This document shows positions 1 through 54,961 of a DNA stretch of 54,961 nucleotides, piece after piece. The notes below the pieces were generated by a model. It was not told where the DNA came from. It did not search any database and was given only the letters and a program-made list of their open reading frames with translations. The stretch's first letter is position 1. Each line of letters begins with the position of its first letter. The DNA comes from Bacteroidaceae bacterium (GTDB lineage: Bacteria; Pseudomonadota; Alphaproteobacteria; RF32; CAG-239): positions 52,573 to 107,533 of the forward strand of contig CAVKTH010000001.1 of assembly GCA_963659495.1 (NCBI GenBank), written 5' to 3'. A program made the position numbers and the translations under genes.

Positions 1-86
1 GCCTCTAAGTGCTCAACGCGTTCAATCAGTGATCTCAAACGGTCTACGGCGATGCCGCCTACTTCAATATTGTTGTCCTTGTTCAT
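1..86 (-). CDS. GapR-like DUF2312 family protein, N-terminal 28 codons only (gene runs off the left edge)
   Basis: The reverse complement reads MNKDNNIEVGGIAVDRLRSLIERVEHLE. This resembles the conserved N-terminal helix (xLxSxIxRVExLE) of GapR/DUF2312 proteins. ATG at 84-86. Confidence 0.55.
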   Translation of the reverse strand, partial: MNKDNNIEVGGIAVDRLRSLIERVEHLE

Positions 87-97
87 TTTTATTCCTT

Positions 98-448
98 TCA
101 AATCAATGTTTTAATTAAGATGTCAAAAGCGTCTTCCGGTCTGACATCAGTTTTACCGGCTTTCAGCATGCGGCCATATCTCTTGTATGCATTGACCAGG
201 TCGTTGTCGTCGAGCTGGATGGCCTCTGCCAGATTTTTCAAAGATTGGCGCCACTCATCTTTGTCGCCTGCCTCAAACATCTGCCGAGCTTTGTTTTGTT
301 CTTTGTGTTGGTGTAATCCATAATATTCTCCCGCTGTTATGTTCATGAAAGCGTCGCACCAGGCCTGTTTTATTATAGCGACAACAAGGTTCTCTTCGGC
401 TGTCGGCATCAAAAAACGGGTTGGCAAATGGGTGCGATGTTTGTTCAT
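98..448 (-). CDS. hypothetical phage protein
   Basis: 116-aa ORF whose start overlaps the helicase stop by 4 nt, which suggests an operon. No motif recognised. Confidence 0.5.
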   Translation of the reverse strand: MNKHRTHLPTRFLMPTAEENLVVAIIKQAWCDAFMNITAGEYYGLHQHKEQNKARQMFEAGDKDEWRQSLKNLAEAIQLDDNDLVNAYKRYGRMLKAGKTDVRPEDAFDILIKTLI

Positions 449-1899
449 TTTCTATACCTACGCTCCTCTTTTGCTTTCCGTCCGTTTAATACATATCTTG
501 CCCAGGCCTCTGCTCGGACGCCGTATCCGCGTTTGCGTCCAAGCTCTATGAGTTCTTCAAGCGTGGTTGCTCGCCCTTGCTCGTGTTTTTCTTGGCGTTT
601 TTGAAATTCCACCAGCTCGCCTTCAACTTCCTCAATTTCAGCTCTGGTTTTGGTTGCTACTGCGCCGCAAACCGGGCAGACGCTTGCTGTTGCAGGATAT
701 ACCGCGTAACATTGCAGGCATTGCCGGCAGGCGCAGCCGCCACCGGAGCCGGCTCTGGTGCGGTGCATTCGCCCGTCAAGTGTCCATTCGTGGTCATCCT
801 CAGGTAGACCGTGAGTGGTGCAGTTGCCTACATGATCAAGTATTATGCTTTCGGTTTTACCAGGATACGGGCGTAGCGCGCGACCGACCTGTTGAAGATA
901 AAGTCCGAGTGATTTGGTTTTTCGTAAAAGAATAGCCGCGCCGACGACAGGAATATCCGTTCCCTCGGATACAATTTCGCAGCTGGTTAGAACATCGAGT
1001 CTGCCGTTTCCTAAATCATTGATGACGCGGTTGCGTACATAGTCATCCATCTTGCCGTCAATACTGGCGGCTCGGTATCCGGCCGCATTGAAATTGTCGG
1101 CTACATACTGGGCATATTCAATTGTCGGGCAAAAAGCGATTGCCGGAACTCCGTCGCAATATCTTCGATAGTGTGTGATAACGTTGCCAATGATGCGTGG
1201 TTTTTTTAATTTTTCTTGCTGCTGGCGCTTGTCAAAGTCGCCGGCTCTGGTTTTGAGATCACTAAAGTCTGCCTCAATCGGCGGACAGTAAACGCGCGGC
1301 TTTGTCAAATATCCTCGGTCAATCAGGCTTTGTACTGACGGTCCCATGACCAGCTTGTCAAAGATACCTCCGCAATGAATGCCAAGACCTTGCCCGTCCA
1401 GTCGTTCTGGCGTGGCAGAAACACCCAAGATAAATGCTCCAGGATAGCTTTTTACTATTTTGAGCCAGGTACCGGCGACACCGTGATGTGCCTCATCAAT
1501 TAGGATAAATGCAAACCTCGGCAGATCTGCCATGCGGTTGATTAAAGTTTGAACTGTTGCGATATAGATAAAGCTCTCGTCGCGAAACCAACTTTTTTGA
1601 AATTCATCAATTTGCACTCTGATGGCGTTTTGAACAACTTTATGAGGAGCGACGATGGAGTGTGGAATGCCGAACCTTGCTAATGCTTTGGCTGTTTGAA
1701 CTACTAGCTCTTGTTTATGGACCAGGAACACCGTTGGGGTTCGTCGGGCGTGCAGGTTGGCACAAATTTCGGATAGAATAACTGTCTTTCCGGCTCCGGT
1801 TGGTGCTGTCAGGAATGGAGCCTTAAACCCGTGTCGATATGCATCTCTGATATCTTCGACGGCTTTTTCCTGATAATCTCGTAGCACAATGTTACTCAT
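445..1899 (-). CDS. SF2 DEAD/DEAH-box helicase with C-terminal zinc ribbon
   Basis: Walker A APTGAGKTV, DEAH box LIDEAHH, helicase-C motifs SCEIVSEGTDIP and QQVGRALR. C-terminal CRQCLQC...CPVCG. Confidence 0.9.
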   Translation of the reverse strand: MSNIVLRDYQEKAVEDIRDAYRHGFKAPFLTAPTGAGKTVILSEICANLHARRTPTVFLVHKQELVVQTAKALARFGIPHSIVAPHKVVQNAIRVQIDEFQKSWFRDESFIYIATVQTLINRMADLPRFAFILIDEAHHGVAGTWLKIVKSYPGAFILGVSATPERLDGQGLGIHCGGIFDKLVMGPSVQSLIDRGYLTKPRVYCPPIEADFSDLKTRAGDFDKRQQQEKLKKPRIIGNVITHYRRYCDGVPAIAFCPTIEYAQYVADNFNAAGYRAASIDGKMDDYVRNRVINDLGNGRLDVLTSCEIVSEGTDIPVVGAAILLRKTKSLGLYLQQVGRALRPYPGKTESIILDHVGNCTTHGLPEDDHEWTLDGRMHRTRAGSGGGCACRQCLQCYAVYPATASVCPVCGAVATKTRAEIEEVEGELVEFQKRQEKHEQGRATTLEELIELGRKRGYGVRAEAWARYVLNGRKAKEERRYRK

Positions 1900-2040
1900 A
1901 TATACTCCTGTCTTTTTCTATCCTGTCTTTTTTTTATTGGGTGCGGCGACAGGATTCTTTATTTGTTTCAGGCGTTGATCTGACGCCTTACCGCACCCTT
2001 GTAAAAAACAATAAAAGTTTTTTTTGACTTTTGCAAGCAC

Positions 2041-2193
2041 TTTTTTGAACGAAATGAACTTTTTTTTGAACGATATTAAACTTTTCTCGTTTTTTCCGAA
2101 CGTTACGGCGGATAAAATAGTTTGTTTTTTTGTGTTTTTTGACGCTCGGAGTTCTTTTTTGTTGAAAATTACACTTTTTTGAACTATTATCGA
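2041..2193. promoter_or_regulatory. cluster of TTTTGAAC(G/T)A repeats in the divergent helicase/repressor intergenic region (candidate operators)
   Basis: tttttgaacgaaa (2042), tttttgaacgata (2063), ccgaacgtta (2096) and tttttgaactatt (2175). Related copies lie at 2871-2883 and about 10698. Confidence 0.5.
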
Positions 2194-2216
2194 ATCAGTA
2201 TGAAAGGAGCTTTTTA

Positions 2217-2768
2217 ATGAATACGACAACAAAAAAAGTAACGACGCCATTGGGCAAGCGTTTGGATGCCTTACTCAAAGCGTCCAATTTTAAGACAATC
2301 AAAGAGTTTGAAGAAAAAGCCGGAGTTCGTCCTGATTGCATTCGTCGTCTGATTGGCGGCTACAAAAGAAAACTGTCGTTTGAAGAGATACAAAAGGTGG
2401 CGGCTGCTCTTAAAATGTCGCCTGCCGAATTGTGCGCAAGCTCTGATGGAGAAGGCATTTCAACGACAAATCTTGTTCCCGATGCAAAAGAGCCTTGTTG
2501 GCACCAGGTGCGTTCCGACGAGATGACGCCGATTTTGCGCCCCGGAGAATTTGTGCTTGTCGATTCGGCTGTTAAATCCGTTTCCGAATCGGGTATTTAT
2601 TTGATAAATACTCCAACAACCCAGGTTTTCCGCCGTATCTCGGTCAACCCTATGACCGGCAACCTCCATGTTGATGTGGATAACAAGTCTTATGCTTATG
2701 CCGAAGAGGTTTCGGCAGATAAAATCCAAGTTGATGGACGTGTAGTCGGAGTATTCCAGCGAATCTAA
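2217..2768 (+). CDS. CI/LexA-like repressor: N-terminal XRE-type HTH plus a C-terminal S24-like domain with a substituted catalytic dyad
   Basis: HTH region TIKEFEEKAGVRPDCIRRLIGG. The C-terminal VRSDEMTPILRPGEFVLVD and QVFRRI align by eye with lambda CI VEGNSMT and FTFKKL. It sits divergent to the helicase operon. Confidence 0.75.
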   Translation: MNTTTKKVTTPLGKRLDALLKASNFKTIKEFEEKAGVRPDCIRRLIGGYKRKLSFEEIQKVAAALKMSPAELCASSDGEGISTTNLVPDAKEPCWHQVRSDEMTPILRPGEFVLVDSAVKSVSESGIYLINTPTTQVFRRISVNPMTGNLHVDVDNKSYAYAEEVSADKIQVDGRVVGVFQRI

Positions 2769-2843
2769 CTTATTAAAAACCCCGTTAAAAATCGCTAAAA
2801 TTTGCCGTTTTTAGATTTTTTTTCTAAAAGCGGCTTTTTTTTC

Positions 2844-2883
2844 TTGATTTTCTTTTCATACTGTCTTAAAGTTCGTTTTGAAC
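2844..2883 (+). promoter_or_regulatory. sigma70-like promoter (TTGATT-N17-TAAAGT) with an overlapping GTTCGTTTTGAAC palindrome
   Basis: -35 at 2844-2849, -10 at 2867-2872, palindrome GTTC-N5-GAAC at 2871-2883. It lies about 45 nt upstream of the exonuclease operon start. Confidence 0.4.
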
Positions 2884-2929
2884 GATAAAAGTTCATTTCA
2901 TACTTTTTATAAAAGACGGGGTTTATTAT

Positions 2930-3745
2930 ATGCCAACAATTATAAGGTGTTCATCGCTTTCTCATTATACGGATTGTCCGCGCAGAGCTGCTGCCAAGAT
3001 GTTTTTTGAGGAAATCTCTCAGGAATACGATTTTGACTTAACGCCAACGAACACGTCCGCCGGCGCTGCTGTCGGCACTGCAATGCATAACGCTTTGGAG
3101 GCGGCGTTGGTTCTTCGTGCTAAAGGCGAGCCTTTTGCCGAAGAGATGAAGAAAGTGGCTGAAGCGTCTATGTTGGAAACCTCACAGAAAGGTATTGTCT
3201 GGGATGATACGACTTTCGATAAGGCGACCGGTGCTATGCAAGCCGTTCGCCAAGCTCTTTCTATCCTGGACGTCTTTCCGGATCTTGACGAGATTGCTAT
3301 TGAGGGTGAATTTACTGCCGATTTGGGCGATGACTTCATTCTTTCAGGGCATATTGATATTCGCGGCCAAGAAGGTCGCATCCACACTATTCAAGATTTC
3401 AAATCTGGTGTGGTCAAACGCGTAAACATTCCGCAGTACGGTGGCTATTCACTTTTGGTTCGGACTTACGGCCAAAAAGTTGACCTGTTGCGTGAAATAT
3501 ACGCCAAACGTGTCGGCCGGACAAAACCACAGCCGGCACCAATTATCCAAGAATACGAACCGGCCATGGCTGAAAATTTTGCCTATGCCATCATCCGACG
3601 GATTAAAGCCGACCTTATGGAATTCCGGAGAACCGGTAAACCATGGGTTTGGCTGCCTAATCCGAATTCGATGATGTGTTCACAGCACTATTGTCCAGCC
3701 TACGGCACTCGTTTTTGTAAATGCAGAACCAAAATGGAGGGTTAA
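2930..3745 (+). CDS. PD-(D/E)XK Cas4/RecB-like exonuclease with Cys cluster
   Basis: N-terminal YTDCPRR, core GHIDIRG...IQDFKSG (D...DxK), C-terminal CSQHYCPAYGTRFCKC. Confidence 0.75.
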   Translation: MPTIIRCSSLSHYTDCPRRAAAKMFFEEISQEYDFDLTPTNTSAGAAVGTAMHNALEAALVLRAKGEPFAEEMKKVAEASMLETSQKGIVWDDTTFDKATGAMQAVRQALSILDVFPDLDEIAIEGEFTADLGDDFILSGHIDIRGQEGRIHTIQDFKSGVVKRVNIPQYGGYSLLVRTYGQKVDLLREIYAKRVGRTKPQPAPIIQEYEPAMAENFAYAIIRRIKADLMEFRRTGKPWVWLPNPNSMMCSQHYCPAYGTRFCKCRTKMEG

Positions 3746-3746
3746 T

Positions 3747-4625
3747 ATGGCAAATGATTTAACTATTAAAGAAGAAAAAAACACAAATGCGGTTTCGACT
3801 GAAATTTTAACAGACTTTCAGGCTTTTGAAAACGCCCAAAGAATCGGCAAAATGTTGATGCAATCGGAAATTGTTCCGGCTGCTTATCACGGCAATCTGC
3901 CCAATGTTATGGTAGCATTGGAGATTGCGGCGCGAAATAAAGTATCGCCGATCGTTGTGATGCAGAATTTACATGTGATTAAAGGCTCTCCGCGCTGGTC
4001 TTCCCGCTATCTGATTGCGGCTATGACCACCAGCCGTGTAGCCAATCTGCACTACGAGATGGTTGCTGATGGCAAGGTTAGCATTCCAGGTTTCAAAGGA
4101 ACCGAAAGCATAGAAAATTTGAAATGCCGCGCCATTGCTACTGATCGCCAAACCGGTGAGGAGCGTGTCGGTCCTTGGGTGTCAATGGATATGGCTGTTA
4201 AAGAAGGCTGGTATGGTAAAGATGGAAGCAAGTGGAAGACGATGCCGGACGTCATGATCCGTTATCGTGCGGCAACTTTTTTTGCAAATGTTTACTATCC
4301 AGAGCTGAGTGTCGGAATGGATGCTGAAGATGATGTCGTCAATGCCTCTGCTGTTCGAGCTCCGGTTTCTGAAGTTGTTCAATCTGGAGCAATGGTTGCT
4401 CCTGCCGAAGAAACACCAGCCAAGCCAAAACGCGCTAAAAAATCCGCTCCGGTAAAAGACGAAGCAGCACAAATTCCGTCAGAGGCTCCGACTGAAGAAC
4501 CAACAGCTGTTATTGATACCGATTTTTCTGAAGTTGCGGAAGAACCGACCGAAAACAAGCCGGCTCCGGTAGCGGCTCCTATGGCTGATGACAGCGACGA
4601 ATGGAATAGCTGGGGAGATGAATAG
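3747..4625 (+). CDS. RecT/Red-beta-superfamily single-strand annealing protein (putative)
   Basis: It sits directly after the exonuclease. The conserved-looking core is VMQNLHVIKGSPRWSS...WKTMPDVMIRYRAATFFANVYYPE. The C-terminal tail is acidic and Pro/Ala-rich. Confidence 0.6.
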   Translation: MANDLTIKEEKNTNAVSTEILTDFQAFENAQRIGKMLMQSEIVPAAYHGNLPNVMVALEIAARNKVSPIVVMQNLHVIKGSPRWSSRYLIAAMTTSRVANLHYEMVADGKVSIPGFKGTESIENLKCRAIATDRQTGEERVGPWVSMDMAVKEGWYGKDGSKWKTMPDVMIRYRAATFFANVYYPELSVGMDAEDDVVNASAVRAPVSEVVQSGAMVAPAEETPAKPKRAKKSAPVKDEAAQIPSEAPTEEPTAVIDTDFSEVAEEPTENKPAPVAAPMADDSDEWNSWGDE

Positions 4626-4626
4626 A

Positions 4627-4803
4627 ATGGCCTATATCATTTATTCTTTAATGGCTGTTCTTTGCGTCTTTTTGAAGTTTTTTGGCTTTATATCGGCGCC
4701 TTGGCTTTTGGTTTCGGCACTGTTTTGGGTGCCGGCGCTGATATTCGCAATCAGTTTTATTTGGACAATTCATAATTTTGATAAAAAAGGAGGTTGGCTG
4801 TGA
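4627..4803 (+). CDS. small two-helix membrane protein
   Basis: MAYIIYSLMAVLCVFLKFFGFISAPWLLVSALFWVPALIFAISFIW. ATG at 4627. Confidence 0.45.
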   Translation: MAYIIYSLMAVLCVFLKFFGFISAPWLLVSALFWVPALIFAISFIWTIHNFDKKGGWL

Positions 4804-6449
4804 AAGCGACTATAAAAGATTTCATGGGATGTGCAAGTGCCGAAATCGAGGCTGACAAGATTGCTTTGCTTTTGGGGCACAACGGACAAGGCAAGACATC
4901 ATCGCTCTTGCCTATCGCCGCGGCTTTGCGTGGCGGTGTACCATTGGGTATGCAGAAAGCCAAGGCCGGGATGTTGGTCAAAACTGGAGCCGGTTCAGCG
5001 TCTGTTCTTTTGGAGAATGAAACCTCCAAGGTTTCGGTATCGTGGCCAAAGTGTGAACGACGGTCTGATGGTGCCGATGCACCAGAGGCGTCGGATATCG
5101 CCGTTGGTGCTGTCAAGTTTCCTTTGATGGCTGATAAAGAAAAAGTTGAACTCTTGCGCTCTATCTTGCAATGCGAACCGGTTGAGGCAGATTTGCGTGC
5201 TGCTTTGTCTGATGCCGGGCTGAGCGATAAAATATGCGAGGTTGTTTGGCATAGTGTTGAGGTTGACGGTTGGGATGCGGCTTTGGAACGAGCTAAAGAA
5301 AAAGGACGGAGCCTAAAATCCCAATGGGGAATTATTGCAGGTGAAACCTATGGCGAGAAAAAAGCCGCCAGTTGGTTTCCAATTGGTTGGGAAAATGACC
5401 TTGAGGCAACGTCAACCGAGGCTCTTGAGACTGACGTGTCTTTGGCACGTGCAGATCTAGAGGATAAGATAGCCAATCAGGCTATCGGAGCCGATGAGCT
5501 TGCACGACTTCAGGAAAAAGCCGACAGTCTGACTGTGATAGAAAAAGAATGCGATGATGCGGCTGGAAAAGTTACAGAGGCACAAAAAATCTTAAAAGAG
5601 GCGCGCGCGGTTCGAGAAAAACTGCCAAAGCTACCGAACTACGATCTTGTTTGCCCACACTGCGGCAAGCCGGTTGTTTACCAGTTCGGCAAACTTGAGG
5701 CAATCAAACAGTCGTTGAGCGTTGAGGAGCGTGAAAAGTTGGAACAACAGATCCTTGATGCCGACAATGCTGTCTGCAAGGCTGAACGTGAGCTAAACGC
5801 TGCAAAGCATAATTTTGTTTTGGTTGACAGTACTTTGCAAGCTGCAAAAAAAGCCAAAGAAGAGCTTGAGAATAAACGAGGCAAAACCATACAGCAAGCT
5901 GAGGTTGACGATGCACGCAATGCTGTCCGCAAGGCTGAAACCCGCTTGTCAGCGTTCAATAAATATAACGAGGCACTCCGTGTCCATAACAGTATTGTTG
6001 AGAATCAATACATTATTAACGTCTTAGAACCGGAAGGAATCCGCCGTCAATCTCTTGAAAAAGGTCTGACTGATTTCAACGGCCGGATGGAATGTCTTTG
6101 TCATATTGCGGCTTGGCGTGATGTTACCATTGATGGAGATATGTCGGTTAATTACGGAGGACGCCCTTATGTTCTTTGTTCCGAGGGAGAAAAGTTTCGC
6201 GTCATGGCCGTTTTGCAAATGGCAATTGCCGAGGCTGATAATTCCGATGCCGTTGTCGTTGATGCCGCTGACATTTTGGACAACAAAGGCCGTGCCGGGC
6301 TGTTAAAGATGTTGTCCAGTATGCCTTTTGTATCATTCGTTGGTATGACGGTGTCCAAACCGGAAAGCACTCCAAGTCTTAAAAAGCTGGGTGTCGGCCG
6401 AAAATACTGGATTGAAAACGGGAACTGTGAGGAGATCTACAATGGATAG
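4794..6449 (+). CDS. SMC/Rad50/RecN-like AAA ATPase with coiled coil and CxxC hook
   Basis: Walker A GHNGQGKTS, a long Ala/Glu/Lys coiled coil, central CPHCGKP, and a C-terminal Walker-B-like AVVVDAADILD. RBS aaaggagg at 4786. Confidence 0.75.
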   Translation: MAVKATIKDFMGCASAEIEADKIALLLGHNGQGKTSSLLPIAAALRGGVPLGMQKAKAGMLVKTGAGSASVLLENETSKVSVSWPKCERRSDGADAPEASDIAVGAVKFPLMADKEKVELLRSILQCEPVEADLRAALSDAGLSDKICEVVWHSVEVDGWDAALERAKEKGRSLKSQWGIIAGETYGEKKAASWFPIGWENDLEATSTEALETDVSLARADLEDKIANQAIGADELARLQEKADSLTVIEKECDDAAGKVTEAQKILKEARAVREKLPKLPNYDLVCPHCGKPVVYQFGKLEAIKQSLSVEEREKLEQQILDADNAVCKAERELNAAKHNFVLVDSTLQAAKKAKEELENKRGKTIQQAEVDDARNAVRKAETRLSAFNKYNEALRVHNSIVENQYIINVLEPEGIRRQSLEKGLTDFNGRMECLCHIAAWRDVTIDGDMSVNYGGRPYVLCSEGEKFRVMAVLQMAIAEADNSDAVVVDAADILDNKGRAGLLKMLSSMPFVSFVGMTVSKPESTPSLKKLGVGRKYWIENGNCEEIYNG

Positions 6450-6651
6450 TCAAGACATCCAAGATGAGGTTAACCTCACTCCGGTCGAAGTTTCCGCAAG
6501 GCTGAAGGTGAGCGTGAAAACGCTCGCCGCGTGGAGAGCTCTTGGGCATGGACCGCGTTTCTTTTACGCCAATCCTGATAACCAAAGTTCCCCTCGTTAT
6601 CCGTTAAGTGAAATTGTCGCGATTGAGAAAAACTTGCGCGACCATACCTAA
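6442..6651 (+). CDS. small HTH DNA-binding protein (MerR/excisionase-like)
   Basis: LTPVEVSARLKVSVKTLAAWRALGHGPRF. The ATG at 6442 overlaps the ATPase stop. Confidence 0.55.
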   Translation: MDSQDIQDEVNLTPVEVSARLKVSVKTLAAWRALGHGPRFFYANPDNQSSPRYPLSEIVAIEKNLRDHT

Positions 6652-6663
6652 AGGGAGGTAACC

Positions 6664-6822
6664 ATGCAAAAGAAAATTGAGGAATTTATAAACAAAGCTG
6701 TTCAAGTCGCTAAATATGCGGCGCTGCCGTCAAGCAACAAAGATACTGCTGAGCAAATGATTGCCGATTTGGAGGCTGAGGGCGAACAGCTCAAAAAAGA
6801 GGTTACTGATGTTTTGCGTTAA
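6664..6822 (+). CDS. hypothetical 52-aa helical protein (below the ORF-track cutoff)
   Basis: RBS gggagg at 6653-6658 and ATG at 6664. Hand translation gives MQKKIEEFINKAVQVAK...KKEVTDVLR*. Confidence 0.4.
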   Translation: MQKKIEEFINKAVQVAKYAALPSSNKDTAEQMIADLEAEGEQLKKEVTDVLR

Positions 6823-7210
6823 TTGTCAAAAAGATGTTGATGCCGAAATTGTAACAGGAGCGGACATTTACGGTCCGAAGTTCCGTTTCGCCTCAGCCTC
6901 TTATGCGCGTTGCCCGATTTGCGGTAATTATGGCGAATATGCCACAGACAAGGAACCGCCCTTTTTGGTTATTCCTGATTTTCGCTTGCGCAAAGCTCAT
7001 AATTATATCGACTGCGTTTTGGATTTGATTTGGATGCAGAAGAAGATGTCAAAAGCCGAGATGCTCTTTCGCATGGCTGACCTAATGTATAACGGCAAGC
7101 GGCCGTATCGGACGCGCGACATTGGAAATTATGACGAAGCCTGTCGCGCTTACCGGTTGGCCACACAATTAAAAAAGGAGTGTTTTTCAAATGTTAAAGT
7201 TTCTGCGTAA
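6809..7210 (+). CDS. zinc-ribbon protein (CxxC...CxxC)
   Basis: MFCVNCQKDV...CPICGNYG. The internal ATG at 6809 overlaps the preceding small ORF. Confidence 0.5.
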   Translation: MFCVNCQKDVDAEIVTGADIYGPKFRFASASYARCPICGNYGEYATDKEPPFLVIPDFRLRKAHNYIDCVLDLIWMQKKMSKAEMLFRMADLMYNGKRPYRTRDIGNYDEACRAYRLATQLKKECFSNVKVSA

Positions 7211-7355
7211 GTTATTTTGCCGCCATTGCTGGATTAACGTGTTACGTCTGGGCGGTGAGATAAAAACAATATATGGTGTCCACAAGGTTTCAGGCAACGC
7301 ATATGTTGATTACTGTCCAAAGTGCAATTGCTTTCGGGTACGCCACTATGAATGA
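7191..7355 (+). CDS. 54-aa zinc-ribbon protein (below the ORF-track cutoff)
   Basis: RBS aaggag at 7175 and ATG at 7191. Hand translation gives MLKFLRKLFCRHCW...YCPKCNCFRVRHYE*. Its stop forms an ATGAATGA overlap with the next gene. Confidence 0.45.
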   Translation: MLKFLRKLFCRHCWINVLRLGGEIKTIYGVHKVSGNAYVDYCPKCNCFRVRHYE

Positions 7356-7977
7356 TAAAGAAAAAACAGCTGAAATTTTGCGCCGCTTGCGGTTGGCACC
7401 GGAACATCAAAAGGATATCAGCTTTCCAGAGTTTCGTTGGTGCGCTGGTGTTGCCGGATCCAGACGCGCGGATGCTTTCTTTATTCAGCCTCAACCGCCT
7501 TATTTTTCCGTAACCTATGAGGTCAAAGTTGACCGGTGGGATTTTCGTCGGGATATGGCAGAGGCGGGAAAACACAATAAAGCTCGCCAGTTTTCAAACT
7601 TCTTTTATTATGCAGCGCCCAAAGGCGTGATTGATCCAGATGAACTACCGGAGTGGGCTGGCCTGGTAGAATTTGACCTCGATATTTTGGCTGACGAATA
7701 TACTGTCGGGATGCATGTCATTAAACAAGCGCCCTTACGGGACCGTGAAGAGCCAAGCTGGGGATTGGTTGCCGGTATTGCAAAGCGAACTCAAGATCCT
7801 GCTTTCAGGTTTGAAGCACGCGGAATGCACTTGATTTCAAATGACCAACTCATGGCTTTGAGTTCACTGATTGCGCATCAGGTGCAAATCAATAAACTTT
7901 TTGAGGCCGGCTCTTCGTCAATGATGAAGGCTCTGGCTATTCTCAGCCGAATATTTAATCGGAAGGACGAGCTATGA
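7348..7977 (+). CDS. PD-(D/E)XK-fold nuclease-like protein (MmcB-like, tentative)
   Basis: RRADAFFIQP...YEVKVDRWDFRRD fits a D...ExK motif. The likely start is MNDKEK at 7348. Confidence 0.4.
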   Translation: MNDKEKTAEILRRLRLAPEHQKDISFPEFRWCAGVAGSRRADAFFIQPQPPYFSVTYEVKVDRWDFRRDMAEAGKHNKARQFSNFFYYAAPKGVIDPDELPEWAGLVEFDLDILADEYTVGMHVIKQAPLRDREEPSWGLVAGIAKRTQDPAFRFEARGMHLISNDQLMALSSLIAHQVQINKLFEAGSSSMMKALAILSRIFNRKDEL

Positions 7978-9170
7978 CTAAGATTGTTCTTGTTGACCTT
8001 TTTTCGGGCATTGGTGGTTTTGCCGAAGGATTTCGGCGCGCTGGACTAGAATTTGCGGCGCATTATTTTTCCGAGGTCGCACCTGGTCCGATTTCAATTT
8101 ATAAAAAACACTTTCAAAATGCGGAGAATTTGGGCGATGTTACAGCAATTAGAGATTTTTCCAGAATTAAACAACGACAGGGGGGGGTACCGCTTGTCCT
8201 TACTGCGGGATTTCCTTGCCAAGATTTATCCATTGCTGGCAAAAGACAAGGTCTTGACGGCGAGCGCAGCGGCTTGTTCTTTGAGGCAATCCGGTGCATT
8301 AGAGAATTGCGACCTGATGTTTTTGTCTTTGAAAACGTCAAAGGGTTGTTTACAAGTCACGGAGGACGCGACTTTGTCAGATTTTTGCAAGAGATTGCCA
8401 ACCTTGGGGGTTATGACTGCCAATGGCAACTTGTCGATACTGACTGGTTTTTACCCCAAAATCGCGAGCGGGTTTACTTTGTCGGATGTTCTGGAGCCTT
8501 CTCCGGACGCCAAATATTTCCTATCAGAGGTCGCAACCCGTCGTCTGCTGTCATATCAAACGAGCAGGCTCTCTGCATTACAGCCACATACGGAGACAAC
8601 GTCGGCAACGGATCGTATGTTGTTGAAAGTAAACGGATACAAAAAGTTAAGCAAATAAACCGCACGCCTAAAAATCATCAACACGAGCGCGTTTATTCTA
8701 CGGACGCCTCTGCTCCGTGCCTCACAGCGTTGTCTGGAGGTAATACAGAACCAAAGATTTTCACATATCCACATGGAAAAAATGCCGGAGGATTCCGTTC
8801 CGGCTCTTGTCCGACCATAACCGCTAACGCTTTTTCTCAGAATAACTTTATAGCTCCTGTTCTCACTCCAGACAGAGTTCATAAAAGGCAAAATGGGCGT
8901 CGATTTAAGGATGCAGGGGAGCCTTCTTTTACCCTAACTACGCAAGATAGACACGGCATTTATGATGGTCAGTCCATCCGCAAGCTAACACCGCTGGAGT
9001 GTGAACGTCTACAGGGATTCCCCGATGAGTGGACGCAATCAGGTAATTCAGGCAAAAAAATGTCTGACAGTGTCAGATACAAAGCGTTAGGTAACGCCGT
9101 CAGCGTGCCGATCCCTGAGGCTATTGCCAAATCTTTATTTTTTGAAAGGAGCCAGCCATGGCAAAAATAG
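7974..9170 (+). CDS. DNA (cytosine-5)-methyltransferase
   Basis: Motif I DLFSGIGGF, motif IV GFPCQDLS, motif VI ENVKGL, motif VIII QNRERVYF, motif X GNAVSVP. Confidence 0.95.
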   Translation: MTKIVLVDLFSGIGGFAEGFRRAGLEFAAHYFSEVAPGPISIYKKHFQNAENLGDVTAIRDFSRIKQRQGGVPLVLTAGFPCQDLSIAGKRQGLDGERSGLFFEAIRCIRELRPDVFVFENVKGLFTSHGGRDFVRFLQEIANLGGYDCQWQLVDTDWFLPQNRERVYFVGCSGAFSGRQIFPIRGRNPSSAVISNEQALCITATYGDNVGNGSYVVESKRIQKVKQINRTPKNHQHERVYSTDASAPCLTALSGGNTEPKIFTYPHGKNAGGFRSGSCPTITANAFSQNNFIAPVLTPDRVHKRQNGRRFKDAGEPSFTLTTQDRHGIYDGQSIRKLTPLECERLQGFPDEWTQSGNSGKKMSDSVRYKALGNAVSVPIPEAIAKSLFFERSQPWQK

Positions 9171-9364
9171 TTGAGTTTCCTTACGAGAGGCAGGAAAACT
9201 TGAACGCGGTCCTCGTTCTTTTGGGCGTTGTCCGCAAAATGCATGACGAAGATGGCTATCGCTTTACTTCGTCTGAACTTAAACGAGAGGGCAATAGCCG
9301 GGCTGTCCTGACCCTTGTTCTCGAAAAACCAACCCCGGACGACCTTCCGGATATAACAGCATAA
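9158..9364 (+). CDS. hypothetical protein
   Basis: 68-aa ORF overlapping the methylase stop. No motif recognised. Confidence 0.35.
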   Translation: MAKIVEFPYERQENLNAVLVLLGVVRKMHDEDGYRFTSSELKREGNSRAVLTLVLEKPTPDDLPDITA

Positions 9365-9375
9365 AGGAGAAAAAA

Positions 9376-9657
9376 ATGGCACAGAATCAAAGAGCCGGTA
9401 CCGGCGCATTATTCAAAAACGATAAGCAGGATAATGAAAAACGCCCGGACTATACCGGGATGGCGACGATTTTTAATAAAAAATTCCATATTTCAGCGTG
9501 GCTTACCACTTCCCGTAATGGCGTCCGCTATATGAGTTTGGCTTTTAGTGAAAATCAAGGGGCAAACGATGCCGGTACGCCGAATAATAATTCGGAGCCA
9601 CAGCCAGCCGGTCAACCTCCGGCACAGACTGCTGATGATGCTTCAATTCCGTTCTAG
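9376..9657 (+). CDS. DUF736-like protein with an SSB-type acidic C-terminal tip
   Basis: NDKQDNEKRPDYTG...ISAWLTTSRNGVRYMSLAF resembles DUF736 from memory. A Gly/Pro/Gln/Asn linker follows, and the protein ends ...TADDASIPF* (E. coli SSB ends DDDIPF). Confidence 0.5.
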   Translation: MAQNQRAGTGALFKNDKQDNEKRPDYTGMATIFNKKFHISAWLTTSRNGVRYMSLAFSENQGANDAGTPNNNSEPQPAGQPPAQTADDASIPF

Positions 9658-9666
9658 GAGATACCA

Positions 9667-9978
9667 ATGTCAACACTTTGTCTTAATCTTCGCAAGGAAT
9701 GGTTTGAAAAAATAGAAAGTGGCGAGAAAAAAGCCGAATATCGCGAATTCAAACCTTTTTGGACTTCACGCTTAAACAAAACATGGATGAACTTCCAAGG
9801 GCAAGATGTCAGCGATGTTGACGGCAAAATTTACACCGATGTTTGCTTTTCGCTGGGCTACAGCTACAAGCGAGTTCTGCGTTTTAAGATTGCCGACGTT
9901 TCACTCGTGTGGGGCAAAGATACGGATTTGGCAATAGATCGTCCGGTCTATGCTATCAAGCTCGGTCGTCGGCTTTAA
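9667..9978 (+). CDS. ASCH (PUA-like) domain protein
   Basis: LNLRKEWFEKIESGEKKAEYREFKPFWTSRL is typical of the ASCH N-terminus. Confidence 0.55.
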   Translation: MSTLCLNLRKEWFEKIESGEKKAEYREFKPFWTSRLNKTWMNFQGQDVSDVDGKIYTDVCFSLGYSYKRVLRFKIADVSLVWGKDTDLAIDRPVYAIKLGRRL

Positions 9979-10017
9979 TTGGCGGCCATATTCAAATTTT
10001 AATGATAAGGAGAAACT

Positions 10018-10638
10018 ATGACTATCTTTTATTTTATTCTTGGCGCCTTTTTGCGTCGTTGGTATGGTGGCTGTCTTGAAGATTATAAAATTCTGCGCAA
10101 CCGCACTGTTCAAACAATTTGTATGCTGGCTGTTTTCATGAGCATTTATGTTGGTGATTGGTCAAACTGGAAATCTATCATTTTTGCGGCTGTTGTCAGT
10201 TGCTGGTTGCAGTTCCAGTTTTGGAGCCGCGGACATGGTGCTTGTTTTGATATTGGCCGCGACATGTCGCCAAGCGAGGACACTATCCGTCGCTATAACG
10301 AGCGGTGGTATCATTATCCGGTGGATTGGCTCTTTGATAAGGTTTTGAAAGAGCCGACAAAAAAATACGGCTTTTTATATGATTTTATTTATATGGGGCT
10401 ACGCTATACCTGTCCGATGATCGTCATGGCGGTGCTTGATTGGCGATATATTGTGTTGGGAGCTCTTGTTTCTCCTATATATTGTATCTGCTGGACATTG
10501 AGCGAGCGTGAAAAATGGATTTTTGACAAGCGCATTCCTTTTGTTTCCGGTGCGACCAATTTAGCTGAACGCATTGTCGGTGGTCTTATCTTTGGAGGTT
10601 GTTTTGCATTGCAAAACGGCTTTTTCTGGTGGCAATAA
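10018..10638 (+). CDS. polytopic membrane protein (Trp-rich), unknown function
   Basis: Several hydrophobic segments. It is the last gene before the tRNA remnant. Confidence 0.55.
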   Translation: MTIFYFILGAFLRRWYGGCLEDYKILRNRTVQTICMLAVFMSIYVGDWSNWKSIIFAAVVSCWLQFQFWSRGHGACFDIGRDMSPSEDTIRRYNERWYHYPVDWLFDKVLKEPTKKYGFLYDFIYMGLRYTCPMIVMAVLDWRYIVLGALVSPIYCICWTLSEREKWIFDKRIPFVSGATNLAERIVGGLIFGGCFALQNGFFWWQ

Positions 10639-10666
10639 CATTTTTTTGATAAAAAAATACACAAAA

Positions 10667-10705
10667 CGGCGGCGTTCAAAAGCGTCGCCGTAAAAGTTTG
10701 TTTTG
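10667..10705 (+). terminator. intrinsic terminator
   Basis: The stem cggcggcg / cgtcgccg has one G-U pair and is followed by a T-rich tract. Confidence 0.55.
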
Positions 10706-10809
10706 AACTTTCGAAAATTTTCGTTAAAATGACATTGTGCTTGTTATTTGCTTGTCGCCATTTTTGACACTTCCGCAAAATGGCGGTTTTACTAGGGTTT
10801 CGGAGTTAC

Positions 10810-10863
10810 CTCGTCAGGCTCATAACCTGAAGGTCGTTGGTTCAAATCCTTCCCCCGCAACCA
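10810..10863 (+). pseudogene. truncated tRNA-Met(CAT) 3' fragment, initiator-like (anticodon arm, T arm, acceptor 3' strand, CCA); candidate att core
   Basis: CTCGTCAGGCTCATAACCTGAAGGTCGTTGGTTCAAATCCTTCCCCCGCAACCA closely parallels the 3' two-thirds of bacterial tRNA-fMet. No GCGGGG 5' acceptor strand or D arm lies upstream. The T stem has two T-T mismatches. Confidence 0.75.
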
Positions 10864-10872
10864 ATAGAGATA

Positions 10873-10899
10873 AGAGGAAGCTTCACTTCCTCTTTTTTT
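10873..10899 (+). terminator. intrinsic terminator directly after the tRNA fragment
   Basis: Perfect 8-bp stem agaggaag/cttcctct, loop cttca, then T7. Confidence 0.75.
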
Positions 10900-11241
10900 G
10901 TATCCGCAATTTCCCGCAACAGCCCAAGAACCGCCGACTTCATTTTTATTTTTGATGGGCGTAGCCTTTTCCTTTTGTACGCAATTTTTTTGCAAAAATA
11001 CATTAAAAAACACCCAAATATATACTTTTCTGAAGGTCTGATATTGCCAAACTACGCCCTTCAAATAAATTCAAACACAGCAACTATACAGCATTTTCCA
11101 TTCCTCTTTTTATAAGCGTTCCTTATAGAAGCACTTATAATTATAATATATTTTTGTTAGCAAAAACATTTAGTTATATAAAAATTCAAAAAACTGGCTC
11201 CGATTTTATTTTTTTACTGGTGATTCTGTCGGAGGCAAAAA

Positions 11242-11400
11242 ATGACAGACATAGAAAAAATTATAAAAATGTTATTTCCGGAAATAATGAAACTAATAGA
11301 CACGCAAAAAAATTCGGAATTAGAGCAGAAAGAACTGGATATTGCCGAAAATCCAAGCATTCATACTATTAAGAAAGGAGTTGAAAATGGTAGAAAATAA
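11242..11400 (+). CDS. hypothetical 52-aa protein (below the ORF-track cutoff)
   Basis: GGAGG at 11231-11235 and ATG at 11242. Hand translation gives MTDIEKIIKMLFPEIMKLIDTQ...GVENGRK*. It overlaps the DUF2924 start. Confidence 0.3.
   Translation: MTDIEKIIKMLFPEIMKLIDTQKNSELEQKELDIAENPSIHTIKKGVENGRK
11333..11364 (+). promoter_or_regulatory. bipartite motif copy F: AACTGGA-N13-CCAAGCATTCAT
   Basis: Exact half-sites at 11333-11339 and 11353-11364, ending 23 nt upstream of the DUF2924 ATG. Confidence 0.5.
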
Positions 11401-11800
11401 AGTTCTTCAACTTACAGAAATGAGTGTTAATGAATTAAAAAATTTATGGCGACAATATTTTGATACAGAACCTATCTGGAAAACCAAACGCTTTTATATT
11501 CCACGTCTTGCATACAGAATGCAAGAACTTGTTTACGGAGGAGTTCCTGCAAACGTTAAAAACATCTTACTTGGTAAAACTTTACAACGAGAGTTTAACA
11601 ATGAAAAAATGGACGGCCTGCCAAAAGTTGGAACAAAACTGGTTAAAACATATCAAGGAAAAGAATACAGCGTCGTTGTGTCCACCGCCGGATTTCAATT
11701 AGAAGGCAAATTTTATAAAAGTTTATCAGCGGTGGCTTATCAAATAACCGGTAAAAAAATATCCGGACGTTTTTTCTTTGGATTAGGAAATAAAAAATGA
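11387..11800 (+). CDS. DUF2924-like protein (typical upstream partner of large serine recombinases)
   Basis: LKNLWRQYFDTEPIWKTKRFYIPRLAYRMQELVYGG. Its stop overlaps the recombinase start (ATGA). Confidence 0.6.
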   Translation: MVENKVLQLTEMSVNELKNLWRQYFDTEPIWKTKRFYIPRLAYRMQELVYGGVPANVKNILLGKTLQREFNNEKMDGLPKVGTKLVKTYQGKEYSVVVSTAGFQLEGKFYKSLSAVAYQITGKKISGRFFFGLGNKK

Positions 11801-13470
11801 AAACGATTAAGTGTGCGATCTATACCAGAAAATCTACAGACGAAGGCTTAGATAAAGAATTTAATACTCTGGAAGCACAGCGTGAGTCCGGTGAAAATTA
11901 TATTAAAAGCCAAATGCACCAAGGCTGGCAGATTATAGAAAAGCACTATGATGACGGAGGCTTCTCTGGTGGTACACTTAAACGACCTGCCCTGCAGGAA
12001 TTGCTGCAAGATGTAGAAAATGGCGAAGTAAATATGATCGTGGTCTATAAAATTGACCGTCTCACACGTTCATTGATTGATTTTGCAAAATTAGTTGAAG
12101 TGCTTGACCGCAACCAGTGTTCATTTGTATCGGTAACGCAGAATTTTAATACTTATGATTCTATGGGACGATTGACACTAAATGTATTGTTGTCATTTGC
12201 CCAATTTGAACGAGAAGTTATAACCGAACGTATTCGTGACAAAGTTGATGCCTCTAAGAAAAAAGGCATGTGGATGGGCGGCAATATACCTATAGGTTAT
12301 GATGCAATTAACAAAAAACTTGTCATCAACAACAAAGAAGTTCCTGTTGTAAAGTTGGCTTTTGAAAAATATTTAGTTTTTCGCTCAGAAGTTGCTGTTG
12401 CAAATTGGCTAAATCTGAATGGCTATACAACAATGAGCAAAGGTAATAATGGGAAATTTAATCACCTGCGTATCAGCGAAATGCTCCGAAACGTTATTTA
12501 TATTGGCAAAATTCCACATAAAGATAAAATTTATGATGGTCAGCATAGTGCAATTATTTCTGAAGAACTATTCAATGAAGTACAGAAAATCAAAAATACA
12601 AATCGTGCCGGAAGATTAACGCCATCACGATTTTTTGAACACGCTTTATTAAAAGGATTGATAGAATGCGATTGCTGCCACGCCGCAATGGTATCTACTA
12701 AGTCAAATAAACACAACAAAATTTATGAATATTACACTTCTGTAAGAGCGGTTAAAGAAGGATACAAAAACTGTCTTGTCGGGAATATACCGGCCGGAGA
12801 AATGGATAATTTTGTATTAAATCAGCTTGCAGATATTATAAAATCGCCAAAAATTCTAAGCGGATTGATTGAAGAAGCTAAAATTAAACGGTCAGATATT
12901 TGCGATATCCAAATCATCAATAAGTTTGGTGACGGCATAGATTTCATCCACCGTATATCGCCTATAGTACAAAGGCAGCTTGTGGAACTGTTTATTAAAA
13001 AAGTTCGCGTAAATACCAACCGAATTAAAATAATTTACACAAAAACAGCTATAGAGCTTATGGATAACAATATGCGTGACAAGCTATTTCCTAACAATAT
13101 AGATGGTGAAGAAAATGAAATAATGTACCACGTTGAATTGCACAAAAAACGCGGTTCGGTTAAAATATTTGAACCTGAGACATATAAACCGGATCTATAT
13201 AATCCTCTATATCTTGCATTGATTAAAGCATTTAAATGGCAAGAAATAATACGCACAGAACATCTCACATTTGAAGAAGTAGCAGAAAGAGAAAAATTAA
13301 GCCGTGAATATGTAGGTAAAATTATGAAAATGACATATTTAGCTCCAGACATAATAACCTCAATTGTAGACGGTTCTTATCCTAAAACATTATCCATTAA
13401 CAAAATTGTTGAATCAGAAATTCCAATACTTTGGACAGAACAGCGAATAAAATATGGATTTACCGCCTGA
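11797..13470 (+). CDS. large serine recombinase (integrase)
   Basis: Resolvase domain AIYTRKSTDEG with the catalytic Ser, VYKIDRLTRS, a recombinase domain, and the Cys cluster ECDCCHAAM. 557 aa. Confidence 0.9.
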   Translation: MKTIKCAIYTRKSTDEGLDKEFNTLEAQRESGENYIKSQMHQGWQIIEKHYDDGGFSGGTLKRPALQELLQDVENGEVNMIVVYKIDRLTRSLIDFAKLVEVLDRNQCSFVSVTQNFNTYDSMGRLTLNVLLSFAQFEREVITERIRDKVDASKKKGMWMGGNIPIGYDAINKKLVINNKEVPVVKLAFEKYLVFRSEVAVANWLNLNGYTTMSKGNNGKFNHLRISEMLRNVIYIGKIPHKDKIYDGQHSAIISEELFNEVQKIKNTNRAGRLTPSRFFEHALLKGLIECDCCHAAMVSTKSNKHNKIYEYYTSVRAVKEGYKNCLVGNIPAGEMDNFVLNQLADIIKSPKILSGLIEEAKIKRSDICDIQIINKFGDGIDFIHRISPIVQRQLVELFIKKVRVNTNRIKIIYTKTAIELMDNNMRDKLFPNNIDGEENEIMYHVELHKKRGSVKIFEPETYKPDLYNPLYLALIKAFKWQEIIRTEHLTFEEVAEREKLSREYVGKIMKMTYLAPDIITSIVDGSYPKTLSINKIVESEIPILWTEQRIKYGFTA

Positions 13471-13614
13471 TTTATATTCAGAAAATCTAGTTTAGAATAT
13501 TTAATCGTATACCTTATTAAATATTCCCTTACTGATTAACACTAAAACTTATTGTCTATTTTTCGCATTTATAGAAAATAAACCTCTCTTCAATTTTTTA
13601 GCGAGGTTTATATT

Positions 13615-14100
13615 ATGAATCTTAAAATTTTTAACGGACTGCCTCCGTATGTCCGAATAACAATCTTATCGCAAATCCGCAGATTATTGTCAACATCAGT
13701 ATTTAACAAAGAAGACAGCGAAGATATCGCTCAAGACTTATTGCTCTTTTATCTGAAGCGTTTTTATACTATCCCTGATGTAGATGAGGCGTTGGTGGTT
13801 CACTCACTTAGACAATATGCCATCAATCTTCTGAAAAAACAATGTAATCGCAGGGACTACTTAAATTCCTCATTGGACTATGGCTCGTTCGATGAGGAAT
13901 TTTTTTTAGAAAATAATGACTGTTATAATTTTACAAGAGTGTCATTATCTATTTATTCAGAAAAATTTAATGCAAAAGAAAAACAAATATTTGAAATGCT
14001 TTACGAAGGATATTCAGCAAACGAAATATCCGCTGTTTTGCATATTCATAAACGTGTAATTAGGAGGTTTGTTGAAAAATTACGAAATATTTTAACATAA
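13615..14100 (+). CDS. sigma-70 family (ECF-like, regions 2 and 4) factor
   Basis: Region 2-like EDIAQDLLLFYLKRF. Region 4 HTH EKQIFEMLYEGYSANEISAVLHIHKRVIRRFVEKL. Confidence 0.55.
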   Translation: MNLKIFNGLPPYVRITILSQIRRLLSTSVFNKEDSEDIAQDLLLFYLKRFYTIPDVDEALVVHSLRQYAINLLKKQCNRRDYLNSSLDYGSFDEEFFLENNDCYNFTRVSLSIYSEKFNAKEKQIFEMLYEGYSANEISAVLHIHKRVIRRFVEKLRNILT

Positions 14101-14166
14101 GTGGCTCCAATTTTGATTTTTTGTGGGTGTTTCTGCTGTAGTTAATATTTTTGAAAGGAAATAATA

Positions 14167-14376
14167 ATGGGAAAGCAGAAACCCTACAGCTATGTAACTG
14201 AAGACATTCGTGAAATTCCGATAATTTATTTGCTTAATCTTGAAACGAAAATGCTTAATGAGCTGGAGAAAAAAGTCCAAAACGAAGTTAAACGTACTTC
14301 TCTGGCTCTCAAATGGGTGCAAGGAATTAAGCGTATAAAACATATATACAACAGCAACGGAGGCAACAATGGATAA
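14167..14376 (+). CDS. hypothetical protein
   Basis: 69-aa ORF with RBS aaagga. It overlaps the next gene start. Confidence 0.35.
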   Translation: MGKQKPYSYVTEDIREIPIIYLLNLETKMLNELEKKVQNEVKRTSLALKWVQGIKRIKHIYNSNGGNNG

Positions 14377-15022
14377 AAAGACTTCGTTTGTGTTGTATCC
14401 TGCGGACTTCCTCGCCGCTGTGCATAACTTCAAGAAAAATCAAGTGGCCGATTTAATTATCGCGCTGTGCGAAATTAACTTTTACGGCGCCGTTTCTTTT
14501 AAATTATCGGATTTGGTTAAGCAGCGATTTGACGCTATTCAGGAAACAATTGATAAAAATAACGCCAAGTATTTGGAAATGCGTGAAATTAGACAAGCAA
14601 GCGGCGCAAAAGGCGGAAGCAAACGTCAAGCAAAAGCCAAGCAAGATGCTAGCAAACAACAAGCAAACGCCCCAACCACCCCATCAGATGAATCGGAGAA
14701 TGAGAATGAATCTGTAAGTGTAAATGAATCTGGAGATAAAGATAAAGCGGCTAAATCTGTGGATAAAGCTGAATTTACCGGCGCTCCGAGCGTGGAAGAC
14801 GTCGCCGATTACTGCCAAAAAAGCGGTTACACGATAGACCCTGTGGCTTTTGTGCAGTGGAACGCCGAACGAGGTTGGATGAACGGGAAAAAATATATCG
14901 CTTTGGATTGGCGAAAAGCCGTGCGCAAATGGTTTTGCAAAGAAAACAAATTGTCTTTTTCGGAAATGGAAACAATGTCCGATGTTTGCGCCGATATGCT
15001 TGGCAAGGCCACGGAGGCGTAA
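14369..15022 (+). CDS. phage replication-associated protein (DUF6291-like N-terminus plus a conserved phage C-terminal domain)
   Basis: FVLYPADFLAAV...IQETIDKNNAKYLEMREIRQASGAKGGSKRQ and the C-terminal DYCQKSGYTIDPVAFVQWNAERGWMNGKKYIALDWRKAVRKW. Confidence 0.45.
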   Translation: MDKKTSFVLYPADFLAAVHNFKKNQVADLIIALCEINFYGAVSFKLSDLVKQRFDAIQETIDKNNAKYLEMREIRQASGAKGGSKRQAKAKQDASKQQANAPTTPSDESENENESVSVNESGDKDKAAKSVDKAEFTGAPSVEDVADYCQKSGYTIDPVAFVQWNAERGWMNGKKYIALDWRKAVRKWFCKENKLSFSEMETMSDVCADMLGKATEA

Positions 15023-15023
15023 A

Positions 15024-15404
15024 ATGACGGAAATGACTATTGAGCAAATCAAAGACGATTTGGAAACCGCAGCTTATGTTGAACGTTTGCTGCCGCCTGT
15101 GCGAGCTCCCAAATACCGCTGTTGTATGCCGGATATTGTTTACACGCCGCAAGAACTGATTTTTATGGAAAAACGTCCGTTAAAAATACGCCCATCGCAG
15201 GAGCAAATCGCTTTATGGGAACGGGTTGTGCTGGAATGGATGCCGATTTTATCGGTGTCGGAGCGGCGTTTGGTGTGGAAACGAGCCAATCGCATTCCTT
15301 GGAAACTTCTTTGCGGGGAATTTGCGGTTTCTCGGCAAATTTTGGCTTTGCGGCACAACAAGGCCTTGCTGAAAATACAATACGGCTGCCGAAAATGTCA
15401 TTGA
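15024..15404 (+). CDS. putative phage transcriptional regulator (C-terminal HTH)
   Basis: RBS ggagg at 15013. RIPWKLLCGEFAVSRQILALRHNKALLKI. Confidence 0.35.
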   Translation: MTEMTIEQIKDDLETAAYVERLLPPVRAPKYRCCMPDIVYTPQELIFMEKRPLKIRPSQEQIALWERVVLEWMPILSVSERRLVWKRANRIPWKLLCGEFAVSRQILALRHNKALLKIQYGCRKCH

Positions 15405-15415
15405 CAACAAAGAGG

Positions 15416-15444
15416 TTTACATTTTCGCCAAATATGGTTATAAA
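15416..15444 (+). promoter_or_regulatory. sigma70-like promoter TTTACA-N17-TATAAA
   Basis: -35 at 15416-15421 and -10 at 15439-15444. A second perfect TATAAT lies at 15451-15456. Confidence 0.4.
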
Positions 15445-15458
15445 ACGAGGTATAATTC

Positions 15459-15496
15459 GGGACGAGATGTGAAATCGTCCCTTTTCTTATATTTTT
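15459..15496 (+). terminator. terminator-like hairpin 1 in the metK-like leader
   Basis: 7-bp stem gggacga/tcgtccc, 9-nt loop, then ttttcttatattttt. Confidence 0.5.
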
Positions 15497-15497
15497 C

Positions 15498-15535
15498 AAC
15501 GCCAAAAGACTTGATAGTCCAAAGGCGTTTTTTTA
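15498..15535 (+). terminator. terminator-like hairpin 2 in the metK-like leader
   Basis: Outer stem aacgcc/ggcgtt with an inner gact/agtc stem, followed by T7. It ends about 14 nt before the metK-like start. Confidence 0.5.
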
Positions 15536-15548
15536 CGCGAGAAAGGAA

Positions 15549-16556
15549 ATGTTTATGATTAAAACCGCCGAGGCCGTGTCGTTGGGGCATCCGGACAAAA
15601 CCGCCGATTATATTTCCAGTTACATTTTGGACAGGATGATTGAGCAAGACGCCAATGTCCGTTACGCCGTGGAAGTTATGATTAAAGACAATACCGTGGT
15701 TTTGGGCGGTGAGATTTCCGGCGATGTCAATTTAACAAATGTCAAAGACTATGTTGTCGCCGCGCTTGGAGAAATCGGCTACGATGAGTTTTACAGCCAC
15801 CGCTGGAATGATAATGCCGTAAATCCGGCGAAAATTCAGGTTGTCAATCTCATCGGACGGCAATCGTCTGACATCTCGCAAGGCGTGGAGCAAAACGGCT
15901 GGGGCGATCAAGGTTTGTTTGTTGGTTACGCTTGCAAAGGCGTCGGCAATATCAGCCGTGAACAATACTTGGCGAAAAAGCTCTGTGACGCTTTGTATGA
16001 GTACGCTTTGCAGAATATCCACCTCGGAATTGACATCAAAACCCAGATTACTCTCAATGAACTGGGCGGCGTTGAAACAGCTGTTGTCGCCATTCCGATG
16101 CTGAAAGATGTGGATTTAACCACCTTTATCATTATGTCGCTGGGAGAAGAACCGGAAAACATCATTGTCAACGGCACCGGCAAATACACGCGCCACTCGT
16201 CAATTGCCGACTGCGGTGTCACAGGTCGTAAGCTGGCTTGCGATTTCTATTCGGCGGCGGCTCCGATTGGCGGTGGTTGTCCGTGGGGCAAAGACGCCAG
16301 CAAAGCTGATGTGACGCTTAATTTGTACGCCCGCAAATTGGCCTTGGAATATTTGCAGGATAATGACGAGTGTTTTGTTTACCTATCCTCGTGCATCGGC
16401 CAATCGGTACTGATGAGTGCCGAAGTTAAGACCGTCAAAAAAGGTGTTGAAACTATTAAATCGTTGTCAATTACCGCCAAACCCTCGGAAATCATCACCG
16501 AACTTGGCTTAAATAAACCAATTTTCGCAGAGCTGTGTAAAAATTGGGTATTTTAA
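15549..16556 (+). CDS. metK: S-adenosylmethionine synthetase-like protein (short, divergent MetK)
   Basis: SLGHPDKTADYIS, GWGDQGLFVGYA, DIKTQ, ADCGVTGRKL and GGGCPWGKDASKADVT are collinear with E. coli MetK GHPDK, GDQG, DAKSQ, GDCGLTGRK and GGGAFSGKDPSKVDRS. It is 335 aa versus about 384. Confidence 0.85.
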   Translation: MFMIKTAEAVSLGHPDKTADYISSYILDRMIEQDANVRYAVEVMIKDNTVVLGGEISGDVNLTNVKDYVVAALGEIGYDEFYSHRWNDNAVNPAKIQVVNLIGRQSSDISQGVEQNGWGDQGLFVGYACKGVGNISREQYLAKKLCDALYEYALQNIHLGIDIKTQITLNELGGVETAVVAIPMLKDVDLTTFIIMSLGEEPENIIVNGTGKYTRHSSIADCGVTGRKLACDFYSAAAPIGGGCPWGKDASKADVTLNLYARKLALEYLQDNDECFVYLSSCIGQSVLMSAEVKTVKKGVETIKSLSITAKPSEIITELGLNKPIFAELCKNWVF

Positions 16557-16565
16557 ATAAAAAAG

Positions 16566-16594
16566 TTGGCATAACAAAAAATATTTGATATTCT
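16566..16594 (+). promoter_or_regulatory. predicted extended -10 promoter for the three-gene island
   Basis: TTGGCA (16566-16571), N17, TG at 16586-16587, TATTCT at 16589-16594. Confidence 0.4.
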
Positions 16595-16618
16595 ACTAAT
16601 CATAGAAAGGTTTTAAAA

Positions 16619-18013
16619 ATGTTTTCTGGATATAGTAGAAAAATTCCTTCGTATAAAAAATTTAACCATATTGAATTACTTAATATGGATGATTTTTCTT
16701 TTCAATTATTGAGAAAGAATCTTAAACAGCGCAATAGACTGTATTTGGGAAAGAATAAAGCTCAAAAGATTGATCGATTACTAAAAAATAAAAGAACGCC
16801 TTATGGTTCTCCTCATATTTCTCGACCACGAGCAGAATTAGTGAGATGCATGAAACAATTTCATCCTTCTGAGATTTTAGACACTTTTAATTCCAATAGA
16901 AATTCAAAGAATTGGTTATCTGGAAACAATCGTAAAAAAGTTATAAATCGAGATATTTATATTTCAAATTTTTCTTTTATTGATGCCCCTAATCAAACTT
17001 TAGAATATTTCTATAAATTAGCAGAGTATGAGCCTTATGCATTAAAAGCTTCTATTAGTTTTGCTGATGATCAAGTGTTGGATATAGCACCTTATTTATT
17101 ATTTGGTCTAATTCAACGAGATATGTATCCTTTTATTTTAAACGGTAGAATAAAATCTGGAATTACTAATATTATAGAAAGATTAAATCTAGATAAATTT
17201 ATGGGAATTACTATTGAAAAACATCAATATAATCCTAACATTTACGCTTTACCTTTATCTTACAAGCCAACAAGGGAAAATCTTGCATCAACAAATGTTT
17301 CTACATTAGAAGTCGAAGTAACTAGACTTATTCAGAAAATAGATGAATGGCTTTCTAAATTAAATCCACCTATGGTTTTAACTGATGATGGTAAGAGTTA
17401 TGTTCAAATATTTTCTAGCGAAATTTTAGATAATGCTCAGCGACATAGTATTATCGGGAAAGAGGGAAATTGGGCAATGGCTGGTTTTATGGAATATAGA
17501 GAGGAGAAATATCATTGTTGTCTATCATTTCTAAACACAGGCTTACCAATATATAAGACTATTATTAAAACGGAAAACTCGACTGTCGCTGAAGGATTAA
17601 AACAATATATTAATCAGCATAAAGAAGTAGATAAAGACATTCTAGCTACTGTTTTTGCTCTTCAAGACGGATCCACCCGGGAAAATTACCTAGGAAGTAA
17701 AGGTGGCGTCGGAATGATGAAAATGATAAAATTTATTAATGAAATTGGAGAAACGGATGAGGATCTTAAACCAGTGATATCTATTTTGACAGGAAATGTT
17801 TGCATTCGTTTTACTGATAAATACAGAAATATAGATAATGATTCTCGTTCTAGAAATATCCAATGGTTTAATGAAAAAGAAACACCAGATTTGCCTCCTG
17901 ATAAAAATTATGCTTTCTTATTGAAAAAATATTTTCCAGGAACTATAATAACAACAAGATTTATTCTTGATGAAAAAACTTTGAGAAAGAAATTAAAAAA
18001 TGACAACGAATAA
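16619..18013 (+). CDS. GHKL (Bergerat-fold, HATPase_c-like) ATPase/kinase with an uncharacterised ~250-aa N-terminal region
   Basis: N-box SSEILDNAQRHS, G1-like SFLNTGLPI, G2 GSKGGVGMMKMIKF and terminal PGTIITTRF appear in canonical order. Confidence 0.6.
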   Translation: MFSGYSRKIPSYKKFNHIELLNMDDFSFQLLRKNLKQRNRLYLGKNKAQKIDRLLKNKRTPYGSPHISRPRAELVRCMKQFHPSEILDTFNSNRNSKNWLSGNNRKKVINRDIYISNFSFIDAPNQTLEYFYKLAEYEPYALKASISFADDQVLDIAPYLLFGLIQRDMYPFILNGRIKSGITNIIERLNLDKFMGITIEKHQYNPNIYALPLSYKPTRENLASTNVSTLEVEVTRLIQKIDEWLSKLNPPMVLTDDGKSYVQIFSSEILDNAQRHSIIGKEGNWAMAGFMEYREEKYHCCLSFLNTGLPIYKTIIKTENSTVAEGLKQYINQHKEVDKDILATVFALQDGSTRENYLGSKGGVGMMKMIKFINEIGETDEDLKPVISILTGNVCIRFTDKYRNIDNDSRSRNIQWFNEKETPDLPPDKNYAFLLKKYFPGTIITTRFILDEKTLRKKLKNDNE

Positions 18014-18323
18014 AACAAAAACAATTGATTTGGAGCAATTTGCTCAAGGTAGAATTACTTTATTGGCTGCAAAACCTAAAGGTGCTGATGCTCGTACGGC
18101 ATTAAGTATAGATGATTTAGATAAAAGTGATGATGTTGTTGATGTATTAATTCCAGATTATATTATTACACTTACTCCTTCTTTTTTCTTAGGATTATTT
18201 TCAAAAAGCTTGGATTATTTGGGGGAAGAAAAATTTTTTCAAAAGTATCATTTCAAAAATGCTAAATTTAGCATACAGCAACAAATCAAAAGTGGTGTAG
18301 ATGATTGGAAAAATGCACAATGA
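18000..18323 (+). CDS. STAS-like (DUF4325-like) small partner protein
   Basis: 14-nt overlap with the ATPase gene. VVDVLIPDYIITLTPSFFLGLFSKSL resembles the DUF4325/STAS-like core from memory. Confidence 0.45.
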   Translation: MTTNKTKTIDLEQFAQGRITLLAAKPKGADARTALSIDDLDKSDDVVDVLIPDYIITLTPSFFLGLFSKSLDYLGEEKFFQKYHFKNAKFSIQQQIKSGVDDWKNAQ

Positions 18324-18895
18324 AAAAGTTTGTAACCGTTGTAATTATATATTTATTGTTTGTTGTAATAAGTTTTATTTCTTATAAGGATGGTATCTGG
18401 GGATTTAAATTGCCAGATACTTTGGCTATTTTTAGCGGAATATTATCACTTTATGTTTTATATGAGGAATATTCAAACAGAAATAAAGATAATGATAGAA
18501 GTATTTATATTCAGCCCTTGCTTTTTGAGTTCGCAACACTCAGAGACTTAGAAAATAAAGTAGATATCATTGATAAAATGTCTATTCATGATCCAATTGA
18601 AAAACGTCAAGATGACTTGAATAATTTACAGAAAAGTATAACAAACCTTGCATTAAGAATCTCTAATAGATTACAACAAGCAGATCAGCGTTTTAATTTA
18701 AAAAATAAAAAAGTTTTTGAAGATTTTTTAGAAGAAAAAGTTTATAATAAATGTGTACACTTATCACAAAATTTACTAAAAGATTATATTGAAATAACAA
18801 CTTTTCAAAATGATGCTAATGAACTAAAAAGCAACATATTAAATTTAGAAAACTTACTAAATGGTATAATAAATCAAATATCTGATGCATTATAA
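18320..18895 (+). CDS. N-terminal 2-TM protein with a helical cytoplasmic domain (candidate membrane effector)
   Basis: ATGA overlap with the previous stop. TM1 FVTVVIIYLLFVVISFISY and TM2 LAIFSGILSLYVLY, followed by Lys/Asn/Glu/Leu-rich helices. Confidence 0.55.
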   Translation: MKKFVTVVIIYLLFVVISFISYKDGIWGFKLPDTLAIFSGILSLYVLYEEYSNRNKDNDRSIYIQPLLFEFATLRDLENKVDIIDKMSIHDPIEKRQDDLNNLQKSITNLALRISNRLQQADQRFNLKNKKVFEDFLEEKVYNKCVHLSQNLLKDYIEITTFQNDANELKSNILNLENLLNGIINQISDAL

Positions 18896-19024
18896 AAGAG
18901 TAATGGGGTCCTTCCACTGAGTAGTTCGTATGCGGGGGCGCAAGCCGCGTTAAAAATCTAGTCAAACAACTTTTTGTTTACTGGTCGCCCATCTTATAAA
19001 CATTAGGATTCATAAGGCCTACAG

Positions 19025-19095
19025 CGGAATATGAAAATATTCCGGCTGGTCATTGGTCATTTTTGCTGGTCATTTTGGCTGGTCGGTTTTCATTT
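19025..19095 (+). promoter_or_regulatory. perfect hairpin cggaatat-gaaa-atattccg followed by four tandem TGGTC(A/G)(T/G)TTT repeats
   Basis: Hairpin at 19025-19044. TGGTC copies at about 19047, 19055, 19067 and 19079, and a fifth at about 18984. It lies immediately upstream of the ParB-methylase gene. Confidence 0.5.
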
Positions 19096-19098
19096 TAA

Positions 19099-20364
19099 AT
19101 GGAGTTTATTATGGAGTTTCACGCCACGTTTCCGGTTGCGGATTTAATTCCGTATGCCCGCAATTCACGCACGCATAACGAAGATCAAATCGCTCAGATT
19201 ATGGCGAGTATTAAGGAATTCGGTTTTACCAATCCGATTTTAATCGGTGGCGACAATGTCATTATCGCCGGACACGGACGCTTGCTCGCCGCTCAGAGGC
19301 TTGGTCTAAAAGAAGTTCCGATAATCTGTTTGCCGGACTTGACTGAAACTCAGCGCAAAGCTCTGATTATCGCCGACAACAAAATCGCCATGAACGCCGG
19401 TTGGGATGAGGAAATGTTGGCTCTGGAAATGAAAGAGCTTGAAGAAAGCGATTTTAATCTTGATATTTTAGGTTTCAGCGAAGACGAGCTTAAAGAGTTT
19501 GAAAACTTTGGCGAACCTCAAACAGAGGCGAAATCGGAAGAGGACGAAATCCCCGAAGCTCCGGTAGAACCGATAACCAAACGTGGCGACGTGTGGATTT
19601 TGGGCGAACATCGTTTGATGTGCGGCGACACCACGATGTTTGACGATATGCGAAAATTGATGCGAGACAACCGAGCCGCCATGATATTCACGGATCCGCC
19701 GTATAATGTGAATTACGGCTCGACAATGAAAGACAGCATTCGCTATCACGCCGGAACGCTTGGCGGGCGTAAAATTATGAATGACAACCTCGGCGATGGT
19801 TTCCCTCAATTTTTGACCGACAGCTTGTCAAATCTTTTGATGTTTTGCCAAGGCGCCGTTTATGTTTGCATGAGTTCCAGCGAACTGCACACGCTTTACA
19901 ACGCTTTTATCGCCGCCGGTGGCAAATGGTCGACTTTTATAATCTGGGTGAAAAACACCTTCACGCTCGGACGAGCCGACTATCAACGCCAGTACGAGCC
20001 GATACTTTACGGCTGGAACGCAGACAAGCCTCATTATTGGTGCGGAGACCGAGACCAATCTGATGTTTGGGAGTATAACAAGCCGGTAAAGAACGATTTG
20101 CATCCGACAATGAAACCGGTGGAACTGGTTGAACGAGCGATTTTGAACAGTTCAAAATCCGGCGATATTGTTTTGGACGGCTTTGGCGGTTCCGGTTCCA
20201 CGCTGATCGCCTGCGAGAAAAATAACCGCAAGGCTCGTTTAATGGAACTTGATCCGAAATTTTGCGACGTGATTGTCAAACGCTGGGAGGATTACACCGG
20301 AGAAAAAGCGGTACTGCAAAATTCTGAAGAAAAAACGGAAAATAGTGTCGAATTAACTGGATAA
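19099..20364 (+). CDS. ParB/Srx-like nuclease domain fused to an N6-adenine/N4-cytosine DNA methyltransferase
   Basis: NPILIGGDNVIIAGHGRLLAA (ParB-like N-terminus), FTDPPYNV (motif IV) and LDGFGGSGSTLIAC (motif I). Confidence 0.9.
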   Translation: MEFIMEFHATFPVADLIPYARNSRTHNEDQIAQIMASIKEFGFTNPILIGGDNVIIAGHGRLLAAQRLGLKEVPIICLPDLTETQRKALIIADNKIAMNAGWDEEMLALEMKELEESDFNLDILGFSEDELKEFENFGEPQTEAKSEEDEIPEAPVEPITKRGDVWILGEHRLMCGDTTMFDDMRKLMRDNRAAMIFTDPPYNVNYGSTMKDSIRYHAGTLGGRKIMNDNLGDGFPQFLTDSLSNLLMFCQGAVYVCMSSSELHTLYNAFIAAGGKWSTFIIWVKNTFTLGRADYQRQYEPILYGWNADKPHYWCGDRDQSDVWEYNKPVKNDLHPTMKPVELVERAILNSSKSGDIVLDGFGGSGSTLIACEKNNRKARLMELDPKFCDVIVKRWEDYTGEKAVLQNSEEKTENSVELTG

Positions 20365-20386
20365 GTTCCAAAAAGCAAGCATTCAT
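20355..20386 (+). promoter_or_regulatory. bipartite motif copy E: AACTGGA-N13-GCAAGCATTCAT
   Basis: Half-sites at 20355-20361 and 20375-20386. It overlaps the methylase stop, 36 nt upstream of the 20422 ATG. Confidence 0.5.
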
Positions 20387-20421
20387 TGACTTGTAAACAT
20401 TAACAAAAAAAGGAACTTAAA

Positions 20422-20745
20422 ATGAAAACAGTCAAAACCTACATGGTAAGAAAACCAAGCGACATTGAAGAAGTAATCAGCACCACGGCGGCAAATCGCC
20501 ACAACTTTGAAATCGCGGAGATTGCGGAAACAATCAAGTTAACACCCGAGCAATATCAGGCCATTTGTGAAAATCCGCTCAACGATTACGATTTTTTGAA
20601 TGGCAAGGGCGGATACAATGTCCATAACGGCGTTGAATATCGGCAAGTGGTGGAATTAACCTGCAATAACGAGCAACCGCTTTACGCCGACCCGTCAGGC
20701 TCGAGTTACTGTCGTTACCTAGGCGTTAATATTGCGAACGAGTGA
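20422..20745 (+). CDS. hypothetical early protein
   Basis: 107-aa ORF with RBS aaaggaac, preceded by motif copy E. Confidence 0.5.
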   Translation: MKTVKTYMVRKPSDIEEVISTTAANRHNFEIAEIAETIKLTPEQYQAICENPLNDYDFLNGKGGYNVHNGVEYRQVVELTCNNEQPLYADPSGSSYCRYLGVNIANE

Positions 20746-20766
20746 CAAACAGAAACATTAGAAACA

Positions 20767-20797
20767 AGCGCGCGGAAAACAAACCGGCGCTTTTTTT
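20767..20797 (+). terminator. intrinsic terminator
   Basis: agcgcgcgg...ccggcgct stem with one bulge, then T7. Confidence 0.5.
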
Positions 20798-20967
20798 CTT
20801 TGTGTTTTGCCCGTGCGTGGGCTGTTTCAGAGAGTGATAATCATAGCGGTATATTTGTACGAGAAAAAAGTTTTAACGCGGCTACGACGAATATTTGACG
20901 AGTTATTTGCCTATATTCAAATTATTATTTATTTTCAATATATTATAATCAAAAAATATGCGTTATT

Positions 20968-20999
20968 GACTGGACTTTATTGTGTTTCCAAGCATTCAT
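20968..20999 (+). promoter_or_regulatory. bipartite motif copy A: GACTGGA-N13-CCAAGCATTCAT
   Basis: Half-sites at 20968-20974 and 20988-20999. Confidence 0.5.
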
Positions 21000-21058
21000 T
21001 GAGTTAGCAAAGGCAAGATAGCCTTGGCGTTAACTAAAATTAGAAAAGGAACGAAAAA

Positions 21059-21265
21059 ATGACAAACAAAGTAAGATATCCGGAAATCCACGTGCAACTA
21101 GTTGGTCTGGACGGCAACGCGTTCGCCATAATCGGCAGATGCCGCGAAGCCATGCGCAGAGCAAAATTAGGTCACACGGAAATTAAACAATTTACCGATG
21201 AAGCGACCAGCGGCGATTACAATCACCTGCTAATAACTTGCATGGAATGGTTTGACGTGGATTAA
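21059..21265 (+). CDS. hypothetical small early protein
   Basis: 68 aa. The RBS context gaaaaggaacgaaaaaatg is repeated at the next gene. Confidence 0.55.
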   Translation: MTNKVRYPEIHVQLVGLDGNAFAIIGRCREAMRRAKLGHTEIKQFTDEATSGDYNHLLITCMEWFDVD

Positions 21266-21273
21266 AGAACTAC

Positions 21274-21293
21274 GGCGGGGTTGACGCCCCGCC
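21274..21293 (+). terminator. GC-rich hairpin GGCGGGG-N6-CCCCGCC (copy 1)
   Basis: ggcggggttgacgccccgcc, directly after the stop codon. No long T tract follows. Confidence 0.5.
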
Positions 21294-21321
21294 ACAATGA
21301 ATGCAAGAAAAGGAACGAAAA

Positions 21322-21816
21322 ATGAAAAAATTATTCATAATTAAAAATACCCGAAACAAAGCGTGTGGTTTATGGGGAACAGCCTGCGGAACATTCGGCG
21401 CGGAAATAGTTGAAGAACTTTGGAATATCTCCTCAATGTTAGTTCACGAAATTGGCGACTTTGATTCCAATCAAACACAAAAATTATTGGATAGTCCTTG
21501 GGGCAAGCTCTTAATTGGCGAATTTTGCAATGATATTGAAAACGGAGTTTTTATAAAAGCATTTATAAAAAAGATGACAAAAGAATGTTTACGCAATGAT
21601 TATGATTACTATGTGAAACAATTAAACAAAAAGACTGCAACAGAAAAAAACTACATAAAATATGAAAAATTCTGCGCCGAACTTGAAAAATTGAGCCGAA
21701 AATACGGAATAGTAATTCAAGCAGTCGGAGGTGTTCACCGGATGACAGATGATTTTATCGGATATAATCCCGACCTTGACAGTAAAGATTTAATGCCGAT
21801 ATGGAAAGACGATTAG
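21322..21816 (+). CDS. hypothetical early protein
   Basis: MKKLFIIKN...; the same RBS context as 21059. Confidence 0.5.
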   Translation: MKKLFIIKNTRNKACGLWGTACGTFGAEIVEELWNISSMLVHEIGDFDSNQTQKLLDSPWGKLLIGEFCNDIENGVFIKAFIKKMTKECLRNDYDYYVKQLNKKTATEKNYIKYEKFCAELEKLSRKYGIVIQAVGGVHRMTDDFIGYNPDLDSKDLMPIWKDD

Positions 21817-21826
21817 CTTAAACTCC

Positions 21827-21846
21827 GGCGGGGTTTTCGCCCCGCC
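21827..21846 (+). terminator. GC-rich hairpin GGCGGGG-N6-CCCCGCC (copy 2)
   Basis: ggcggggttttcgccccgcc. Confidence 0.5.
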
Positions 21847-21887
21847 TAAATCTCTCTGTGCTATTTCTTCAAAATTAATTCGGAAAG

Positions 21888-21919
21888 AACTGGACTTCAG
21901 TTGAATACCAAGCATTCAT
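21888..21919 (+). promoter_or_regulatory. bipartite motif copy B: AACTGGA-N13-CCAAGCATTCAT
   Basis: Half-sites at 21888-21894 and 21908-21919. Confidence 0.5.
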
Positions 21920-21977
21920 TGAGTTAGCAAAGGCTGAGGTAGCCAGCGCATTAACATAACAGAGAAGGAAATAAAAA

Positions 21978-22346
21978 ATGATTACATGGTATCACGAAAC
22001 AAAACAAGCACCGGATTTTGACAAACGCATTGCCCGCTGTGAGGAAGACGGAACTTGGGCTTATATGGACGAGATTGAAAAAGCTGACGCTGAACTAGAA
22101 AAGTTTAAAGCAAAGAAAGCTAAAACGCCGCGTGGTAAACGCGATGTGGTTGACGAACTGATAAAGCACGAACTCATTAAAGTCGACGAAATAATCAATA
22201 TTTTGGAGTTTTTGGGTATAGTTCCGATTCCGCCTAAAGGATACCTATCTGAAAGCGATGGTTGGTGTTGGTTTGAAGCCAATCCAACACGAGAAGAAAA
22301 GTTAAAAGTTTTAGAGGCTTTAAATTATGACATAAGCAGGCTTTAG
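21978..22346 (+). CDS. hypothetical early protein
   Basis: 122-aa ORF preceded by motif copy B and followed by hairpin copy 3. Confidence 0.5.
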   Translation: MITWYHETKQAPDFDKRIARCEEDGTWAYMDEIEKADAELEKFKAKKAKTPRGKRDVVDELIKHELIKVDEIINILEFLGIVPIPPKGYLSESDGWCWFEANPTREEKLKVLEALNYDISRL

Positions 22347-22356
22347 GTTAAACTTG

Positions 22357-22376
22357 GCGGGGTTAACGCCCCGCCT
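22357..22376 (+). terminator. GC-rich hairpin GGCGGGG-N6-CCCCGCC (copy 3)
   Basis: ggcggggttaacgccccgcc. Confidence 0.5.
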
Positions 22377-22416
22377 AAATTTCTCTGTGCTGTTTCTTCG
22401 ATTTTAATTCAGAAAA

Positions 22417-22448
22417 GACTGGACTTTCACTGAAATCCAAGCATTCAT
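22417..22448 (+). promoter_or_regulatory. bipartite motif copy C: GACTGGA-N13-CCAAGCATTCAT
   Basis: Half-sites at 22417-22423 and 22437-22448. Confidence 0.5.
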
Positions 22449-22507
22449 TGAATTGTAAGCAAAGACCAGGTGGTCAATGCGAAAACGTAAAGAAAAGGAA
22501 AATTAAA

Positions 22508-22762
22508 ATGTTAAAAAATAACAACGAAATGGACGATAAAATCAAACTGGCTATTATAACCGGCAACGTACAAGCTATGGAGGCTATTCTTAAAGACATA
22601 ACAAAACACGTGTCAGACGCCAAAGAAGGTTTAACATGGGAAAACGCCAATGGCGATCTTGAACGCGTAAGCTGCACTTTAGGCGGATTGATGGGAATTG
22701 ATGAATCAATCAACGCTCTAAAAGCCTTGGTGGAGGCTTCCTTCTGCATCGGCAAACGTTAA
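22508..22762 (+). CDS. hypothetical small early protein
   Basis: MLKNNNEMDDK...; internal ATG with RBS aaaggaaa. The upstream part of the track ORF covers the promoter motif. Confidence 0.45.
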   Translation: MLKNNNEMDDKIKLAIITGNVQAMEAILKDITKHVSDAKEGLTWENANGDLERVSCTLGGLMGIDESINALKALVEASFCIGKR

Positions 22763-22890
22763 AGCAAATTACGCGGCGGAGCTTAAACACACCGCCAGCG
22801 AGCCACAAAGTCCCAAAACAGCTGGACTTTCGGCCGTTCAAGGAATGCTTATTTACCGAGTTCCTTTTCTGCTTTTCCGCGAACGGCGCG

Positions 22891-22920
22891 GATAAACGGG
22901 ACGTGACAGCCCCGTTTATC
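22891..22920. other. perfect 10-bp hairpin gataaacggg-N10-cccgtttatc
   Basis: Read directly from the sequence. It lies in the 296-nt non-coding gap before the second C5-methylase. Confidence 0.4.
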
Positions 22921-23058
22921 TATATCTGAAACAAGCCTCGCAACCGGCGAAATAACGCGCTTTTCGACGTTTTATAAAATCGCGCGGTATATTGTACGCT
23001 TGTTATATCTAACCTTTAAGTGCCTTAAGCGGGCTCTTTTTTTATTGGGAAAATCAAT

Positions 23059-24393
23059 TTGAGAGTTTTAAGTTTGTTTGACGGCATATCCTGCGGACGC
23101 ATCGCCCTTGAACGCGCCGGAATTCCGGTTGATGTTTACTACGCCAGCGAAATTGACAAGTACGCCTCTACCGTGTCTCAAAAAAATTATCCAGACATCA
23201 TTCGTTTGGGCGATATTCGCGAGATTGATTTTTCTCAATTTACCGGCAAAATAGATTTGCTTATCGGCGGAAGTCCGTGCCAGGATTTGTCAATCGCCAA
23301 ACAAAATCGGCAAGGATTGTCCGGCGAGCGTTCCGGTTTGTTTTGGAAGTATGTCGAGGCTTTGAGAATTATTAAACCAAAACATTTTTTGCTTGAAAAC
23401 GTGGCCTCGATGAGCAAGGAAAACAAACAAGCGATTTCGGAAGCTCTTGGCGTCGAACCGGTTTTGATAAACTCGGCTTTGGTTTCGGCTCAGCAGCGCA
23501 AACGGCTTTATTGGTGCGATTGGCCTGTCGAACAGCCGGAGGATAAAGGAATATTGCTAAAAAGCGTTTTGGAAAGCGGTCAACCCTACACCGCTAAAAG
23601 TTACTGTTTAACCTCCAATTACAAAGGAGCGTATTTTAACCACAGTTTGATTACCAAACAGCGTTCAATGGTCGCCGAACCATTGCTGGTAGCTGAAAAC
23701 ACGAAAAAAGGATACACGGAAATAAATCAAGGCGAATGTTTTGACAACGCTTTTCCAAACAGCCACACCCGACGAGGTCGCAAAATGGAGAAAAAAGCCA
23801 ATTGTCTGACGGCAATTATCCCGCAATTTTTTCAGTATCTTGGATGCGCTCTAAGGACCAGAAACAAAACCAAGCGTTTGGAAGTCCGCAAGGACAATAA
23901 AGCCAACGCCTTGACTTCGGTTACGACAGACAGCGGAGTTTGCGTCGGCATCGCGGTGAAAAGCGTCGACAAATTCCGTAAGATAAAGACAATCAACCCG
24001 GAAAAATCCGACACTTTAATCGCCGGTTATTATAAAGCGCCGTTCAACCAGCAATCAACGGGCGTGTTTGCTCCCGTCGTGGTCGGATCTTGCGGTAAAC
24101 CGTGCCAAGGCAACAGAGTGTATTCGGTGCGTGGCAAATCGGTTTGTTTAAGTGCCAACGGCGGCGGCAAAGGATCTAAAACCGGATTGTATAAAATAGA
24201 TTTGCCGGACGGAGACTATTATGTACGCAAATTGACGCCGTTGGAATGCGAGCGTTTGCAAACCTTGCCGGACGATTATACCGTCGGTGTCAGCGACACG
24301 CAAAGATACAAGGCCATTGGAAACGGCTGGACCGTTGACGTCATAGCGCATATTTTTAAAGAACTGCTTAAAAGCGAAAAGCGTGAATGTTAA
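23059..24393 (+). CDS. DNA (cytosine-5)-methyltransferase (second copy, different lineage)
   Basis: Motif I LFDGISCG, motif IV GGSPCQDLS, motif VI LLENV, motif VIII QQRKRLYW, motif X GNGWTVDV. TTG start. Confidence 0.9.
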   Translation: MRVLSLFDGISCGRIALERAGIPVDVYYASEIDKYASTVSQKNYPDIIRLGDIREIDFSQFTGKIDLLIGGSPCQDLSIAKQNRQGLSGERSGLFWKYVEALRIIKPKHFLLENVASMSKENKQAISEALGVEPVLINSALVSAQQRKRLYWCDWPVEQPEDKGILLKSVLESGQPYTAKSYCLTSNYKGAYFNHSLITKQRSMVAEPLLVAENTKKGYTEINQGECFDNAFPNSHTRRGRKMEKKANCLTAIIPQFFQYLGCALRTRNKTKRLEVRKDNKANALTSVTTDSGVCVGIAVKSVDKFRKIKTINPEKSDTLIAGYYKAPFNQQSTGVFAPVVVGSCGKPCQGNRVYSVRGKSVCLSANGGGKGSKTGLYKIDLPDGDYYVRKLTPLECERLQTLPDDYTVGVSDTQRYKAIGNGWTVDVIAHIFKELLKSEKREC

Positions 24394-24403
24394 ATTCACG
24401 CTT
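24379..24403. terminator. bidirectional hairpin between convergent genes
   Basis: 10-bp perfect stem aagcgtgaat/attcacgctt with loop gttaa, enclosing the methylase stop. Confidence 0.55.
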
Positions 24404-24418
24404 CGCCTGCTTGTTAGT

Positions 24419-24721
24419 TCATTCTTTAATTAAACGAAACGTGCGAACGCCTTGAATTTTCTCGGAAACAAGTTTGTGTTCCGGATGATTTTTGACGTAA
24501 ATCGACATCGCTCCGCGAACAGAGTTTTCCAACCAGTTGAGTTTTGCCGCCAACTCTTTGAGACTGCTTCCGTTTTCCGCCGAAAGCAACTCCACCATCA
24601 ATTTGGTTTTGTTTATTTTAACCGGTTTTGACACGGTTTCCAAAGCGATTTTTTCGGTTGGTTGCTCTTTTTCATCAAGAGTTTTAGCTTCATCGTTTGC
24701 TGTTTGAATTGTTTTAGTCAT
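24419..24721 (-). CDS. DUF3489-like small winged-helix protein
   Basis: LMVELLSAENGSSLKELAAKLNWLENSVRGAMSIYVK resembles DUF3489 from memory. Confidence 0.45.
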   Translation of the reverse strand: MTKTIQTANDEAKTLDEKEQPTEKIALETVSKPVKINKTKLMVELLSAENGSSLKELAAKLNWLENSVRGAMSIYVKNHPEHKLVSEKIQGVRTFRLIKE

Positions 24722-24814
24722 AACGTATCCTTTCTAAAATGGTTGATTCACAATCACACTAATGCTTGGAAAAAAGAATTTATCCAGTACAATCTTGCGA
24801 AATAAGGAAAAAAG

Positions 24815-25333
24815 ATGTCGCAAAAAGTATCATTGCGGGAATACGCCAGAATGCGGGGCGTTAATTTGAACGCCGTGCAGACCGCGCTTAAATCCGGTCG
24901 CATTCATAAAACTGCCGACGGCAAAATAGACGTTGACGTCGCCAACAAAGAGTGGTTTATGAACACCGATCCGGCCAAAAGCCACAAAACAGATCCGTTG
25001 TTTGAAGCTCAATCAGGCCTTGCGAATGGCGGCAAACAGAATTTTTCCACTTTTCAGCAAGCAAAAACCGCCGATGTTTATTATCGGGCGATGCTCGCCA
25101 AAGCGAAATTAAAAATGATAACCGGCGAAACCATAGATCGTAAAAAAGCCGGACAGCACGCTTTCAACCTCGGCCGTTCCCTGCGTGACTTGTTTGTCGG
25201 GTTTCCAACGCGCTACGGTTCTTTAATCGCGGCGGAGCTGGCGGTGGACGAACACAAGACGGTGACGGTGTTGGATGAATATGTCAGAAAATTACTTGAA
25301 GAAAGCCGAGACCTCATTGAACGAGAGCTTTAA
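24815..25333 (+). CDS. terminase small subunit (HTH)
   Basis: N-terminal HTH SLREYARMRGVNLNAVQTALKSGRI. It sits directly upstream of TerL. Confidence 0.65.
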   Translation: MSQKVSLREYARMRGVNLNAVQTALKSGRIHKTADGKIDVDVANKEWFMNTDPAKSHKTDPLFEAQSGLANGGKQNFSTFQQAKTADVYYRAMLAKAKLKMITGETIDRKKAGQHAFNLGRSLRDLFVGFPTRYGSLIAAELAVDEHKTVTVLDEYVRKLLEESRDLIEREL

Positions 25334-27218
25334 CGCCGATGTTTTTATTGAAGAACAATTTTTCAAAGGCGTTGAACCTGACAGTTACATGTCGGTTTCC
25401 GAATGGGCTGACAAATACCGCATGCTGTCCGGCAAATCGGCCGCCGAACCAGGGCGGTGGCGGACTTCCCGCACACCGTACTTGAAAGAAATAATGGATT
25501 GTCTGTCGCCGAAAAGTCCGATTCAAAAAGTCGTGTTTATGAAAGGAGCGCAAATCGGCGGCACCGAATGCGGCAACAACTGGATTGGCTACATTATGCA
25601 CAAAGCTCCGGGGCCGATTATGGCCGTGTCCCCAACCGTGGATATGGCCAAGCGTAACTCGCGGCAACGCGTAGATCCGCTGATTGAGGAGTGTTCGGCG
25701 TTGAAATCGGTGGTCAGTTCGCCTAAATCACGAGACAAAGGCAACACCATTCTTTCCAAGGATTTTCAAGGCGGCGTGTTGGTGATGACAGGAGCGAACT
25801 CTGCGGTCGGATTGCGTTCAATGCCGGCTCGTTACTTGTTTATGGACGAGATCGACGGCTACCCTCCGGACATTGACGGCGAAGGCGACCCGATTTTACT
25901 AGCCGAACGCAGAACCGCCACATTTAGCAAGCGTAAAAAGATATTCTTGGTTTCAACGCCGACAGTCAAAGGCTTGTCCAACATTGAGCGGGAATTTTCA
26001 ACGACCGACCAACGTTATTATGTTGTGCCGTGTCCGTTTTGTCATAAGTTTCAACGATTGGTGTGGAATAACATTCGTTCAACGGAAAACGCCGTGATGT
26101 ACGAGTGCGAGCATTGTCATTCGCTTATCGCGGAGCATTATAAAACGCAAATGCTGGCTAACGGTTTTTGGCAGCCATCGGCTCCTAGCGACGGCGTAAC
26201 CGCCGGATTTCATCTGTCCTCGCTTTATTCTCCGGTCGGATGGCTTTCTTGGAAAGAATGCGTCGACATTTACGAGAAATCAAAGAAAAATCCGACTTTG
26301 GCGCAAGGTTTTCAAAACACTATCCTCGGCGAAACCTATGAACAAGAAAGCGACGCTCCGGAATGGCAGCGGCTGTATGAACAACGGGAAACTTATAAAA
26401 TCGGCGTAATTCCGTATGGCGGATTGTTCCTGACCGCCGGCGTAGATATTCAAAAAGACCGCGTTGAATGCGAAGTTGTCGCTTGGGGACGGCAAAAACA
26501 AAGCTGGTCGGTGGAATACTTCGTTCTGGACGGCGACACAGCCAAACCGGAGGTATGGAAAAAGCTTCAGAACGTCTTGAACAAAGATTATCCGCACGAA
26601 AGCGGCGTGACCTTGCCCATTCGGGTAATGTGCGTCGACAGCGGTTACGCCACGCAAGATGTTTACAGCTTTGTCAAAAACTATAGTCAAGCGGTCTGGG
26701 GCAGCTCAGGCGCGAGAGCGAGCCAACCTCGCACGGTGGTGGCGATTAAAGGTCAAAGCCGCGACACGGCGATGCTGCTTTCCACCTCAAAAGCCGACAC
26801 CAAGAAAAAAGGTCTAAAGGTTTGGAACGTGTCCGGTCCGGTGATTAAGACCGAGTTGTATCGGTGGTTAAGAATGCAACGTGTCGGCGAAGACGCCTCG
26901 CAATTCGGAAGATGTCACTTTCCGCAATACGCCGAGGAATATTTCAAACAGCTGACGGCGGAACGTCAGGTGGTGCGCATTGCAAACGGCTATCCGAAAC
27001 CGGTGTGGGAAAAAGACCCGACACGGCGCAACGAAGCGTTGGATTGCCGAGTTTACGCCCGAGCCGCCGCGGCGATTTATGGCTTGGACAGGTTTTCAGA
27101 AAAGTCGTGGCAGGAATTGGAAGCGCAAATTCCAAGTAAAAATGAAACAAAGCCTTTGAAGAAGCGACAACGCTTCATTCAAATGCAACCCACCAAAATT
27201 GACGATCCTTATTTATAA
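25275..27218 (+). CDS. terminase large subunit, GpA (lambda) type
   Basis: FMKGAQIGGTE (Walker A-like), RYLFMDEIDGYP (Walker B) and CPFCHKF...CEHCH. 647 aa. The exact start is uncertain because the ORF overlaps TerS. Confidence 0.85.
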   Translation: MNMSENYLKKAETSLNESFNADVFIEEQFFKGVEPDSYMSVSEWADKYRMLSGKSAAEPGRWRTSRTPYLKEIMDCLSPKSPIQKVVFMKGAQIGGTECGNNWIGYIMHKAPGPIMAVSPTVDMAKRNSRQRVDPLIEECSALKSVVSSPKSRDKGNTILSKDFQGGVLVMTGANSAVGLRSMPARYLFMDEIDGYPPDIDGEGDPILLAERRTATFSKRKKIFLVSTPTVKGLSNIEREFSTTDQRYYVVPCPFCHKFQRLVWNNIRSTENAVMYECEHCHSLIAEHYKTQMLANGFWQPSAPSDGVTAGFHLSSLYSPVGWLSWKECVDIYEKSKKNPTLAQGFQNTILGETYEQESDAPEWQRLYEQRETYKIGVIPYGGLFLTAGVDIQKDRVECEVVAWGRQKQSWSVEYFVLDGDTAKPEVWKKLQNVLNKDYPHESGVTLPIRVMCVDSGYATQDVYSFVKNYSQAVWGSSGARASQPRTVVAIKGQSRDTAMLLSTSKADTKKKGLKVWNVSGPVIKTELYRWLRMQRVGEDASQFGRCHFPQYAEEYFKQLTAERQVVRIANGYPKPVWEKDPTRRNEALDCRVYARAAAAIYGLDRFSEKSWQELEAQIPSKNETKPLKKRQRFIQMQPTKIDDPYL

Positions 27219-27228
27219 CGGAGGCAAA

Positions 27229-27459
27229 ATGGACATTGAAACTTTGCAAACACGGCTTGCCGAAGCGGAGGAAGCGTATCATCAGCTAATGATCGGCGCG
27301 CGGGAAGTCTCGGTTAACGTCGGCAATTTCGGCTCGGTAACCTATAACCAAACCAGCCGTGCGGCTTTGGAAGCCTATATCGCCGACCTAAAGGCTAAAC
27401 TGGCCGAGGCTAAAGGCTCTCCGGTGTTAAAAAGAAAAATTATAAAAGTGAGTTTTTAA
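27229..27459 (+). CDS. gpW-like head-tail joining protein
   Basis: 76 aa, between TerL and portal as in lambda. LAEAEEAYHQLMIGAREVSV...LEAYIADLKAKL. Confidence 0.6.
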   Translation: MDIETLQTRLAEAEEAYHQLMIGAREVSVNVGNFGSVTYNQTSRAALEAYIADLKAKLAEAKGSPVLKRKIIKVSF

Positions 27460-28922
27460 TGGCAAACGACACAGCGCATAATTCAGCTTCGGTAACGGCG
27501 CGGGAGCTTTCCTCGTGGCTGCCGACACAAGGCTCGGCGGATAACGACTTGTTGCCGGAATTGGCCACTATCGTTTCTCGTTCAAGGGATTTGGCTCGCA
27601 ATCACGGCGTGGCGACCGGCGCGATACAGACCTTAAACGACAATATTGTAGGTGTCGGGTTCAGATTATCGGCCAAGCCTGATTATAAACTCCTCGGCAA
27701 AACCAAGGATTGGGAAGAAGAATGGCAAGCCAAAGTCGAGAGTTTGTGGCGTTCATGGGCGGAAACAATCGCTTGCGACGCGGCCAACACGCTTAATTTT
27801 CACGGTTTAACCACTCTTGTGTTTAAATCGTGTCTAATAAACGGCGAAGCCATCGCCCTGCCTCTCTGGCTTAAGAACCGAAAATTCGCCACTTGCATTC
27901 AACTGATTGAGCCTGATCGCTTGTCTAATCCAAACAACGCGATGGACGCGAAAAACATGCGCGGTGGAATTGAAATTGACCGCTACGGCGCGCCGGTGGC
28001 TTACCATATCCGCAAAAACCATCCAGGCGATTACTGGATTGGCGGTGCTTTTGACACTTGGGAGCGCGTTCCGGCTTATACCGATTTCGGCAGACGGCGT
28101 GTGCTGCACGTTCACGATGTCGAACGTATCGGACAGACCAAAGGCAAACCAATATTGACATCTATTATGCCGATGTTCAAAATGCTTGACCATTACGAGC
28201 GTTCTGAGCTTCAGGCGGCGATTGTCAACGCCATGATAGCGGCGTTTATTGAAACGCCGATGGACGCCGAGAGTTTAAACGAGCTTTTCGGCGGAGACGG
28301 CAACGATTATCTGAACGCTAAAAAAGATTGGAAAGTCAAACTTGAAGGCGGTTCGATCATTCCGATATTTCCAGGCGACAAAATCGCTCCGTTCACGCCG
28401 AGCCGACCGAATTCGGCGTACGGAAGTTTTATCGAAAACGTGCTTCGGCATATCGGCACGGGACTGAATATCCCTTATGAGCTGTTGTTAAAGGACTTTT
28501 CCAAAACAAATTACTCCTCGGCTCGCGCGGCGTTGCTTGAAGCGTGGCGATTTTTCAACGGACGCAGAGCTTGGCTCGCCAACAGCTGGGCGACGCCGGT
28601 TTATGAATTGTGGCTTGAAGAAGCCGTTAACAAAGGCTTGGTTGACGCGCCTGATTTTTATGAAAACCGCTACGCTTACACTCGTTGCAAATGGATTGGT
28701 CCCGGCCGAGGCTGGGTTGATCCGGTCAAAGAGGCGCAAGCCTGCCAACTGAGAATGGAAATCGGATTGTCAACTTTGGAAAACGAATGCGCTTCACAAG
28801 GTCTGGATTGGGAAGAAGTCGTGGAGCAACGTTTAAGAGAGAAAAACAAACTGCGAGAGTTAGGATTGGAGGCAGAAAATTTAATCCAACAAGAGGATAA
28901 CATGCAAGAAAAAGATGAGTAA
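27459..28922 (+). CDS. portal protein (lambda family)
   Basis: 487 aa, in the canonical position after gpW and before the S49 protease. Confidence 0.8.
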   Translation: MANDTAHNSASVTARELSSWLPTQGSADNDLLPELATIVSRSRDLARNHGVATGAIQTLNDNIVGVGFRLSAKPDYKLLGKTKDWEEEWQAKVESLWRSWAETIACDAANTLNFHGLTTLVFKSCLINGEAIALPLWLKNRKFATCIQLIEPDRLSNPNNAMDAKNMRGGIEIDRYGAPVAYHIRKNHPGDYWIGGAFDTWERVPAYTDFGRRRVLHVHDVERIGQTKGKPILTSIMPMFKMLDHYERSELQAAIVNAMIAAFIETPMDAESLNELFGGDGNDYLNAKKDWKVKLEGGSIIPIFPGDKIAPFTPSRPNSAYGSFIENVLRHIGTGLNIPYELLLKDFSKTNYSSARAALLEAWRFFNGRRAWLANSWATPVYELWLEEAVNKGLVDAPDFYENRYAYTRCKWIGPGRGWVDPVKEAQACQLRMEIGLSTLENECASQGLDWEEVVEQRLREKNKLRELGLEAENLIQQEDNMQEKDE

Positions 28923-28952
28923 AAACAACCTATAAAATAAGGATTTTGGTGT

Positions 28953-29003
28953 ATCTGGTAATTTTTGTTGATTTATTTGGTAATATTTAGTAATATCTGG
29001 TAA
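28953..29003 (+). repeat. left pair of ATCTGGTAA repeats flanking the Fic gene
   Basis: Copies at 28953-28961 and 28995-29003. Confidence 0.6.
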
Positions 29004-29020
29004 AATTGAAAGGAGGCAAT

Positions 29021-30085
29021 ATGCCAAGAATAAAAGATATTGTTATTACACCGGATATGTTAAATAAAATTGCTGAAATTGACCAGTTTGTTGGCTCGTG
29101 GAGTACAGATTTATCTAAATTGACCCCAGCTGAGTTAAAAGTTATGAAGCGAGTTGCAACAATTGAATCTGTTGGTTCCTCTAACCGTATCGAGGGCAAT
29201 AAAATGTCCGATGCGGAGATCGAGGAGTTGTTTAGCCATATCAACAAAAAGTCTTTTAAGTCTCGTGATGAAGAAGAAGTTGCAGGATACTCTGATTTGA
29301 TCAATACGATATTTGAGAGTTACAATGATATTCCGCTAACTGAAAATTATATTAAGCAGTTACATCAAATTCTTTTGAAATATTCTTCCAAAGATGAACG
29401 TCATCGCGGCGAATACAAAAAGGATAGTAATCGGGTGGCTGCTTATGATGCGACCGGAAAAGAAATCGGAACTATTTTTGAGACAGCTTCTCCTTTTGAT
29501 ACTCCTCACCTAATGAGCGAGTTAATTAAATGGACAAATGACACTTTTGAGGATCGGTTCTTGCACCCCATCATCACAATCGGGATATTTATTGTTCATT
29601 TTCTGGCGATACACCCATTTACGGATGGAAACGGTCGCATGTCGCGTGCCTTAACTGTTTTACTGATGTTGAAAAATAAATACAGCTATATGCCGTATGC
29701 TTCTATGGAATCAATTATCGAAGCAAGTAAAGATGCTTATTATCGGGCTTTACGCGGAACACAAAAAACGATATGGAATGATAAGGTTGATTATGAACCT
29801 TGGTTAACATTCTTTGTCACATCTCTTCAAAAGCAAAAACGAGCGTTGGAGGATAAAATTCAAAAGCTCAAGAAAGTGGATACAGATAAATTGTCTTCGA
29901 CTGCCCGTGAAATTATGAGCCTATTTGCTAACAATTCAGAAATGAGTATCTCTGAAATTGTTAAAAAGACAGGAAAAAATGCTGAAACTGTTCGTAAATC
30001 TGTACAAAGTTTGGTGAAAAAAGGATATTTAACTAAACTAGGAACAACACGCGGTGTTTCATACATACGAACAAGTGAAGAATAA
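29021..30085 (+). CDS. Fic-domain AMPylase-type protein with an N-terminal inhibitory motif and a C-terminal winged helix
   Basis: Fic motif HPFTDGNGRMSRAL, inhibitory-helix motif SNRIEG (SxxxEG) and a C-terminal wHTH ISEIVKKTGKNAETVRKSVQSLVKKGYL. AT-rich. RBS aggagg. Confidence 0.85.
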   Translation: MPRIKDIVITPDMLNKIAEIDQFVGSWSTDLSKLTPAELKVMKRVATIESVGSSNRIEGNKMSDAEIEELFSHINKKSFKSRDEEEVAGYSDLINTIFESYNDIPLTENYIKQLHQILLKYSSKDERHRGEYKKDSNRVAAYDATGKEIGTIFETASPFDTPHLMSELIKWTNDTFEDRFLHPIITIGIFIVHFLAIHPFTDGNGRMSRALTVLLMLKNKYSYMPYASMESIIEASKDAYYRALRGTQKTIWNDKVDYEPWLTFFVTSLQKQKRALEDKIQKLKKVDTDKLSSTAREIMSLFANNSEMSISEIVKKTGKNAETVRKSVQSLVKKGYLTKLGTTRGVSYIRTSEE

Positions 30086-30094
30086 TTTTTGTGA

Positions 30095-30135
30095 ATCTGG
30101 TAATTTTTCTTAGAGTATTTGGGAATATCTGGTAA
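30095..30135 (+). repeat. right pair of ATCTGGTAA repeats flanking the Fic gene
   Basis: Copies at 30095-30103 and 30127-30135. The 14-nt atctggtaattttt is identical to the left flank. Confidence 0.6.
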
Positions 30136-30182
30136 TACTTATTCCTATTTTACAAAAATCGCGGAATGCAAAAAATAAAAAG

Positions 30183-30206
30183 GCCTCACTTCGGTGGGGC
30201 TTTTTT
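30183..30206 (+). terminator. intrinsic terminator closing the Fic island
   Basis: gcctcac-ttcg-gtggggc stem followed by T6. Confidence 0.7.
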
Positions 30207-30257
30207 GATGCCATTAGAGCTAGAAAGTAAAGGTTTTTAATTTTATGAAAGAAAACA

Positions 30258-31349
30258 ATGAAACTGATAAATCAAACGATATGGGCGATAACGCCGGAGA
30301 TGATGCGGACGATAACGGAGATAGCGAGGGACAACAATCGCAGTTATGACGCAGTCGCCAAAGAACTTGGCAAAGACATGAGAGATGCCAACGCCGTTTC
30401 AATCAGAGACGGCGTCGCGGTTATAAAAGTGTCTGGTCCATTGTTCCGATATGCGAACTTAATGACCCGAGTTTGCAGCGCGACTTCGTATGAACTGCTT
30501 TCGCAAGACTTTAACAAGACTTTGCAAACGTCTGATGTCAAAGCTATTTTGCTGGATATCGACAGTCCGGGCGGAGAAGTCAACGGTTGTTCGGAAGTCG
30601 CCGATATGATTTTCAAATCACGAGGAGTAAAGCCGATAATAGCTTACGCTTCCGGTTCTTGTTGTTCCGGCGCTTATTGGATCGCCTCCGCCTGCGACAA
30701 GATTTTGGTGGCGGACACGGCTGTTCTAGGCTCTATCGGCGTGGTTTCCATTTTTGAAAAAGACGATGACGACAAAACGGTGGAGATTGTTTCCAGCCAA
30801 AGTCCTAATAAACGCCCCGATGTCAACACGGAAGCCGGCAAGGCTAAAATTCAGGCTCGAGTTGACGAATTGGCGGAGGTGTTTATAGCCAAAGTCGCCC
30901 GCAACCGGGGCATTACGGCGGTTGACGTGGTTAAAAACTTTGGCGCGGGCGATGTTTCGGTCGGGCAACACGCTGTTCGCAACGGCTTGGCGGACGGCTT
31001 ATCCTCGTTTGAGGACATAATTTCAAGCCTTAATCAGGAGAAAACGATAATGAACGACATTACAAACGCTGAAGACGTCAGAAAATCGGAGCGAGAACGA
31101 ATGGTCAAAGTGTTTGCGTCCGAGCTGGCGAAAGGTAAAGAAAAAACGGCGCAGGCCTTGCTGACCAAAACCGAGTTGGCGGCGGACGATATTTTAGAAA
31201 TCTTGCGAACCGTGCCGAACGTTAAAGAAAACGCCTTTGAAAAAGCGATGGCGGCTGTGAAAAATCCGGATATTCGTCCGGCGGCGGAAGATATGGAAGA
31301 AACACCAGAGGCTGTGGCTAACCGCATCGCCTCGCACATTATAGGATAA
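30258..31349 (+). CDS. S49 (SppA/ClpP-like) head maturation protease / scaffold (gpC-like)
   Basis: LLDIDSPGGEV and GSCCSGAYWIASA. C-terminal Ala/Glu/Lys-rich scaffold-like tail. Confidence 0.8.
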   Translation: MKLINQTIWAITPEMMRTITEIARDNNRSYDAVAKELGKDMRDANAVSIRDGVAVIKVSGPLFRYANLMTRVCSATSYELLSQDFNKTLQTSDVKAILLDIDSPGGEVNGCSEVADMIFKSRGVKPIIAYASGSCCSGAYWIASACDKILVADTAVLGSIGVVSIFEKDDDDKTVEIVSSQSPNKRPDVNTEAGKAKIQARVDELAEVFIAKVARNRGITAVDVVKNFGAGDVSVGQHAVRNGLADGLSSFEDIISSLNQEKTIMNDITNAEDVRKSERERMVKVFASELAKGKEKTAQALLTKTELAADDILEILRTVPNVKENAFEKAMAAVKNPDIRPAAEDMEETPEAVANRIASHIIG

Positions 31350-31353
31350 TAAC

Positions 31354-31695
31354 ATGACAGTACAAGGATTTACAGACCAAGGCGGAACTACTTTCGATAA
31401 TCTGATCGCCGGAGAATTTCCACGAGTTTCCGTTTTGCTTACCGTCAGCAACGGCAAGTTTAAACGCGGCACTATTTTAGGCAAAAAAGAAGACGGCAAA
31501 TACACAATCAGCACGTCTGCACCGGAAGCTATATTGGCGGAAGATGTCGACGCTTCTACTGAAGATAAACAAGCGGTGGCGTATTTAACCGGGGAGTTCA
31601 ACAAAACCGCGCTAAAGGCCAATGCAGAAATTGACACGCTAATACCCAAACTCCGTGCCAAGAGCATTTTTGTAAAAGAAAACCAAGCATACTAG
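31354..31695 (+). CDS. head decoration protein (gpD-like)
   Basis: 113 aa, between the protease and the major capsid gene. Confidence 0.6.
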   Translation: MTVQGFTDQGGTTFDNLIAGEFPRVSVLLTVSNGKFKRGTILGKKEDGKYTISTSAPEAILAEDVDASTEDKQAVAYLTGEFNKTALKANAEIDTLIPKLRAKSIFVKENQAY

Positions 31696-31710
31696 TAGAA
31701 AGGCAAATAA

Positions 31711-32739
31711 ATGGATATTTTTTCAACTCAAGTTCTTTCAAAGGTGGTGGAGCGGTTGCGTACGCCGCCTTCTTTTTTGTTGGACACTTTCTTCCAGAAC
31801 GTTCAGACTTCGGACAAAGAAGAGATTTTGTTTGACGTGACCGACAGCAAACCACGCATTTCGCCGTTTGTGTCGCCGTTGTTGCCCGGCAAAGTCGTTG
31901 ATTCCGGAGGCTATCGCACCAAATCGTTCAAACCGGCTTATGTCAAAGACAAACGTCGTTTTGACGCCAATATCCCGTATAAACGCGTCGCCGGTGAAAC
32001 AATCGGCGGCAGTTTGTCGCCAAGCCAGCGTTACGAGCGAGCTTTGGCGACAACTCTAACCGACCAGTTGGACAACTTGACCCGCCGTGAGGAAGTCATG
32101 GCGGCGGAGATTCTGCGTACCGGCAAAGTTGTGGTGTCCGGCGACGGCTATCCAGCTCAAACCGTCGATTTTGGCAGAGACGATGAATTAACCAAGGCTT
32201 TGTCCGGTTCGTCGACTTGGGAGAGTTCCGGCGTTAATCCGGTTGACGATTTGGAAGATTGGGCGATTACCATTCAAGACAAGTCCGGCGTTGTCGCCAA
32301 AACCGTGGTGATGGATCCGCAAGCTTGGAAAATTTTTCGTTCCAATACCATTGTTCAAAAATATTTGGATATTCGCCGCGGCACGAACAATTCCGTCAAT
32401 ATAGATCCACATGTCGCCGGCGAAAATGAAAAAGCACGCCACGCCGGTTCTATCGGAGATTTCGAGATTTGGATTTACAACGACACTTATATTGACGACA
32501 AAGGCAAAACCTGCAAACTCCTGCCGGAAAAAACCGTGATTCTCGGTTCCAGAGACGGCTTGGAAGGCACTCGCTGCTATGGCGCGATACACGATGAAAA
32601 AGCCAACTGGACGGCGACAAGGTATTTCACAAAGTCTTGGCTGGAGGAAGATCCAAGCGTGCGTTGGCTGTTGCTGCAATCCGCCCCGTTGGTCGTGCCG
32701 TATCGTCCGAACGCTTCAATGTTCGTGAATATCGGATAA
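31711..32739 (+). CDS. major capsid protein, lambda gpE family
   Basis: 342 aa, in the canonical position. The N-terminus MDIFSTQVLSKVVERLRTPPSFLLDTFF is typical of the E family. Confidence 0.8.
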   Translation: MDIFSTQVLSKVVERLRTPPSFLLDTFFQNVQTSDKEEILFDVTDSKPRISPFVSPLLPGKVVDSGGYRTKSFKPAYVKDKRRFDANIPYKRVAGETIGGSLSPSQRYERALATTLTDQLDNLTRREEVMAAEILRTGKVVVSGDGYPAQTVDFGRDDELTKALSGSSTWESSGVNPVDDLEDWAITIQDKSGVVAKTVVMDPQAWKIFRSNTIVQKYLDIRRGTNNSVNIDPHVAGENEKARHAGSIGDFEIWIYNDTYIDDKGKTCKLLPEKTVILGSRDGLEGTRCYGAIHDEKANWTATRYFTKSWLEEDPSVRWLLLQSAPLVVPYRPNASMFVNIG

Positions 32740-32751
32740 GGAGCGAAAATA

Positions 32752-32994
32752 ATGAAAGTAAGAGCTATAATCACATTGGTGGTTGGCAAAAATAAGCAAA
32801 TCGCGCCAAACGGCGTGTGCGATGTCGCTGAAAACGAGGCTAAGCGATTGATTTCGCTTGGTTACGCCGAAAGCTTAAAGAAAACAACACCGCCAATAAA
32901 CACAGGACAGGAAAACAATGGCGATAAATCCAATGAAGACGGCTGTGGACAGTCTGTTCAGCCGCTTGGGCAAACCGGCGACATACAAGAATAA
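32752..32994 (+). CDS. hypothetical head-associated protein
   Basis: 80-aa ORF after the capsid gene. It overlaps the next ORF by 77 nt, so one of the two starts is uncertain. Confidence 0.35.
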   Translation: MKVRAIITLVVGKNKQIAPNGVCDVAENEAKRLISLGYAESLKKTTPPINTGQENNGDKSNEDGCGQSVQPLGQTGDIQE

Positions 32995-33214
32995 ATCAAT
33001 ACGGATTATTCTGCTTGAGCCGGACGAGATTGTGGAAGTTGGCTTTGTAAACACTCATTTGCAATCTCGTCGCGGAAGAATTAGAATATCAGACACGCCG
33101 GAACTGAAAACCGGCGATAAAATTCACACCGACGATGAAACCTTGGCCGTTCATTCCGAACCGGTCAAGGATATTCACAAATTGATATGGAGCTGCGATT
33201 TAATATGCGTCTAA
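32918..33214 (+). CDS. head-tail joining / head closure protein
   Basis: AVDSLFSRLGKPATYKNKSIRIIL...DTPELKTGDKIHTDDETLAV shows a head-closure family pattern. Confidence 0.5.
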   Translation: MAINPMKTAVDSLFSRLGKPATYKNKSIRIILLEPDEIVEVGFVNTHLQSRRGRIRISDTPELKTGDKIHTDDETLAVHSEPVKDIHKLIWSCDLICV

Positions 33215-33501
33215 GGATAGCGGCGAGATGAATGCAAAATTGAGATAATTTCCAAAGTTTTGCTGTCATATCTGTAGATGATAATAAAGGGCGTTCCCAA
33301 AACAACAAATTCACATGTGTTTTGCACTCGTCCGTTATGTCCGATATGAGGAAACTCGGCTAATTTTGAAATAGTTTGCTCTATTCTATCAATAACAAAA
33401 CGCGCAGCCTGTGGATTTTCCGTTAATATATAGTTGTAACCGTTATTTAAATCCTGAATGGAAATCTTGGTGTATTTAATTGCCAACATCATTTTTTCCA
33501 T
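33211..33501 (-). CDS. parE: ParE/RelE-family toxin
   Basis: 96 aa. NPQAARFVIDRIEQTISKLAEFPHIGHNGR...LEIISILHSSRRYP. 13-nt overlap with the antitoxin gene. Confidence 0.8.
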   Translation of the reverse strand: MEKMMLAIKYTKISIQDLNNGYNYILTENPQAARFVIDRIEQTISKLAEFPHIGHNGRVQNTCEFVVLGTPFIIIYRYDSKTLEIISILHSSRRYP

Positions 33502-33719
33502 TTATCAAAAGCCATTTTAACTTCAGTATCGCTGGCAAACTCGTTATTGTCCGCTTGTCTGACACCCTCCTCAATATGCTCGATTTGCCAATTATACAAA
33601 GACAAGAAATATTCAATGGCTTGATTTATTATATAGCTGCGATCCCTATTTTGCTGAGCGGCCAGCATATCCAGTTTTTGTTTTGTTGTATCTTCTGTTC
33701 TAAATGAAATCGTGTTCAT
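33489..33719 (-). CDS. ribbon-helix-helix (ParD/CopG-like) antitoxin
   Basis: The N-terminal MNTISFRTEDTTKQKLDMLAAQQNRDRSYIINQAIEYFL is an RHH pattern. Confidence 0.75.
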   Translation of the reverse strand: MNTISFRTEDTTKQKLDMLAAQQNRDRSYIINQAIEYFLSLYNWQIEHIEEGVRQADNNEFASDTEVKMAFDKWKK

Positions 33720-33734
33720 TGCACCCTCGTTAAT

Positions 33735-33771
33735 ATTGTGTGATACTGTGTATTATGCTGTATTACACAAT
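33735..33771. promoter_or_regulatory. operator-like inverted repeat upstream of the TA operon
   Basis: ATTGTGTGATAC (33735-33746) and GTATTACACAAT (33760-33771) match at 11 of 12 positions. Confidence 0.5.
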
Positions 33772-33800
33772 TTTAGTCAAGTGTAAAAAGGTACTATAAG

Positions 33801-34373
33801 ATGAAATTAGGCATAATATTAGAGGGAAAACTTGATGAATTGCTGGAAAGAGAATATCAAAATTGCGCTCACGCCGTGACAGCCGGAGTTAAAACCGCCA
33901 CCAACGGATTAAAAAACTCACTGCGAAGTCAGGTTAAAACATCTGGTTTGGGTGGCAGGCTAGCCAACACTTGGCGTGGCGATGTTTATCCAAGCGGTAA
34001 AAACAGCGTTTCCGCCGCCGGAGTGATTTACACCAAGGCGCAAAAAATCCTCGAGGGCTTTGAGTACGCGTCGGTTATTCGCTCGCAAAACGGCTTTTGG
34101 CTCGCCATTCCAACTTTGGCCATAAAAAAACGCGTGTTTAACAAACGCATGACACCGGCTCTCTATGAAAAATGGAAAGGAGTTCGCCTGCGTTTCGTGT
34201 ACCGAGCCAACGGCGTGTCGTTGTTGGTTCACGAGCAAAAACGCAAGACCGTCATCGCTTTTATTCTGGTTCCGCAAGTTAAAATGCCGAAATTGATTAA
34301 CTTTGCCGGTGAAAGCGAAAAATGGCAAGCCAGAGTTCCAACCTTGATTTTAGAGAATTGGAAAGATGAGTAA
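33801..34373 (+). CDS. head-tail connector / tail completion protein (HK97 gp10-like, tentative)
   Basis: Position between the head and tail modules. 190 aa. Confidence 0.4.
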   Translation: MKLGIILEGKLDELLEREYQNCAHAVTAGVKTATNGLKNSLRSQVKTSGLGGRLANTWRGDVYPSGKNSVSAAGVIYTKAQKILEGFEYASVIRSQNGFWLAIPTLAIKKRVFNKRMTPALYEKWKGVRLRFVYRANGVSLLVHEQKRKTVIAFILVPQVKMPKLINFAGESEKWQARVPTLILENWKDE

Positions 34374-34794
34374 ACGAGAACAAGTCTTAAACGCTTTATT
34401 CACACGGTTGTCGGTGCTGTCGGATATTAAAGTCAAGCGCAACGCCGTGTTGCCTGTCAAAATCCCCGACAAGGGACTGATTGTGCTGCGGGACGGCGAC
34501 ATCGGCGAACCCGACGCGCTTTTGTCTCCGGCGTGCTATGTTTTTCATCATAAAGCCGAGATTGAAGTTTTGATTCAGCAAGAAGACAACGCCGACAACG
34601 ACGCGAAACTAGACCGTGTTTTGGAAGCGATTGGACGGATAATTTCAGTTGATGTCACCTTGTCTGGATTGATTGACTATATGCGAGCAGAACCTCCGGA
34701 GTTTATAGTGCAACCGGTTGACGGCGGATTGACAATCAAAGGCGCCGTCGTGCCGATTGTTTTAGAATATACAAGCACAAACGCATTGTTATAG
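34366..34794 (+). CDS. tail terminator-like protein (DUF3168-like, tentative)
   Basis: 142 aa, directly before the tail tube gene. Confidence 0.4.
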   Translation: MSKREQVLNALFTRLSVLSDIKVKRNAVLPVKIPDKGLIVLRDGDIGEPDALLSPACYVFHHKAEIEVLIQQEDNADNDAKLDRVLEAIGRIISVDVTLSGLIDYMRAEPPEFIVQPVDGGLTIKGAVVPIVLEYTSTNALL

Positions 34795-34803
34795 GAGAAA
34801 TTT

Positions 34804-35745
34804 ATGAGCAGAGCATACGGCTGGAACGCCAGCCTTTTAATCGCCGAAGAAAGCGAATACGGCGTCACGCCGGATAAAGATTACCGTAAAATTCCGTTTA
34901 TCTCGTCTTCTTTAGACAGCGAGCAAAATTTAGTGGCGTCAAACGTTTTGGGCTTGGGACGAGATCCGACGCAGCCTTTTCAAGACGTCATCAATGTTGA
35001 CGGCGACATAGTCGCGCCGATTGATATGCGCAACATCGGCGTGTGGCTGAAAGCTGTTTTCGGCGCGCCGGAAACAACCGAGGCGGACGGCGTTTACACG
35101 CACGGTTTTGAAAGCGGCAAAACCACCATTCCCAGCTATTCGTTGGAAGTAGGTTTGCCGGAGGTGCCGCAATATATTCGTTTCGCCGGTGTCAGAGCCA
35201 ACAGCGTCGCTTTTAATTTTCAACGTTCCGGCGAAGCGCAGGCGACTTTGAATTTGATGGCTCAGAGTGAAAGCGGTGACACTTCCACTATTGACACCGA
35301 CCCGAAATTGTTTGCCTACACCAGGGTATCGCAATTTCAGGGTTATGTCAAAAGCGGCGGCGAATTCTTGGCCAACGTCACCTCGGCAAGCGTGACTTAT
35401 TCCAACAATCTGGAAAAAATTGAAACAATTCGCGACGACGGCAAAGTTGAAGCCATTGATTTGGGTGTGGCAAGCCTTTCCGGAAGCGTTTCCGCCCGAT
35501 ACGCCGACAATGTTTTACTGGACAAGGCTCGAAGCGGAACGCCGGTTGACTTGGAACTCGGCTATCGGATTTCGGACAGCTTAAAACTCATCATAACCTG
35601 CCTTGAGGTCTATTTGCCGAAACCCAAACGCTCCATAGACGGGCCAAACGGCATAGAATGTTCCTATGATTTTCAAGGTGCTAAAAACGACAAAGTCGGC
35701 AGAATGATGACTGTAACTCTTGTTAATGATGTGGAGGAGTATTAA
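34804..35745 (+). CDS. major tail (tube) protein
   Basis: 313 aa, immediately upstream of the G/GT chaperone pair. Confidence 0.65.
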   Translation: MSRAYGWNASLLIAEESEYGVTPDKDYRKIPFISSSLDSEQNLVASNVLGLGRDPTQPFQDVINVDGDIVAPIDMRNIGVWLKAVFGAPETTEADGVYTHGFESGKTTIPSYSLEVGLPEVPQYIRFAGVRANSVAFNFQRSGEAQATLNLMAQSESGDTSTIDTDPKLFAYTRVSQFQGYVKSGGEFLANVTSASVTYSNNLEKIETIRDDGKVEAIDLGVASLSGSVSARYADNVLLDKARSGTPVDLELGYRISDSLKLIITCLEVYLPKPKRSIDGPNGIECSYDFQGAKNDKVGRMMTVTLVNDVEEY

Positions 35746-36275
35746 TGTTAAGGTTAAAAGTAAACAAAGAGCCGTATTGGCTGGAATTGGGCTATGGCGT
35801 GAAAGTTAAGGTCAAACCTTGCAATTCAGCCGTGTTTTACGAGGCAAAAGCCTATATGAACGCCAAATTGGCGGAGTTGGCCAAAGAATATAAAGCCAAC
35901 AAGGCGGCGGGTCTGCCGGCGGTTGAAGATGTGGAAAATCCGATTAAGCGAGAAGCGTTGGCGGATAGATACCTGCTTATCGGGCTTGGCGTCGCCGGAA
36001 TTTTGGAATGGAACGGCGTGTTTGAAGCCGATGAAGATAAAGCCGCGCCATTGACGGAAAGCAAAATAGACGAGCTGTTTTCAAATTTTTGGGCGGTGGC
36101 GGAGAACTTTCGCAATCAGTATTGCGGACTACAAGAGTTGTTGGAAGCGGAAAAAAACGCCTCCACGCCCGAGCCAAATGGCACTTCGGCGACGGGCGAA
36201 ACTATTGTGACGGATGCGCCGACGGAGAAAATCTCTGCCCGTTCCACAAATGCCGTTACACCGAAACGGCCTTAA
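35745..36275 (+). CDS. tail assembly chaperone (gpG-like)
   Basis: 176 aa, upstream of the tape measure. A -1 frame ORF overlaps it. Confidence 0.7.
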   Translation: MLRLKVNKEPYWLELGYGVKVKVKPCNSAVFYEAKAYMNAKLAELAKEYKANKAAGLPAVEDVENPIKREALADRYLLIGLGVAGILEWNGVFEADEDKAAPLTESKIDELFSNFWAVAENFRNQYCGLQELLEAEKNASTPEPNGTSATGETIVTDAPTEKISARSTNAVTPKRP

Positions 36276-36457
36276 AAACCGTGGAAGGTTATCAGGCTTG
36301 GGAGATTTTGCTCAAACTCTCCGAGCCCGATCTGAGACAAGCGCTTAGCCTCGCTCAATATCTCGACTTTGATATTGATATAATGTCAGAGTTGCTTCCG
36401 GTCGGCGTTTATGCGATGAAAACCGCATTAAATGACAATTTGTCAGAGAGAAATTAA
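35745..36457 (+). CDS. tail assembly chaperone G-T fusion produced by a -1 programmed frameshift
   Basis: The overlapping ORF at 36089-36457 lies in the -1 frame relative to 35745. The heptamer A_AAA_AAC sits in the zero frame at 36152-36158. Confidence 0.65.
36152..36158 (+). promoter_or_regulatory. -1 frameshift slippery heptamer A_AAA_AAC
   Basis: The zero-frame codons are gaA AAA AAC within LLEAEKNAS. Confidence 0.6.
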
Positions 36458-36759
36458 AAACTACAAATGTTTATATAAAATAAGAAAGAGCGAAATGTTT
36501 CCTCAAGAATCTTGACAATAACATTAAAAGGATATACACAAAAGCCAATAGACCCGCTAGGCCTCTGGTTTTACCAAGCACAATTAGCGGGTAAATTTTT
36601 ATCAAAAGCTTGATATTTGAGACTTAAAGCTCGCAAAAAAAATTGCACATCATTTTACATTATTGTCCATTTGAGTGATAATATAAAATAAAGCTCTTGA
36701 CTAATAATCAAAAACAAGCAGTAGTAGTCTTCAATGATTATTTTCTATGAGGGTGAATT

Positions 36760-37041
36760 ATGGTTGAAATTACGAAAATTGAAACAGATTCTTTGGTGAT
36801 GGGAAAAATATTTCTTTGTGCTTTTCGTTATTGCCTAGGTCGTAAAACCGCCGCTCCGTCAATATTTATTGAATATTTTACCGCACCAAATTTTTGGAAT
36901 GCCATTACTAAAGAAGTAAAATACCAAATATATGATGAAATTATGCATTACGACAAATTATACAATCCAGATAAAAAATACATGGCTGAATGGTACAAAT
37001 TAGCTGATAAAATATTGAAAGAAACAGGAAAGTTGTATTAA
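36760..37041 (+). CDS. hypothetical protein (AT-rich island)
   Basis: 93 aa. FRYCLGRKT motif of unknown function. Confidence 0.4.
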   Translation: MVEITKIETDSLVMGKIFLCAFRYCLGRKTAAPSIFIEYFTAPNFWNAITKEVKYQIYDEIMHYDKLYNPDKKYMAEWYKLADKILKETGKLY

Positions 37042-37312
37042 TTTTTCATTTTGAATGAATAACTAATAAACATATCACAAGCAAAACAACAAATACATAT
37101 ATAAACCTAAGCCAAAATACCGGTTAAATGTTAGCCAAATCACCGGATAAATTTTTGACAAATCACCGATTTTTATATTGCAAATAAACATAAATTAAAA
37201 ATACATATTGACAATAAATTTTTTATGAGTAAATATATTGTCAACAAGCCCCTCCCGCTAAAGGCAGAAATGTACAGCGAATACGGAGGGGTATTCTATT
37301 ATAGGAGAACTT

Positions 37313-38365
37313 ATGGATACTCGTATTTCTTTTTCTAAAAAAGCAAAATCTGCGGCCGAACTTTTAATGCAATTAAAAGATAGAGGAATGACAATTGACG
37401 ATAATAATTTTGCATTAGATGTTTTGGATAAGGTTAATTATTATCGTTTATCTGGATATTGGTTCAAATTTCAAAATAAATGGCTTAAAAAAAATCAAAT
37501 ACCGGCAGATGCATCTTCTGAAGAAAAAAAACGATTAAATAATTTATTTGTTGTAGATGTGTCTTTTGCTAATATTGTTGATATTTATAAATTTGATACA
37601 AAATTACGTTCCTTATGTTTAGATGCCCTCGAAAAAATAGAAATTGCTATAGGTTCAGATATATGTGAGCATATGTGCAATTCTAAAGGCGGATATTGGT
37701 TCTTAGATAGAAATAATGTTTTGTCGGTAATTAAAAAACAAAAAGATAATACGAGTAAAGAAATATTTTCTTATGAAGTGTTGCTTGATGATATTGATGA
37801 AGTTATGAGACGCAATGAGCGTACAAAATGCATAAAGAGTTTTAAAAAAAAATATAATAATAAATACCCTCCTTATTGGATTCTATCACAATTAATAACT
37901 TTTGGGACGTTATCAAAATTATATACATCTCTTCCGTCTGAAGATAAAAAGCAAATTGCAAAAAATATTGGATTGAACATAGATATAATGGAAAAAAGTT
38001 TACAAACACTTGCTTATGTAAGGAATATTTGTGCTCACTATGCCAGATTATGGGATAATGAGAACAGTGTTACACCTGTCAATATACGTTTCAACCCTGT
38101 AGAACGCAATAGTCAATATAATTACGATTTTCACACGACAGGAAGTAATACAACATTTTTTCCTATTTTTTACCTGATATCATTTTATTTGAAAAATATT
38201 TATCCGGAATCTAAATGGTGTAATTTGATTATTTCAAAAGTTGATGAATATCAGAAAAAGACCACCACTAAAGATAATGTCCCTTTAATATCTTTTAAGA
38301 AAATGGGATTTCCGGAAAATTGGGAAAATTTGCCTTTATTTAAAGAGATGTTGCAGAATAAATAG
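37313..38365 (+). CDS. Abi_2 (AbiD/AbiF-like) abortive infection protein
   Basis: VNYYRLSGYWFKF and YVRNICAHYARLWD are typical of the Abi_2 family. AT-rich. Confidence 0.75.
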   Translation: MDTRISFSKKAKSAAELLMQLKDRGMTIDDNNFALDVLDKVNYYRLSGYWFKFQNKWLKKNQIPADASSEEKKRLNNLFVVDVSFANIVDIYKFDTKLRSLCLDALEKIEIAIGSDICEHMCNSKGGYWFLDRNNVLSVIKKQKDNTSKEIFSYEVLLDDIDEVMRRNERTKCIKSFKKKYNNKYPPYWILSQLITFGTLSKLYTSLPSEDKKQIAKNIGLNIDIMEKSLQTLAYVRNICAHYARLWDNENSVTPVNIRFNPVERNSQYNYDFHTTGSNTTFFPIFYLISFYLKNIYPESKWCNLIISKVDEYQKKTTTKDNVPLISFKKMGFPENWENLPLFKEMLQNK

Positions 38366-38386
38366 TGAAATATAAGAGCAAATCTT

Positions 38387-38418
38387 ACGCCTCAGCTAGA
38401 CCGCTGGGGTGTTTTTTT
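38387..38418 (+). terminator. intrinsic terminator closing the Abi island
   Basis: cctcagc-tagacc-gctgggg stem followed by tgttttttt. Confidence 0.65.
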
Positions 38419-41052
38419 ATGGAAAAACGGATGAATGCGGTTAAAAATTTAAGCATCAGGCTGCAGGCTGTCGGCGGCGACAAAGTTCGTCAGGAATTTA
38501 AGTCGCTTGGAACGGACGGTCAAAAGGCTTTCCGTCAAATAACGCAGGTCATCACGCCCGCCAACGACAATCTCAAGGCCTTGAGCGACACCGCTAAAAC
38601 TTTCAACGGCGTGTTGAAACAAGCCGCGGGATTGGTCGGAGCTTATGCTGGATTGCGAGGTTTGACAAGCGCTTTCAAAAACATCTTTAATATCAACAAC
38701 GAGTTTGAAAGTCTGTCCGGTTCGCTCAAAACCGTTACCGGTTCGGCTGAAGGAGCGCAAAAAGCCTTTGCCATTATTGAAAAGTTCGCTCTGGACACGC
38801 CGTATCAGTTGGAAGAAATCGTGGAAGCGTTTATTCGCCTGAAGGCTCTTGGATTGGAGCCGAGTATGGAGGCTCTGACCAGTTACGGCAACACGGCGTC
38901 CGCCTTTGGTAAAAACATTATGGATTTTACCGAGGCTCTGTCCAACGCCGTGATGTTTAACTTTCGTTCGCTTCGGTCGTTCGGCATCTTGGCGACCACC
39001 GAGGGCGACAAGGTTAAATTCACGTTTCAGGGCGTGACAACGGAAGTCGCCAAGAATTCCAAGGCGATTGAGCAATATCTGCGGCGTATCGGTGATGTGA
39101 ACTTCGGCGACGCCATGATGGAACAAATGAACACCATGGGCGGCGTGTTGTCAAATATTGAAGATGCTTTCGGCAAAGCCGCCAGAACCATAGGCGCCAC
39201 CGGATTAAACACCGTTATCACCGACGCTTTGAAACAATTTAACGATTTGATAGACAACTCCGAAACCGCCGCCGAAACAATCGGCACGGTTTTGACCGCC
39301 GCGGTGAAACTCGCCGGCAAGGCGTTTTTCACTCTGGCGGAAAATCTAGACCTTGTCGTAACCTTGCTGACGGTTCGTCTCGGTTCATCCGCCGTTTTAG
39401 GCGCGGTTAACCTGCTCAGAGCCGGTGTCGGATATCTGCAGGTTTCGTTCGCCGGATTGTCGGTTCAAGTGAAATCGGCGGTTGCCGGCATTGCGATGAT
39501 GAGCCGAGTCTCCAAACTCGCGGCGGCTCAAATGGCGGCAACGGCCTTGACCGTCGGTGCGTTAAAAAGCGCGTTGGCGTTGGTTGGCGGTCCGGTTGGA
39601 GCGGCAATTCTCGCCGTGACCGCTCTTTATAAACTTGTGGACAGTCATGATGTCGCCAAACGGGCGGCGAAAGACCACGCCGAAACCTTGAAACAACTGC
39701 AAAACGAACTAAAAAACACAACCGAAGAAGCGGCGAAGTTCTCTGCTGAACAATCCAAGGACATGGCGTTGGCGGAATGGGGCTTGAAACTTAAAACCGC
39801 CGAGCAAAACATCAAGGATCTGCGACAAGAACTGAAAAACACCGGCGGTTTGTCGCTGACCACCAGATTGACGCCCAACACTTTGCTTAAAGATTACGAG
39901 GTTTACGCCAAAGATTGGGCGGAAACTTTACGGCAATCCAAAATTGATTTGGAGCGATACGAACAGGAAATCTGGAAGTTGGCGGCGGAATATCCTGATT
40001 TTCAACCGCAGGCGAAATCCGTTCAAGACAAACTTCTGCTGTTGAAAGCTGCGGAAAAAGACGCGTGGAAAGCCCGAGACGAGGTGAAATATTTGCAAAA
40101 TCCGGAACTGCGCCCCAAAGACGAGATAAAGACGCAAACCACGGTGGAACCGACTGTCACACTTGACGCCGACAAGTATAAAAAGAACATTGAAGACATC
40201 AAACAAAAGATTTTAGAGTTGAAAACACCATACGAGCAAGCGATGGCCAAAGCCGACGAGTGGCGAGCCAACGCCTTGAAAAATCTGAACGCGAGCTTTG
40301 CCGATTATGATGAATACAAGCAAAAAATCGAGCAGGTTTACGCCGATATGGTCAAAAAAGCCGATAAAACGGCACTTGATTCCTCAAAATCATTGGCGGA
40401 CGGTTTCAAACGAGGCTTTGTGAATTTACAAAATGAAGCGAGTGACTTTGCAAGCCTTGCCGAAAGCACCGTTAAAAACGCTTTCAACAATATGGAAAAC
40501 ACGCTGGTTTCGTTTGTCACAACCGGAAAAGCGAGCTTCGCCGATTTTGCCAACGCCATTGTTGCGGATATGGCTAGAATTGCCATTCGGCAAGCGATAA
40601 CCCAGCCACTTATGACCGGCATCGGAGCTTATTTCGGCTTTGGAGCGGCGCACACAGGCGGAGTTGTCGGCAAAGAAAGCCTGATGACACGTTCGGTTAG
40701 TCCGCCGGTGTTTGCCGGTGCTCCTAAATTTCACAGCGGCGGTATTGTTGGGGATGAAATTCCGATTATCGCCAAACGGGGCGAAGGCGTTTTTACCCGT
40801 GAGCAGATGAAAGCCCTCGGCTCGTCCGGCGGCGCCAATGTCAACATCAGCGTCAACGTGGTCAACAAAGCCTCGAACGAGGTTAAAACCTCGATTACAA
40901 AATCAAATCAGGGCGACGGCAAGTTCAGCCTTGATATTATGATTGAAAAAATAGAGGGAGCGATAGGCAAAAACATTACCAAAGGCGAAGGCTTGTCGCC
41001 GATTTTAGAACAACGCTACGGACTTAATCCGGCTTATGGAAGTTATCGTTAG
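38419..41052 (+). CDS. tail tape measure protein
   Basis: About 877 aa, Ala/Gly/Leu-rich and helical, with central hydrophobic segments. The start is placed after the terminator, whereas the track ORF extends to 38365. Confidence 0.85.
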   Translation: MEKRMNAVKNLSIRLQAVGGDKVRQEFKSLGTDGQKAFRQITQVITPANDNLKALSDTAKTFNGVLKQAAGLVGAYAGLRGLTSAFKNIFNINNEFESLSGSLKTVTGSAEGAQKAFAIIEKFALDTPYQLEEIVEAFIRLKALGLEPSMEALTSYGNTASAFGKNIMDFTEALSNAVMFNFRSLRSFGILATTEGDKVKFTFQGVTTEVAKNSKAIEQYLRRIGDVNFGDAMMEQMNTMGGVLSNIEDAFGKAARTIGATGLNTVITDALKQFNDLIDNSETAAETIGTVLTAAVKLAGKAFFTLAENLDLVVTLLTVRLGSSAVLGAVNLLRAGVGYLQVSFAGLSVQVKSAVAGIAMMSRVSKLAAAQMAATALTVGALKSALALVGGPVGAAILAVTALYKLVDSHDVAKRAAKDHAETLKQLQNELKNTTEEAAKFSAEQSKDMALAEWGLKLKTAEQNIKDLRQELKNTGGLSLTTRLTPNTLLKDYEVYAKDWAETLRQSKIDLERYEQEIWKLAAEYPDFQPQAKSVQDKLLLLKAAEKDAWKARDEVKYLQNPELRPKDEIKTQTTVEPTVTLDADKYKKNIEDIKQKILELKTPYEQAMAKADEWRANALKNLNASFADYDEYKQKIEQVYADMVKKADKTALDSSKSLADGFKRGFVNLQNEASDFASLAESTVKNAFNNMENTLVSFVTTGKASFADFANAIVADMARIAIRQAITQPLMTGIGAYFGFGAAHTGGVVGKESLMTRSVSPPVFAGAPKFHSGGIVGDEIPIIAKRGEGVFTREQMKALGSSGGANVNISVNVVNKASNEVKTSITKSNQGDGKFSLDIMIEKIEGAIGKNITKGEGLSPILEQRYGLNPAYGSYR

Positions 41053-41434
41053 ATTTTTTTGCTGTTCCATGTCCATAATGGTCTGAAAGAGGTTCTTCAC
41101 AGTGATGTATAATCTTCCCGTTATCATCTTTGACAACTTCTTTGTATTTGTCATTTTTCCGATCAATTAAGCGTTCTTTTTGAACATATCCGCTTTCGGT
41201 AACTTGTGACCTATCAAATCCTTGTTGATATTCAAACACTATTTTCTTTTTACTAGGCAACGCATCATTCTTTGCTTTTGCTTCAAACTTATCGCGAATG
41301 TTGAAAGATTCATTTTCGATACGTCTGTCATATTTGGTTAGATTTTTTGAACCACATTGTGGGCAAAAACCTTCTGTATAATCAAATTCTTGACCACAAT
41401 CATCACAAATGAATGTAACTATAATTTTAGTCAT
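41024..41434 (-). CDS. zinc-ribbon protein of unknown function (AT-rich, antisense-oriented orphan)
   Basis: N-terminal CDDCGQEF...CPQCGS. His-rich C-terminus HHCEEPLSDHYGHG. Its 3' end overlaps the tape-measure 3' end by 29 nt. Confidence 0.5.
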   Translation of the reverse strand: MTKIIVTFICDDCGQEFDYTEGFCPQCGSKNLTKYDRRIENESFNIRDKFEAKAKNDALPSKKKIVFEYQQGFDRSQVTESGYVQKERLIDRKNDKYKEVVKDDNGKIIHHCEEPLSDHYGHGTAKKSNDNFHKPD

Positions 41435-41475
41435 AGATACCTCCTATCTAGGTACTATACCATCAAGGAATTAAA

Positions 41476-41955
41476 ATGACAACGATTACATTTCCCAAAC
41501 GACTGCCCTATCCAACGGTTGAGAGTTATTCCATTCGGCCTGACGAAGCGATTATCCGCACCGACATGGAAGCCGGACCGGCTCGGCAACGTCGCAGATA
41601 CACGCAAACTCCGAGTAAAATCGCCGTTAAATGGATTATGTCTCCTGAACAGTTTTGTCTGTTTGAGGCTTGGTATAAATATTACGCCAAAGAAGGAGCC
41701 GAGTGGTTTGTCATCACGTTGCTTGGCGGTATCGGTTTAACCGAGCAAGAAGCCAGATTTACCCAACAATTTGAAGCGAGCATAGCCGCCGGCCGGCTTT
41801 GGCAAATCACAACTGAATTGGAAATCCGAGACCGCCCGACTATCGGTGAAGACGCGACACTTATCATTATGGATTCCGATTTTCAAAAATTGGAATTGTC
41901 CGTGGACAGGCTTCACACTCTTGTACACAAATCTTGCCATCAAAAACTGAATTAG
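41476..41955 (+). CDS. minor/distal tail protein (tentative)
   Basis: First gene after the tape measure. TDMEAGPARQRRRYTQ...FEAWYKY resembles distal-tail families from memory. Confidence 0.4.
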   Translation: MTTITFPKRLPYPTVESYSIRPDEAIIRTDMEAGPARQRRRYTQTPSKIAVKWIMSPEQFCLFEAWYKYYAKEGAEWFVITLLGGIGLTEQEARFTQQFEASIAAGRLWQITTELEIRDRPTIGEDATLIIMDSDFQKLELSVDRLHTLVHKSCHQKLN

Positions 41956-41968
41956 GAGAGTTTTGCTA

Positions 41969-42877
41969 ATGCCAAACATGCAGGAAAGATTGGACGCCGC
42001 CGTTAACAAAGCGGAGGTAGACACAGGATTATTGCACAATGTCGTTCACGGCTCCATTGCGACGGAAGTCGACACCGAGGGCGGAAAAGTGCCGAGTGTC
42101 GCCAAAGTTTTAAACGACATACGGGTTTTAATAGAAGCCGACGAAGCTATTTTGTATTTGGTAGCCAACGGCGACCAAACAACCGTTGTTCAAACTAAAA
42201 ACGGCGAAGTGCCAAGCGCGGCGAAAATCATCCACGACACTAAAACGGCGATGGACAGAGACGCCAAGACTTTTCACGACATCGCCAACGGCGACGCGGA
42301 AACCGTGGTTAAAACTGAAAACGGAAATGTCTCAAGCGCGGCTAAAACCATAAAAGATATTAAAGACAGCATAATTTCAGGCACCCATAATCTGGTGGAG
42401 CAAGCGCAAACCGCCGCCACGACGGCGACTGAACAAGCAAATAAGAGCGCGAACGCCGCTTTGAGAGCTTTGGAAGCTGAAAACAATGGCAAACAATCGG
42501 CGAAAGAAGCCAAAATATGGGCTGAAGGCTCGGATGAGGAAGTCGCCGTTTTAGGCGGCGAGCACTCCGCCCGTGAATGGGTGGAGCTGGCGGAACGAAC
42601 GACCAGAGGCAGTTTTCCAACCACGGTTTTCGGCGTCGCCTCCACCAATCAAACAATTCTTTCCTTGCCGGAAACGCTTAACGAAACAGAGCAAATTCTA
42701 TCGGTTAACGTGGAAAATTCATCGTTGATGCCCGACACTTACACGCTTTCAAACGACGGCAAATCCGTGGTGCTGAAATATCCTCTCACGGAAAACGAAC
42801 GCTGGAGCGTGAAGTATTTGACTGATTTTCAATCAATGAACGCCGCATTGGACAATGTTTTGTACGAAGACATGTGA
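41969..42877 (+). CDS. tail fibre-like protein with three ~35-aa internal repeats
   Basis: The repeats are HGSIATEVDTEGGKVPSVAKVLNDI, NGDQTTVVQTKNGEVPSAAKIIHDT and NGDAETVVKTENGNVSSAAKTIKDI. Confidence 0.5.
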   Translation: MPNMQERLDAAVNKAEVDTGLLHNVVHGSIATEVDTEGGKVPSVAKVLNDIRVLIEADEAILYLVANGDQTTVVQTKNGEVPSAAKIIHDTKTAMDRDAKTFHDIANGDAETVVKTENGNVSSAAKTIKDIKDSIISGTHNLVEQAQTAATTATEQANKSANAALRALEAENNGKQSAKEAKIWAEGSDEEVAVLGGEHSAREWVELAERTTRGSFPTTVFGVASTNQTILSLPETLNETEQILSVNVENSSLMPDTYTLSNDGKSVVLKYPLTENERWSVKYLTDFQSMNAALDNVLYEDM

Positions 42878-42885
42878 GGTGTTGA

Positions 42886-43095
42886 ATGGCGAACGATAAA
42901 AGTAAAATTCCGGCGTCTCGTGTCATAGCCGACACCACGCCGGTTGTCGGCAGCGGCAATCTAATCACTTCCGGCGCGGTGGCGACGGCGGTCAAACAAA
43001 TCAAAGAAGAGGCTAAAACCGATTCCGAAGGCAACGACATCGGCAAAACTTACGCCAAGATCGCCGATGTTATTTTTTATGAAGAAATGGATTAA
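42886..43095 (+). CDS. short tail-fibre paralogue
   Basis: ITSGAVATAV...EGNDIGKTYAKIADVIFYEEMD is shared with the next two genes. Confidence 0.45.
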   Translation: MANDKSKIPASRVIADTTPVVGSGNLITSGAVATAVKQIKEEAKTDSEGNDIGKTYAKIADVIFYEEMD

Positions 43096-43113
43096 AATTT
43101 AGGAGAAAACACA

Positions 43114-43884
43114 ATGACCACAAAGAAAATTAAATTGAAAAACGCAAACGGCGACTACTTGGAGCCTTACACCACGAATGTTCCCGACGCTTCGGAAACC
43201 ACAAAAGGCTTGGTTCAAACTGAAAGCGTTCCGACGGCTAATTCTGAAAAAGTTCCGACCTCCGGCGGTGTCAAAACCGCTTTGGACGGCAAATTGGATA
43301 AAACCGCCACGGCGGAAAAAGCGACGTCCGACGCTTCCGGCAATGTCATCACAACCACTTACGCCACCAAAAACGAAATGTCGGCGGTGGAAACGACTGC
43401 AAACACGGCTAAAAGCATCGCCGAGGGACGAGCTAGGGCCGTTTCGTTTGAGAACTATTCCACATTGGCGACATCGTTGAATTCCGCCGCCAACACCGAA
43501 TACAAAGTTGGAGACAATATTTTCATTCAAGCCGGCGATGTGCCTGATTTATGGATTTACTCGGTTGAAAGCGGCAACGCCGACTACGCTTACATAAACG
43601 ACGACGCCATTGTTTCGGCTTTGCAAACAAACGGTTCGCTGCAAATCGGCTATTATAAAGTGGCGGCTATGGAAACCGGTAAAGTTGATTTATCAGGTTA
43701 TGTGGCGACCAGCAGAACGATTAACGGGAAAGCGTTGTCTTCAAACATCACGCTGTCCGCCGCGGACGTGGGAGCTTTGGCGGCCGGCGAAACCGCCGCA
43801 AAAGCGACGGCGGACGCCGAAGGCAACGACATAGCCTCCACCTATGCGAAATTGACCGACATAATTTCTTTTGAAGAAATGTGA
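43114..43884 (+). CDS. tail fibre protein (paralogue)
   Basis: N-terminal KIKLKNANGDYLEPYT, TSGGVKTAL, DASGNVITTTYATKNEM and a C-terminal EGNDIASTYAKLTDIISFEEM. Confidence 0.55.
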   Translation: MTTKKIKLKNANGDYLEPYTTNVPDASETTKGLVQTESVPTANSEKVPTSGGVKTALDGKLDKTATAEKATSDASGNVITTTYATKNEMSAVETTANTAKSIAEGRARAVSFENYSTLATSLNSAANTEYKVGDNIFIQAGDVPDLWIYSVESGNADYAYINDDAIVSALQTNGSLQIGYYKVAAMETGKVDLSGYVATSRTINGKALSSNITLSAADVGALAAGETAAKATADAEGNDIASTYAKLTDIISFEEM

Positions 43885-43901
43885 ACTTTATGGAGACAAC
43901 A

Positions 43902-44399
43902 ATGGCGAACAGACCTGTTAAACTCAAAAACCGCGGCGGCGACTACCTCTATCCCTACACGGACAACATTCCGACCGCGAGCACCAGCGTCGCCGGAAAA
44001 GTGAAACTTGACGCCAGTCCAACCTCCGGCTCGAGCAACGCTATTACCTCGGGGGCGGTTTATTCCGCCCTCACCGGCAAATTGGCGGCAAACGGCACGG
44101 CAAGCAAGACCACGTCCGACGCCAACGGAAACAACATAGCGGCGACATATGCGACAAAAAACGAATTGACAACCGTGAAAAACAGCATTCCGGTTGACGG
44201 CAATCTGGTTCACAAATCAGGCGACGAGACTATCGGCGGAACAAAAACTTTCAGCGCGAGCCCCATTCTGCCGACTCCCGCCGTTGGCGACAACTCCGCC
44301 AAGGGCGTGACCACAGCCTATGTGAATAACAAATTTAAAAAAGTGTCGGCTCTTCCCGCCAATCCGGACGCAAACACGTATTACTTTATACCGGAGTGA
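43902..44399 (+). CDS. tail fibre protein (paralogue)
   Basis: MANRPVKLKNRGGDYLYPYT, ITSGAVYSAL and DANGNNIAATYATKNEL. Confidence 0.55.
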   Translation: MANRPVKLKNRGGDYLYPYTDNIPTASTSVAGKVKLDASPTSGSSNAITSGAVYSALTGKLAANGTASKTTSDANGNNIAATYATKNELTTVKNSIPVDGNLVHKSGDETIGGTKTFSASPILPTPAVGDNSAKGVTTAYVNNKFKKVSALPANPDANTYYFIPE

Positions 44400-44403
44400 C
44401 AAT

Positions 44404-45039
44404 ATGCCCGTATATTTTGGAAGCCATAAAATTGACAAGATAAGTGTAGGAAACACTTCAATCGGCAAAGTTTACAAAGGCGGCGAACTGGTTTATCAAA
44501 GAACAAAAGGATTGAAGTTCTACGTGGCGTCTTATAATGAAAGCACCTTTAAGAATTACATTTACTACGACATCGTCGGTTTGCTGGGGTCTTGGTCAAC
44601 TTCCGGATATGTGGCGTTTTGCACCTATAAGCAAAAATACATTCCCGACGGCAACGTATTTCCTGAATCAAAAATATATCTGATTTCCGGAACATTGGGA
44701 ACCAGCGGTTCAAAAGTTGGTTCCAGCTCGTCTTCTCACGCCGCTTACATAAAAACGCTGAACATAAACGGGCTGACCTGCTACGTTTATCACGGAGATT
44801 CCGGTCTCGGAGACCCTATTATGTTTGTGCTGCCGGATTCAACCGTGAATAATTACACCATAAACAATTCCGAGTTTATACAAGCGTCAAATGGCGACAT
44901 AGTTGTTCATCCAAATGCGGTCACAAATGATTCCTTCATCTACGAAACCTACTCTTACGGCACTCATTACGGCCCGTACACCGTGAACCGAGAGACTAAC
45001 GACGTATTAACCTTTACCAAAGAAAACGGTTTTATCTAA
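44404..45039 (+). CDS. putative distal fibre / receptor-binding protein
   Basis: 211 aa following the fibre paralogues. N-terminal KIDKISVGNTSIGKVYKGGELVY. Confidence 0.35.
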   Translation: MPVYFGSHKIDKISVGNTSIGKVYKGGELVYQRTKGLKFYVASYNESTFKNYIYYDIVGLLGSWSTSGYVAFCTYKQKYIPDGNVFPESKIYLISGTLGTSGSKVGSSSSSHAAYIKTLNINGLTCYVYHGDSGLGDPIMFVLPDSTVNNYTINNSEFIQASNGDIVVHPNAVTNDSFIYETYSYGTHYGPYTVNRETNDVLTFTKENGFI

Positions 45040-45050
45040 AGGAGCAAACT

Positions 45051-45416
45051 ATGAGCGACTTTAATTACAACGAAATAATCGAATATATCAACGACACTTT
45101 TGATGAAAATTTTGAAGAAGCTAAAAAATGGGCGAAAAACCATAACACGACGCTTGAAGAGCTTGTGGAACGGCGAACAGTCCGTAATGGCGCGCTTTAC
45201 CGCTATTTTCAAATCGGCGGCGACTTTAGAGCGTCGGAACCAACGGAAGAACAAGTTAAAATGCAAAAAATCACGCAATTAAAAAGACAGTTGTCTTTAA
45301 CCGACTACGCCGTGATTAAAATAGCCGAGGGCGCGGCCACAAAAGAAGAATACGCCGAACTCATCGCCCAACGCCGGCAATGGCGGCAAGAAATCAACAA
45401 TCTAGAGGCTGAATGA
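45051..45416 (+). CDS. tail fibre assembly chaperone-like protein
   Basis: The C-terminal LKRQLSLTDYAVIKIAEGAATKEEYAELIAQRRQWRQEINNLE shows a tail-fibre-assembly-protein-like pattern. Confidence 0.45.
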   Translation: MSDFNYNEIIEYINDTFDENFEEAKKWAKNHNTTLEELVERRTVRNGALYRYFQIGGDFRASEPTEEQVKMQKITQLKRQLSLTDYAVIKIAEGAATKEEYAELIAQRRQWRQEINNLEAE

Positions 45417-45958
45417 TGACCGACACCACTTTGTCAGAAGCGTTGAAAGAGGCGTACGCTTCCGCGCCAAGCGACATAACGATATTGCACACTTTGGAGC
45501 TCCGGCATCCGGCTTTTGTTGACGAACAAGGCCGTAAAACGGCTATCCGAGTTGTGCGTGACAACGTCAGTCATAAATGCGCTCTAGAAAGCTCGGCTCC
45601 GCTTGACGCTGGCAAAACCGTGGAATTCGCGGCGATGGCGTTTGATTTGGAGCTTCCGCCGGTTGAAACCATTCCCGTGCCGGAAATCACGGTTACTTTG
45701 GACAATGTTTCAACGGAGATTGTTCAATATTTGGATCAAGCCATAGAAACGCAGGATATGATTGAAATGACCTATCGTCCTTATCTTTCCAATGATTTGT
45801 CTTGCCCTCAGATGGATCCGCCAATCACGCTGACGATTACCAACATTTCAGTCGATGTGCTGAAAATAACGGCGACCGCCAGAATGATGGACATCGGCAA
45901 CAAGTCCTTTCCTGCGGAAAACTATACGGTTAAAAATTATCCTGGATTAAGTAGATAA
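45413..45958 (+). CDS. DUF1833-like minor tail protein (gpL analogue)
   Basis: LSEALKEAYASAPSDITILHTLELRHPAF. Confidence 0.5.
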   Translation: MMTDTTLSEALKEAYASAPSDITILHTLELRHPAFVDEQGRKTAIRVVRDNVSHKCALESSAPLDAGKTVEFAAMAFDLELPPVETIPVPEITVTLDNVSTEIVQYLDQAIETQDMIEMTYRPYLSNDLSCPQMDPPITLTITNISVDVLKITATARMMDIGNKSFPAENYTVKNYPGLSR

Positions 45959-46041
45959 AGATTGACTTTTGTAAAAACATAATATACTAGGTTTACTAGA
46001 TATATTGTGTTATAAAATACTTTTAGTGTGGATCTAAATAT

Positions 46042-47268
46042 ATGACAGATTTCGATTTACAGCCCGTCTTCAATTCTATGGTAGAATGGCCTCCTAATGA
46101 TATTAACTCAGACAAACTAGATAGGCAAAATTATATACCTCTTGGAATTTCTATTAAATTAAAGAAAGGGGTATCGGTAAAAAAAGAAAAGTTTTTTGAA
46201 CTTATGGAATTTCTTCGAAAAGAGCTATCTAGTTGGCGTCCGCCTTTAACAGATAGTTTTCTCGCAAAAAATGTTGGAAATTTTTTAATGAACGCCTATT
46301 CAGGAGATTTTAAAGAAAAAAAGGTTGAAGAATTGTTAAATATATTTAAATTACTTAAAAAAAAGAAAGTTAATATTTATGTAAAAATTTTTAACGTGCA
46401 AACAGATATTGGAGAGTATGATGGAGGATCTTTTCTTTTATTTCATCCAATGTATTTTATAAAAACTTATCCAAACCATTTAATGTATCCATTTATAAAT
46501 TCAGAGGGAATAAATCAGGATACAGCTTTGCATTCAGGAGTTGTTTTTAAAAATGTTGAGATACTTGAGGAAGATGATGAATATCTAAAAACAATTATAC
46601 AAGAAAAGACTGAAGAATTTATAAATATTATGGGTGTTGCACTTGGCGATAAAGATAATGCTCAAAAAATTTCATCTGATTTCAATTGTATGGGTATGGA
46701 ATATCATTTGTTAAATAAGGATATGTTTGAGACAAATTCTTCTTTTTCGAGTGCTGGAAGTACTTTTATAAAAGGTAGTGTTAACTTGAAGACAGAATTA
46801 TTTTTCTCGCAACATAAAAAATTATTTGATCTTCTTCAAAAACGCGACAATCAATTAAAGGAAAAGCTTTATAAATCTATCCTGTGGCTTGGAAAATCAT
46901 TGCGGACCGAAAATATAGATGATAGCTTTTTACAAGTTGCAATTGCGCTGGAATGTTTACTGACAAAACAAGATAAAGGATATTATATTAACCCTTCAAT
47001 TACATATTCCATATCGGAAACCCTTGCCTTTCTTATAGGCGAAACAAAAGAGCAACGAATAGATAATTTGAAAGTGATAAAAAAAATGTATGGTGAAAGA
47101 TCAGCCATAGTTCATTCGGGAAAATCAAAAATAACAATAAATCAATATTATGAATTTTTTCATCGAGTTAGAATAGGAATATACAAGATACTTGATCTAA
47201 TGGAAGAGCATAATTTCAAAAATATTGAAGAACTTTATAATTACATTGATGAACTGAAATTTTCTTAG
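46042..47268 (+). CDS. uncharacterised protein with a C-terminal HEPN-like Rx4H motif (AT-rich island)
   Basis: MYGERSAIVHSG (R at 47098-47100, H at 47113-47115), preceded by the helix LQVAIALECLL. No motif recognised in the N-terminal ~290 aa. Confidence 0.5.
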   Translation: MTDFDLQPVFNSMVEWPPNDINSDKLDRQNYIPLGISIKLKKGVSVKKEKFFELMEFLRKELSSWRPPLTDSFLAKNVGNFLMNAYSGDFKEKKVEELLNIFKLLKKKKVNIYVKIFNVQTDIGEYDGGSFLLFHPMYFIKTYPNHLMYPFINSEGINQDTALHSGVVFKNVEILEEDDEYLKTIIQEKTEEFINIMGVALGDKDNAQKISSDFNCMGMEYHLLNKDMFETNSSFSSAGSTFIKGSVNLKTELFFSQHKKLFDLLQKRDNQLKEKLYKSILWLGKSLRTENIDDSFLQVAIALECLLTKQDKGYYINPSITYSISETLAFLIGETKEQRIDNLKVIKKMYGERSAIVHSGKSKITINQYYEFFHRVRIGIYKILDLMEEHNFKNIEELYNYIDELKFS

Positions 47269-47316
47269 AAATTTATCTATCTTCAGTGTTTTTTTATGAC
47301 CTAAAATGGTAAAATA

Positions 47317-47733
47317 ATGCCTCATTTTGCAAATAAATACATAGGTCGCCCGTGGGTGGCTGGCGCACAAGGTCCCGATAGCTTTGACTGTTGGGGCTTT
47401 GCGCGTTATATACTAAAACACGAGTACGGACACAATGTGCCGCAAGTTAATATCAATCCTGATAATTTACGAGATGTTTTGCACGCTTTCAAAAATGATT
47501 TGGCTTTTCAATCGTTTTATGAAGTTGCACAACCTCGTGATGGAGATGTGGTATTGATGCGGCAAGCTAAAAATCCGGTTCACGCCGGTATATGGCTTGA
47601 CGTTGACGGCGGAGGCGTTCTGCATTGTTGCCGTAACAGCGGCGTGGTGTTCCAAGACACGCCGTCACTTAACGCAACCGGCTGGTTCTTGCATAGTTTT
47701 TATCGGGTGAAAGATTCGTCAGACATCGTCTGA
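47317..47733 (+). CDS. NlpC/P60-family tail peptidase (gpK-like)
   Basis: GPDSFDCWGFARYIL (catalytic Cys) and NPVHAGIWLD (His). Confidence 0.75.
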   Translation: MPHFANKYIGRPWVAGAQGPDSFDCWGFARYILKHEYGHNVPQVNINPDNLRDVLHAFKNDLAFQSFYEVAQPRDGDVVLMRQAKNPVHAGIWLDVDGGGVLHCCRNSGVVFQDTPSLNATGWFLHSFYRVKDSSDIV

Positions 47734-47784
47734 CGAATTTGATACGCACTGCGTAACGAATTTCCTACACTGTGTAGGAAATTC
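47714..47784 (+). other. two tandem perfect hairpins (11-bp and 12-bp stems)
   Basis: attcgtcagac-atc-gtctgacgaat (47714-47738, spanning the stop codon) and gaatttcctaca-ctg-tgtaggaaattc (47758-47784). Confidence 0.6.
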
Positions 47785-47802
47785 AGTAGACACTATCTAT
47801 GA

Positions 47803-47891
47803 AATTTGCGGAGATTATAATCTAATGCTTTACTTTAACTATTTCACAAACCATTGTCAGCCAGACAAGGGGCGGATAAGCGCGGCCGTTC
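47803..47891 (+). repeat. direct repeat copy 1: duplicated upstream region and first ~22 codons of the gpI/J-like gene
   Basis: aatttgcggagatt...atgctttactttaactatttcacaaaccattgtcagccagacaaggggcggataagcgcgg matches 49350-49441 with scattered mismatches. Confidence 0.8.
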
Positions 47892-47914
47892 AAATGAATA
47901 GGATAAAATTATAA
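47825..47914 (+). pseudogene. 29-codon remnant of the gpI/J-like gene 5' end
   Basis: MLYFNYFTNHCQPDKGRISAAVQMNRIKL* compared with the intact MLYFNYFTNPCQPDKGRISAVVQQPK... Confidence 0.7.
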
Positions 47915-48011
47915 AATATAACGTTTAAATAGCTTGTTACTTACTTGACATAGACTGATAAAAGTCGTATATTGACATTATAAAAGTCGTATATTGACAA
48001 AGGAAAAGTAA

Positions 48012-48428
48012 ATGAAAACAAGAAATACACTGCTATATAAAATAAAATTACGTGTCAAAAAACGAAAGGATTCAACTTTTGTGTTAAATGACTTTTGCGA
48101 CTTTATTAAAGAATATGACTATGATCAAGTTTTAAGAGCTTTGCGTATTTTAACGACTGAAAAAATACTAGTTAAAATAGGCAGAGGTATCTATGCTAAA
48201 ACAAAAATATTATCCAATGGAGCTGTCATTTTAAGCAAATCTTTAAGTGATTTAGCAATAGAAGCTCTAAAAAAATTAGGTATTACAACAAGCAAATCTA
48301 AATTATGGCTAGATTATAATTCGGGCAAAACAACCCAAGTCCCAACCGGAAGAGTTATTGCCGTCAGCAAACGTGTCCGTAGAAAAATAAGCTATAATGG
48401 TTACGAAATAGAATTTGAAAGTATTTAA
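48012..48428 (+). CDS. AbiEi-like antitoxin/transcriptional regulator (type IV TA)
   Basis: YDQVLRALRILTTEKILVKIGRGIYAK is an AbiEi N-terminal winged-helix pattern. It is directly upstream of AbiEii. Confidence 0.65.
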   Translation: MKTRNTLLYKIKLRVKKRKDSTFVLNDFCDFIKEYDYDQVLRALRILTTEKILVKIGRGIYAKTKILSNGAVILSKSLSDLAIEALKKLGITTSKSKLWLDYNSGKTTQVPTGRVIAVSKRVRRKISYNGYEIEFESI

Positions 48429-48431
48429 CAT

Positions 48432-49331
48432 ATGAAACAATTAAATATTGAAATTTTTGAGCAAATAGCTTTTGATAAAGGTTGTGATATTGCGTTTCCA
48501 CTAAAAGAAAAAATGTTAATAGAAGTGATAAGCCAACTTATTTCTAGATTTTACAATGAAAATGGCAAATTAATCTTTGGCGGTGGTACGAGTTTGGTTA
48601 GTGCTTATGGAGAACTTACCAAACGTTTTAGCGAAGATGCGGATTTTAGATTTGTACCCTGCCCAAAATCAACCAAAAATATACGTGTTGAATTAGTCAA
48701 CATTGCAAACACTCTGGATGGATTTAAACTGATTGAGGCTCCAATATCAGATAGTCACAAAATAGAATTTCGTTTTGAAGACAGCAAGCATTTTATAAGA
48801 GAACATTCTTCATTACGTCCATATATAAAATTGGAAGTGTTTTTCACGGATAATCTCTTTTATAGACCAATAAACCGTCCAATTTGTTCTTGCTATAATA
48901 AATGTGCTCTATTACCTGCGGAAACAGAAGCTCTTTGTGTTTCTTTACAAGACACTGCTATAGATAAAATAAGTTCTTTTTTATGGCGGATTTATTCTGA
49001 TAATACCATTAAAAGCTCTTTTGCACCTGCTGATATGAGACATTTGCATGATTTGTATTTTTTAACACAACAATTTAAAATAGATGATGAATTTAAACAA
49101 TATGTTCTAACTGTCGCAAATTCTGATATTAAATATAGATTAAAAGAAAATCTATCATTTAAGGATGTGGCTAAACAAGTCCTTGTACAGCTAAAGAATA
49201 ATCAAAAATATCAAAATGATTTTATTCGATATGTCAAAAATATGTCCTATGCCAAAACAAATGAACAATTAAATTTTGATAACGCCTATACCACATTTGC
49301 GGCTTTATTAAATAAACTTAGCGGAGAATAA
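48432..49331 (+). CDS. AbiEii/AbiGii-family nucleotidyltransferase toxin
   Basis: LIFGGGTSLVSAYGELTKRFSEDADF (NTase G-S and DxD region). Confidence 0.75.
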   Translation: MKQLNIEIFEQIAFDKGCDIAFPLKEKMLIEVISQLISRFYNENGKLIFGGGTSLVSAYGELTKRFSEDADFRFVPCPKSTKNIRVELVNIANTLDGFKLIEAPISDSHKIEFRFEDSKHFIREHSSLRPYIKLEVFFTDNLFYRPINRPICSCYNKCALLPAETEALCVSLQDTAIDKISSFLWRIYSDNTIKSSFAPADMRHLHDLYFLTQQFKIDDEFKQYVLTVANSDIKYRLKENLSFKDVAKQVLVQLKNNQKYQNDFIRYVKNMSYAKTNEQLNFDNAYTTFAALLNKLSGE

Positions 49332-49349
49332 TAATCCTACCCTCCGCAT

Positions 49350-49441
49350 AATTTGCGGAGATTACATAATCTAATGTTATACTTTAACTATTTTACAAAC
49401 CCTTGCCAGCCTGACAAGGGGCGGATAAGTGCGGTTGTTCA
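49350..49441 (+). repeat. direct repeat copy 2 (functional gene start)
   Basis: See copy 1. Confidence 0.8.
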
Positions 49442-51599
49442 GCAGCCTAAAACAGTTTGGCAGCTTGTTAAAGAGCAAAAAGTTGACTTAACCATGCCGA
49501 TTTTATGCCTGATTAACGGCGTGCCGGTAATGCGAGAAAATTGGAACAATTTACTGAATGACAATGACATTGTAAACATTGTCTCGCTGCCTCTCGGTGG
49601 CGGCGGTGGCGGTTCCAATCCGGTGCGGGTTGTGCTTACGGTGGCGGTTATCGTCGCTTCGGTTTACACCGGCGGAGCTGTCGGCGCGGCGTACGGCGCA
49701 GGCTGGGGAGCCACCGCGGCCGCCGGCGTGTCCATCAGTGGCGGAATTCTGGTAAACACACTTGTGCCTACTCCAAAACCGACTTTAAACGGAATGACCT
49801 CGTCGTCTTACACCCAAAGTCCGACATATTCCCTGCAAGCGCAAGGCAACTCCGCCCGCTTGGGCAATCCAATACCGGTCATTTACGGCAGACATCTGAT
49901 TTATCCGGACTTTGCCGCTCATCCGTATTATCGTTATCAAAACAACGAACAATATGTTTATCAGCTTCATTGCATCGGGCAAGGTTCGTATGACGTGGAG
50001 CAAATACTCGTTGAAGACACGCCGATAAGCGCATTCAAAGAGATAACCTATAAAATCATCAACCCTGGCGAAAGTAACACTTTATTTAATGAAGACGTGG
50101 TTACTTCCGCCGAAGTCGCCGGTCAGGAACTGTTAAAAGGCGCAATTGTCGGCGGCTTTGTGCTTAATCCCACGGAAAGTGAAATCAATAAAATAGAAAT
50201 TGACGTCGCTTGTCAGCGTGGATTGTATTACGCCAACGACAATGGCGGGCTTAGTGAGAAGACCGTTCAATGGATGGTTGACGCTCGTCTTATTGACGAT
50301 GAAGACAACGCTCTCGGCGACTGGTTCACTTTGGCCACGGAAACTCTAACCGGCTCCACGGTCAACGGTATTTACCGGACTTATAATTATTCGGTGGCGC
50401 AAGGTCGGTACGAGGTTCGGGCGACAAGGCTTGACGACAAAGACGACAGTTCTCGCTCCGGCCACGAACTGCGCTGGATTTCCGCCAAAGGTTACGTGGT
50501 GTCTGACAAAAACTACGGCAATGTCACGCTGTTGGCCATAGTGATGAAAGCGACCGACAATCTTTCGCAACGAGCCAGCAACTTGATAAACTGCGTTGTA
50601 ACACGCAAACTAAAAACTTGGTCGCCAAACAGCGGTTGGAGCGGTTTGACGCCAACCCGTTCCATCGCTTGGGCTTTGGCGGACATTCTAAAAGCCGACT
50701 ACGGCGCGAAACTAACCGACAAATCCATTGATTTAAACGCGCTTTATCAATTGGAACGAAAATGGTCGGTTCGCGGCGACACGTTCAACGGCGTGTTTGA
50801 CAGCAAATTAACGGTGTACGAGGCTCTTTCCAGAGTGGCGAAAGTCGGACGCGCGGTGGCTTTTATTCAAGGCGGAATCGTGCGTTTCGTGCGTGACGAG
50901 CCCAAAACTATTCCCGTCGCTCTGTTCGGGCCTAGAAACATTGTCAAAAACTCTCTTTCCATTCAATACATAATGCCGTCCGAAGACACCGCCGACAGTG
51001 TTTGCGTGCAGTATTTTTCTGAAAAAACTTGGAAAACTTCGGAAATTACCGGAACCTTCAGCGGTTCCGCTTCAGATAAGACAGCGACGGTGGAATTGTT
51101 CGGCTGCACAAATAAAGAGCAAGCTCAGCGCGAAGCCGTCTACATGGCTTTGGCCAACCGTTATCGGCGGCGAGTCGTGACTTTCAGCACCGAGCTTGAA
51201 GGTTTGATTCCGACATACGGAGATTTAATCGCCATCACGCACGACATGGCGCGTTGGGGACAAGGCGGTGAAATTATAGCGCGAAATGGTCTAAAACTCA
51301 CGTTGTCCGAGCCGGTTGCTTTTACCGACGGCGTTAAAAACATATTGGCTTTGCGAAACAAAAACGGTTCGCTTGGCGGTGTGTATGAAGTGACGGCAAC
51401 TGAACTTAGCACCGAAGTAACGCTGAAAACTCCGCCGGATATTGAAATATTAACATCCTCAGGAACCGAACGCACGCATTTTGCCTTTGGCACGGCAGAC
51501 AAATGGAGTGTTTTCGCCCGTGTCACCGGTATTCGCCCTCGCTCTAATCAAGTGGAAATAACAGCGGTTATAGAAGACGACCGAGTGCATCAAAATTAA
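49374..51599 (+). CDS. gpI-like N-terminal domain fused to a gpJ-like tail tip / host-specificity protein
   Basis: The N-terminal ubiquitin-like region plus LPLGGGGGGSNP and a hydrophobic Gly/Ala stretch resemble lambda gpI. The remainder (YGRHLIYPDF...NNEQYVYQL) resembles the gpJ N-terminal domains. It follows the gpK-like gene. Confidence 0.65.
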   Translation: MLYFNYFTNPCQPDKGRISAVVQQPKTVWQLVKEQKVDLTMPILCLINGVPVMRENWNNLLNDNDIVNIVSLPLGGGGGGSNPVRVVLTVAVIVASVYTGGAVGAAYGAGWGATAAAGVSISGGILVNTLVPTPKPTLNGMTSSSYTQSPTYSLQAQGNSARLGNPIPVIYGRHLIYPDFAAHPYYRYQNNEQYVYQLHCIGQGSYDVEQILVEDTPISAFKEITYKIINPGESNTLFNEDVVTSAEVAGQELLKGAIVGGFVLNPTESEINKIEIDVACQRGLYYANDNGGLSEKTVQWMVDARLIDDEDNALGDWFTLATETLTGSTVNGIYRTYNYSVAQGRYEVRATRLDDKDDSSRSGHELRWISAKGYVVSDKNYGNVTLLAIVMKATDNLSQRASNLINCVVTRKLKTWSPNSGWSGLTPTRSIAWALADILKADYGAKLTDKSIDLNALYQLERKWSVRGDTFNGVFDSKLTVYEALSRVAKVGRAVAFIQGGIVRFVRDEPKTIPVALFGPRNIVKNSLSIQYIMPSEDTADSVCVQYFSEKTWKTSEITGTFSGSASDKTATVELFGCTNKEQAQREAVYMALANRYRRRVVTFSTELEGLIPTYGDLIAITHDMARWGQGGEIIARNGLKLTLSEPVAFTDGVKNILALRNKNGSLGGVYEVTATELSTEVTLKTPPDIEILTSSGTERTHFAFGTADKWSVFARVTGIRPRSNQVEITAVIEDDRVHQN

Positions 51600-51609
51600 G
51601 GAAAAAACT

Positions 51610-51837
51610 ATGGATTGGCTGCAATTTTTGCAAATAGTCTGTGTTCCGGCGTTTGTTTGGCTGGTTCATAAATTCGGCGAAATGCGCAAGGAACTGAATG
51701 ATTTTAAGGTTCAAGTCGCCAAGGAATACGCCACACAGGTAAATATCAATCGTCTTGAACTCAAAATCGACGAACTTCGGCAACTTATTTGGGAGATACA
51801 TAATGAAGCGAAAACTACCACGAGGAATAAGAAATAA
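51610..51837 (+). CDS. small membrane-anchored coiled-coil protein (lysis-module candidate)
   Basis: N-terminal TM LQFLQIVCVPAFVWLV followed by a coiled coil. Confidence 0.4.
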   Translation: MDWLQFLQIVCVPAFVWLVHKFGEMRKELNDFKVQVAKEYATQVNINRLELKIDELRQLIWEIHNEAKTTTRNKK

Positions 51838-52219
51838 CAACCCCGGCAACATACGTCACGGACAGAATTGGCTGGGTTTAGATCAACAAAGCGGGAAAAT
51901 CGATCCCGCTTTTTGCGTGTTCACATCACCGGTTTACGGCATCAGAGCGCTGGCGAAGGTATTGATAAACTATAAGAAAATACATAATTTGCGCACGGTG
52001 CGGCAGATTATCGGTCGTTACGCCCCTCCGAACGAAAATCAAACGAAGGCGTATATTCAAGCGGTGGCGAAACAGCTCGGCGTTTATCCTGACACAGTCA
52101 TAGATATTGAAGAAAAAGGCGTGCTTTGCGTGTTCATCAAAGCCGTGATCCGTATGGAAAACGGCGTGCAACCGTATTCAGACGATACAATTTTACAAGG
52201 AATTAATCTTGCTTCTTAA
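51803..52219 (+). CDS. putative endolysin-like protein (RNNNPGNI-motif family)
   Basis: LPRGIRNNNPGNIRHGQNWLGL. It sits between two small membrane proteins. Confidence 0.4.
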   Translation: MKRKLPRGIRNNNPGNIRHGQNWLGLDQQSGKIDPAFCVFTSPVYGIRALAKVLINYKKIHNLRTVRQIIGRYAPPNENQTKAYIQAVAKQLGVYPDTVIDIEEKGVLCVFIKAVIRMENGVQPYSDDTILQGINLAS

Positions 52220-52242
52220 CCCACCCTAACAAGGCTTTTTTT

Positions 52243-52437
52243 ATGAAAGGAATAAATATGCTTAAACTTATTGAGCTTTTAAAACTTAATCAGCCATCCA
52301 CATGGCGTGGTTTAATCGGTCTTTTGTCAGGTCTGGGCGTGGCAATAAGTCCTGAGTTGGCGGAACACATTGTCGCTTTGGCCGTTTCCGCGTTCGGTAT
52401 TGTGGAAATTGTCAGAAGTGAAAAGACTGGCAAGTAA
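52243..52437 (+). CDS. holin-like small membrane protein
   Basis: WRGLIGLLSGLGVAISPELAEHIVALAVSAFGIVEIV. Confidence 0.4.
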   Translation: MKGINMLKLIELLKLNQPSTWRGLIGLLSGLGVAISPELAEHIVALAVSAFGIVEIVRSEKTGK

Positions 52438-52475
52438 AAGTACAATTGACGACAATAATATAAGATGAATTGTGT

Positions 52476-52510
52476 ACCTCTCATTAGCGATAATGGGAGG
52501 TTCTTTTTTT
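52476..52510 (+). terminator. intrinsic terminator ending the late operon
   Basis: acctctcatt-agcgat-aatgggaggt (10 bp, one G-U pair) followed by tcttttttt. Confidence 0.75.
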
Positions 52511-52533
52511 GTATTTAAATGGAGATAAATAAA

Positions 52534-53130
52534 ATGATATACGGATATGTAAGAGTTTCAACCGACAAACAAACTTTGGAAAATCAAAGATTTGAAATTA
52601 ATAATTTTTGCCTAAGTGAAAACATTAAAGTTGAAAAATGGATAACTGAGACTATTAGCGGAACCAAAGATTTTGAAAAACGAAAACTCGGAAAATTGCT
52701 AAAAAAACTCAAAAAAGGAGATATTTTGATATGCTCGGAAATTTCGCGTCTAGGCCGAAATTTGCTGCAAATTATGACAATTCTTAATCTTTGTATGAAA
52801 AAAGAAGTTCAAGTTTGGACTATTAAAGACAATTATCGCTTAGGTGTGGATATCCAAAGTAAGGTCTTGGCTTTTGCTTTTTCGCTATCAGCAGAAATTG
52901 AACGAAATTTAATTAGTCAACGTACCAAAGAAGCCCTAGCCCGCCTTAAAGCTAACGGTAAAAAATTAGGACGCGTAAGCGGCAGTAAAAACAAAAAACA
53001 TATTTTAGATGGCAAAGAACAAAGCGTCTTAAAACTTATCCACAAAGGCGTGCCTAAAACACAGGTGGCAAAAATCCACGGTGTCAGCATTTACACCATC
53101 TATCAATTTTTGAAAAATAAAGACCTTTGA
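52534..53130 (+). CDS. small serine recombinase (resolvase/invertase)
   Basis: MIYGYVRVSTDKQ (catalytic Ser), SEISRLGRN, and a C-terminal HTH KTQVAKIHGVSIYTIYQFL. Confidence 0.9.
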   Translation: MIYGYVRVSTDKQTLENQRFEINNFCLSENIKVEKWITETISGTKDFEKRKLGKLLKKLKKGDILICSEISRLGRNLLQIMTILNLCMKKEVQVWTIKDNYRLGVDIQSKVLAFAFSLSAEIERNLISQRTKEALARLKANGKKLGRVSGSKNKKHILDGKEQSVLKLIHKGVPKTQVAKIHGVSIYTIYQFLKNKDL

Positions 53131-53178
53131 AACATTGGAAAATTCTGCATCACAGCAAATTTATACCACATTAGAATT

Positions 53179-53190
53179 TAAGGTTCGTTT
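53179..53190. repeat. left arm of a 12-bp perfect inverted repeat (TAAGGTTCGTTT)
   Basis: It is the reverse complement of 53311-53322. Confidence 0.6.
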
Positions 53191-53194
53191 ATAT

Positions 53195-53224
53195 CTTATA
53201 CTATTAAACCGCGATTTGAGTCAA
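53195..53224 (-). promoter_or_regulatory. minus-strand sigma70-like promoter TTGACT-N18-TATAAG inside the IR-bounded segment
   Basis: -35 corresponds to plus-strand 53219-53224 (agtcaa) and -10 to plus-strand 53195-53200 (cttata). Confidence 0.35.
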
Positions 53225-53310
53225 TGACAATTCTAGTTTTAGTGCAAAAAATTACTTAAATATCAACATATTCTGTATTTTTTTGCCACCTTTTAACATT
53301 TATGGACATC

Positions 53311-53322
53311 AAACGAACCTTA
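53311..53322. repeat. right arm of the 12-bp inverted repeat (AAACGAACCTTA)
   Basis: See the left arm. The arms are separated by 120 bp. Confidence 0.6.
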
Positions 53323-53350
53323 CACGCTAATAACTTTTGAGCCGATAAAG

Positions 53351-53953
53351 ATGATAGTTGGTTACATAAATAGCAATAAAAAGAACGTTGATGTTGTAAC
53401 ACAACGTCAGGTTATTAGTGACTATGCTCAGGCTAATGGTTTGATTATAGATGCTTTTTACACTTATGATAATGTATCGCAGCTGGTGGATAGTTTTCAG
53501 ACCGGCGGACACACTGTGCTATTTGCCAACATTGTCAGCGTGGGCGGAACTTTGGCTCAAGTTAATGATAATTTGCGTTTTTTATTAGCTAAAGACCTAA
53601 AAATCATCAGCATTAAAGAAAATATGTGTTTAGAATCGGGCAAAGAAGCAGATTTTTTATTACAAGGCTTGGAACAAGCTTTAGAGATTATGAAAAGTAT
53701 GATTTCGGTTGTCGCAAAACGAGCTTTGGCGAATAAGAAAGAACAAGGTTATAAACTTGGTAGAAAAGTCGGCAGCATCAATAAAAAGTTTATTTGGAGC
53801 GGCAAAGAAGAGGAGATTAAGAGCAAATTGCTTGCTGGCGTCACCCGCCGCCAAGTCGCCAAAGACACAGGAATGTCCATCTTTTCGCTTTATAACTACA
53901 TCAACCAAACACCAGAACTTAAAGAAGCTTTGTGGGGTAAAAACGATGACTAA
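53351..53953 (+). CDS. resolvase-like paralogue lacking the catalytic residues (HTH retained)
   Basis: MIVGYINSNKKNVDVVTQ aligns with MIYGYVRVSTDKQTLENQ and has Asn in place of the nucleophilic Ser. IVSVGGT replaces ISRLGRN. C-terminal HTH RRQVAKDTGMSIFSLYNYI. Confidence 0.7.
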   Translation: MIVGYINSNKKNVDVVTQRQVISDYAQANGLIIDAFYTYDNVSQLVDSFQTGGHTVLFANIVSVGGTLAQVNDNLRFLLAKDLKIISIKENMCLESGKEADFLLQGLEQALEIMKSMISVVAKRALANKKEQGYKLGRKVGSINKKFIWSGKEEEIKSKLLAGVTRRQVAKDTGMSIFSLYNYINQTPELKEALWGKNDD

Positions 53954-54961
53954 GATTGCCGTACATTTGCATCTGTATTACCTCGAACAGCTTGATGATA
54001 TTTTGCAACGATTAAGTTACTTAAACGGCTATGATTATGATTTGTTTGTCACAATGTCAGAATTAAATCCGCAGGCTCAAGAAAAGATTTTGAAATTTAA
54101 TCCCCAAGCAACACTTTGGCAAATTCCGAATTTAGGTTATGATGTTGGTCCGTTTATTGATTTTTTGCATAAAATAAAACTTGATGATTATGACTATATC
54201 TTGAAAATCCACACTAAACGCATCAGTGGCGATTATTGTCTGTTTAAACACAAACGCTTCAGCGTAAAGACATGGCGGAATATGCTGCTTGACGGCGTGT
54301 TATACTCTCAGGAGGCTGTGCAGAAGAATTTGCGTATAATGGCGGAGAATCCTTCCATAGGAATGATTGGCAATGATTATGTTTTAACCGATGAAAAAGA
54401 GTGTTTGCTGCCATTGCAGACGCTGACGGCAGAAATGCAGAAAATCGGTTTAACTATGCCTGAAGATTTACATTTTATCGCAGGCACTATGTTTTTAGTG
54501 CGGGCTAAATTGCTGCAGCCGTTTTTGAAATATCAAATTACTGATTTTACTATTTCCGATAAAGACATTCACGACAATACATTGGCACACGTTTTAGAAC
54601 GTCTGTTCGGCTTAGCTGTAACGGCGCAAGGCTGTAAAATCCATGGTGTAAAATATCGCCATTATTGGCAAGAAACTACTATTGCAGCAGTTAAACGTTT
54701 TCTGTTTCAAAAGAAAATAACTCATAAAGGCAAGCTTATTATAAAAATATTTAGAATACCGGTAGTTGTAATAAAATTATATCCATATAGCAACTTTCAA
54801 GAAGTTTTGGCATATAAAATAAAGCGTTTGATAGTTGTTATAGCTAGATTACTTTGTCTTATAGATAAAAAATCTGCCCGCCGTAAAATTATCAAATTAA
54901 AGGGAAAATATTTATCGCGCCGCTCATATAAAAAAGGATTGCTTCTGACTAATAACGGCAT
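53946..54961 (+). CDS. rhamnan synthesis protein F (RgpF)-like polysaccharide biosynthesis protein, 3'-truncated by the window edge
   Basis: Hand translation has no stop to the window edge: MTKIAVHLHLYYLEQLDDIL...NLGYDVGPFIDFL...LKIHTKR...HFIAGTMFLVRAKL. ATGACTAA overlap with the preceding gene. Confidence 0.65.
   Translation, partial: MTKIAVHLHLYYLEQLDDILQRLSYLNGYDYDLFVTMSELNPQAQEKILKFNPQATLWQIPNLGYDVGPFIDFLHKIKLDDYDYILKIHTKRISGDYCLFKHKRFSVKTWRNMLLDGVLYSQEAVQKNLRIMAENPSIGMIGNDYVLTDEKECLLPLQTLTAEMQKIGLTMPEDLHFIAGTMFLVRAKLLQPFLKYQITDFTISDKDIHDNTLAHVLERLFGLAVTAQGCKIHGVKYRHYWQETTIAAVKRFLFQKKITHKGKLIIKIFRIPVVVIKLYPYSNFQEVLAYKIKRLIVVIARLLCLIDKKSARRKIIKLKGKYLSRRSYKKGLLLTNNG

Follow-up and report, generated by a model that had tools for sequence, protein, structure and literature searches.

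The DNA at 16566-18895 carries three overlapping genes that form a self-contained, horizontally mobile module carried as prophage cargo, and together they represent a large, unnamed gene family that most resembles VapKSC, with a membrane protein replacing the nuclease. VapKSC consists of the GHKL kinase VapK, the DUF4325-STAS antitoxin VapS and the PIN toxin VapC (Chambers et al., EMBO J 2026, PMC13373217). The window referred to herein is the whole stretch of 54,961 nucleotides that was analysed, and the operon and its surroundings within it are as follows.

13615-14100: LuxR (GerE)/sigma-r4-like ORF, 2.5 kb upstream of the trio
15549-16556: SAM-synthetase-like (phage metK-like) gene, flanking the island
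16544-18905: AT-rich cargo island (no strand), which occupies a site of variable cargo in the backbone of the phage, based on sister-phage alignment and GC content
16566-16594, + strand: putative promoter, TTGGCA-17-TATTCT with TG, a weak 9/12 consensus match that is not above chance
16619-18013, + strand: ORF1 ("K"), a putative sensor kinase of 464 aa made up of a basic N-terminal region, a middle α/β domain and a GHKL domain of the SpoIIAB class
18000-18323, + strand: ORF2 ("S"), a small α/β protein of 107 aa, STAS-like and DUF4325-related, that would be the kinase substrate and antitoxin
18320-18895, + strand: ORF3, 191 aa from ATG; putative membrane effector "M"
19099-20364: ParB_N + N6_N4 methylase gene, flanking the island

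The three reading frames overlap as an earlier, sequence-only reading of this DNA had stated, and both junctions were verified base by base: ORF1 and ORF2 share 14 nt (…AAT GAC AAC GAA TAA over ATG ACA ACG) and ORF2 and ORF3 share the 4-nt ATGA (CAA TGA over ATG AAA), with an alternative in-frame TTG start for ORF3 upstream of the ATG (18305). The same reading had described an AT-rich block lying between the phage metK-like and ParB-methylase genes, and this is what is found, as the GC content of the three-ORF block is 27.9% compared to 40.6% and 42.4% in the flanks and both neighboring genes were identified. The extended -10 promoter that it assigned to the block did not hold up, since promoter-like sites occur in the region at chance frequency (15 found, compared to 15.6 ± 3.4 in shuffled sequences). 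The sister phages L040-L044 align to about 16540 and resume at 18906, with different cargo in between, and from the island edges that they define (about 16544 and 18905) it follows that the inserted DNA is exactly the three-gene operon; downstream of the operon there is only ORF3 and then the conserved phage backbone again. The same slot holds a Doc-family toxin in one sister phage, and the other alternatives look toxin- or Abi-like, including apparent small TM-protein pairs. Pairs of a soluble protein of ~300 aa with a multi-TM protein of ~165 aa are seen at this position in sister phages, and some of them carry what appears by eye to be a Panacea-type antitoxin pair. A PADLOC scan of all of the ORFs in the window gave mostly methyltransferase models, which carry no information on the Abi/ParDE cargo.

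A neighborhood search confirmed that the three genes travel together. Clustered at 50% identity, the ORF1 family comprises 1,053 representatives (E ≤ 1e-3). An HMM detects an ORF2-like gene next to ORF1 in 96 of 101 loci, and inspection by eye finds the same motif in three more, to give ~99/101. A third gene follows ORF2 in 89 of 91 loci, with both exceptions broken by an IS element, and the 68 unique proteins encoded at this third position were all joined in one family under conditions where shuffled decoys gave zero matches. The tight spacing is also general, with overlaps of 4-23 nt or gaps of at most 6 nt at the other loci and a median gap between ORF2 and ORF3 of 2 nt. The hosts of the family include Proteobacteria, Firmicutes, Acidobacteria, Bacteroidota, and Verrucomicrobia, and trio loci were found in prophages, plasmids, and integrase islands. 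On one mobilizable plasmid of 6.8 kb the trio is essentially the sole cargo, on other plasmids it lies next to parAB or recombinases, and the commonest neighboring family overall is an integrase. Matches to DruA, AbiEi, Fic, and PD-T4-6 occur among the neighbors, as simple occurrences rather than a measured enrichment. Among the loci examined, the trio comes with no further conserved gene that might act as an output, and its neighbors included no conserved sigma factor or PP2C phosphatase. No ORF1 homologue was found in the sequenced phages of INPHARED by tblastn, and the island region had no match to INPHARED phages or E. coli genomes by megablast.

The suggestion that this is a system not previously described is correct in one sense, in that the trio itself is unnamed: no named defense system corresponding to it was found in PADLOC-DB v2 or within the literature searched. 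Scans of all three proteins against Pfam, NCBIfam, and PADLOC gave no model matches, PADLOC-DB v2.0.0 returned zero families at E ≤ 1 for each of them, and the sole matches in family scans were to two PHROGs, both with no assigned function. Its design principle, however, has already been described in VapKSC and CapKS (PMC13373217).

By analogy with VapKSC, we tentatively propose, as the most probable of the readings considered although with somewhat less than an even chance, that the trio follows the same logic and that its kinase gates a membrane effector, as a toxin–antitoxin or abortive-infection system. In VapKSC, phosphorylation of VapS at Ser48 leads to the release of VapC, and the system provides ~2 logs of protection against phage (PMC13373217). 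In the proposed mechanism, ORF1 would be a SpoIIAB-class GHKL protein kinase whose basic N-terminal region senses a cue of infection or stress, possibly a nucleic acid. Unphosphorylated ORF2, as a small DUF4325-type STAS-like protein, would keep ORF3 inactive, and phosphorylation of the invariant Ser61 of ORF2 by activated ORF1 would set ORF3 free. The freed ORF3, a membrane-anchored coiled-coil protein, would then oligomerize and damage the membrane, thereby stopping the cell and the infecting phage. We infer the kinase activity, Ser61 as its target, the contact between ORF2 and ORF3, the toxicity of ORF3, the trigger and the anti-phage phenotype of the trio. The relevant features within the three proteins are as follows.

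16619-16942, + strand: ORF1 residues 1-108, a strongly basic helical region (pI 10.8), candidate nucleic-acid-binding sensor
17420-17449, + strand: N-box of ORF1, E268-ILDN272-AQRH276-S, with E268 and N272 in 148/148 relatives and H276 in 144/148
17534-17542, + strand: G1-box position of ORF1, N306-T-G308, opposite D81 of SpoIIAB, with the canonical adenine-binding Asp absent
17702-17713, + strand: G2 box of ORF1, G362-G-V-G365 (ATP-lid glycines), with G363 and G365 in 148/148 relatives
17936-17962, + strand: G3-like PGTIITTRF of ORF1, with G441 in 148/148, T442 in 143/148, and F448 in 140/148 relatives
18180-18182, + strand: codon of ORF2 Ser61, which precedes the invariant Phe62 at the N-terminal end of helix 60-82; candidate phospho-acceptor
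18500-18523, + strand: ORF3 residues 61-68, SIYIQPLL, an instance of the family motif [FYW]xxx[IV]xxP[LIVM] lying directly after the TM region and the basic patch

The assignment of the C-terminal half of ORF1 to the GHKL fold, which had been made from motifs, is supported by three lines of evidence. In Foldseek searches with the ORF1 AF2 model (pLDDT 85), SpoIIAB, UsfX, and a histidine-kinase ATP-binding domain came out on top (prob 0.35-0.66, E = 0.08-0.7), the best structural matches of the C-terminal half were 1TID, 1L0O, 1TH8, and 8IH8, all of the SpoIIAB/partner-switching type, and a search of BFVD gave a match to an "HK/HSP90-like ATPase" (prob 0.44). The meaningful matches were to GHKL proteins only, with E-values above 0.04 for the ORF1 and ORF2 models alike. 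Comparison of the GHKL domain by hhalign with SpoIIAB, VapK, and CapK gave P = 0.0036-0.034 (~0.004 at best), and the key residues of the N-box, G2 and G3 are invariant. The N-box lines up with that of SpoIIAB in the SpoIIAB-headed reference-profile alignment and with those of VapK and CapK. The Pfam HATPase models did not match ORF1, and family profiles of ORF1 and ORF2 gave only spurious matches to PDB sequences by hmmsearch. Taken together, Foldseek, the profile comparison and the invariant motifs support a GHKL domain of the SpoIIAB, or anti-sigma-kinase, class, with fold and profile scores that are below accepted significance. The basic character of the N-terminal region is family-wide (pI >9.6 in all 139 relatives, median 11.3), with R94, W99, and R105 near-invariant, and we regard it as a candidate nucleic-acid-binding sensor. 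That the middle domain is STAS-like is a conjecture from its secondary-structure pattern; as a counterpart of the STAS domain in CapK and VapK it was set aside, as profile comparison with STAS references gave it no support (P = 0.014-0.7).

The motifs quoted in the sequence-only reading all exist and most of them are family-wide conserved positions, but the "G1-like LNTGLPI", while rightly placed, is without the Asp that defines the box. At this position the 148 relatives have Ser (98), Asn (45), Thr (3), or another residue (2) and never Asp, and of the box only G308 is kept, in 147 of them. Because of this replacement, ATP-dependent kinase activity of ORF1 is not assured, and it opens the way to a second mechanism, which we consider fairly unlikely, in which ORF1 has degenerated from a GHKL enzyme into a pseudokinase, or into an NTPase whose base specificity has changed. 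It would act as a nucleotide-dependent switch that controls ORF2 and ORF3 by partner switching, sequestering and releasing them with no phosphorylation of Ser61. SpoIIAB also acts by nucleotide-state-dependent binding. Such a switch would be in accord with a protein that lacks the G1 Asp throughout its family and keeps the residues that bind Mg and phosphate, and the near-invariant D350 of the lid (141/148) could have acquired a new role. On the other hand, the putative catalytic Glu268, Asn272, the G2 glycines and Ser61 of ORF2 are all invariant, as would be seen with a true kinase and its substrate, and this favors the phosphorylation mechanism proposed above.

The proposed substrate, ORF2, has a confident single-domain α/β AF2 model (pLDDT 92.9) and a family of 253 or more members. 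S61, F62, and G65 are present in all 121 of the 121 relatives compared, and the equivalent motif lies around S54-F55 of CapS and S48 of VapS. The claim that ORF2 is a STAS-like DUF4325 protein was upheld in part. In its favor, in addition to the α/β model with an invariant Ser at the N-terminus of a helix, five of 25 relatives give sub-threshold matches to DUF4325 (E = 0.021 or weaker, at E ≤ 1), the best relative, P0089, reaches 18 bits (E = 0.0024), and two relatives are labelled "DUF4325 domain-containing" in UniRef. It should be noted that the Pfam gathering threshold for DUF4325 is 23 bits and the relatives score at most 18, and that ORF2 from the window itself had no match to DUF4325 (PF14213) at E ≤ 1. 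Against the claim, Foldseek gave nothing significant for the ORF2 model, with the STAS protein RsbS in third place (prob 0.33), and comparison of the ORF2 family with VapS, CapS, and SpoIIAA by hhalign was not significant with either shallow or deep profiles (P = 0.07-0.65). The recurrence of the sub-threshold matches suggests that ORF2 is distantly related to DUF4325.

The third component, ORF3, is a fast-evolving, membrane-anchored coiled-coil protein. The earlier expectation of a helical domain in a membrane protein holds, and hydropathy together with the family analysis supports an architecture of N-terminal hydrophobic helices, a basic patch, the SIYIQPLL motif and a helical/coiled-coil domain of ~130 aa. 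Among the 68 family members, the motif columns contain Phe in 45/68 opposite N58 of the window protein and Pro in 37/68 at its P66. Mean column identity is 11-17% for ORF3 compared to 31-47% for ORF1 and 29-41% for ORF2, making ORF3 the fastest-evolving component. A further suggestion, that ORF3 is SLATT-like, was discarded: only one of 26 third-position proteins matches DUF4231, which we take to be a member of the SLATT clan, and it does so at chance level (E = 0.019), while ORF3 from the window does not match. Neither a PIN domain nor a recurrent Pfam domain was found in the same 26 proteins, and no toxin domain could be recognized in ORF3.

The very rapid divergence of ORF3 could likewise be explained by a role as sensor or adaptor. 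The protein could be a sensor or membrane anchor rather than a toxin, one that detects an event at the envelope, for example membrane stress or the injection of DNA by a phage, and recruits or activates ORF1–ORF2. As output, a different target in the host or the phage would be phosphorylated or sequestered, so that the trio would be a superinfection-exclusion or signalling module. We judge this to be somewhat improbable. The fastest-evolving component is where a surface engaged in an arms race would be expected, no enzymatic or known pore-forming domain was found in ORF3, and membrane-anchored helical bundles are typical of signalling, with chemoreceptor signalling domains being among the hits when the ORF3 family profile was compared with the PDB, all of which were compositional matches to coiled coils. 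However, the trio has no further conserved output gene and is essentially alone on the 6.8-kb plasmid; in addition, its gene order matches that of VapKSC (kinase, antitoxin, toxin).

Two other readings are both very unlikely. In the first, the trio is a classical anti-sigma/anti-anti-sigma regulator, with ORF1 sequestering a sigma or transcription factor and ORF2 relieving this to tune prophage or host expression. SpoIIAB and UsfX are indeed the best structural matches of ORF1, and a GerE/sigma-r4-like ORF that might serve as the target is located 2.5 kb upstream (13615-14100). We nevertheless rejected this reading because the sigma-like gene is part of the backbone shared by sister phages that do not have the trio; furthermore, the three genes are transferred together into unrelated contexts, among them plasmids, islands in chromosomes and various phages, with no conserved sigma factor or PP2C phosphatase seen beside them, and a membrane protein is always co-inherited. 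The least probable reading, a pure addiction module that stabilizes its mobile element by post-segregational killing and has no anti-phage role, would suit its occurrence on plasmids, where it is the sole cargo of a small mobilizable one and adjoins parAB in another, as well as the Doc-family toxin and apparent Panacea-type antitoxin pairs (by eye) in the same slot of sister phages, but a three-component, kinase-gated design implies the sensing of a signal and not simple differential stability, and the closest analogue, VapKSC, does protect against phage. The addiction module overlaps in mechanism with our preferred explanation and differs from it in biological role only.

If the kinase-gated function proposed here is true, the "phospho-release" principle of GHKL kinases and STAS proteins, as seen in CapKS and VapKSC, reaches membrane effectors and goes beyond transcription factors and nucleases, and a widespread, unannotated module with >1,000 sequence clusters would join the catalogue of defense and addiction systems of mobile elements. 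In its most far-reaching form, which we regard as doubtful, the trio would be the founder of a large family, "K-S-M", of abortive-infection/toxin–antitoxin systems with a membrane effector under kinase control, in which a SpoIIAB-class GHKL enzyme with no adenine-binding Asp, perhaps using another nucleotide or a new mode of recognition, senses nucleic acid via its basic N-terminal domain, phosphorylates a DUF4325-like protein and unleashes a coiled-coil membrane effector. The family-wide loss of the G1 Asp poses a concrete biochemical question on nucleotide use by a GHKL enzyme, and at 2.4 kb the trio is small and directly testable by cloning.

Of the known systems, VapKSC is the closest in overall plan. 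Both have the three-gene order of a large GHKL protein, a STAS-like protein of ~110 aa and an effector, in both the SpoIIAB-class kinase has no Pfam match and a Ser beside aromatics at the start of a helix is absolutely conserved in the small partner, and both are located on mobile elements and near defense genes. Residues 122-461 of ORF1 align collinearly with residues 17-295 of VapK (full-length P = 0.02, and 0.0047 when restricted to the GHKL half), although comparisons of ORF1 with VapK and CapK by hhalign are not statistically significant (P = 0.005-0.05), and the corresponding values for ORF2 and VapS are P = 0.08-0.2. Over all comparisons with VapK and VapS, P ranges from 0.005 to 0.5. 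The differences lie in the effector, which here is a membrane-anchored coiled-coil protein and not a PIN nuclease, in ORF1, which is ~170 aa longer than VapK with its basic N-terminal region and lacks the G1 Asp found in the DFGVG of VapK, and in ORF2, which does not reach the DUF4325 threshold that VapS, with 62.7 bits, clears.

The CapK–CapS pair, in which an HTH-STAS-GHKL kinase and a STAS-wHTH repressor govern CBASS, Bub, and Thoeris operons, resembles the first two genes of the trio in combining a GHKL kinase with a STAS-type substrate bearing a conserved Ser, and CapK, whose activator is ssDNA, carries additional domains at its N-terminus (PMC13373217). The alignment of CapK with ORF1 is weak and collinear over ~300 columns, with homology that is not significant. 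Unlike CapS, ORF2 is a single domain of 107 aa with no wHTH DNA-binding domain, and what lies downstream of the pair is one membrane-protein gene rather than a regulated immune operon. The SpoIIAB–SpoIIAA and RsbW–RsbV modules share with ORF1 the N-box, G2 and G3 in the same order, and their SpoIIAA/RsbV-type partners are, like ORF2, small α/β proteins with a Ser at the N-terminus of a helix. However, ORF1 is three times larger and has lost the G1 Asp, and the trio has no sigma factor or PP2C phosphatase in its unit and instead has an obligatory membrane partner and is carried by mobile elements. Finally, RexAB of phage lambda is a prophage-encoded membrane abortive-infection pair with a cytoplasmic sensor coupled to a small membrane protein. 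The trio is likewise prophage accessory cargo that would couple a cytoplasmic sensor to a small membrane protein, but it has no sequence or domain kinship with RexAB and contains two further components, a protein resembling a kinase and an intermediary of STAS-like type.

The three overlapping genes of the prophage cargo island form a discrete cargo insertion in the window and are arranged as follows.

16619-18013, same strand as ORF2 and ORF3: ORF1, putative GHKL kinase, 464 aa
18000-18323, same strand as ORF1 and ORF3: ORF2, STAS-like partner, 107 aa
18320-18895, same strand as ORF1 and ORF2: ORF3, membrane protein, 191 aa counted from the ATG

Base-by-base reading finds both the 14-nt overlap of ORF1 with ORF2 and the ATGA overlap of ORF2 with ORF3 that the sequence-only reading had described, and the AT-rich block that it had marked out is equally apparent, with 27.9% GC in the trio against 40.6% and 42.4% in the flanks. 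The neighbours are those it had named, a SAM-synthetase-like gene upstream and a ParB_N–N6/N4 methylase gene downstream. The extended -10 promoter that it had predicted at 16566-16594 may be real but is unsupported, being a 9/12 match of a kind that occurs in the region at chance frequency (15 found, 15.6 ± 3.4 expected). Five sister phages from IMG/VR (L040-L044), whose MetK-like proteins share 80-82% identity with the one here, are collinear with the window to about 16540 and then again from 18906, where the backbone alignment resumes 11 nt past the ORF3 stop, and between these ends they hold 1.0-1.7 kb of unrelated DNA, as follows.

L040, 5369-6732: soluble protein of ~290-310 aa and 4-TM protein of ~160-170 aa
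L044, 7050-8494: soluble protein of ~290-310 aa and 4-TM protein of ~160-170 aa
L041/L042, 5380-6225: 149-aa protein and 128-aa TM protein
L043, 5154-6134: 326-aa protein with a C-terminal Doc-family domain

The C-terminus of the 326-aa protein matches a solved Doc-family toxin (PDB 9vzc, E = 2.6e-4), and the other cargos appear by eye to be toxin- or Abi-like. The 149-aa protein is one that we take, by eye, to resemble a Panacea/DUF4065-type antitoxin, and the L040 and L044 pairs resemble lambda RexA/RexB in size and topology, neither having a PDB sequence match. Given these alternative cargos, the slot is a hotspot where small accessory modules replace one another, the trio being one such interchangeable module.

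Several features of the window lie around this slot. The heptamer GCTGGTC occurs three times in close succession (19045, 19065, and 19078, within 19045-19091), with GCTGGTCATT at the first two sites, shortly before the start of the ParB_N–methylase gene in the backbone common to the sister phages. This cluster could be an operator or serve as a binding site of the ParB type; the whole window holds five copies of the heptamer on the + strand and three on the - strand. A 161-aa ORF at 13615-14100, part of the conserved phage backbone outside the island, gives weak matches to a GerE/LuxR-type HTH (sigma region-4-like) and to mycobacteriophage Gp53. The Fic cargo recognized earlier is supported by a canonical HPFTDGNGR motif at about 29612 in a 359-aa ORF (29006-30085). 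In a scan of the whole window, two proteins match many PADLOC models of type II, orphan, and cytosine DNA methyltransferases, and the ParB_N–methylase may be one of them.

As a unit, the trio is both conserved and mobile. A word-indexed search with ORF1 returned 15 clusters only, while the exhaustive profile search reached far more, namely 1,053 representatives at 50% identity with E ≤ 1e-3 (469 with E ≤ 1e-30), none of which carries a Pfam domain or name. We gathered 106 loci with an ORF1 homologue, 101 of them with enough downstream sequence, and the proposal of a syntenic unit is borne out in that an ORF2-like gene, detected by HMM, lies directly beside ORF1 in 96 of the 101; in three further loci a small protein that shares the TGRKNG…ITSSYFLGL core falls slightly below the HMM cutoff. 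A third gene (median length 192 aa, median gap 2 nt) follows ORF2 in 89 of 91 loci, the remaining two being copies frameshifted beside an IS transposase. In one alphaproteobacterial MAG with two trio copies (L018/L019), the third gene seems to be frameshifted and a 761-aa IS-type transposase ORF lies ~1.7 kb downstream (9501-10116 and 11772-14057), so these copies may be decaying.

Among the hosts are Alpha- and Gammaproteobacteria, Clostridium perfringens, Koribacter (Acidobacteria), Bacteroidota, and Opitutaceae. Its contexts include prophages, namely the window, the loci L001-L004, and a Koribacter prophage with the trio placed between a D12 methylase and the terminase, as well as integrase islands (L005) and IMG/VR contigs. 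The trio is essentially the sole cargo of a 6.8-kb MOBQ Providencia plasmid, comes after parAB on a Vibrio plasmid, and is flanked by two recombinases on a Pantoea plasmid, its genes on all three being annotated 'hypothetical protein'. Across 18 loci with 132 neighbouring proteins, the commonest Pfam family is Phage_integrase (6), and DruA, AbiEi, Fic, D12/type II methyltransferase, PD-T4-6, PD-Lambda-5, and PDC-S04 model matches each occur twice; these uncontrolled counts describe context rather than proven enrichment. ORF1 has relatives in human-gut metagenomes and a 99% identical copy on a gut alphaproteobacterial MAG contig (L009, 3738-5132), so an uncultured gut alphaproteobacterium is the probable host of the phage; in L009 a frameshift or else an error of assembly breaks this copy into two ORFs at residues 364/366.

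The assignment of ORF1 to the GHKL ATPases is very probably right. Its confident AlphaFold model from the family alignment (pLDDT 85, pTM 0.79) has no significant Foldseek match in the PDB, where SpoIIAB and UsfX, both anti-sigma-factor kinases, and the ATP-binding domain of a histidine kinase are alone in reaching a meaningful probability (0.35-0.66); the second-ranked match in BFVD is a phage 'HK/HSP90-like ATPase'. A profile of residues 225-464 gives P = 0.0036-0.034 against SpoIIAB, VapK, and CapK references, with the N-box opposite the reference N-box in those alignments that were printed. Across 148 representatives E268, N272, G363, G365, G392, N418, and G441, among which are N-box, G2, and G3 residues, are invariant and H276 is nearly so, and the position that aligns with the adenine-contacting G1 aspartate of GHKL enzymes holds Ser, Asn, or Thr, never Asp. 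On these grounds the C-terminal half is very probably a SpoIIAB-class Bergerat fold with a non-canonical nucleotide pocket. A Q-D-G motif (residues 349-352, window 17663-17674; Q349 and D350 each in 141 of 148 relatives) lies in the predicted ATP-lid region beside the one loop that is modelled with low confidence (355-359) and might compensate for the absent aspartate or contact substrate. A strongly basic character over the first 108 residues is common to every relative (median pI 11.3), with R94, W99, and R105 near-invariant, a composition that suggests nucleic acid binding. In the middle domain (109-226) β and α elements alternate, and profile comparison did not demonstrate a STAS likeness.

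ORF2 belongs to a family larger than first apparent, with 253 proteins by profile search, two of which bear the UniRef label 'DUF4325 domain-containing'. Its very confident model (pLDDT 92.9) has a β-α-β-α-β-α fold with Ser61 at the N-terminus of a long helix (60-82), and Ser61, Phe62, Gly65, Gly28, Arg32, Pro52, and Phe79 are invariant in 121 of 121 relatives. The STAS-like character proposed for ORF2 is thus favoured by the invariant serine and by DUF4325 being the only recurring Pfam family (5 of 25 relatives), but those matches are always sub-threshold (18 bits for P0089, where the cutoff is 23) and neither Foldseek nor hhalign gives anything significant against STAS proteins, so that STAS/DUF4325 membership is probable but unproven.

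ORF3 evolves fastest of the three, and BLAST retrieves its closest clade only. Jackhmmer seeded with the window protein finds 44 of 68 unique third-position proteins, and the union of runs from every member joins all 68 in a single connected component, with zero matches to shuffled decoys. The family shares a conserved Trp, a hydrophobic helix, a basic patch, a [FYW]xxx[IV]xxP[LIVM] motif, and a ~130-aa helical domain, in agreement with the membrane and helical layout described earlier; in the window protein helix 1 is strongly hydrophobic and helix 2 moderately so. The suggested SLATT likeness comes down to one single match at chance level. No Pfam family recurs among the third-position proteins, and the family profile matches coiled-coil and helical-bundle proteins alone in the PDB, which we read as compositional similarity.

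The original observation is real and its interpretation largely sound, and the class that suits the system best is a GHKL–STAS-like pair with a membrane protein as its putative effector. The most likely of the proposed functions is that of a kinase-gated membrane toxin–antitoxin or abortive-infection module, with a probability somewhat short of even for the full mechanism. The main alternatives are that ORF1 acts as a nucleotide switch without phosphorylation, that ORF3 is a sensor rather than a toxin, that the trio is a transcriptional partner-switching regulator, or that it is a pure addiction module.

The trio is not named in the literature searched, and for the kinase-gated reading we take CapK–CapS and VapKSC as the closest known systems. 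In these an ssDNA-activated SpoIIAB-like GHKL kinase phosphorylates a conserved Ser of a STAS protein, whereupon the repressor CapS comes off DNA or, in VapKSC, the PIN toxin VapC is freed, VapKSC giving about 2 logs of phage protection (2026 EMBO J, PMC13373217). A membrane-effector variant is not mentioned there (PMC13373217). The trio has the same gene order and component logic as VapKSC, and VapK, like ORF1, matches no Pfam model; however, the trio has no statistically significant homology to that family, has a membrane protein in the place of VapC, and is without the G1 Asp seen in both VapK and CapK. VapS itself scores as a bona fide DUF4325 member, at 62.7 bits. A shorter relative of the trio may be Fhv_0046-0048 of Francisella phage vB_FhiM_KIRK, which lie between the CI repressor and the integrase and are annotated as a hypothetical protein of 293 aa, a DUF4325 protein of 112 aa, and a TM protein of 125 aa (PMC7924643); PHROG 3364, matched by ORF1, is also ~300 aa long.

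Follow-up and report, generated by a model that had tools for sequence, protein, structure and literature searches.

A conserved bipartite motif, most likely a private promoter class, in a prophage family of uncultured gut Alphaproteobacteria

The prophage within the window (the whole 54,961-nt stretch of DNA analysed here) repeats a two-part sequence, RACTGGA-N13-SCAAGCATTCAT, in front of several of its genes, and the question is what this sequence does and which protein, if any, reads it. The initial annotation offered two answers, a promoter for an alternative sigma factor or a two-part operator. The motif proves to be directional, gene-proximal and promoter-like, as the first answer would have it; strict orientation and weak symmetry speak against the second. 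A promoter class private to this phage family is the likeliest identity, and we put at roughly 45% the probability that it is the core of a family-specific promoter read by a phage ECF-like sigma factor on the host core RNA polymerase.

Copies of the motif in the window

Five copies match at 0 mismatches, all on the plus strand and with the 13-nt spacing first reported; a sixth, on the minus strand, means that the single orientation claimed for all copies holds for those five. Chance would supply 0.04 (+/-0.20) copies at up to three mismatches, and none of 100 shuffles attained six matches.

11333 to 11364, plus strand: copy 1 (AACTGGA-N13-CCAAGCATTCAT), 22 nt 5' of the DUF2924 start at 11387
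20355 to 20386, plus strand: copy 2, 35 nt 5' of the ATG at 20422 (107-aa protein)
20968 to 20999, plus strand: copy 3, 59 nt 5' of the ATG at 21059 (68-aa protein, phrog_1933)
21888 to 21919, plus strand: copy 4, 58 nt 5' of the ATG at 21978 (122-aa protein), with a GC hairpin upstream at 21827 to 21846
22417 to 22448, plus strand: copy 5, 59 nt 5' of the ATG at 22508 (84-aa protein), with a GC hairpin upstream at 22356 to 22375
24758 to 24789, minus strand: copy 6 (TACTGGA-N13-CCAAGCATTAGT, three mismatches), 36 nt 5' of the DUF3489 start at 24721
22820/22821 to 22852, plus strand: motif-like remnant (GCTGGActttcggccgttCAAGgaatGCttAT) with an indel in the 3' block

The gaps of 22–59 nt between the five exact copies and their start codons agree with the 23–60 nt given originally. 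The remnant had been counted as a degenerate sixth copy; it was not recovered in the motif scan at up to three mismatches, no Shine-Dalgarno (SD) sequence and ORF were seen in the approximately 200 nt up to the next gene, and it looks like a decayed copy. The label ‘early genes’, attached at the outset to the genes downstream of the motif, is an assumption.

The genes and hairpins around the copies are the following.

11242 to 11400, plus strand: conserved small ORF of 52 aa, overlapping the DUF2924 start
11387 to 11800, plus strand: DUF2924 gene, in the operon downstream of copy 1
11797 to 13470, plus strand: large serine recombinase gene, in the same operon, 3' of copy 1
21274 to 21293, plus strand: GC-rich terminator-like hairpin GGCGGGG-ttgacg-CCCCGCC, 3' of the gene at 21059 to 21265
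21827 to 21846 and 22356 to 22375: similar terminator-like hairpins between small-gene cassettes
24419 to 24721, minus strand: DUF3489 gene; all other prophage genes called are on the plus strand

Copy 1, at the head of the DUF2924/serine recombinase operon, lies in the 3' part of the small ORF, where it is also coding sequence (CTG-GAT for LD, CCA-AGC-ATT-CAT for PSIH). The 5' block of copy 2 overlaps the final codons and TAA stop of the ParB-N6-methylase gene, the leader of copy 3 contains a AGCAAAGGC-AAGATA-GCC...GCGTTAAC element, and copy 6 sits in the 93-nt divergent region between DUF3489 and the small terminase gene (ATG 24815). A GC hairpin follows three of the small genes, and two of these hairpins stand about 40 nt 5' of the next motif copy. 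Several of the small genes are split by terminator-like hairpins, a moron-like layout. Cassettes separated in this way should each need a promoter of their own, and the short intergenic regions hold no other conserved element.

Conservation across related loci

The motif was scanned for in the window together with 144 related loci (1.12 Mb), nearly all from metagenome-assembled genomes of gut or rumen Alphaproteobacteria; the hosts are known here from such assemblies alone. There are 183 exact copies, with a single spacing throughout, and 45 more at the same spacing with one to three mismatches; shifting the spacing by one or two bases in either direction gave matches in these sequences at chance level only. 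An SD sequence and a co-oriented ORF, beginning 16–63 nt after the motif, follow 169 of the 183. The shortest leaders, of 16–17 nt, have space for the SD alone, and any transcription start would therefore fall at or just after the 3' block. The downstream ORFs belong to about nine phage gene families, of which the largest (39 exact copies) is that of the 107-aa protein, and the near-matches occur at the same families. No exact or near copy was found before host genes in the 1.1 Mb examined, nor was any host regulon seen.

At least 17 positions are fixed even though the spacer and flanks vary and the encoded proteins are only 35–60% identical. The possibility that the motif might be missing from related phages with conserved flanking genes, proposed at the outset as grounds for refutation, was checked, and it is retained wherever those genes are conserved. 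The set of small genes behind it varies among these phages, the motif and leader staying constant; its best-conserved copy in the relatives is the one in the DUF3489 promoter. Hairpins are enriched upstream of copies of the ACTGGAC class (26/92 vs 9/92 controls). The motif is restricted to one phage family of uncultured gut Alphaproteobacteria.

Anatomy of the motif and known promoter classes

The 5' block is ACTGGA(C/T) and the 3' block comprises 12–14 conserved bases, amongst which G23, C24 and T30 are invariant. The spacers, at first described as unrelated, are not fully so: (C/T)(T/A)T occupies positions +6 to +8, and the spacer closes with four A/T-rich positions, the final one being T (0.6–1.45 bits). 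Also conserved, further upstream, are A/T tracts with a phasing of about 10 bp and a block, TGCA(T/G)AATT. About 90% of copies show a weak inverted repeat, TGGA-N12-TCCA, which is the sole symmetry; ‘GCA’ recurs at a 32-bp interval (TGCA upstream, AAGCA within the 3' block). Among naturally occurring variants, some shift the 5' block toward the sigma-70-like TTGA (AGTTGAC, ACTTGAT), some read C(G)TT where the -10 would lie (AGAGCGTTCAT), and some at conserved gene-proximal sites are without the TCCA half (AAGAGCATTCAT). Further boxes recur: CTGGTAAT, within the late region, and CTGGTCA, which precedes the methylase gene and also, in locus L101, a TerS-like gene.

The motif can be compared with several known classes of element. 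It had been said not to fit TTGACA/TATAAT, which is borne out at the -10: no register of positions 24–31 (CATTCATT) provides A-11 plus T-7 of a sigma-70 -10 element (TTGACA-N17-TATAAT, with the -10 placed 16–18 bp past the -35), and a consensus scan neither picked up the plus-strand copies nor found sigma-70 sites to be enriched. At the -35, TGGAC(T) and TGGATA agree with TTGACA at 4/6 positions, and natural variants become TTGAC or TTGAT. A sigma-54 promoter (TGGCAC-N5-TTGCA) requires exactly 10 bp between GG and GC, whereas every copy has 18 bp between GG (in ACTGGA) and GC (in AAGCA). A T7-like promoter would call for a phage single-subunit RNA polymerase, and none was recognised among the prophage ORFs scanned; the large ORFs are TerL, portal, TipJ and a probable tape-measure protein (895 aa, outside the family scan). 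A CI/Cro-type operator is expected to have a dyad and to be independent of orientation, whereas 169/183 copies are co-oriented and TGGA-N12-TCCA is lost in working variants; the CI-like repressor invoked in the initial annotation has no recognised counterpart among the scanned ORFs. Two conserved blocks with a strict spacer, as in promoters of ECF sigma factors, are present; the ECF ‘AAC’ -35 core is absent from the 5' block. Directionality, proximity to start codons, phased A/T tracts and the hairpins at some copies argue for a promoter rather than a symmetric operator; the promoter identity and the position of the transcription start are both inferred.

The sigma-like protein

The sigma factor that the initial annotation placed at 13615–14100 is supported as a sigma-like protein, on the grounds of an ECF-type fold, full-length sub-threshold HMM matches and homology to the annotated sigma of phage WO.

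13578 to 13611, plus strand: hairpin AUAAACCUC...GAGGUUUAU, pairing the SD of the sigma gene
13615 to 14100, plus strand: ECF-like sigma candidate of 161 aa, 3' of the recombinase gene and co-oriented with it

NCBIfam ECF models align over residues 20–159 (TIGR02985, E 2.5e-8; NF058625, 8.8e-7; TIGR02937, 3.3e-5) and phrog_1740, ‘sigma factor’, matches at 8.9e-8, with scores below curated cut-offs (Sigma70_r4_2, 17.9 vs 25.7; TIGR02937, 23.6 vs 42.9); a Pfam scan gave no Sigma70_r2 match. With an AF2 model (pLDDT 73.7), Foldseek placed ECF sigmas on top in the PDB (5uxx, probability 0.99; Mtb SigH; E. coli sigmaE), and the named top matches in BFVD were phage ECF-type sigmas. The alignments cover about 145–170 columns at TM-scores of approximately 0.3; such low values are expected if model and targets orient their two domains differently. 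ECF HMMs and Foldseek thus agree on a sigma2 plus sigma4 architecture. In a profile comparison with E. coli RpoE only region 4 aligns, and a PDB sequence search returned LuxR-type HTHs only; hhalign against the annotated phage WO sigma gave 87.8% probability (E 3.3e-6) over the full length. Judged by its fold and by these sub-threshold matches, the protein is a divergent ECF-like sigma.

The order motif–DUF2924–recombinase–sigma, on one strand, is conserved even in the distant locus L009, and the sigma ORF is present in 24/35 integrase loci having at least 900 nt downstream. Recombinase and sigma genes are separated by 145 nt and the hairpin, which is kept with co-varying arms in 26/26 unique relatives. 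In the elements of group F the sigma gene is not beside the recombinase; it is further downstream, behind terminator-like hairpins and adjoining a TerS-like gene. Small islands of the L093 type have motif, DUF2924 and recombinase with no sigma ORF nearby. No anti-sigma was recognised.

What might read the motif

As a promoter, the motif would present a -35-like element, T(G/T)GA(C/T)(T/A), within the ACTGGA block, and, about 16–17 bp 3' of it, a -10-like element, AGC(A/G)TTCAT; transcription would start a few bases past CATTCAT, and the phased upstream A/T tracts may act as an UP-like element. The transcription units would be the small ORF, DUF2924 and serine recombinase, with possible read-through to the sigma gene; DUF3489, transcribed divergently; and the variable small accessory genes 3' of the ParB-methylase gene, several of them hairpin-separated in the window. 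The most likely reader would be host core RNA polymerase carrying the divergent ECF-like sigma of the phage, whose synthesis may be gated by the hairpin that sequesters its SD. ECF sigmas commonly autoregulate, a habit that a motif copy 5' of an operon extending to the sigma gene would fit. Nevertheless, that the phage's own small sigma is the reader is the least certain of these steps, and should be taken as a possibility. The recognition helix of its C-terminal HTH varies widely among phage groups (HKRVIRRFVEKLR, SKKTIYKFFEKVR, SKNVLENIRGKIR or SKGTPKRIAEKIK), and in all these groups the int promoter and that of DUF3489 carry one identical sequence, ACTGGA...CAAGCATTCAT; with the helix divergent and the motif identical, no co-variation of sigma and motif is seen.

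The same invariance, which holds even though the sigma-like proteins of these phages share only about 25% identity, also commends a host sigma (sigma-70 or alternative) whose site would overlap that of a conserved transcription factor from phage or host. The factor site would then account for the length and invariance of the motif, and the phage sigma would serve other promoters, for example those of late genes; CTGGTCA and CTGGTAAT are possible targets for it. In group F its gene is directly 5' of the TerS-like gene, where late regulators are typically found. All hosts fall within one group of gut Alphaproteobacteria, the 5'-block variants TTGAC and TTGAT are canonical -35 sequences, and islands without a sigma still have the motif before the recombinase operon. 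We nonetheless regard this explanation as somewhat unlikely: no TATAAT-like -10 stands at the proper distance, the invariant bases not being A-11 and T-7, no exact or near copy was found before host genes in the 1.1 Mb examined, and no candidate transcription factor was identified, the fold search with DUF3489 being uninformative.

A bipartite operator, through which DUF3489, DUF2924 or another small phage protein would switch a lysogeny-associated gene set on or off, the promoter hexamers being incidental, seems quite improbable. The weak inverted repeat and the recurring ‘GCA’ suit it, as does DUF3489, the only divergent gene, always found with the best copy in the manner of an autoregulated repressor; the copy in the TerS/DUF3489 divergent region moreover overlaps a plus-strand TTGGAA-N16-TACAAT. 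A symmetric operator, however, needs neither an orientation tied to the downstream gene nor a short, fixed distance to the SD, the TCCA half is dispensed with in conserved gene-proximal variants, and the hairpin-separated cassettes would be left with no conserved element to serve as their promoters. Least probable is a boundary or recombination sequence (a cassette-exchange linker or serine recombinase site, with regulation secondary). In its favour, the small genes vary behind a constant motif, and the prophage encodes two serine recombinases, one large and the other a small resolvase/invertase. Against it, the copies, of about 32–65 bp, are short and lie without exception at promoter distance from an SD and ATG, the loci gave no sign in their gene orders of rearrangement between copies, a resolvase would delete directly oriented copies, and cassette exchange could be a by-product of shared promoters.

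Relation to known systems

Read as the promoter of a phage sigma, the motif resembles ECF (group 4) promoters in being bipartite with a strict spacer, two highly conserved blocks and a small regulon, in preceding an operon that may take in a sigma gene (the candidate reader having a two-domain ECF-like fold), and in the variants with C(G)TT at -10. The alphaproteobacterial EcfG consensus is GGAAC-N16/17-CGTT and that of E. coli sigmaE is GGAACTT-N16-TCAAA; the present motif, in contrast, is without ‘AAC’ in its -35 block and has a far longer 3' block, and its sigma differs in being phage-encoded, below curated ECF cut-offs, preceded by an SD-sequestering hairpin and without a recognised anti-sigma.

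Phage sigmas with private promoter classes are known from Bacillus phage SPO1 (gp28 and gp33/34), T4 (gp55) and phiEco32 (gp36). As there, the phage has its own sigma, and a non-sigma-70 consensus stands on phage genes and not on host genes. Those phages, however, are lytic and express their middle and late genes through sigma cascades, whereas this one is temperate and has the motif at the integrase operon, at moron-like cassettes and at a small divergent gene resembling a regulator, not at structural genes; no similarity between their consensus sequences and the motif was noticed. A homologue of the sigma-like protein is annotated in Wolbachia phage WO.

KX522565.1, 56080 to 56571: gwv_1123, annotated ‘RNA polymerase sigma factor, sigma-70 family’, 163 aa

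This protein is homologous to the sigma-like protein of the window over its full length and of similar size, and the lambda-type TerL of WO is about 51% identical to that of the window. The gene order is different, the motif is absent from phage WO at up to three mismatches, and a full-text literature search returned no described promoter for the WO sigma.

Lambdoid morons are promoter–gene–terminator cassettes, and the accessory genes of the window likewise have their own promoter-like element, several then being followed by a hairpin; here, unlike in lambdoid morons, one near-identical promoter is common to all cassettes. Lambda CII activates pI, pRE and pAQ from TTGC-N6-TTGC sites flanking a sigma-70 -35, and in both cases one common signal joins the integrase to other lysogeny-side genes, although neither that repeat nor a CII-like protein was found in the window.

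What is new is the putative promoter consensus itself; the kind of element is already known. The motif and the phage sigma may further form a private circuit in place of a CI-type repressor switch, which we consider unlikely. In such a circuit the SD-sequestering hairpin would gate translation of the sigma, the sigma would fire one invariant promoter at the integrase operon, DUF3489 and the shuffled accessory cassettes, the divergent DUF3489 regulator would oppose the terminase/late operon, and the sigma of a co-resident helper phage would switch on, in trans, those sigma-less islands and compact satellite-like elements in which the promoter is kept.

The motif and its place in the prophage

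The part of the window beyond ~11.1 kb is a prophage; the genes before 10.6 kb, which with one weak exception have no counterparts in the related phage loci, are presumably those of the host. The closest deposited phages by TerL, which are Ralstonia prophages and Wolbachia phage WO, are only ~51% identical. Besides the genes listed below, the prophage carries Abi_2 and AbiE as cargo, and a TipJ tail protein.

Gene order of the prophage
Left: small ORF, DUF2924, large serine recombinase, sigma-like ORF, DUF6291/DUF6362, MetK-like gene, low-GC cargo
Middle: ParB-N6-methylase, five small genes, Dcm methylase, minus-strand DUF3489 gene
Right: TerS, TerL, portal, capsid, tail genes

The bipartite motif RACTGGA-N13-SCAAGCATTCAT is found without mismatches at all five plus-strand positions reported in the initial annotation, the mean number of matches in shuffled sequence being 0.04. 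All five start codons that follow have a good Shine-Dalgarno (SD) sequence, at distances of 22–59 nt, in line with the 23–60 nt first proposed. It had also been stated that every copy lies on the plus strand, which no longer holds, since a further copy is on the minus strand. A degenerate sixth copy had been named as well; its resemblance to the motif stands, and it looks like a remnant.

Motif copies in the window
11333, plus strand: exact; 22 nt from motif end to start codon 11387
20355, plus strand: exact; 35 nt to start codon 20422
20968, plus strand: exact; 59 nt to start codon 21059
21888, plus strand: exact; 58 nt to start codon 21978
22417, plus strand: exact; 59 nt to start codon 22508
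24758-24789, minus strand: three mismatches; ends 36 nt ahead of the start of minus-strand gene 24419-24721
22820-22852: motif-like, but the 3' block carries an indel and no gene follows at promoter distance

A MetK-like SAM synthetase (15549-16556), a ParB-N6-adenine methylase (19099-20364) and a C5-cytosine methylase (23059-24393) occur together and may form an anti-restriction module. Inserts of low GC content (28–31%, in a phage backbone of 45–50%) at 16619-18895, 37313-38365 and 46042-49331 contain genes without annotation, an Abi_2 protein, NlpC/P60 and a DUF6088+AbiEii toxin-antitoxin pair, and look like defence cargo.

Conservation of the motif and the genes that follow it

The exact 31-nt pattern is present in 26 IMG/VR contigs and, among species-representative genomes, in at least 118 stretches. 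Among the matches listed for the latter, nearly all are gut or rumen metagenome-assembled genomes labelled Alphaproteobacteria, 'Azospirillum sp. 51_20', 'Acetobacter sp. 46_36', Rhodospirillales or Rickettsiales, together with a handful of lone matches in unrelated taxa whose number fits chance expectation. The window and 144 related loci, 1.12 Mb in all, contain 183 exact copies with 144 unique cores, and only 45 copies with 1–3 mismatches at the canonical spacing. Shifting the spacing by one or two bases either way gives matches at chance level, so that the invariance of the 13-nt spacing, noted at first from five copies, extends to the whole set.

Conservation also reaches beyond the positions searched. 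(C/T)(T/A)T follows ACTGGA, an A/T-rich stretch ending in T precedes CCAAGC, and TG follows CATTCAT; the core of the spacer and the flanks vary freely. The spacers are thus unrelated in their core, as had been claimed, but not at their ends. Upstream there is a conserved block, TGCA(T/G)AATT, and A/T tracts at approximately -25, -15 and -5 show a 10-bp phasing like that of an UP element.

In 169 of the 183 copies, a co-oriented SD sequence and ORF follow, with the start 16–63 nt past the motif. Leader lengths fall into three classes (21–25, 29–41 and 52–59 nt). The shortest leaders (CAAGCAGGAGGTCAATATG) have space for the SD sequence alone, which would put any transcription start at the 3' block or directly past it. 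The downstream ORFs belong to a small number of phage families, and the near-matches front the very families that the exact copies front; a host gene set with the motif was not seen in the window or the related loci.

Families of ORFs downstream of exact copies
20422 family: 39 copies
DUF2924: 38 copies
DUF3489 gene (starting MTTQKKK/MTTSKKK): 35 copies
21978 family: 22 copies
21301 family: 13 copies
Remainder: few smaller clusters

GC-rich hairpins follow three of the small genes in the window, two of them ~40 nt upstream of the next motif copy, and among the relatives such hairpins occur upstream of the ACTGGAC class more often than in controls (26/92 as against 9/92). The gene listed as 21301-21816, which has no motif copy of its own in the window and has one in relatives, more likely starts at ATG 21322 (SD AAGGAA). 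Directly past the terminator hairpin at 21274-21293 lies ATGAATGCAAG (21297-21307), the inverse of the 3'-block-like CTTGCATTCAT. A conserved ORF of 52 amino acids (11242-11400), kept as a protein in relatives, precedes and overlaps the DUF2924 start. The first motif copy is in frame within it (LD...PSIH), and the integrase-type copy is therefore under both coding and regulatory constraint.

Approximately one-third of the motif-driven leaders, those of the 52–59 nt class, share the element AGC-AAA-GGC-AYGGTR-GCC-NNN-GCATTAAC, which contains a small, weak hairpin and a second AGCATT-like box ~35 nt past the first. It may be bound by a protein or act as a pause element; a structured RNA was rejected because the hairpin is thermodynamically weak (z ~0 to -2.8).

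Shared leader element in the window
21003-21040
21923-21958
22452-22490

The motif as a probable promoter

The motif is directional and close to gene starts, and no other conserved signal is present in these short intergenic regions, where a promoter is needed. On these sequence features it is read as a promoter, with a probability that we put at about 85%. The view that its half-sites do not resemble TTGACA/TATAAT is borne out for the 3' half: the invariant positions of the 3' block are G23, C24 and T30, no register yields the A-11/T-7 of a sigma-70 -10 element, and sigma-70 sites were not enriched in a consensus scan. Sigma-54 was rejected on its GG-to-GC distance, and neither it nor sigma-32 or EcfG fitted when compared by consensus sequence. 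A promoter for a T7-like RNA polymerase was rejected, there being no such polymerase gene among the prophage ORFs scanned. Scanning the whole window with Rfam (gathering thresholds) and for tRNA genes gave no match, and a literature search on the motif sequence returned unrelated primer matches only.

Promoters of extracytoplasmic function (ECF) sigma factors are bipartite with strict spacing. The motif is like them in both respects, with a -35-like T(G/T)GA(C/T) and then GC(A/G)TT ~16–17 bp on, and this geometry would suit a sigma-70-family holoenzyme, above all at the spacing typical of ECF sigma factors. It is unlike them in lacking the 'AAC'. For this reason, and because the sigma-like ORF of the prophage scores under the cut-offs, the motif is not classed as an ECF promoter.

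The sigma-like ORF and its probable control

That the element encodes a sigma factor at 13615-14100 (plus strand, 161 amino acids) is upheld to the extent that the product is sigma-like. NCBIfam ECF models span residues 20–159 with E values of 2.5e-8 to 3.3e-5, under their curated cut-offs; PHROG 1740 ('sigma factor') matches at 8.9e-8; and Pfam gives only a sub-threshold region 4/GerE helix-turn-helix. The AlphaFold model (pLDDT 73.7) has ECF sigma factors as its best PDB matches, namely Bartonella RpoE/NepR (5uxx, probability 0.99), M. tuberculosis SigH and E. coli sigmaE, and among viral models those top matches that carry a name are phage 'ECF-type sigma factors'. The family shows full-length homology to the annotated sigma factor of phage WO (hhalign 87.8%). 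A PDB sequence-profile search with the sigma alignment gave LuxR/GerE-type helix-turn-helix matches only, and hhalign with E. coli RpoE aligned region 4 alone, at 3% probability.

Immediately 5' of the sigma ATG, a hairpin of 9–14 bp (13578-13611; -11.3 kcal/mol, z = -3.05) sequesters the SD sequence. Per-sequence folding covered the window and 25 unique related loci (L013, L004, L112, L001 and L070 among them), in each of which the 50 nt ahead of the sigma start codon were examined, and the SD sequence is fully paired in 26/26. The arms vary by group yet stay complementary (AAGCCTC/GAGGCTT, CCTTTC/GAAAGG, GGCCTTTTGT/ACAAAAGGTT). The hairpin thus probably gates sigma synthesis at translation, a conserved control of the kind expected of a switch protein. 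In relatives such as L013, L004 and L153, direct repeats (for example GTACACAGatttTTACACAAG), which are not obvious in the window, lie just past the recombinase stop, ~150 nt ahead of the sigma start codon, and may be an operator for sigma transcription.

What reads the motif?

The sigma-like ORF is a plausible candidate reader. Its gene is conserved within the phage family, in a syntenic position: even the distant locus L009 retains motif-DUF2924-recombinase-sigma in that order, and the ORF is found in 24 of the 35 integrase loci having at least 900 nt downstream. A motif upstream of an operon that may include the sigma gene would also match the usual autoregulation of ECF sigma factors. Set against this, the C-terminal recognition helix, which would read the -35 block, is very different across six sigma subgroups, while the core motif at the integrase and DUF3489 promoters is identical in all six, and no co-variation of sigma and motif was found over them. 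We regard this as real evidence against the sigma factor as reader, together with the drift of 5'-block variants to canonical TTGA, the small islands with motif, DUF2924 and recombinase and no sigma ORF nearby, and the compact group-F elements, in which the sigma gene adjoins a TerS-like gene behind terminator-like hairpins. A related-locus search with the sigma alignment gave 12 relatives, all close. Phage WO has a sigma homologue and no motif, which is uninformative because its sigma factor and its host both differ. Overall, the chance that the phage sigma factor reads the motif would be slightly below even.

Alternatively, a host sigma factor acting with an additional factor may read it, which we consider less likely. 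The original proposal had been a promoter class for an alternative sigma factor or a two-part operator. The promoter part is retained, and a two-block site that is an operator only is improbable. The ORFs scanned include no recognisable CI/Cro-type repressor. That the motif serves as a recombination or boundary sequence is very improbable.

Islands of this kind are L093, L098, L118 and L029, which carry an exact motif copy, DUF2924, a serine recombinase and a protein of 259 amino acids. They may be either remnants or mobile islands that lack the sigma gene. The compact elements L068, L084 and L101 are arranged int-69aa-DUF6291-DUF6362-sigma-TerS-like gene, with a convergent motif-driven DUF3489 gene. 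TerL had no match within these loci, and the layout resembles a (PICI-like) satellite. A sigma-based lysogeny circuit with trans-activated satellites is improbable.

The DUF3489/TerS region and other repeats

The DUF3489 promoter and the TerS start share a 93-nt region. In relatives the TerS start codon is only ~25–30 nt from ACTGGA, and transcription of the late operon must therefore cross or overlap the DUF3489 promoter. In the window, the motif copy on the minus strand is overlapped on the plus strand by TTGGAA-N16-TACAAT (24766-24793; 9/12 sigma-70 matches), which lies 21 nt ahead of the TerS start codon. The structure model of DUF3489 is of low confidence and had no significant Foldseek match; literature searches gave no function for DUF3489 or DUF2924.

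Two other repeat classes, the CTGGTCA and CTGGTAAT boxes, could be further regulatory sites. At 18905-19084 a conserved element of ~50 nt (GGGGTCCTTCC...TTCGTATGCGGGGGCgCAAGCCGCG) is followed by 4–5 (A/G)CTGGTC(A) boxes ~11–12 nt apart, an array that stops just before the ParB-methylase start; the same element and boxes lie between the sigma gene and the TerS-like gene of L101 (~3120-2920, minus strand). Arrays of ATCTGGTAAT / TTGGTAAT / TTGGGAAT boxes at 28955-29004 and 30097-30138 flank a low-GC ORF (29006-30085), which lies between the portal gene and a 363-aa ORF whose position would be that of a protease/scaffold gene. They resemble a regulatory or boundary array that was duplicated on both sides of an inserted gene.

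Significance

Phage-encoded sigma factors with private promoter classes are well known in lytic phages such as SPO1, T4 and phiEco32. Here the phage is temperate, and the genes behind the motif are not late genes; they are the integrase, a divergent small gene and moron-like cassettes. This placement is new, as are the consensus itself, with its extreme invariance over a metagenomic phage family, and the link to an uncharacterised sigma family common to phage WO, for whose sigma factor the literature described no promoter. The motif is also a very specific tag, in that 31 bases are enough to pick out these prophages, and possible satellites, from metagenomes. Should it define a promoter class private to this phage family, it would supply a regulatory map (integrase, DUF3489 and accessory cassettes) for prophages whose hosts are abundant, uncultured Alphaproteobacteria of the gut and rumen. 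The phage sigma family that reaches Wolbachia phage WO would then gain a target open to testing, and a compact orthogonal sigma/promoter pair might be put to use in Alphaproteobacteria.
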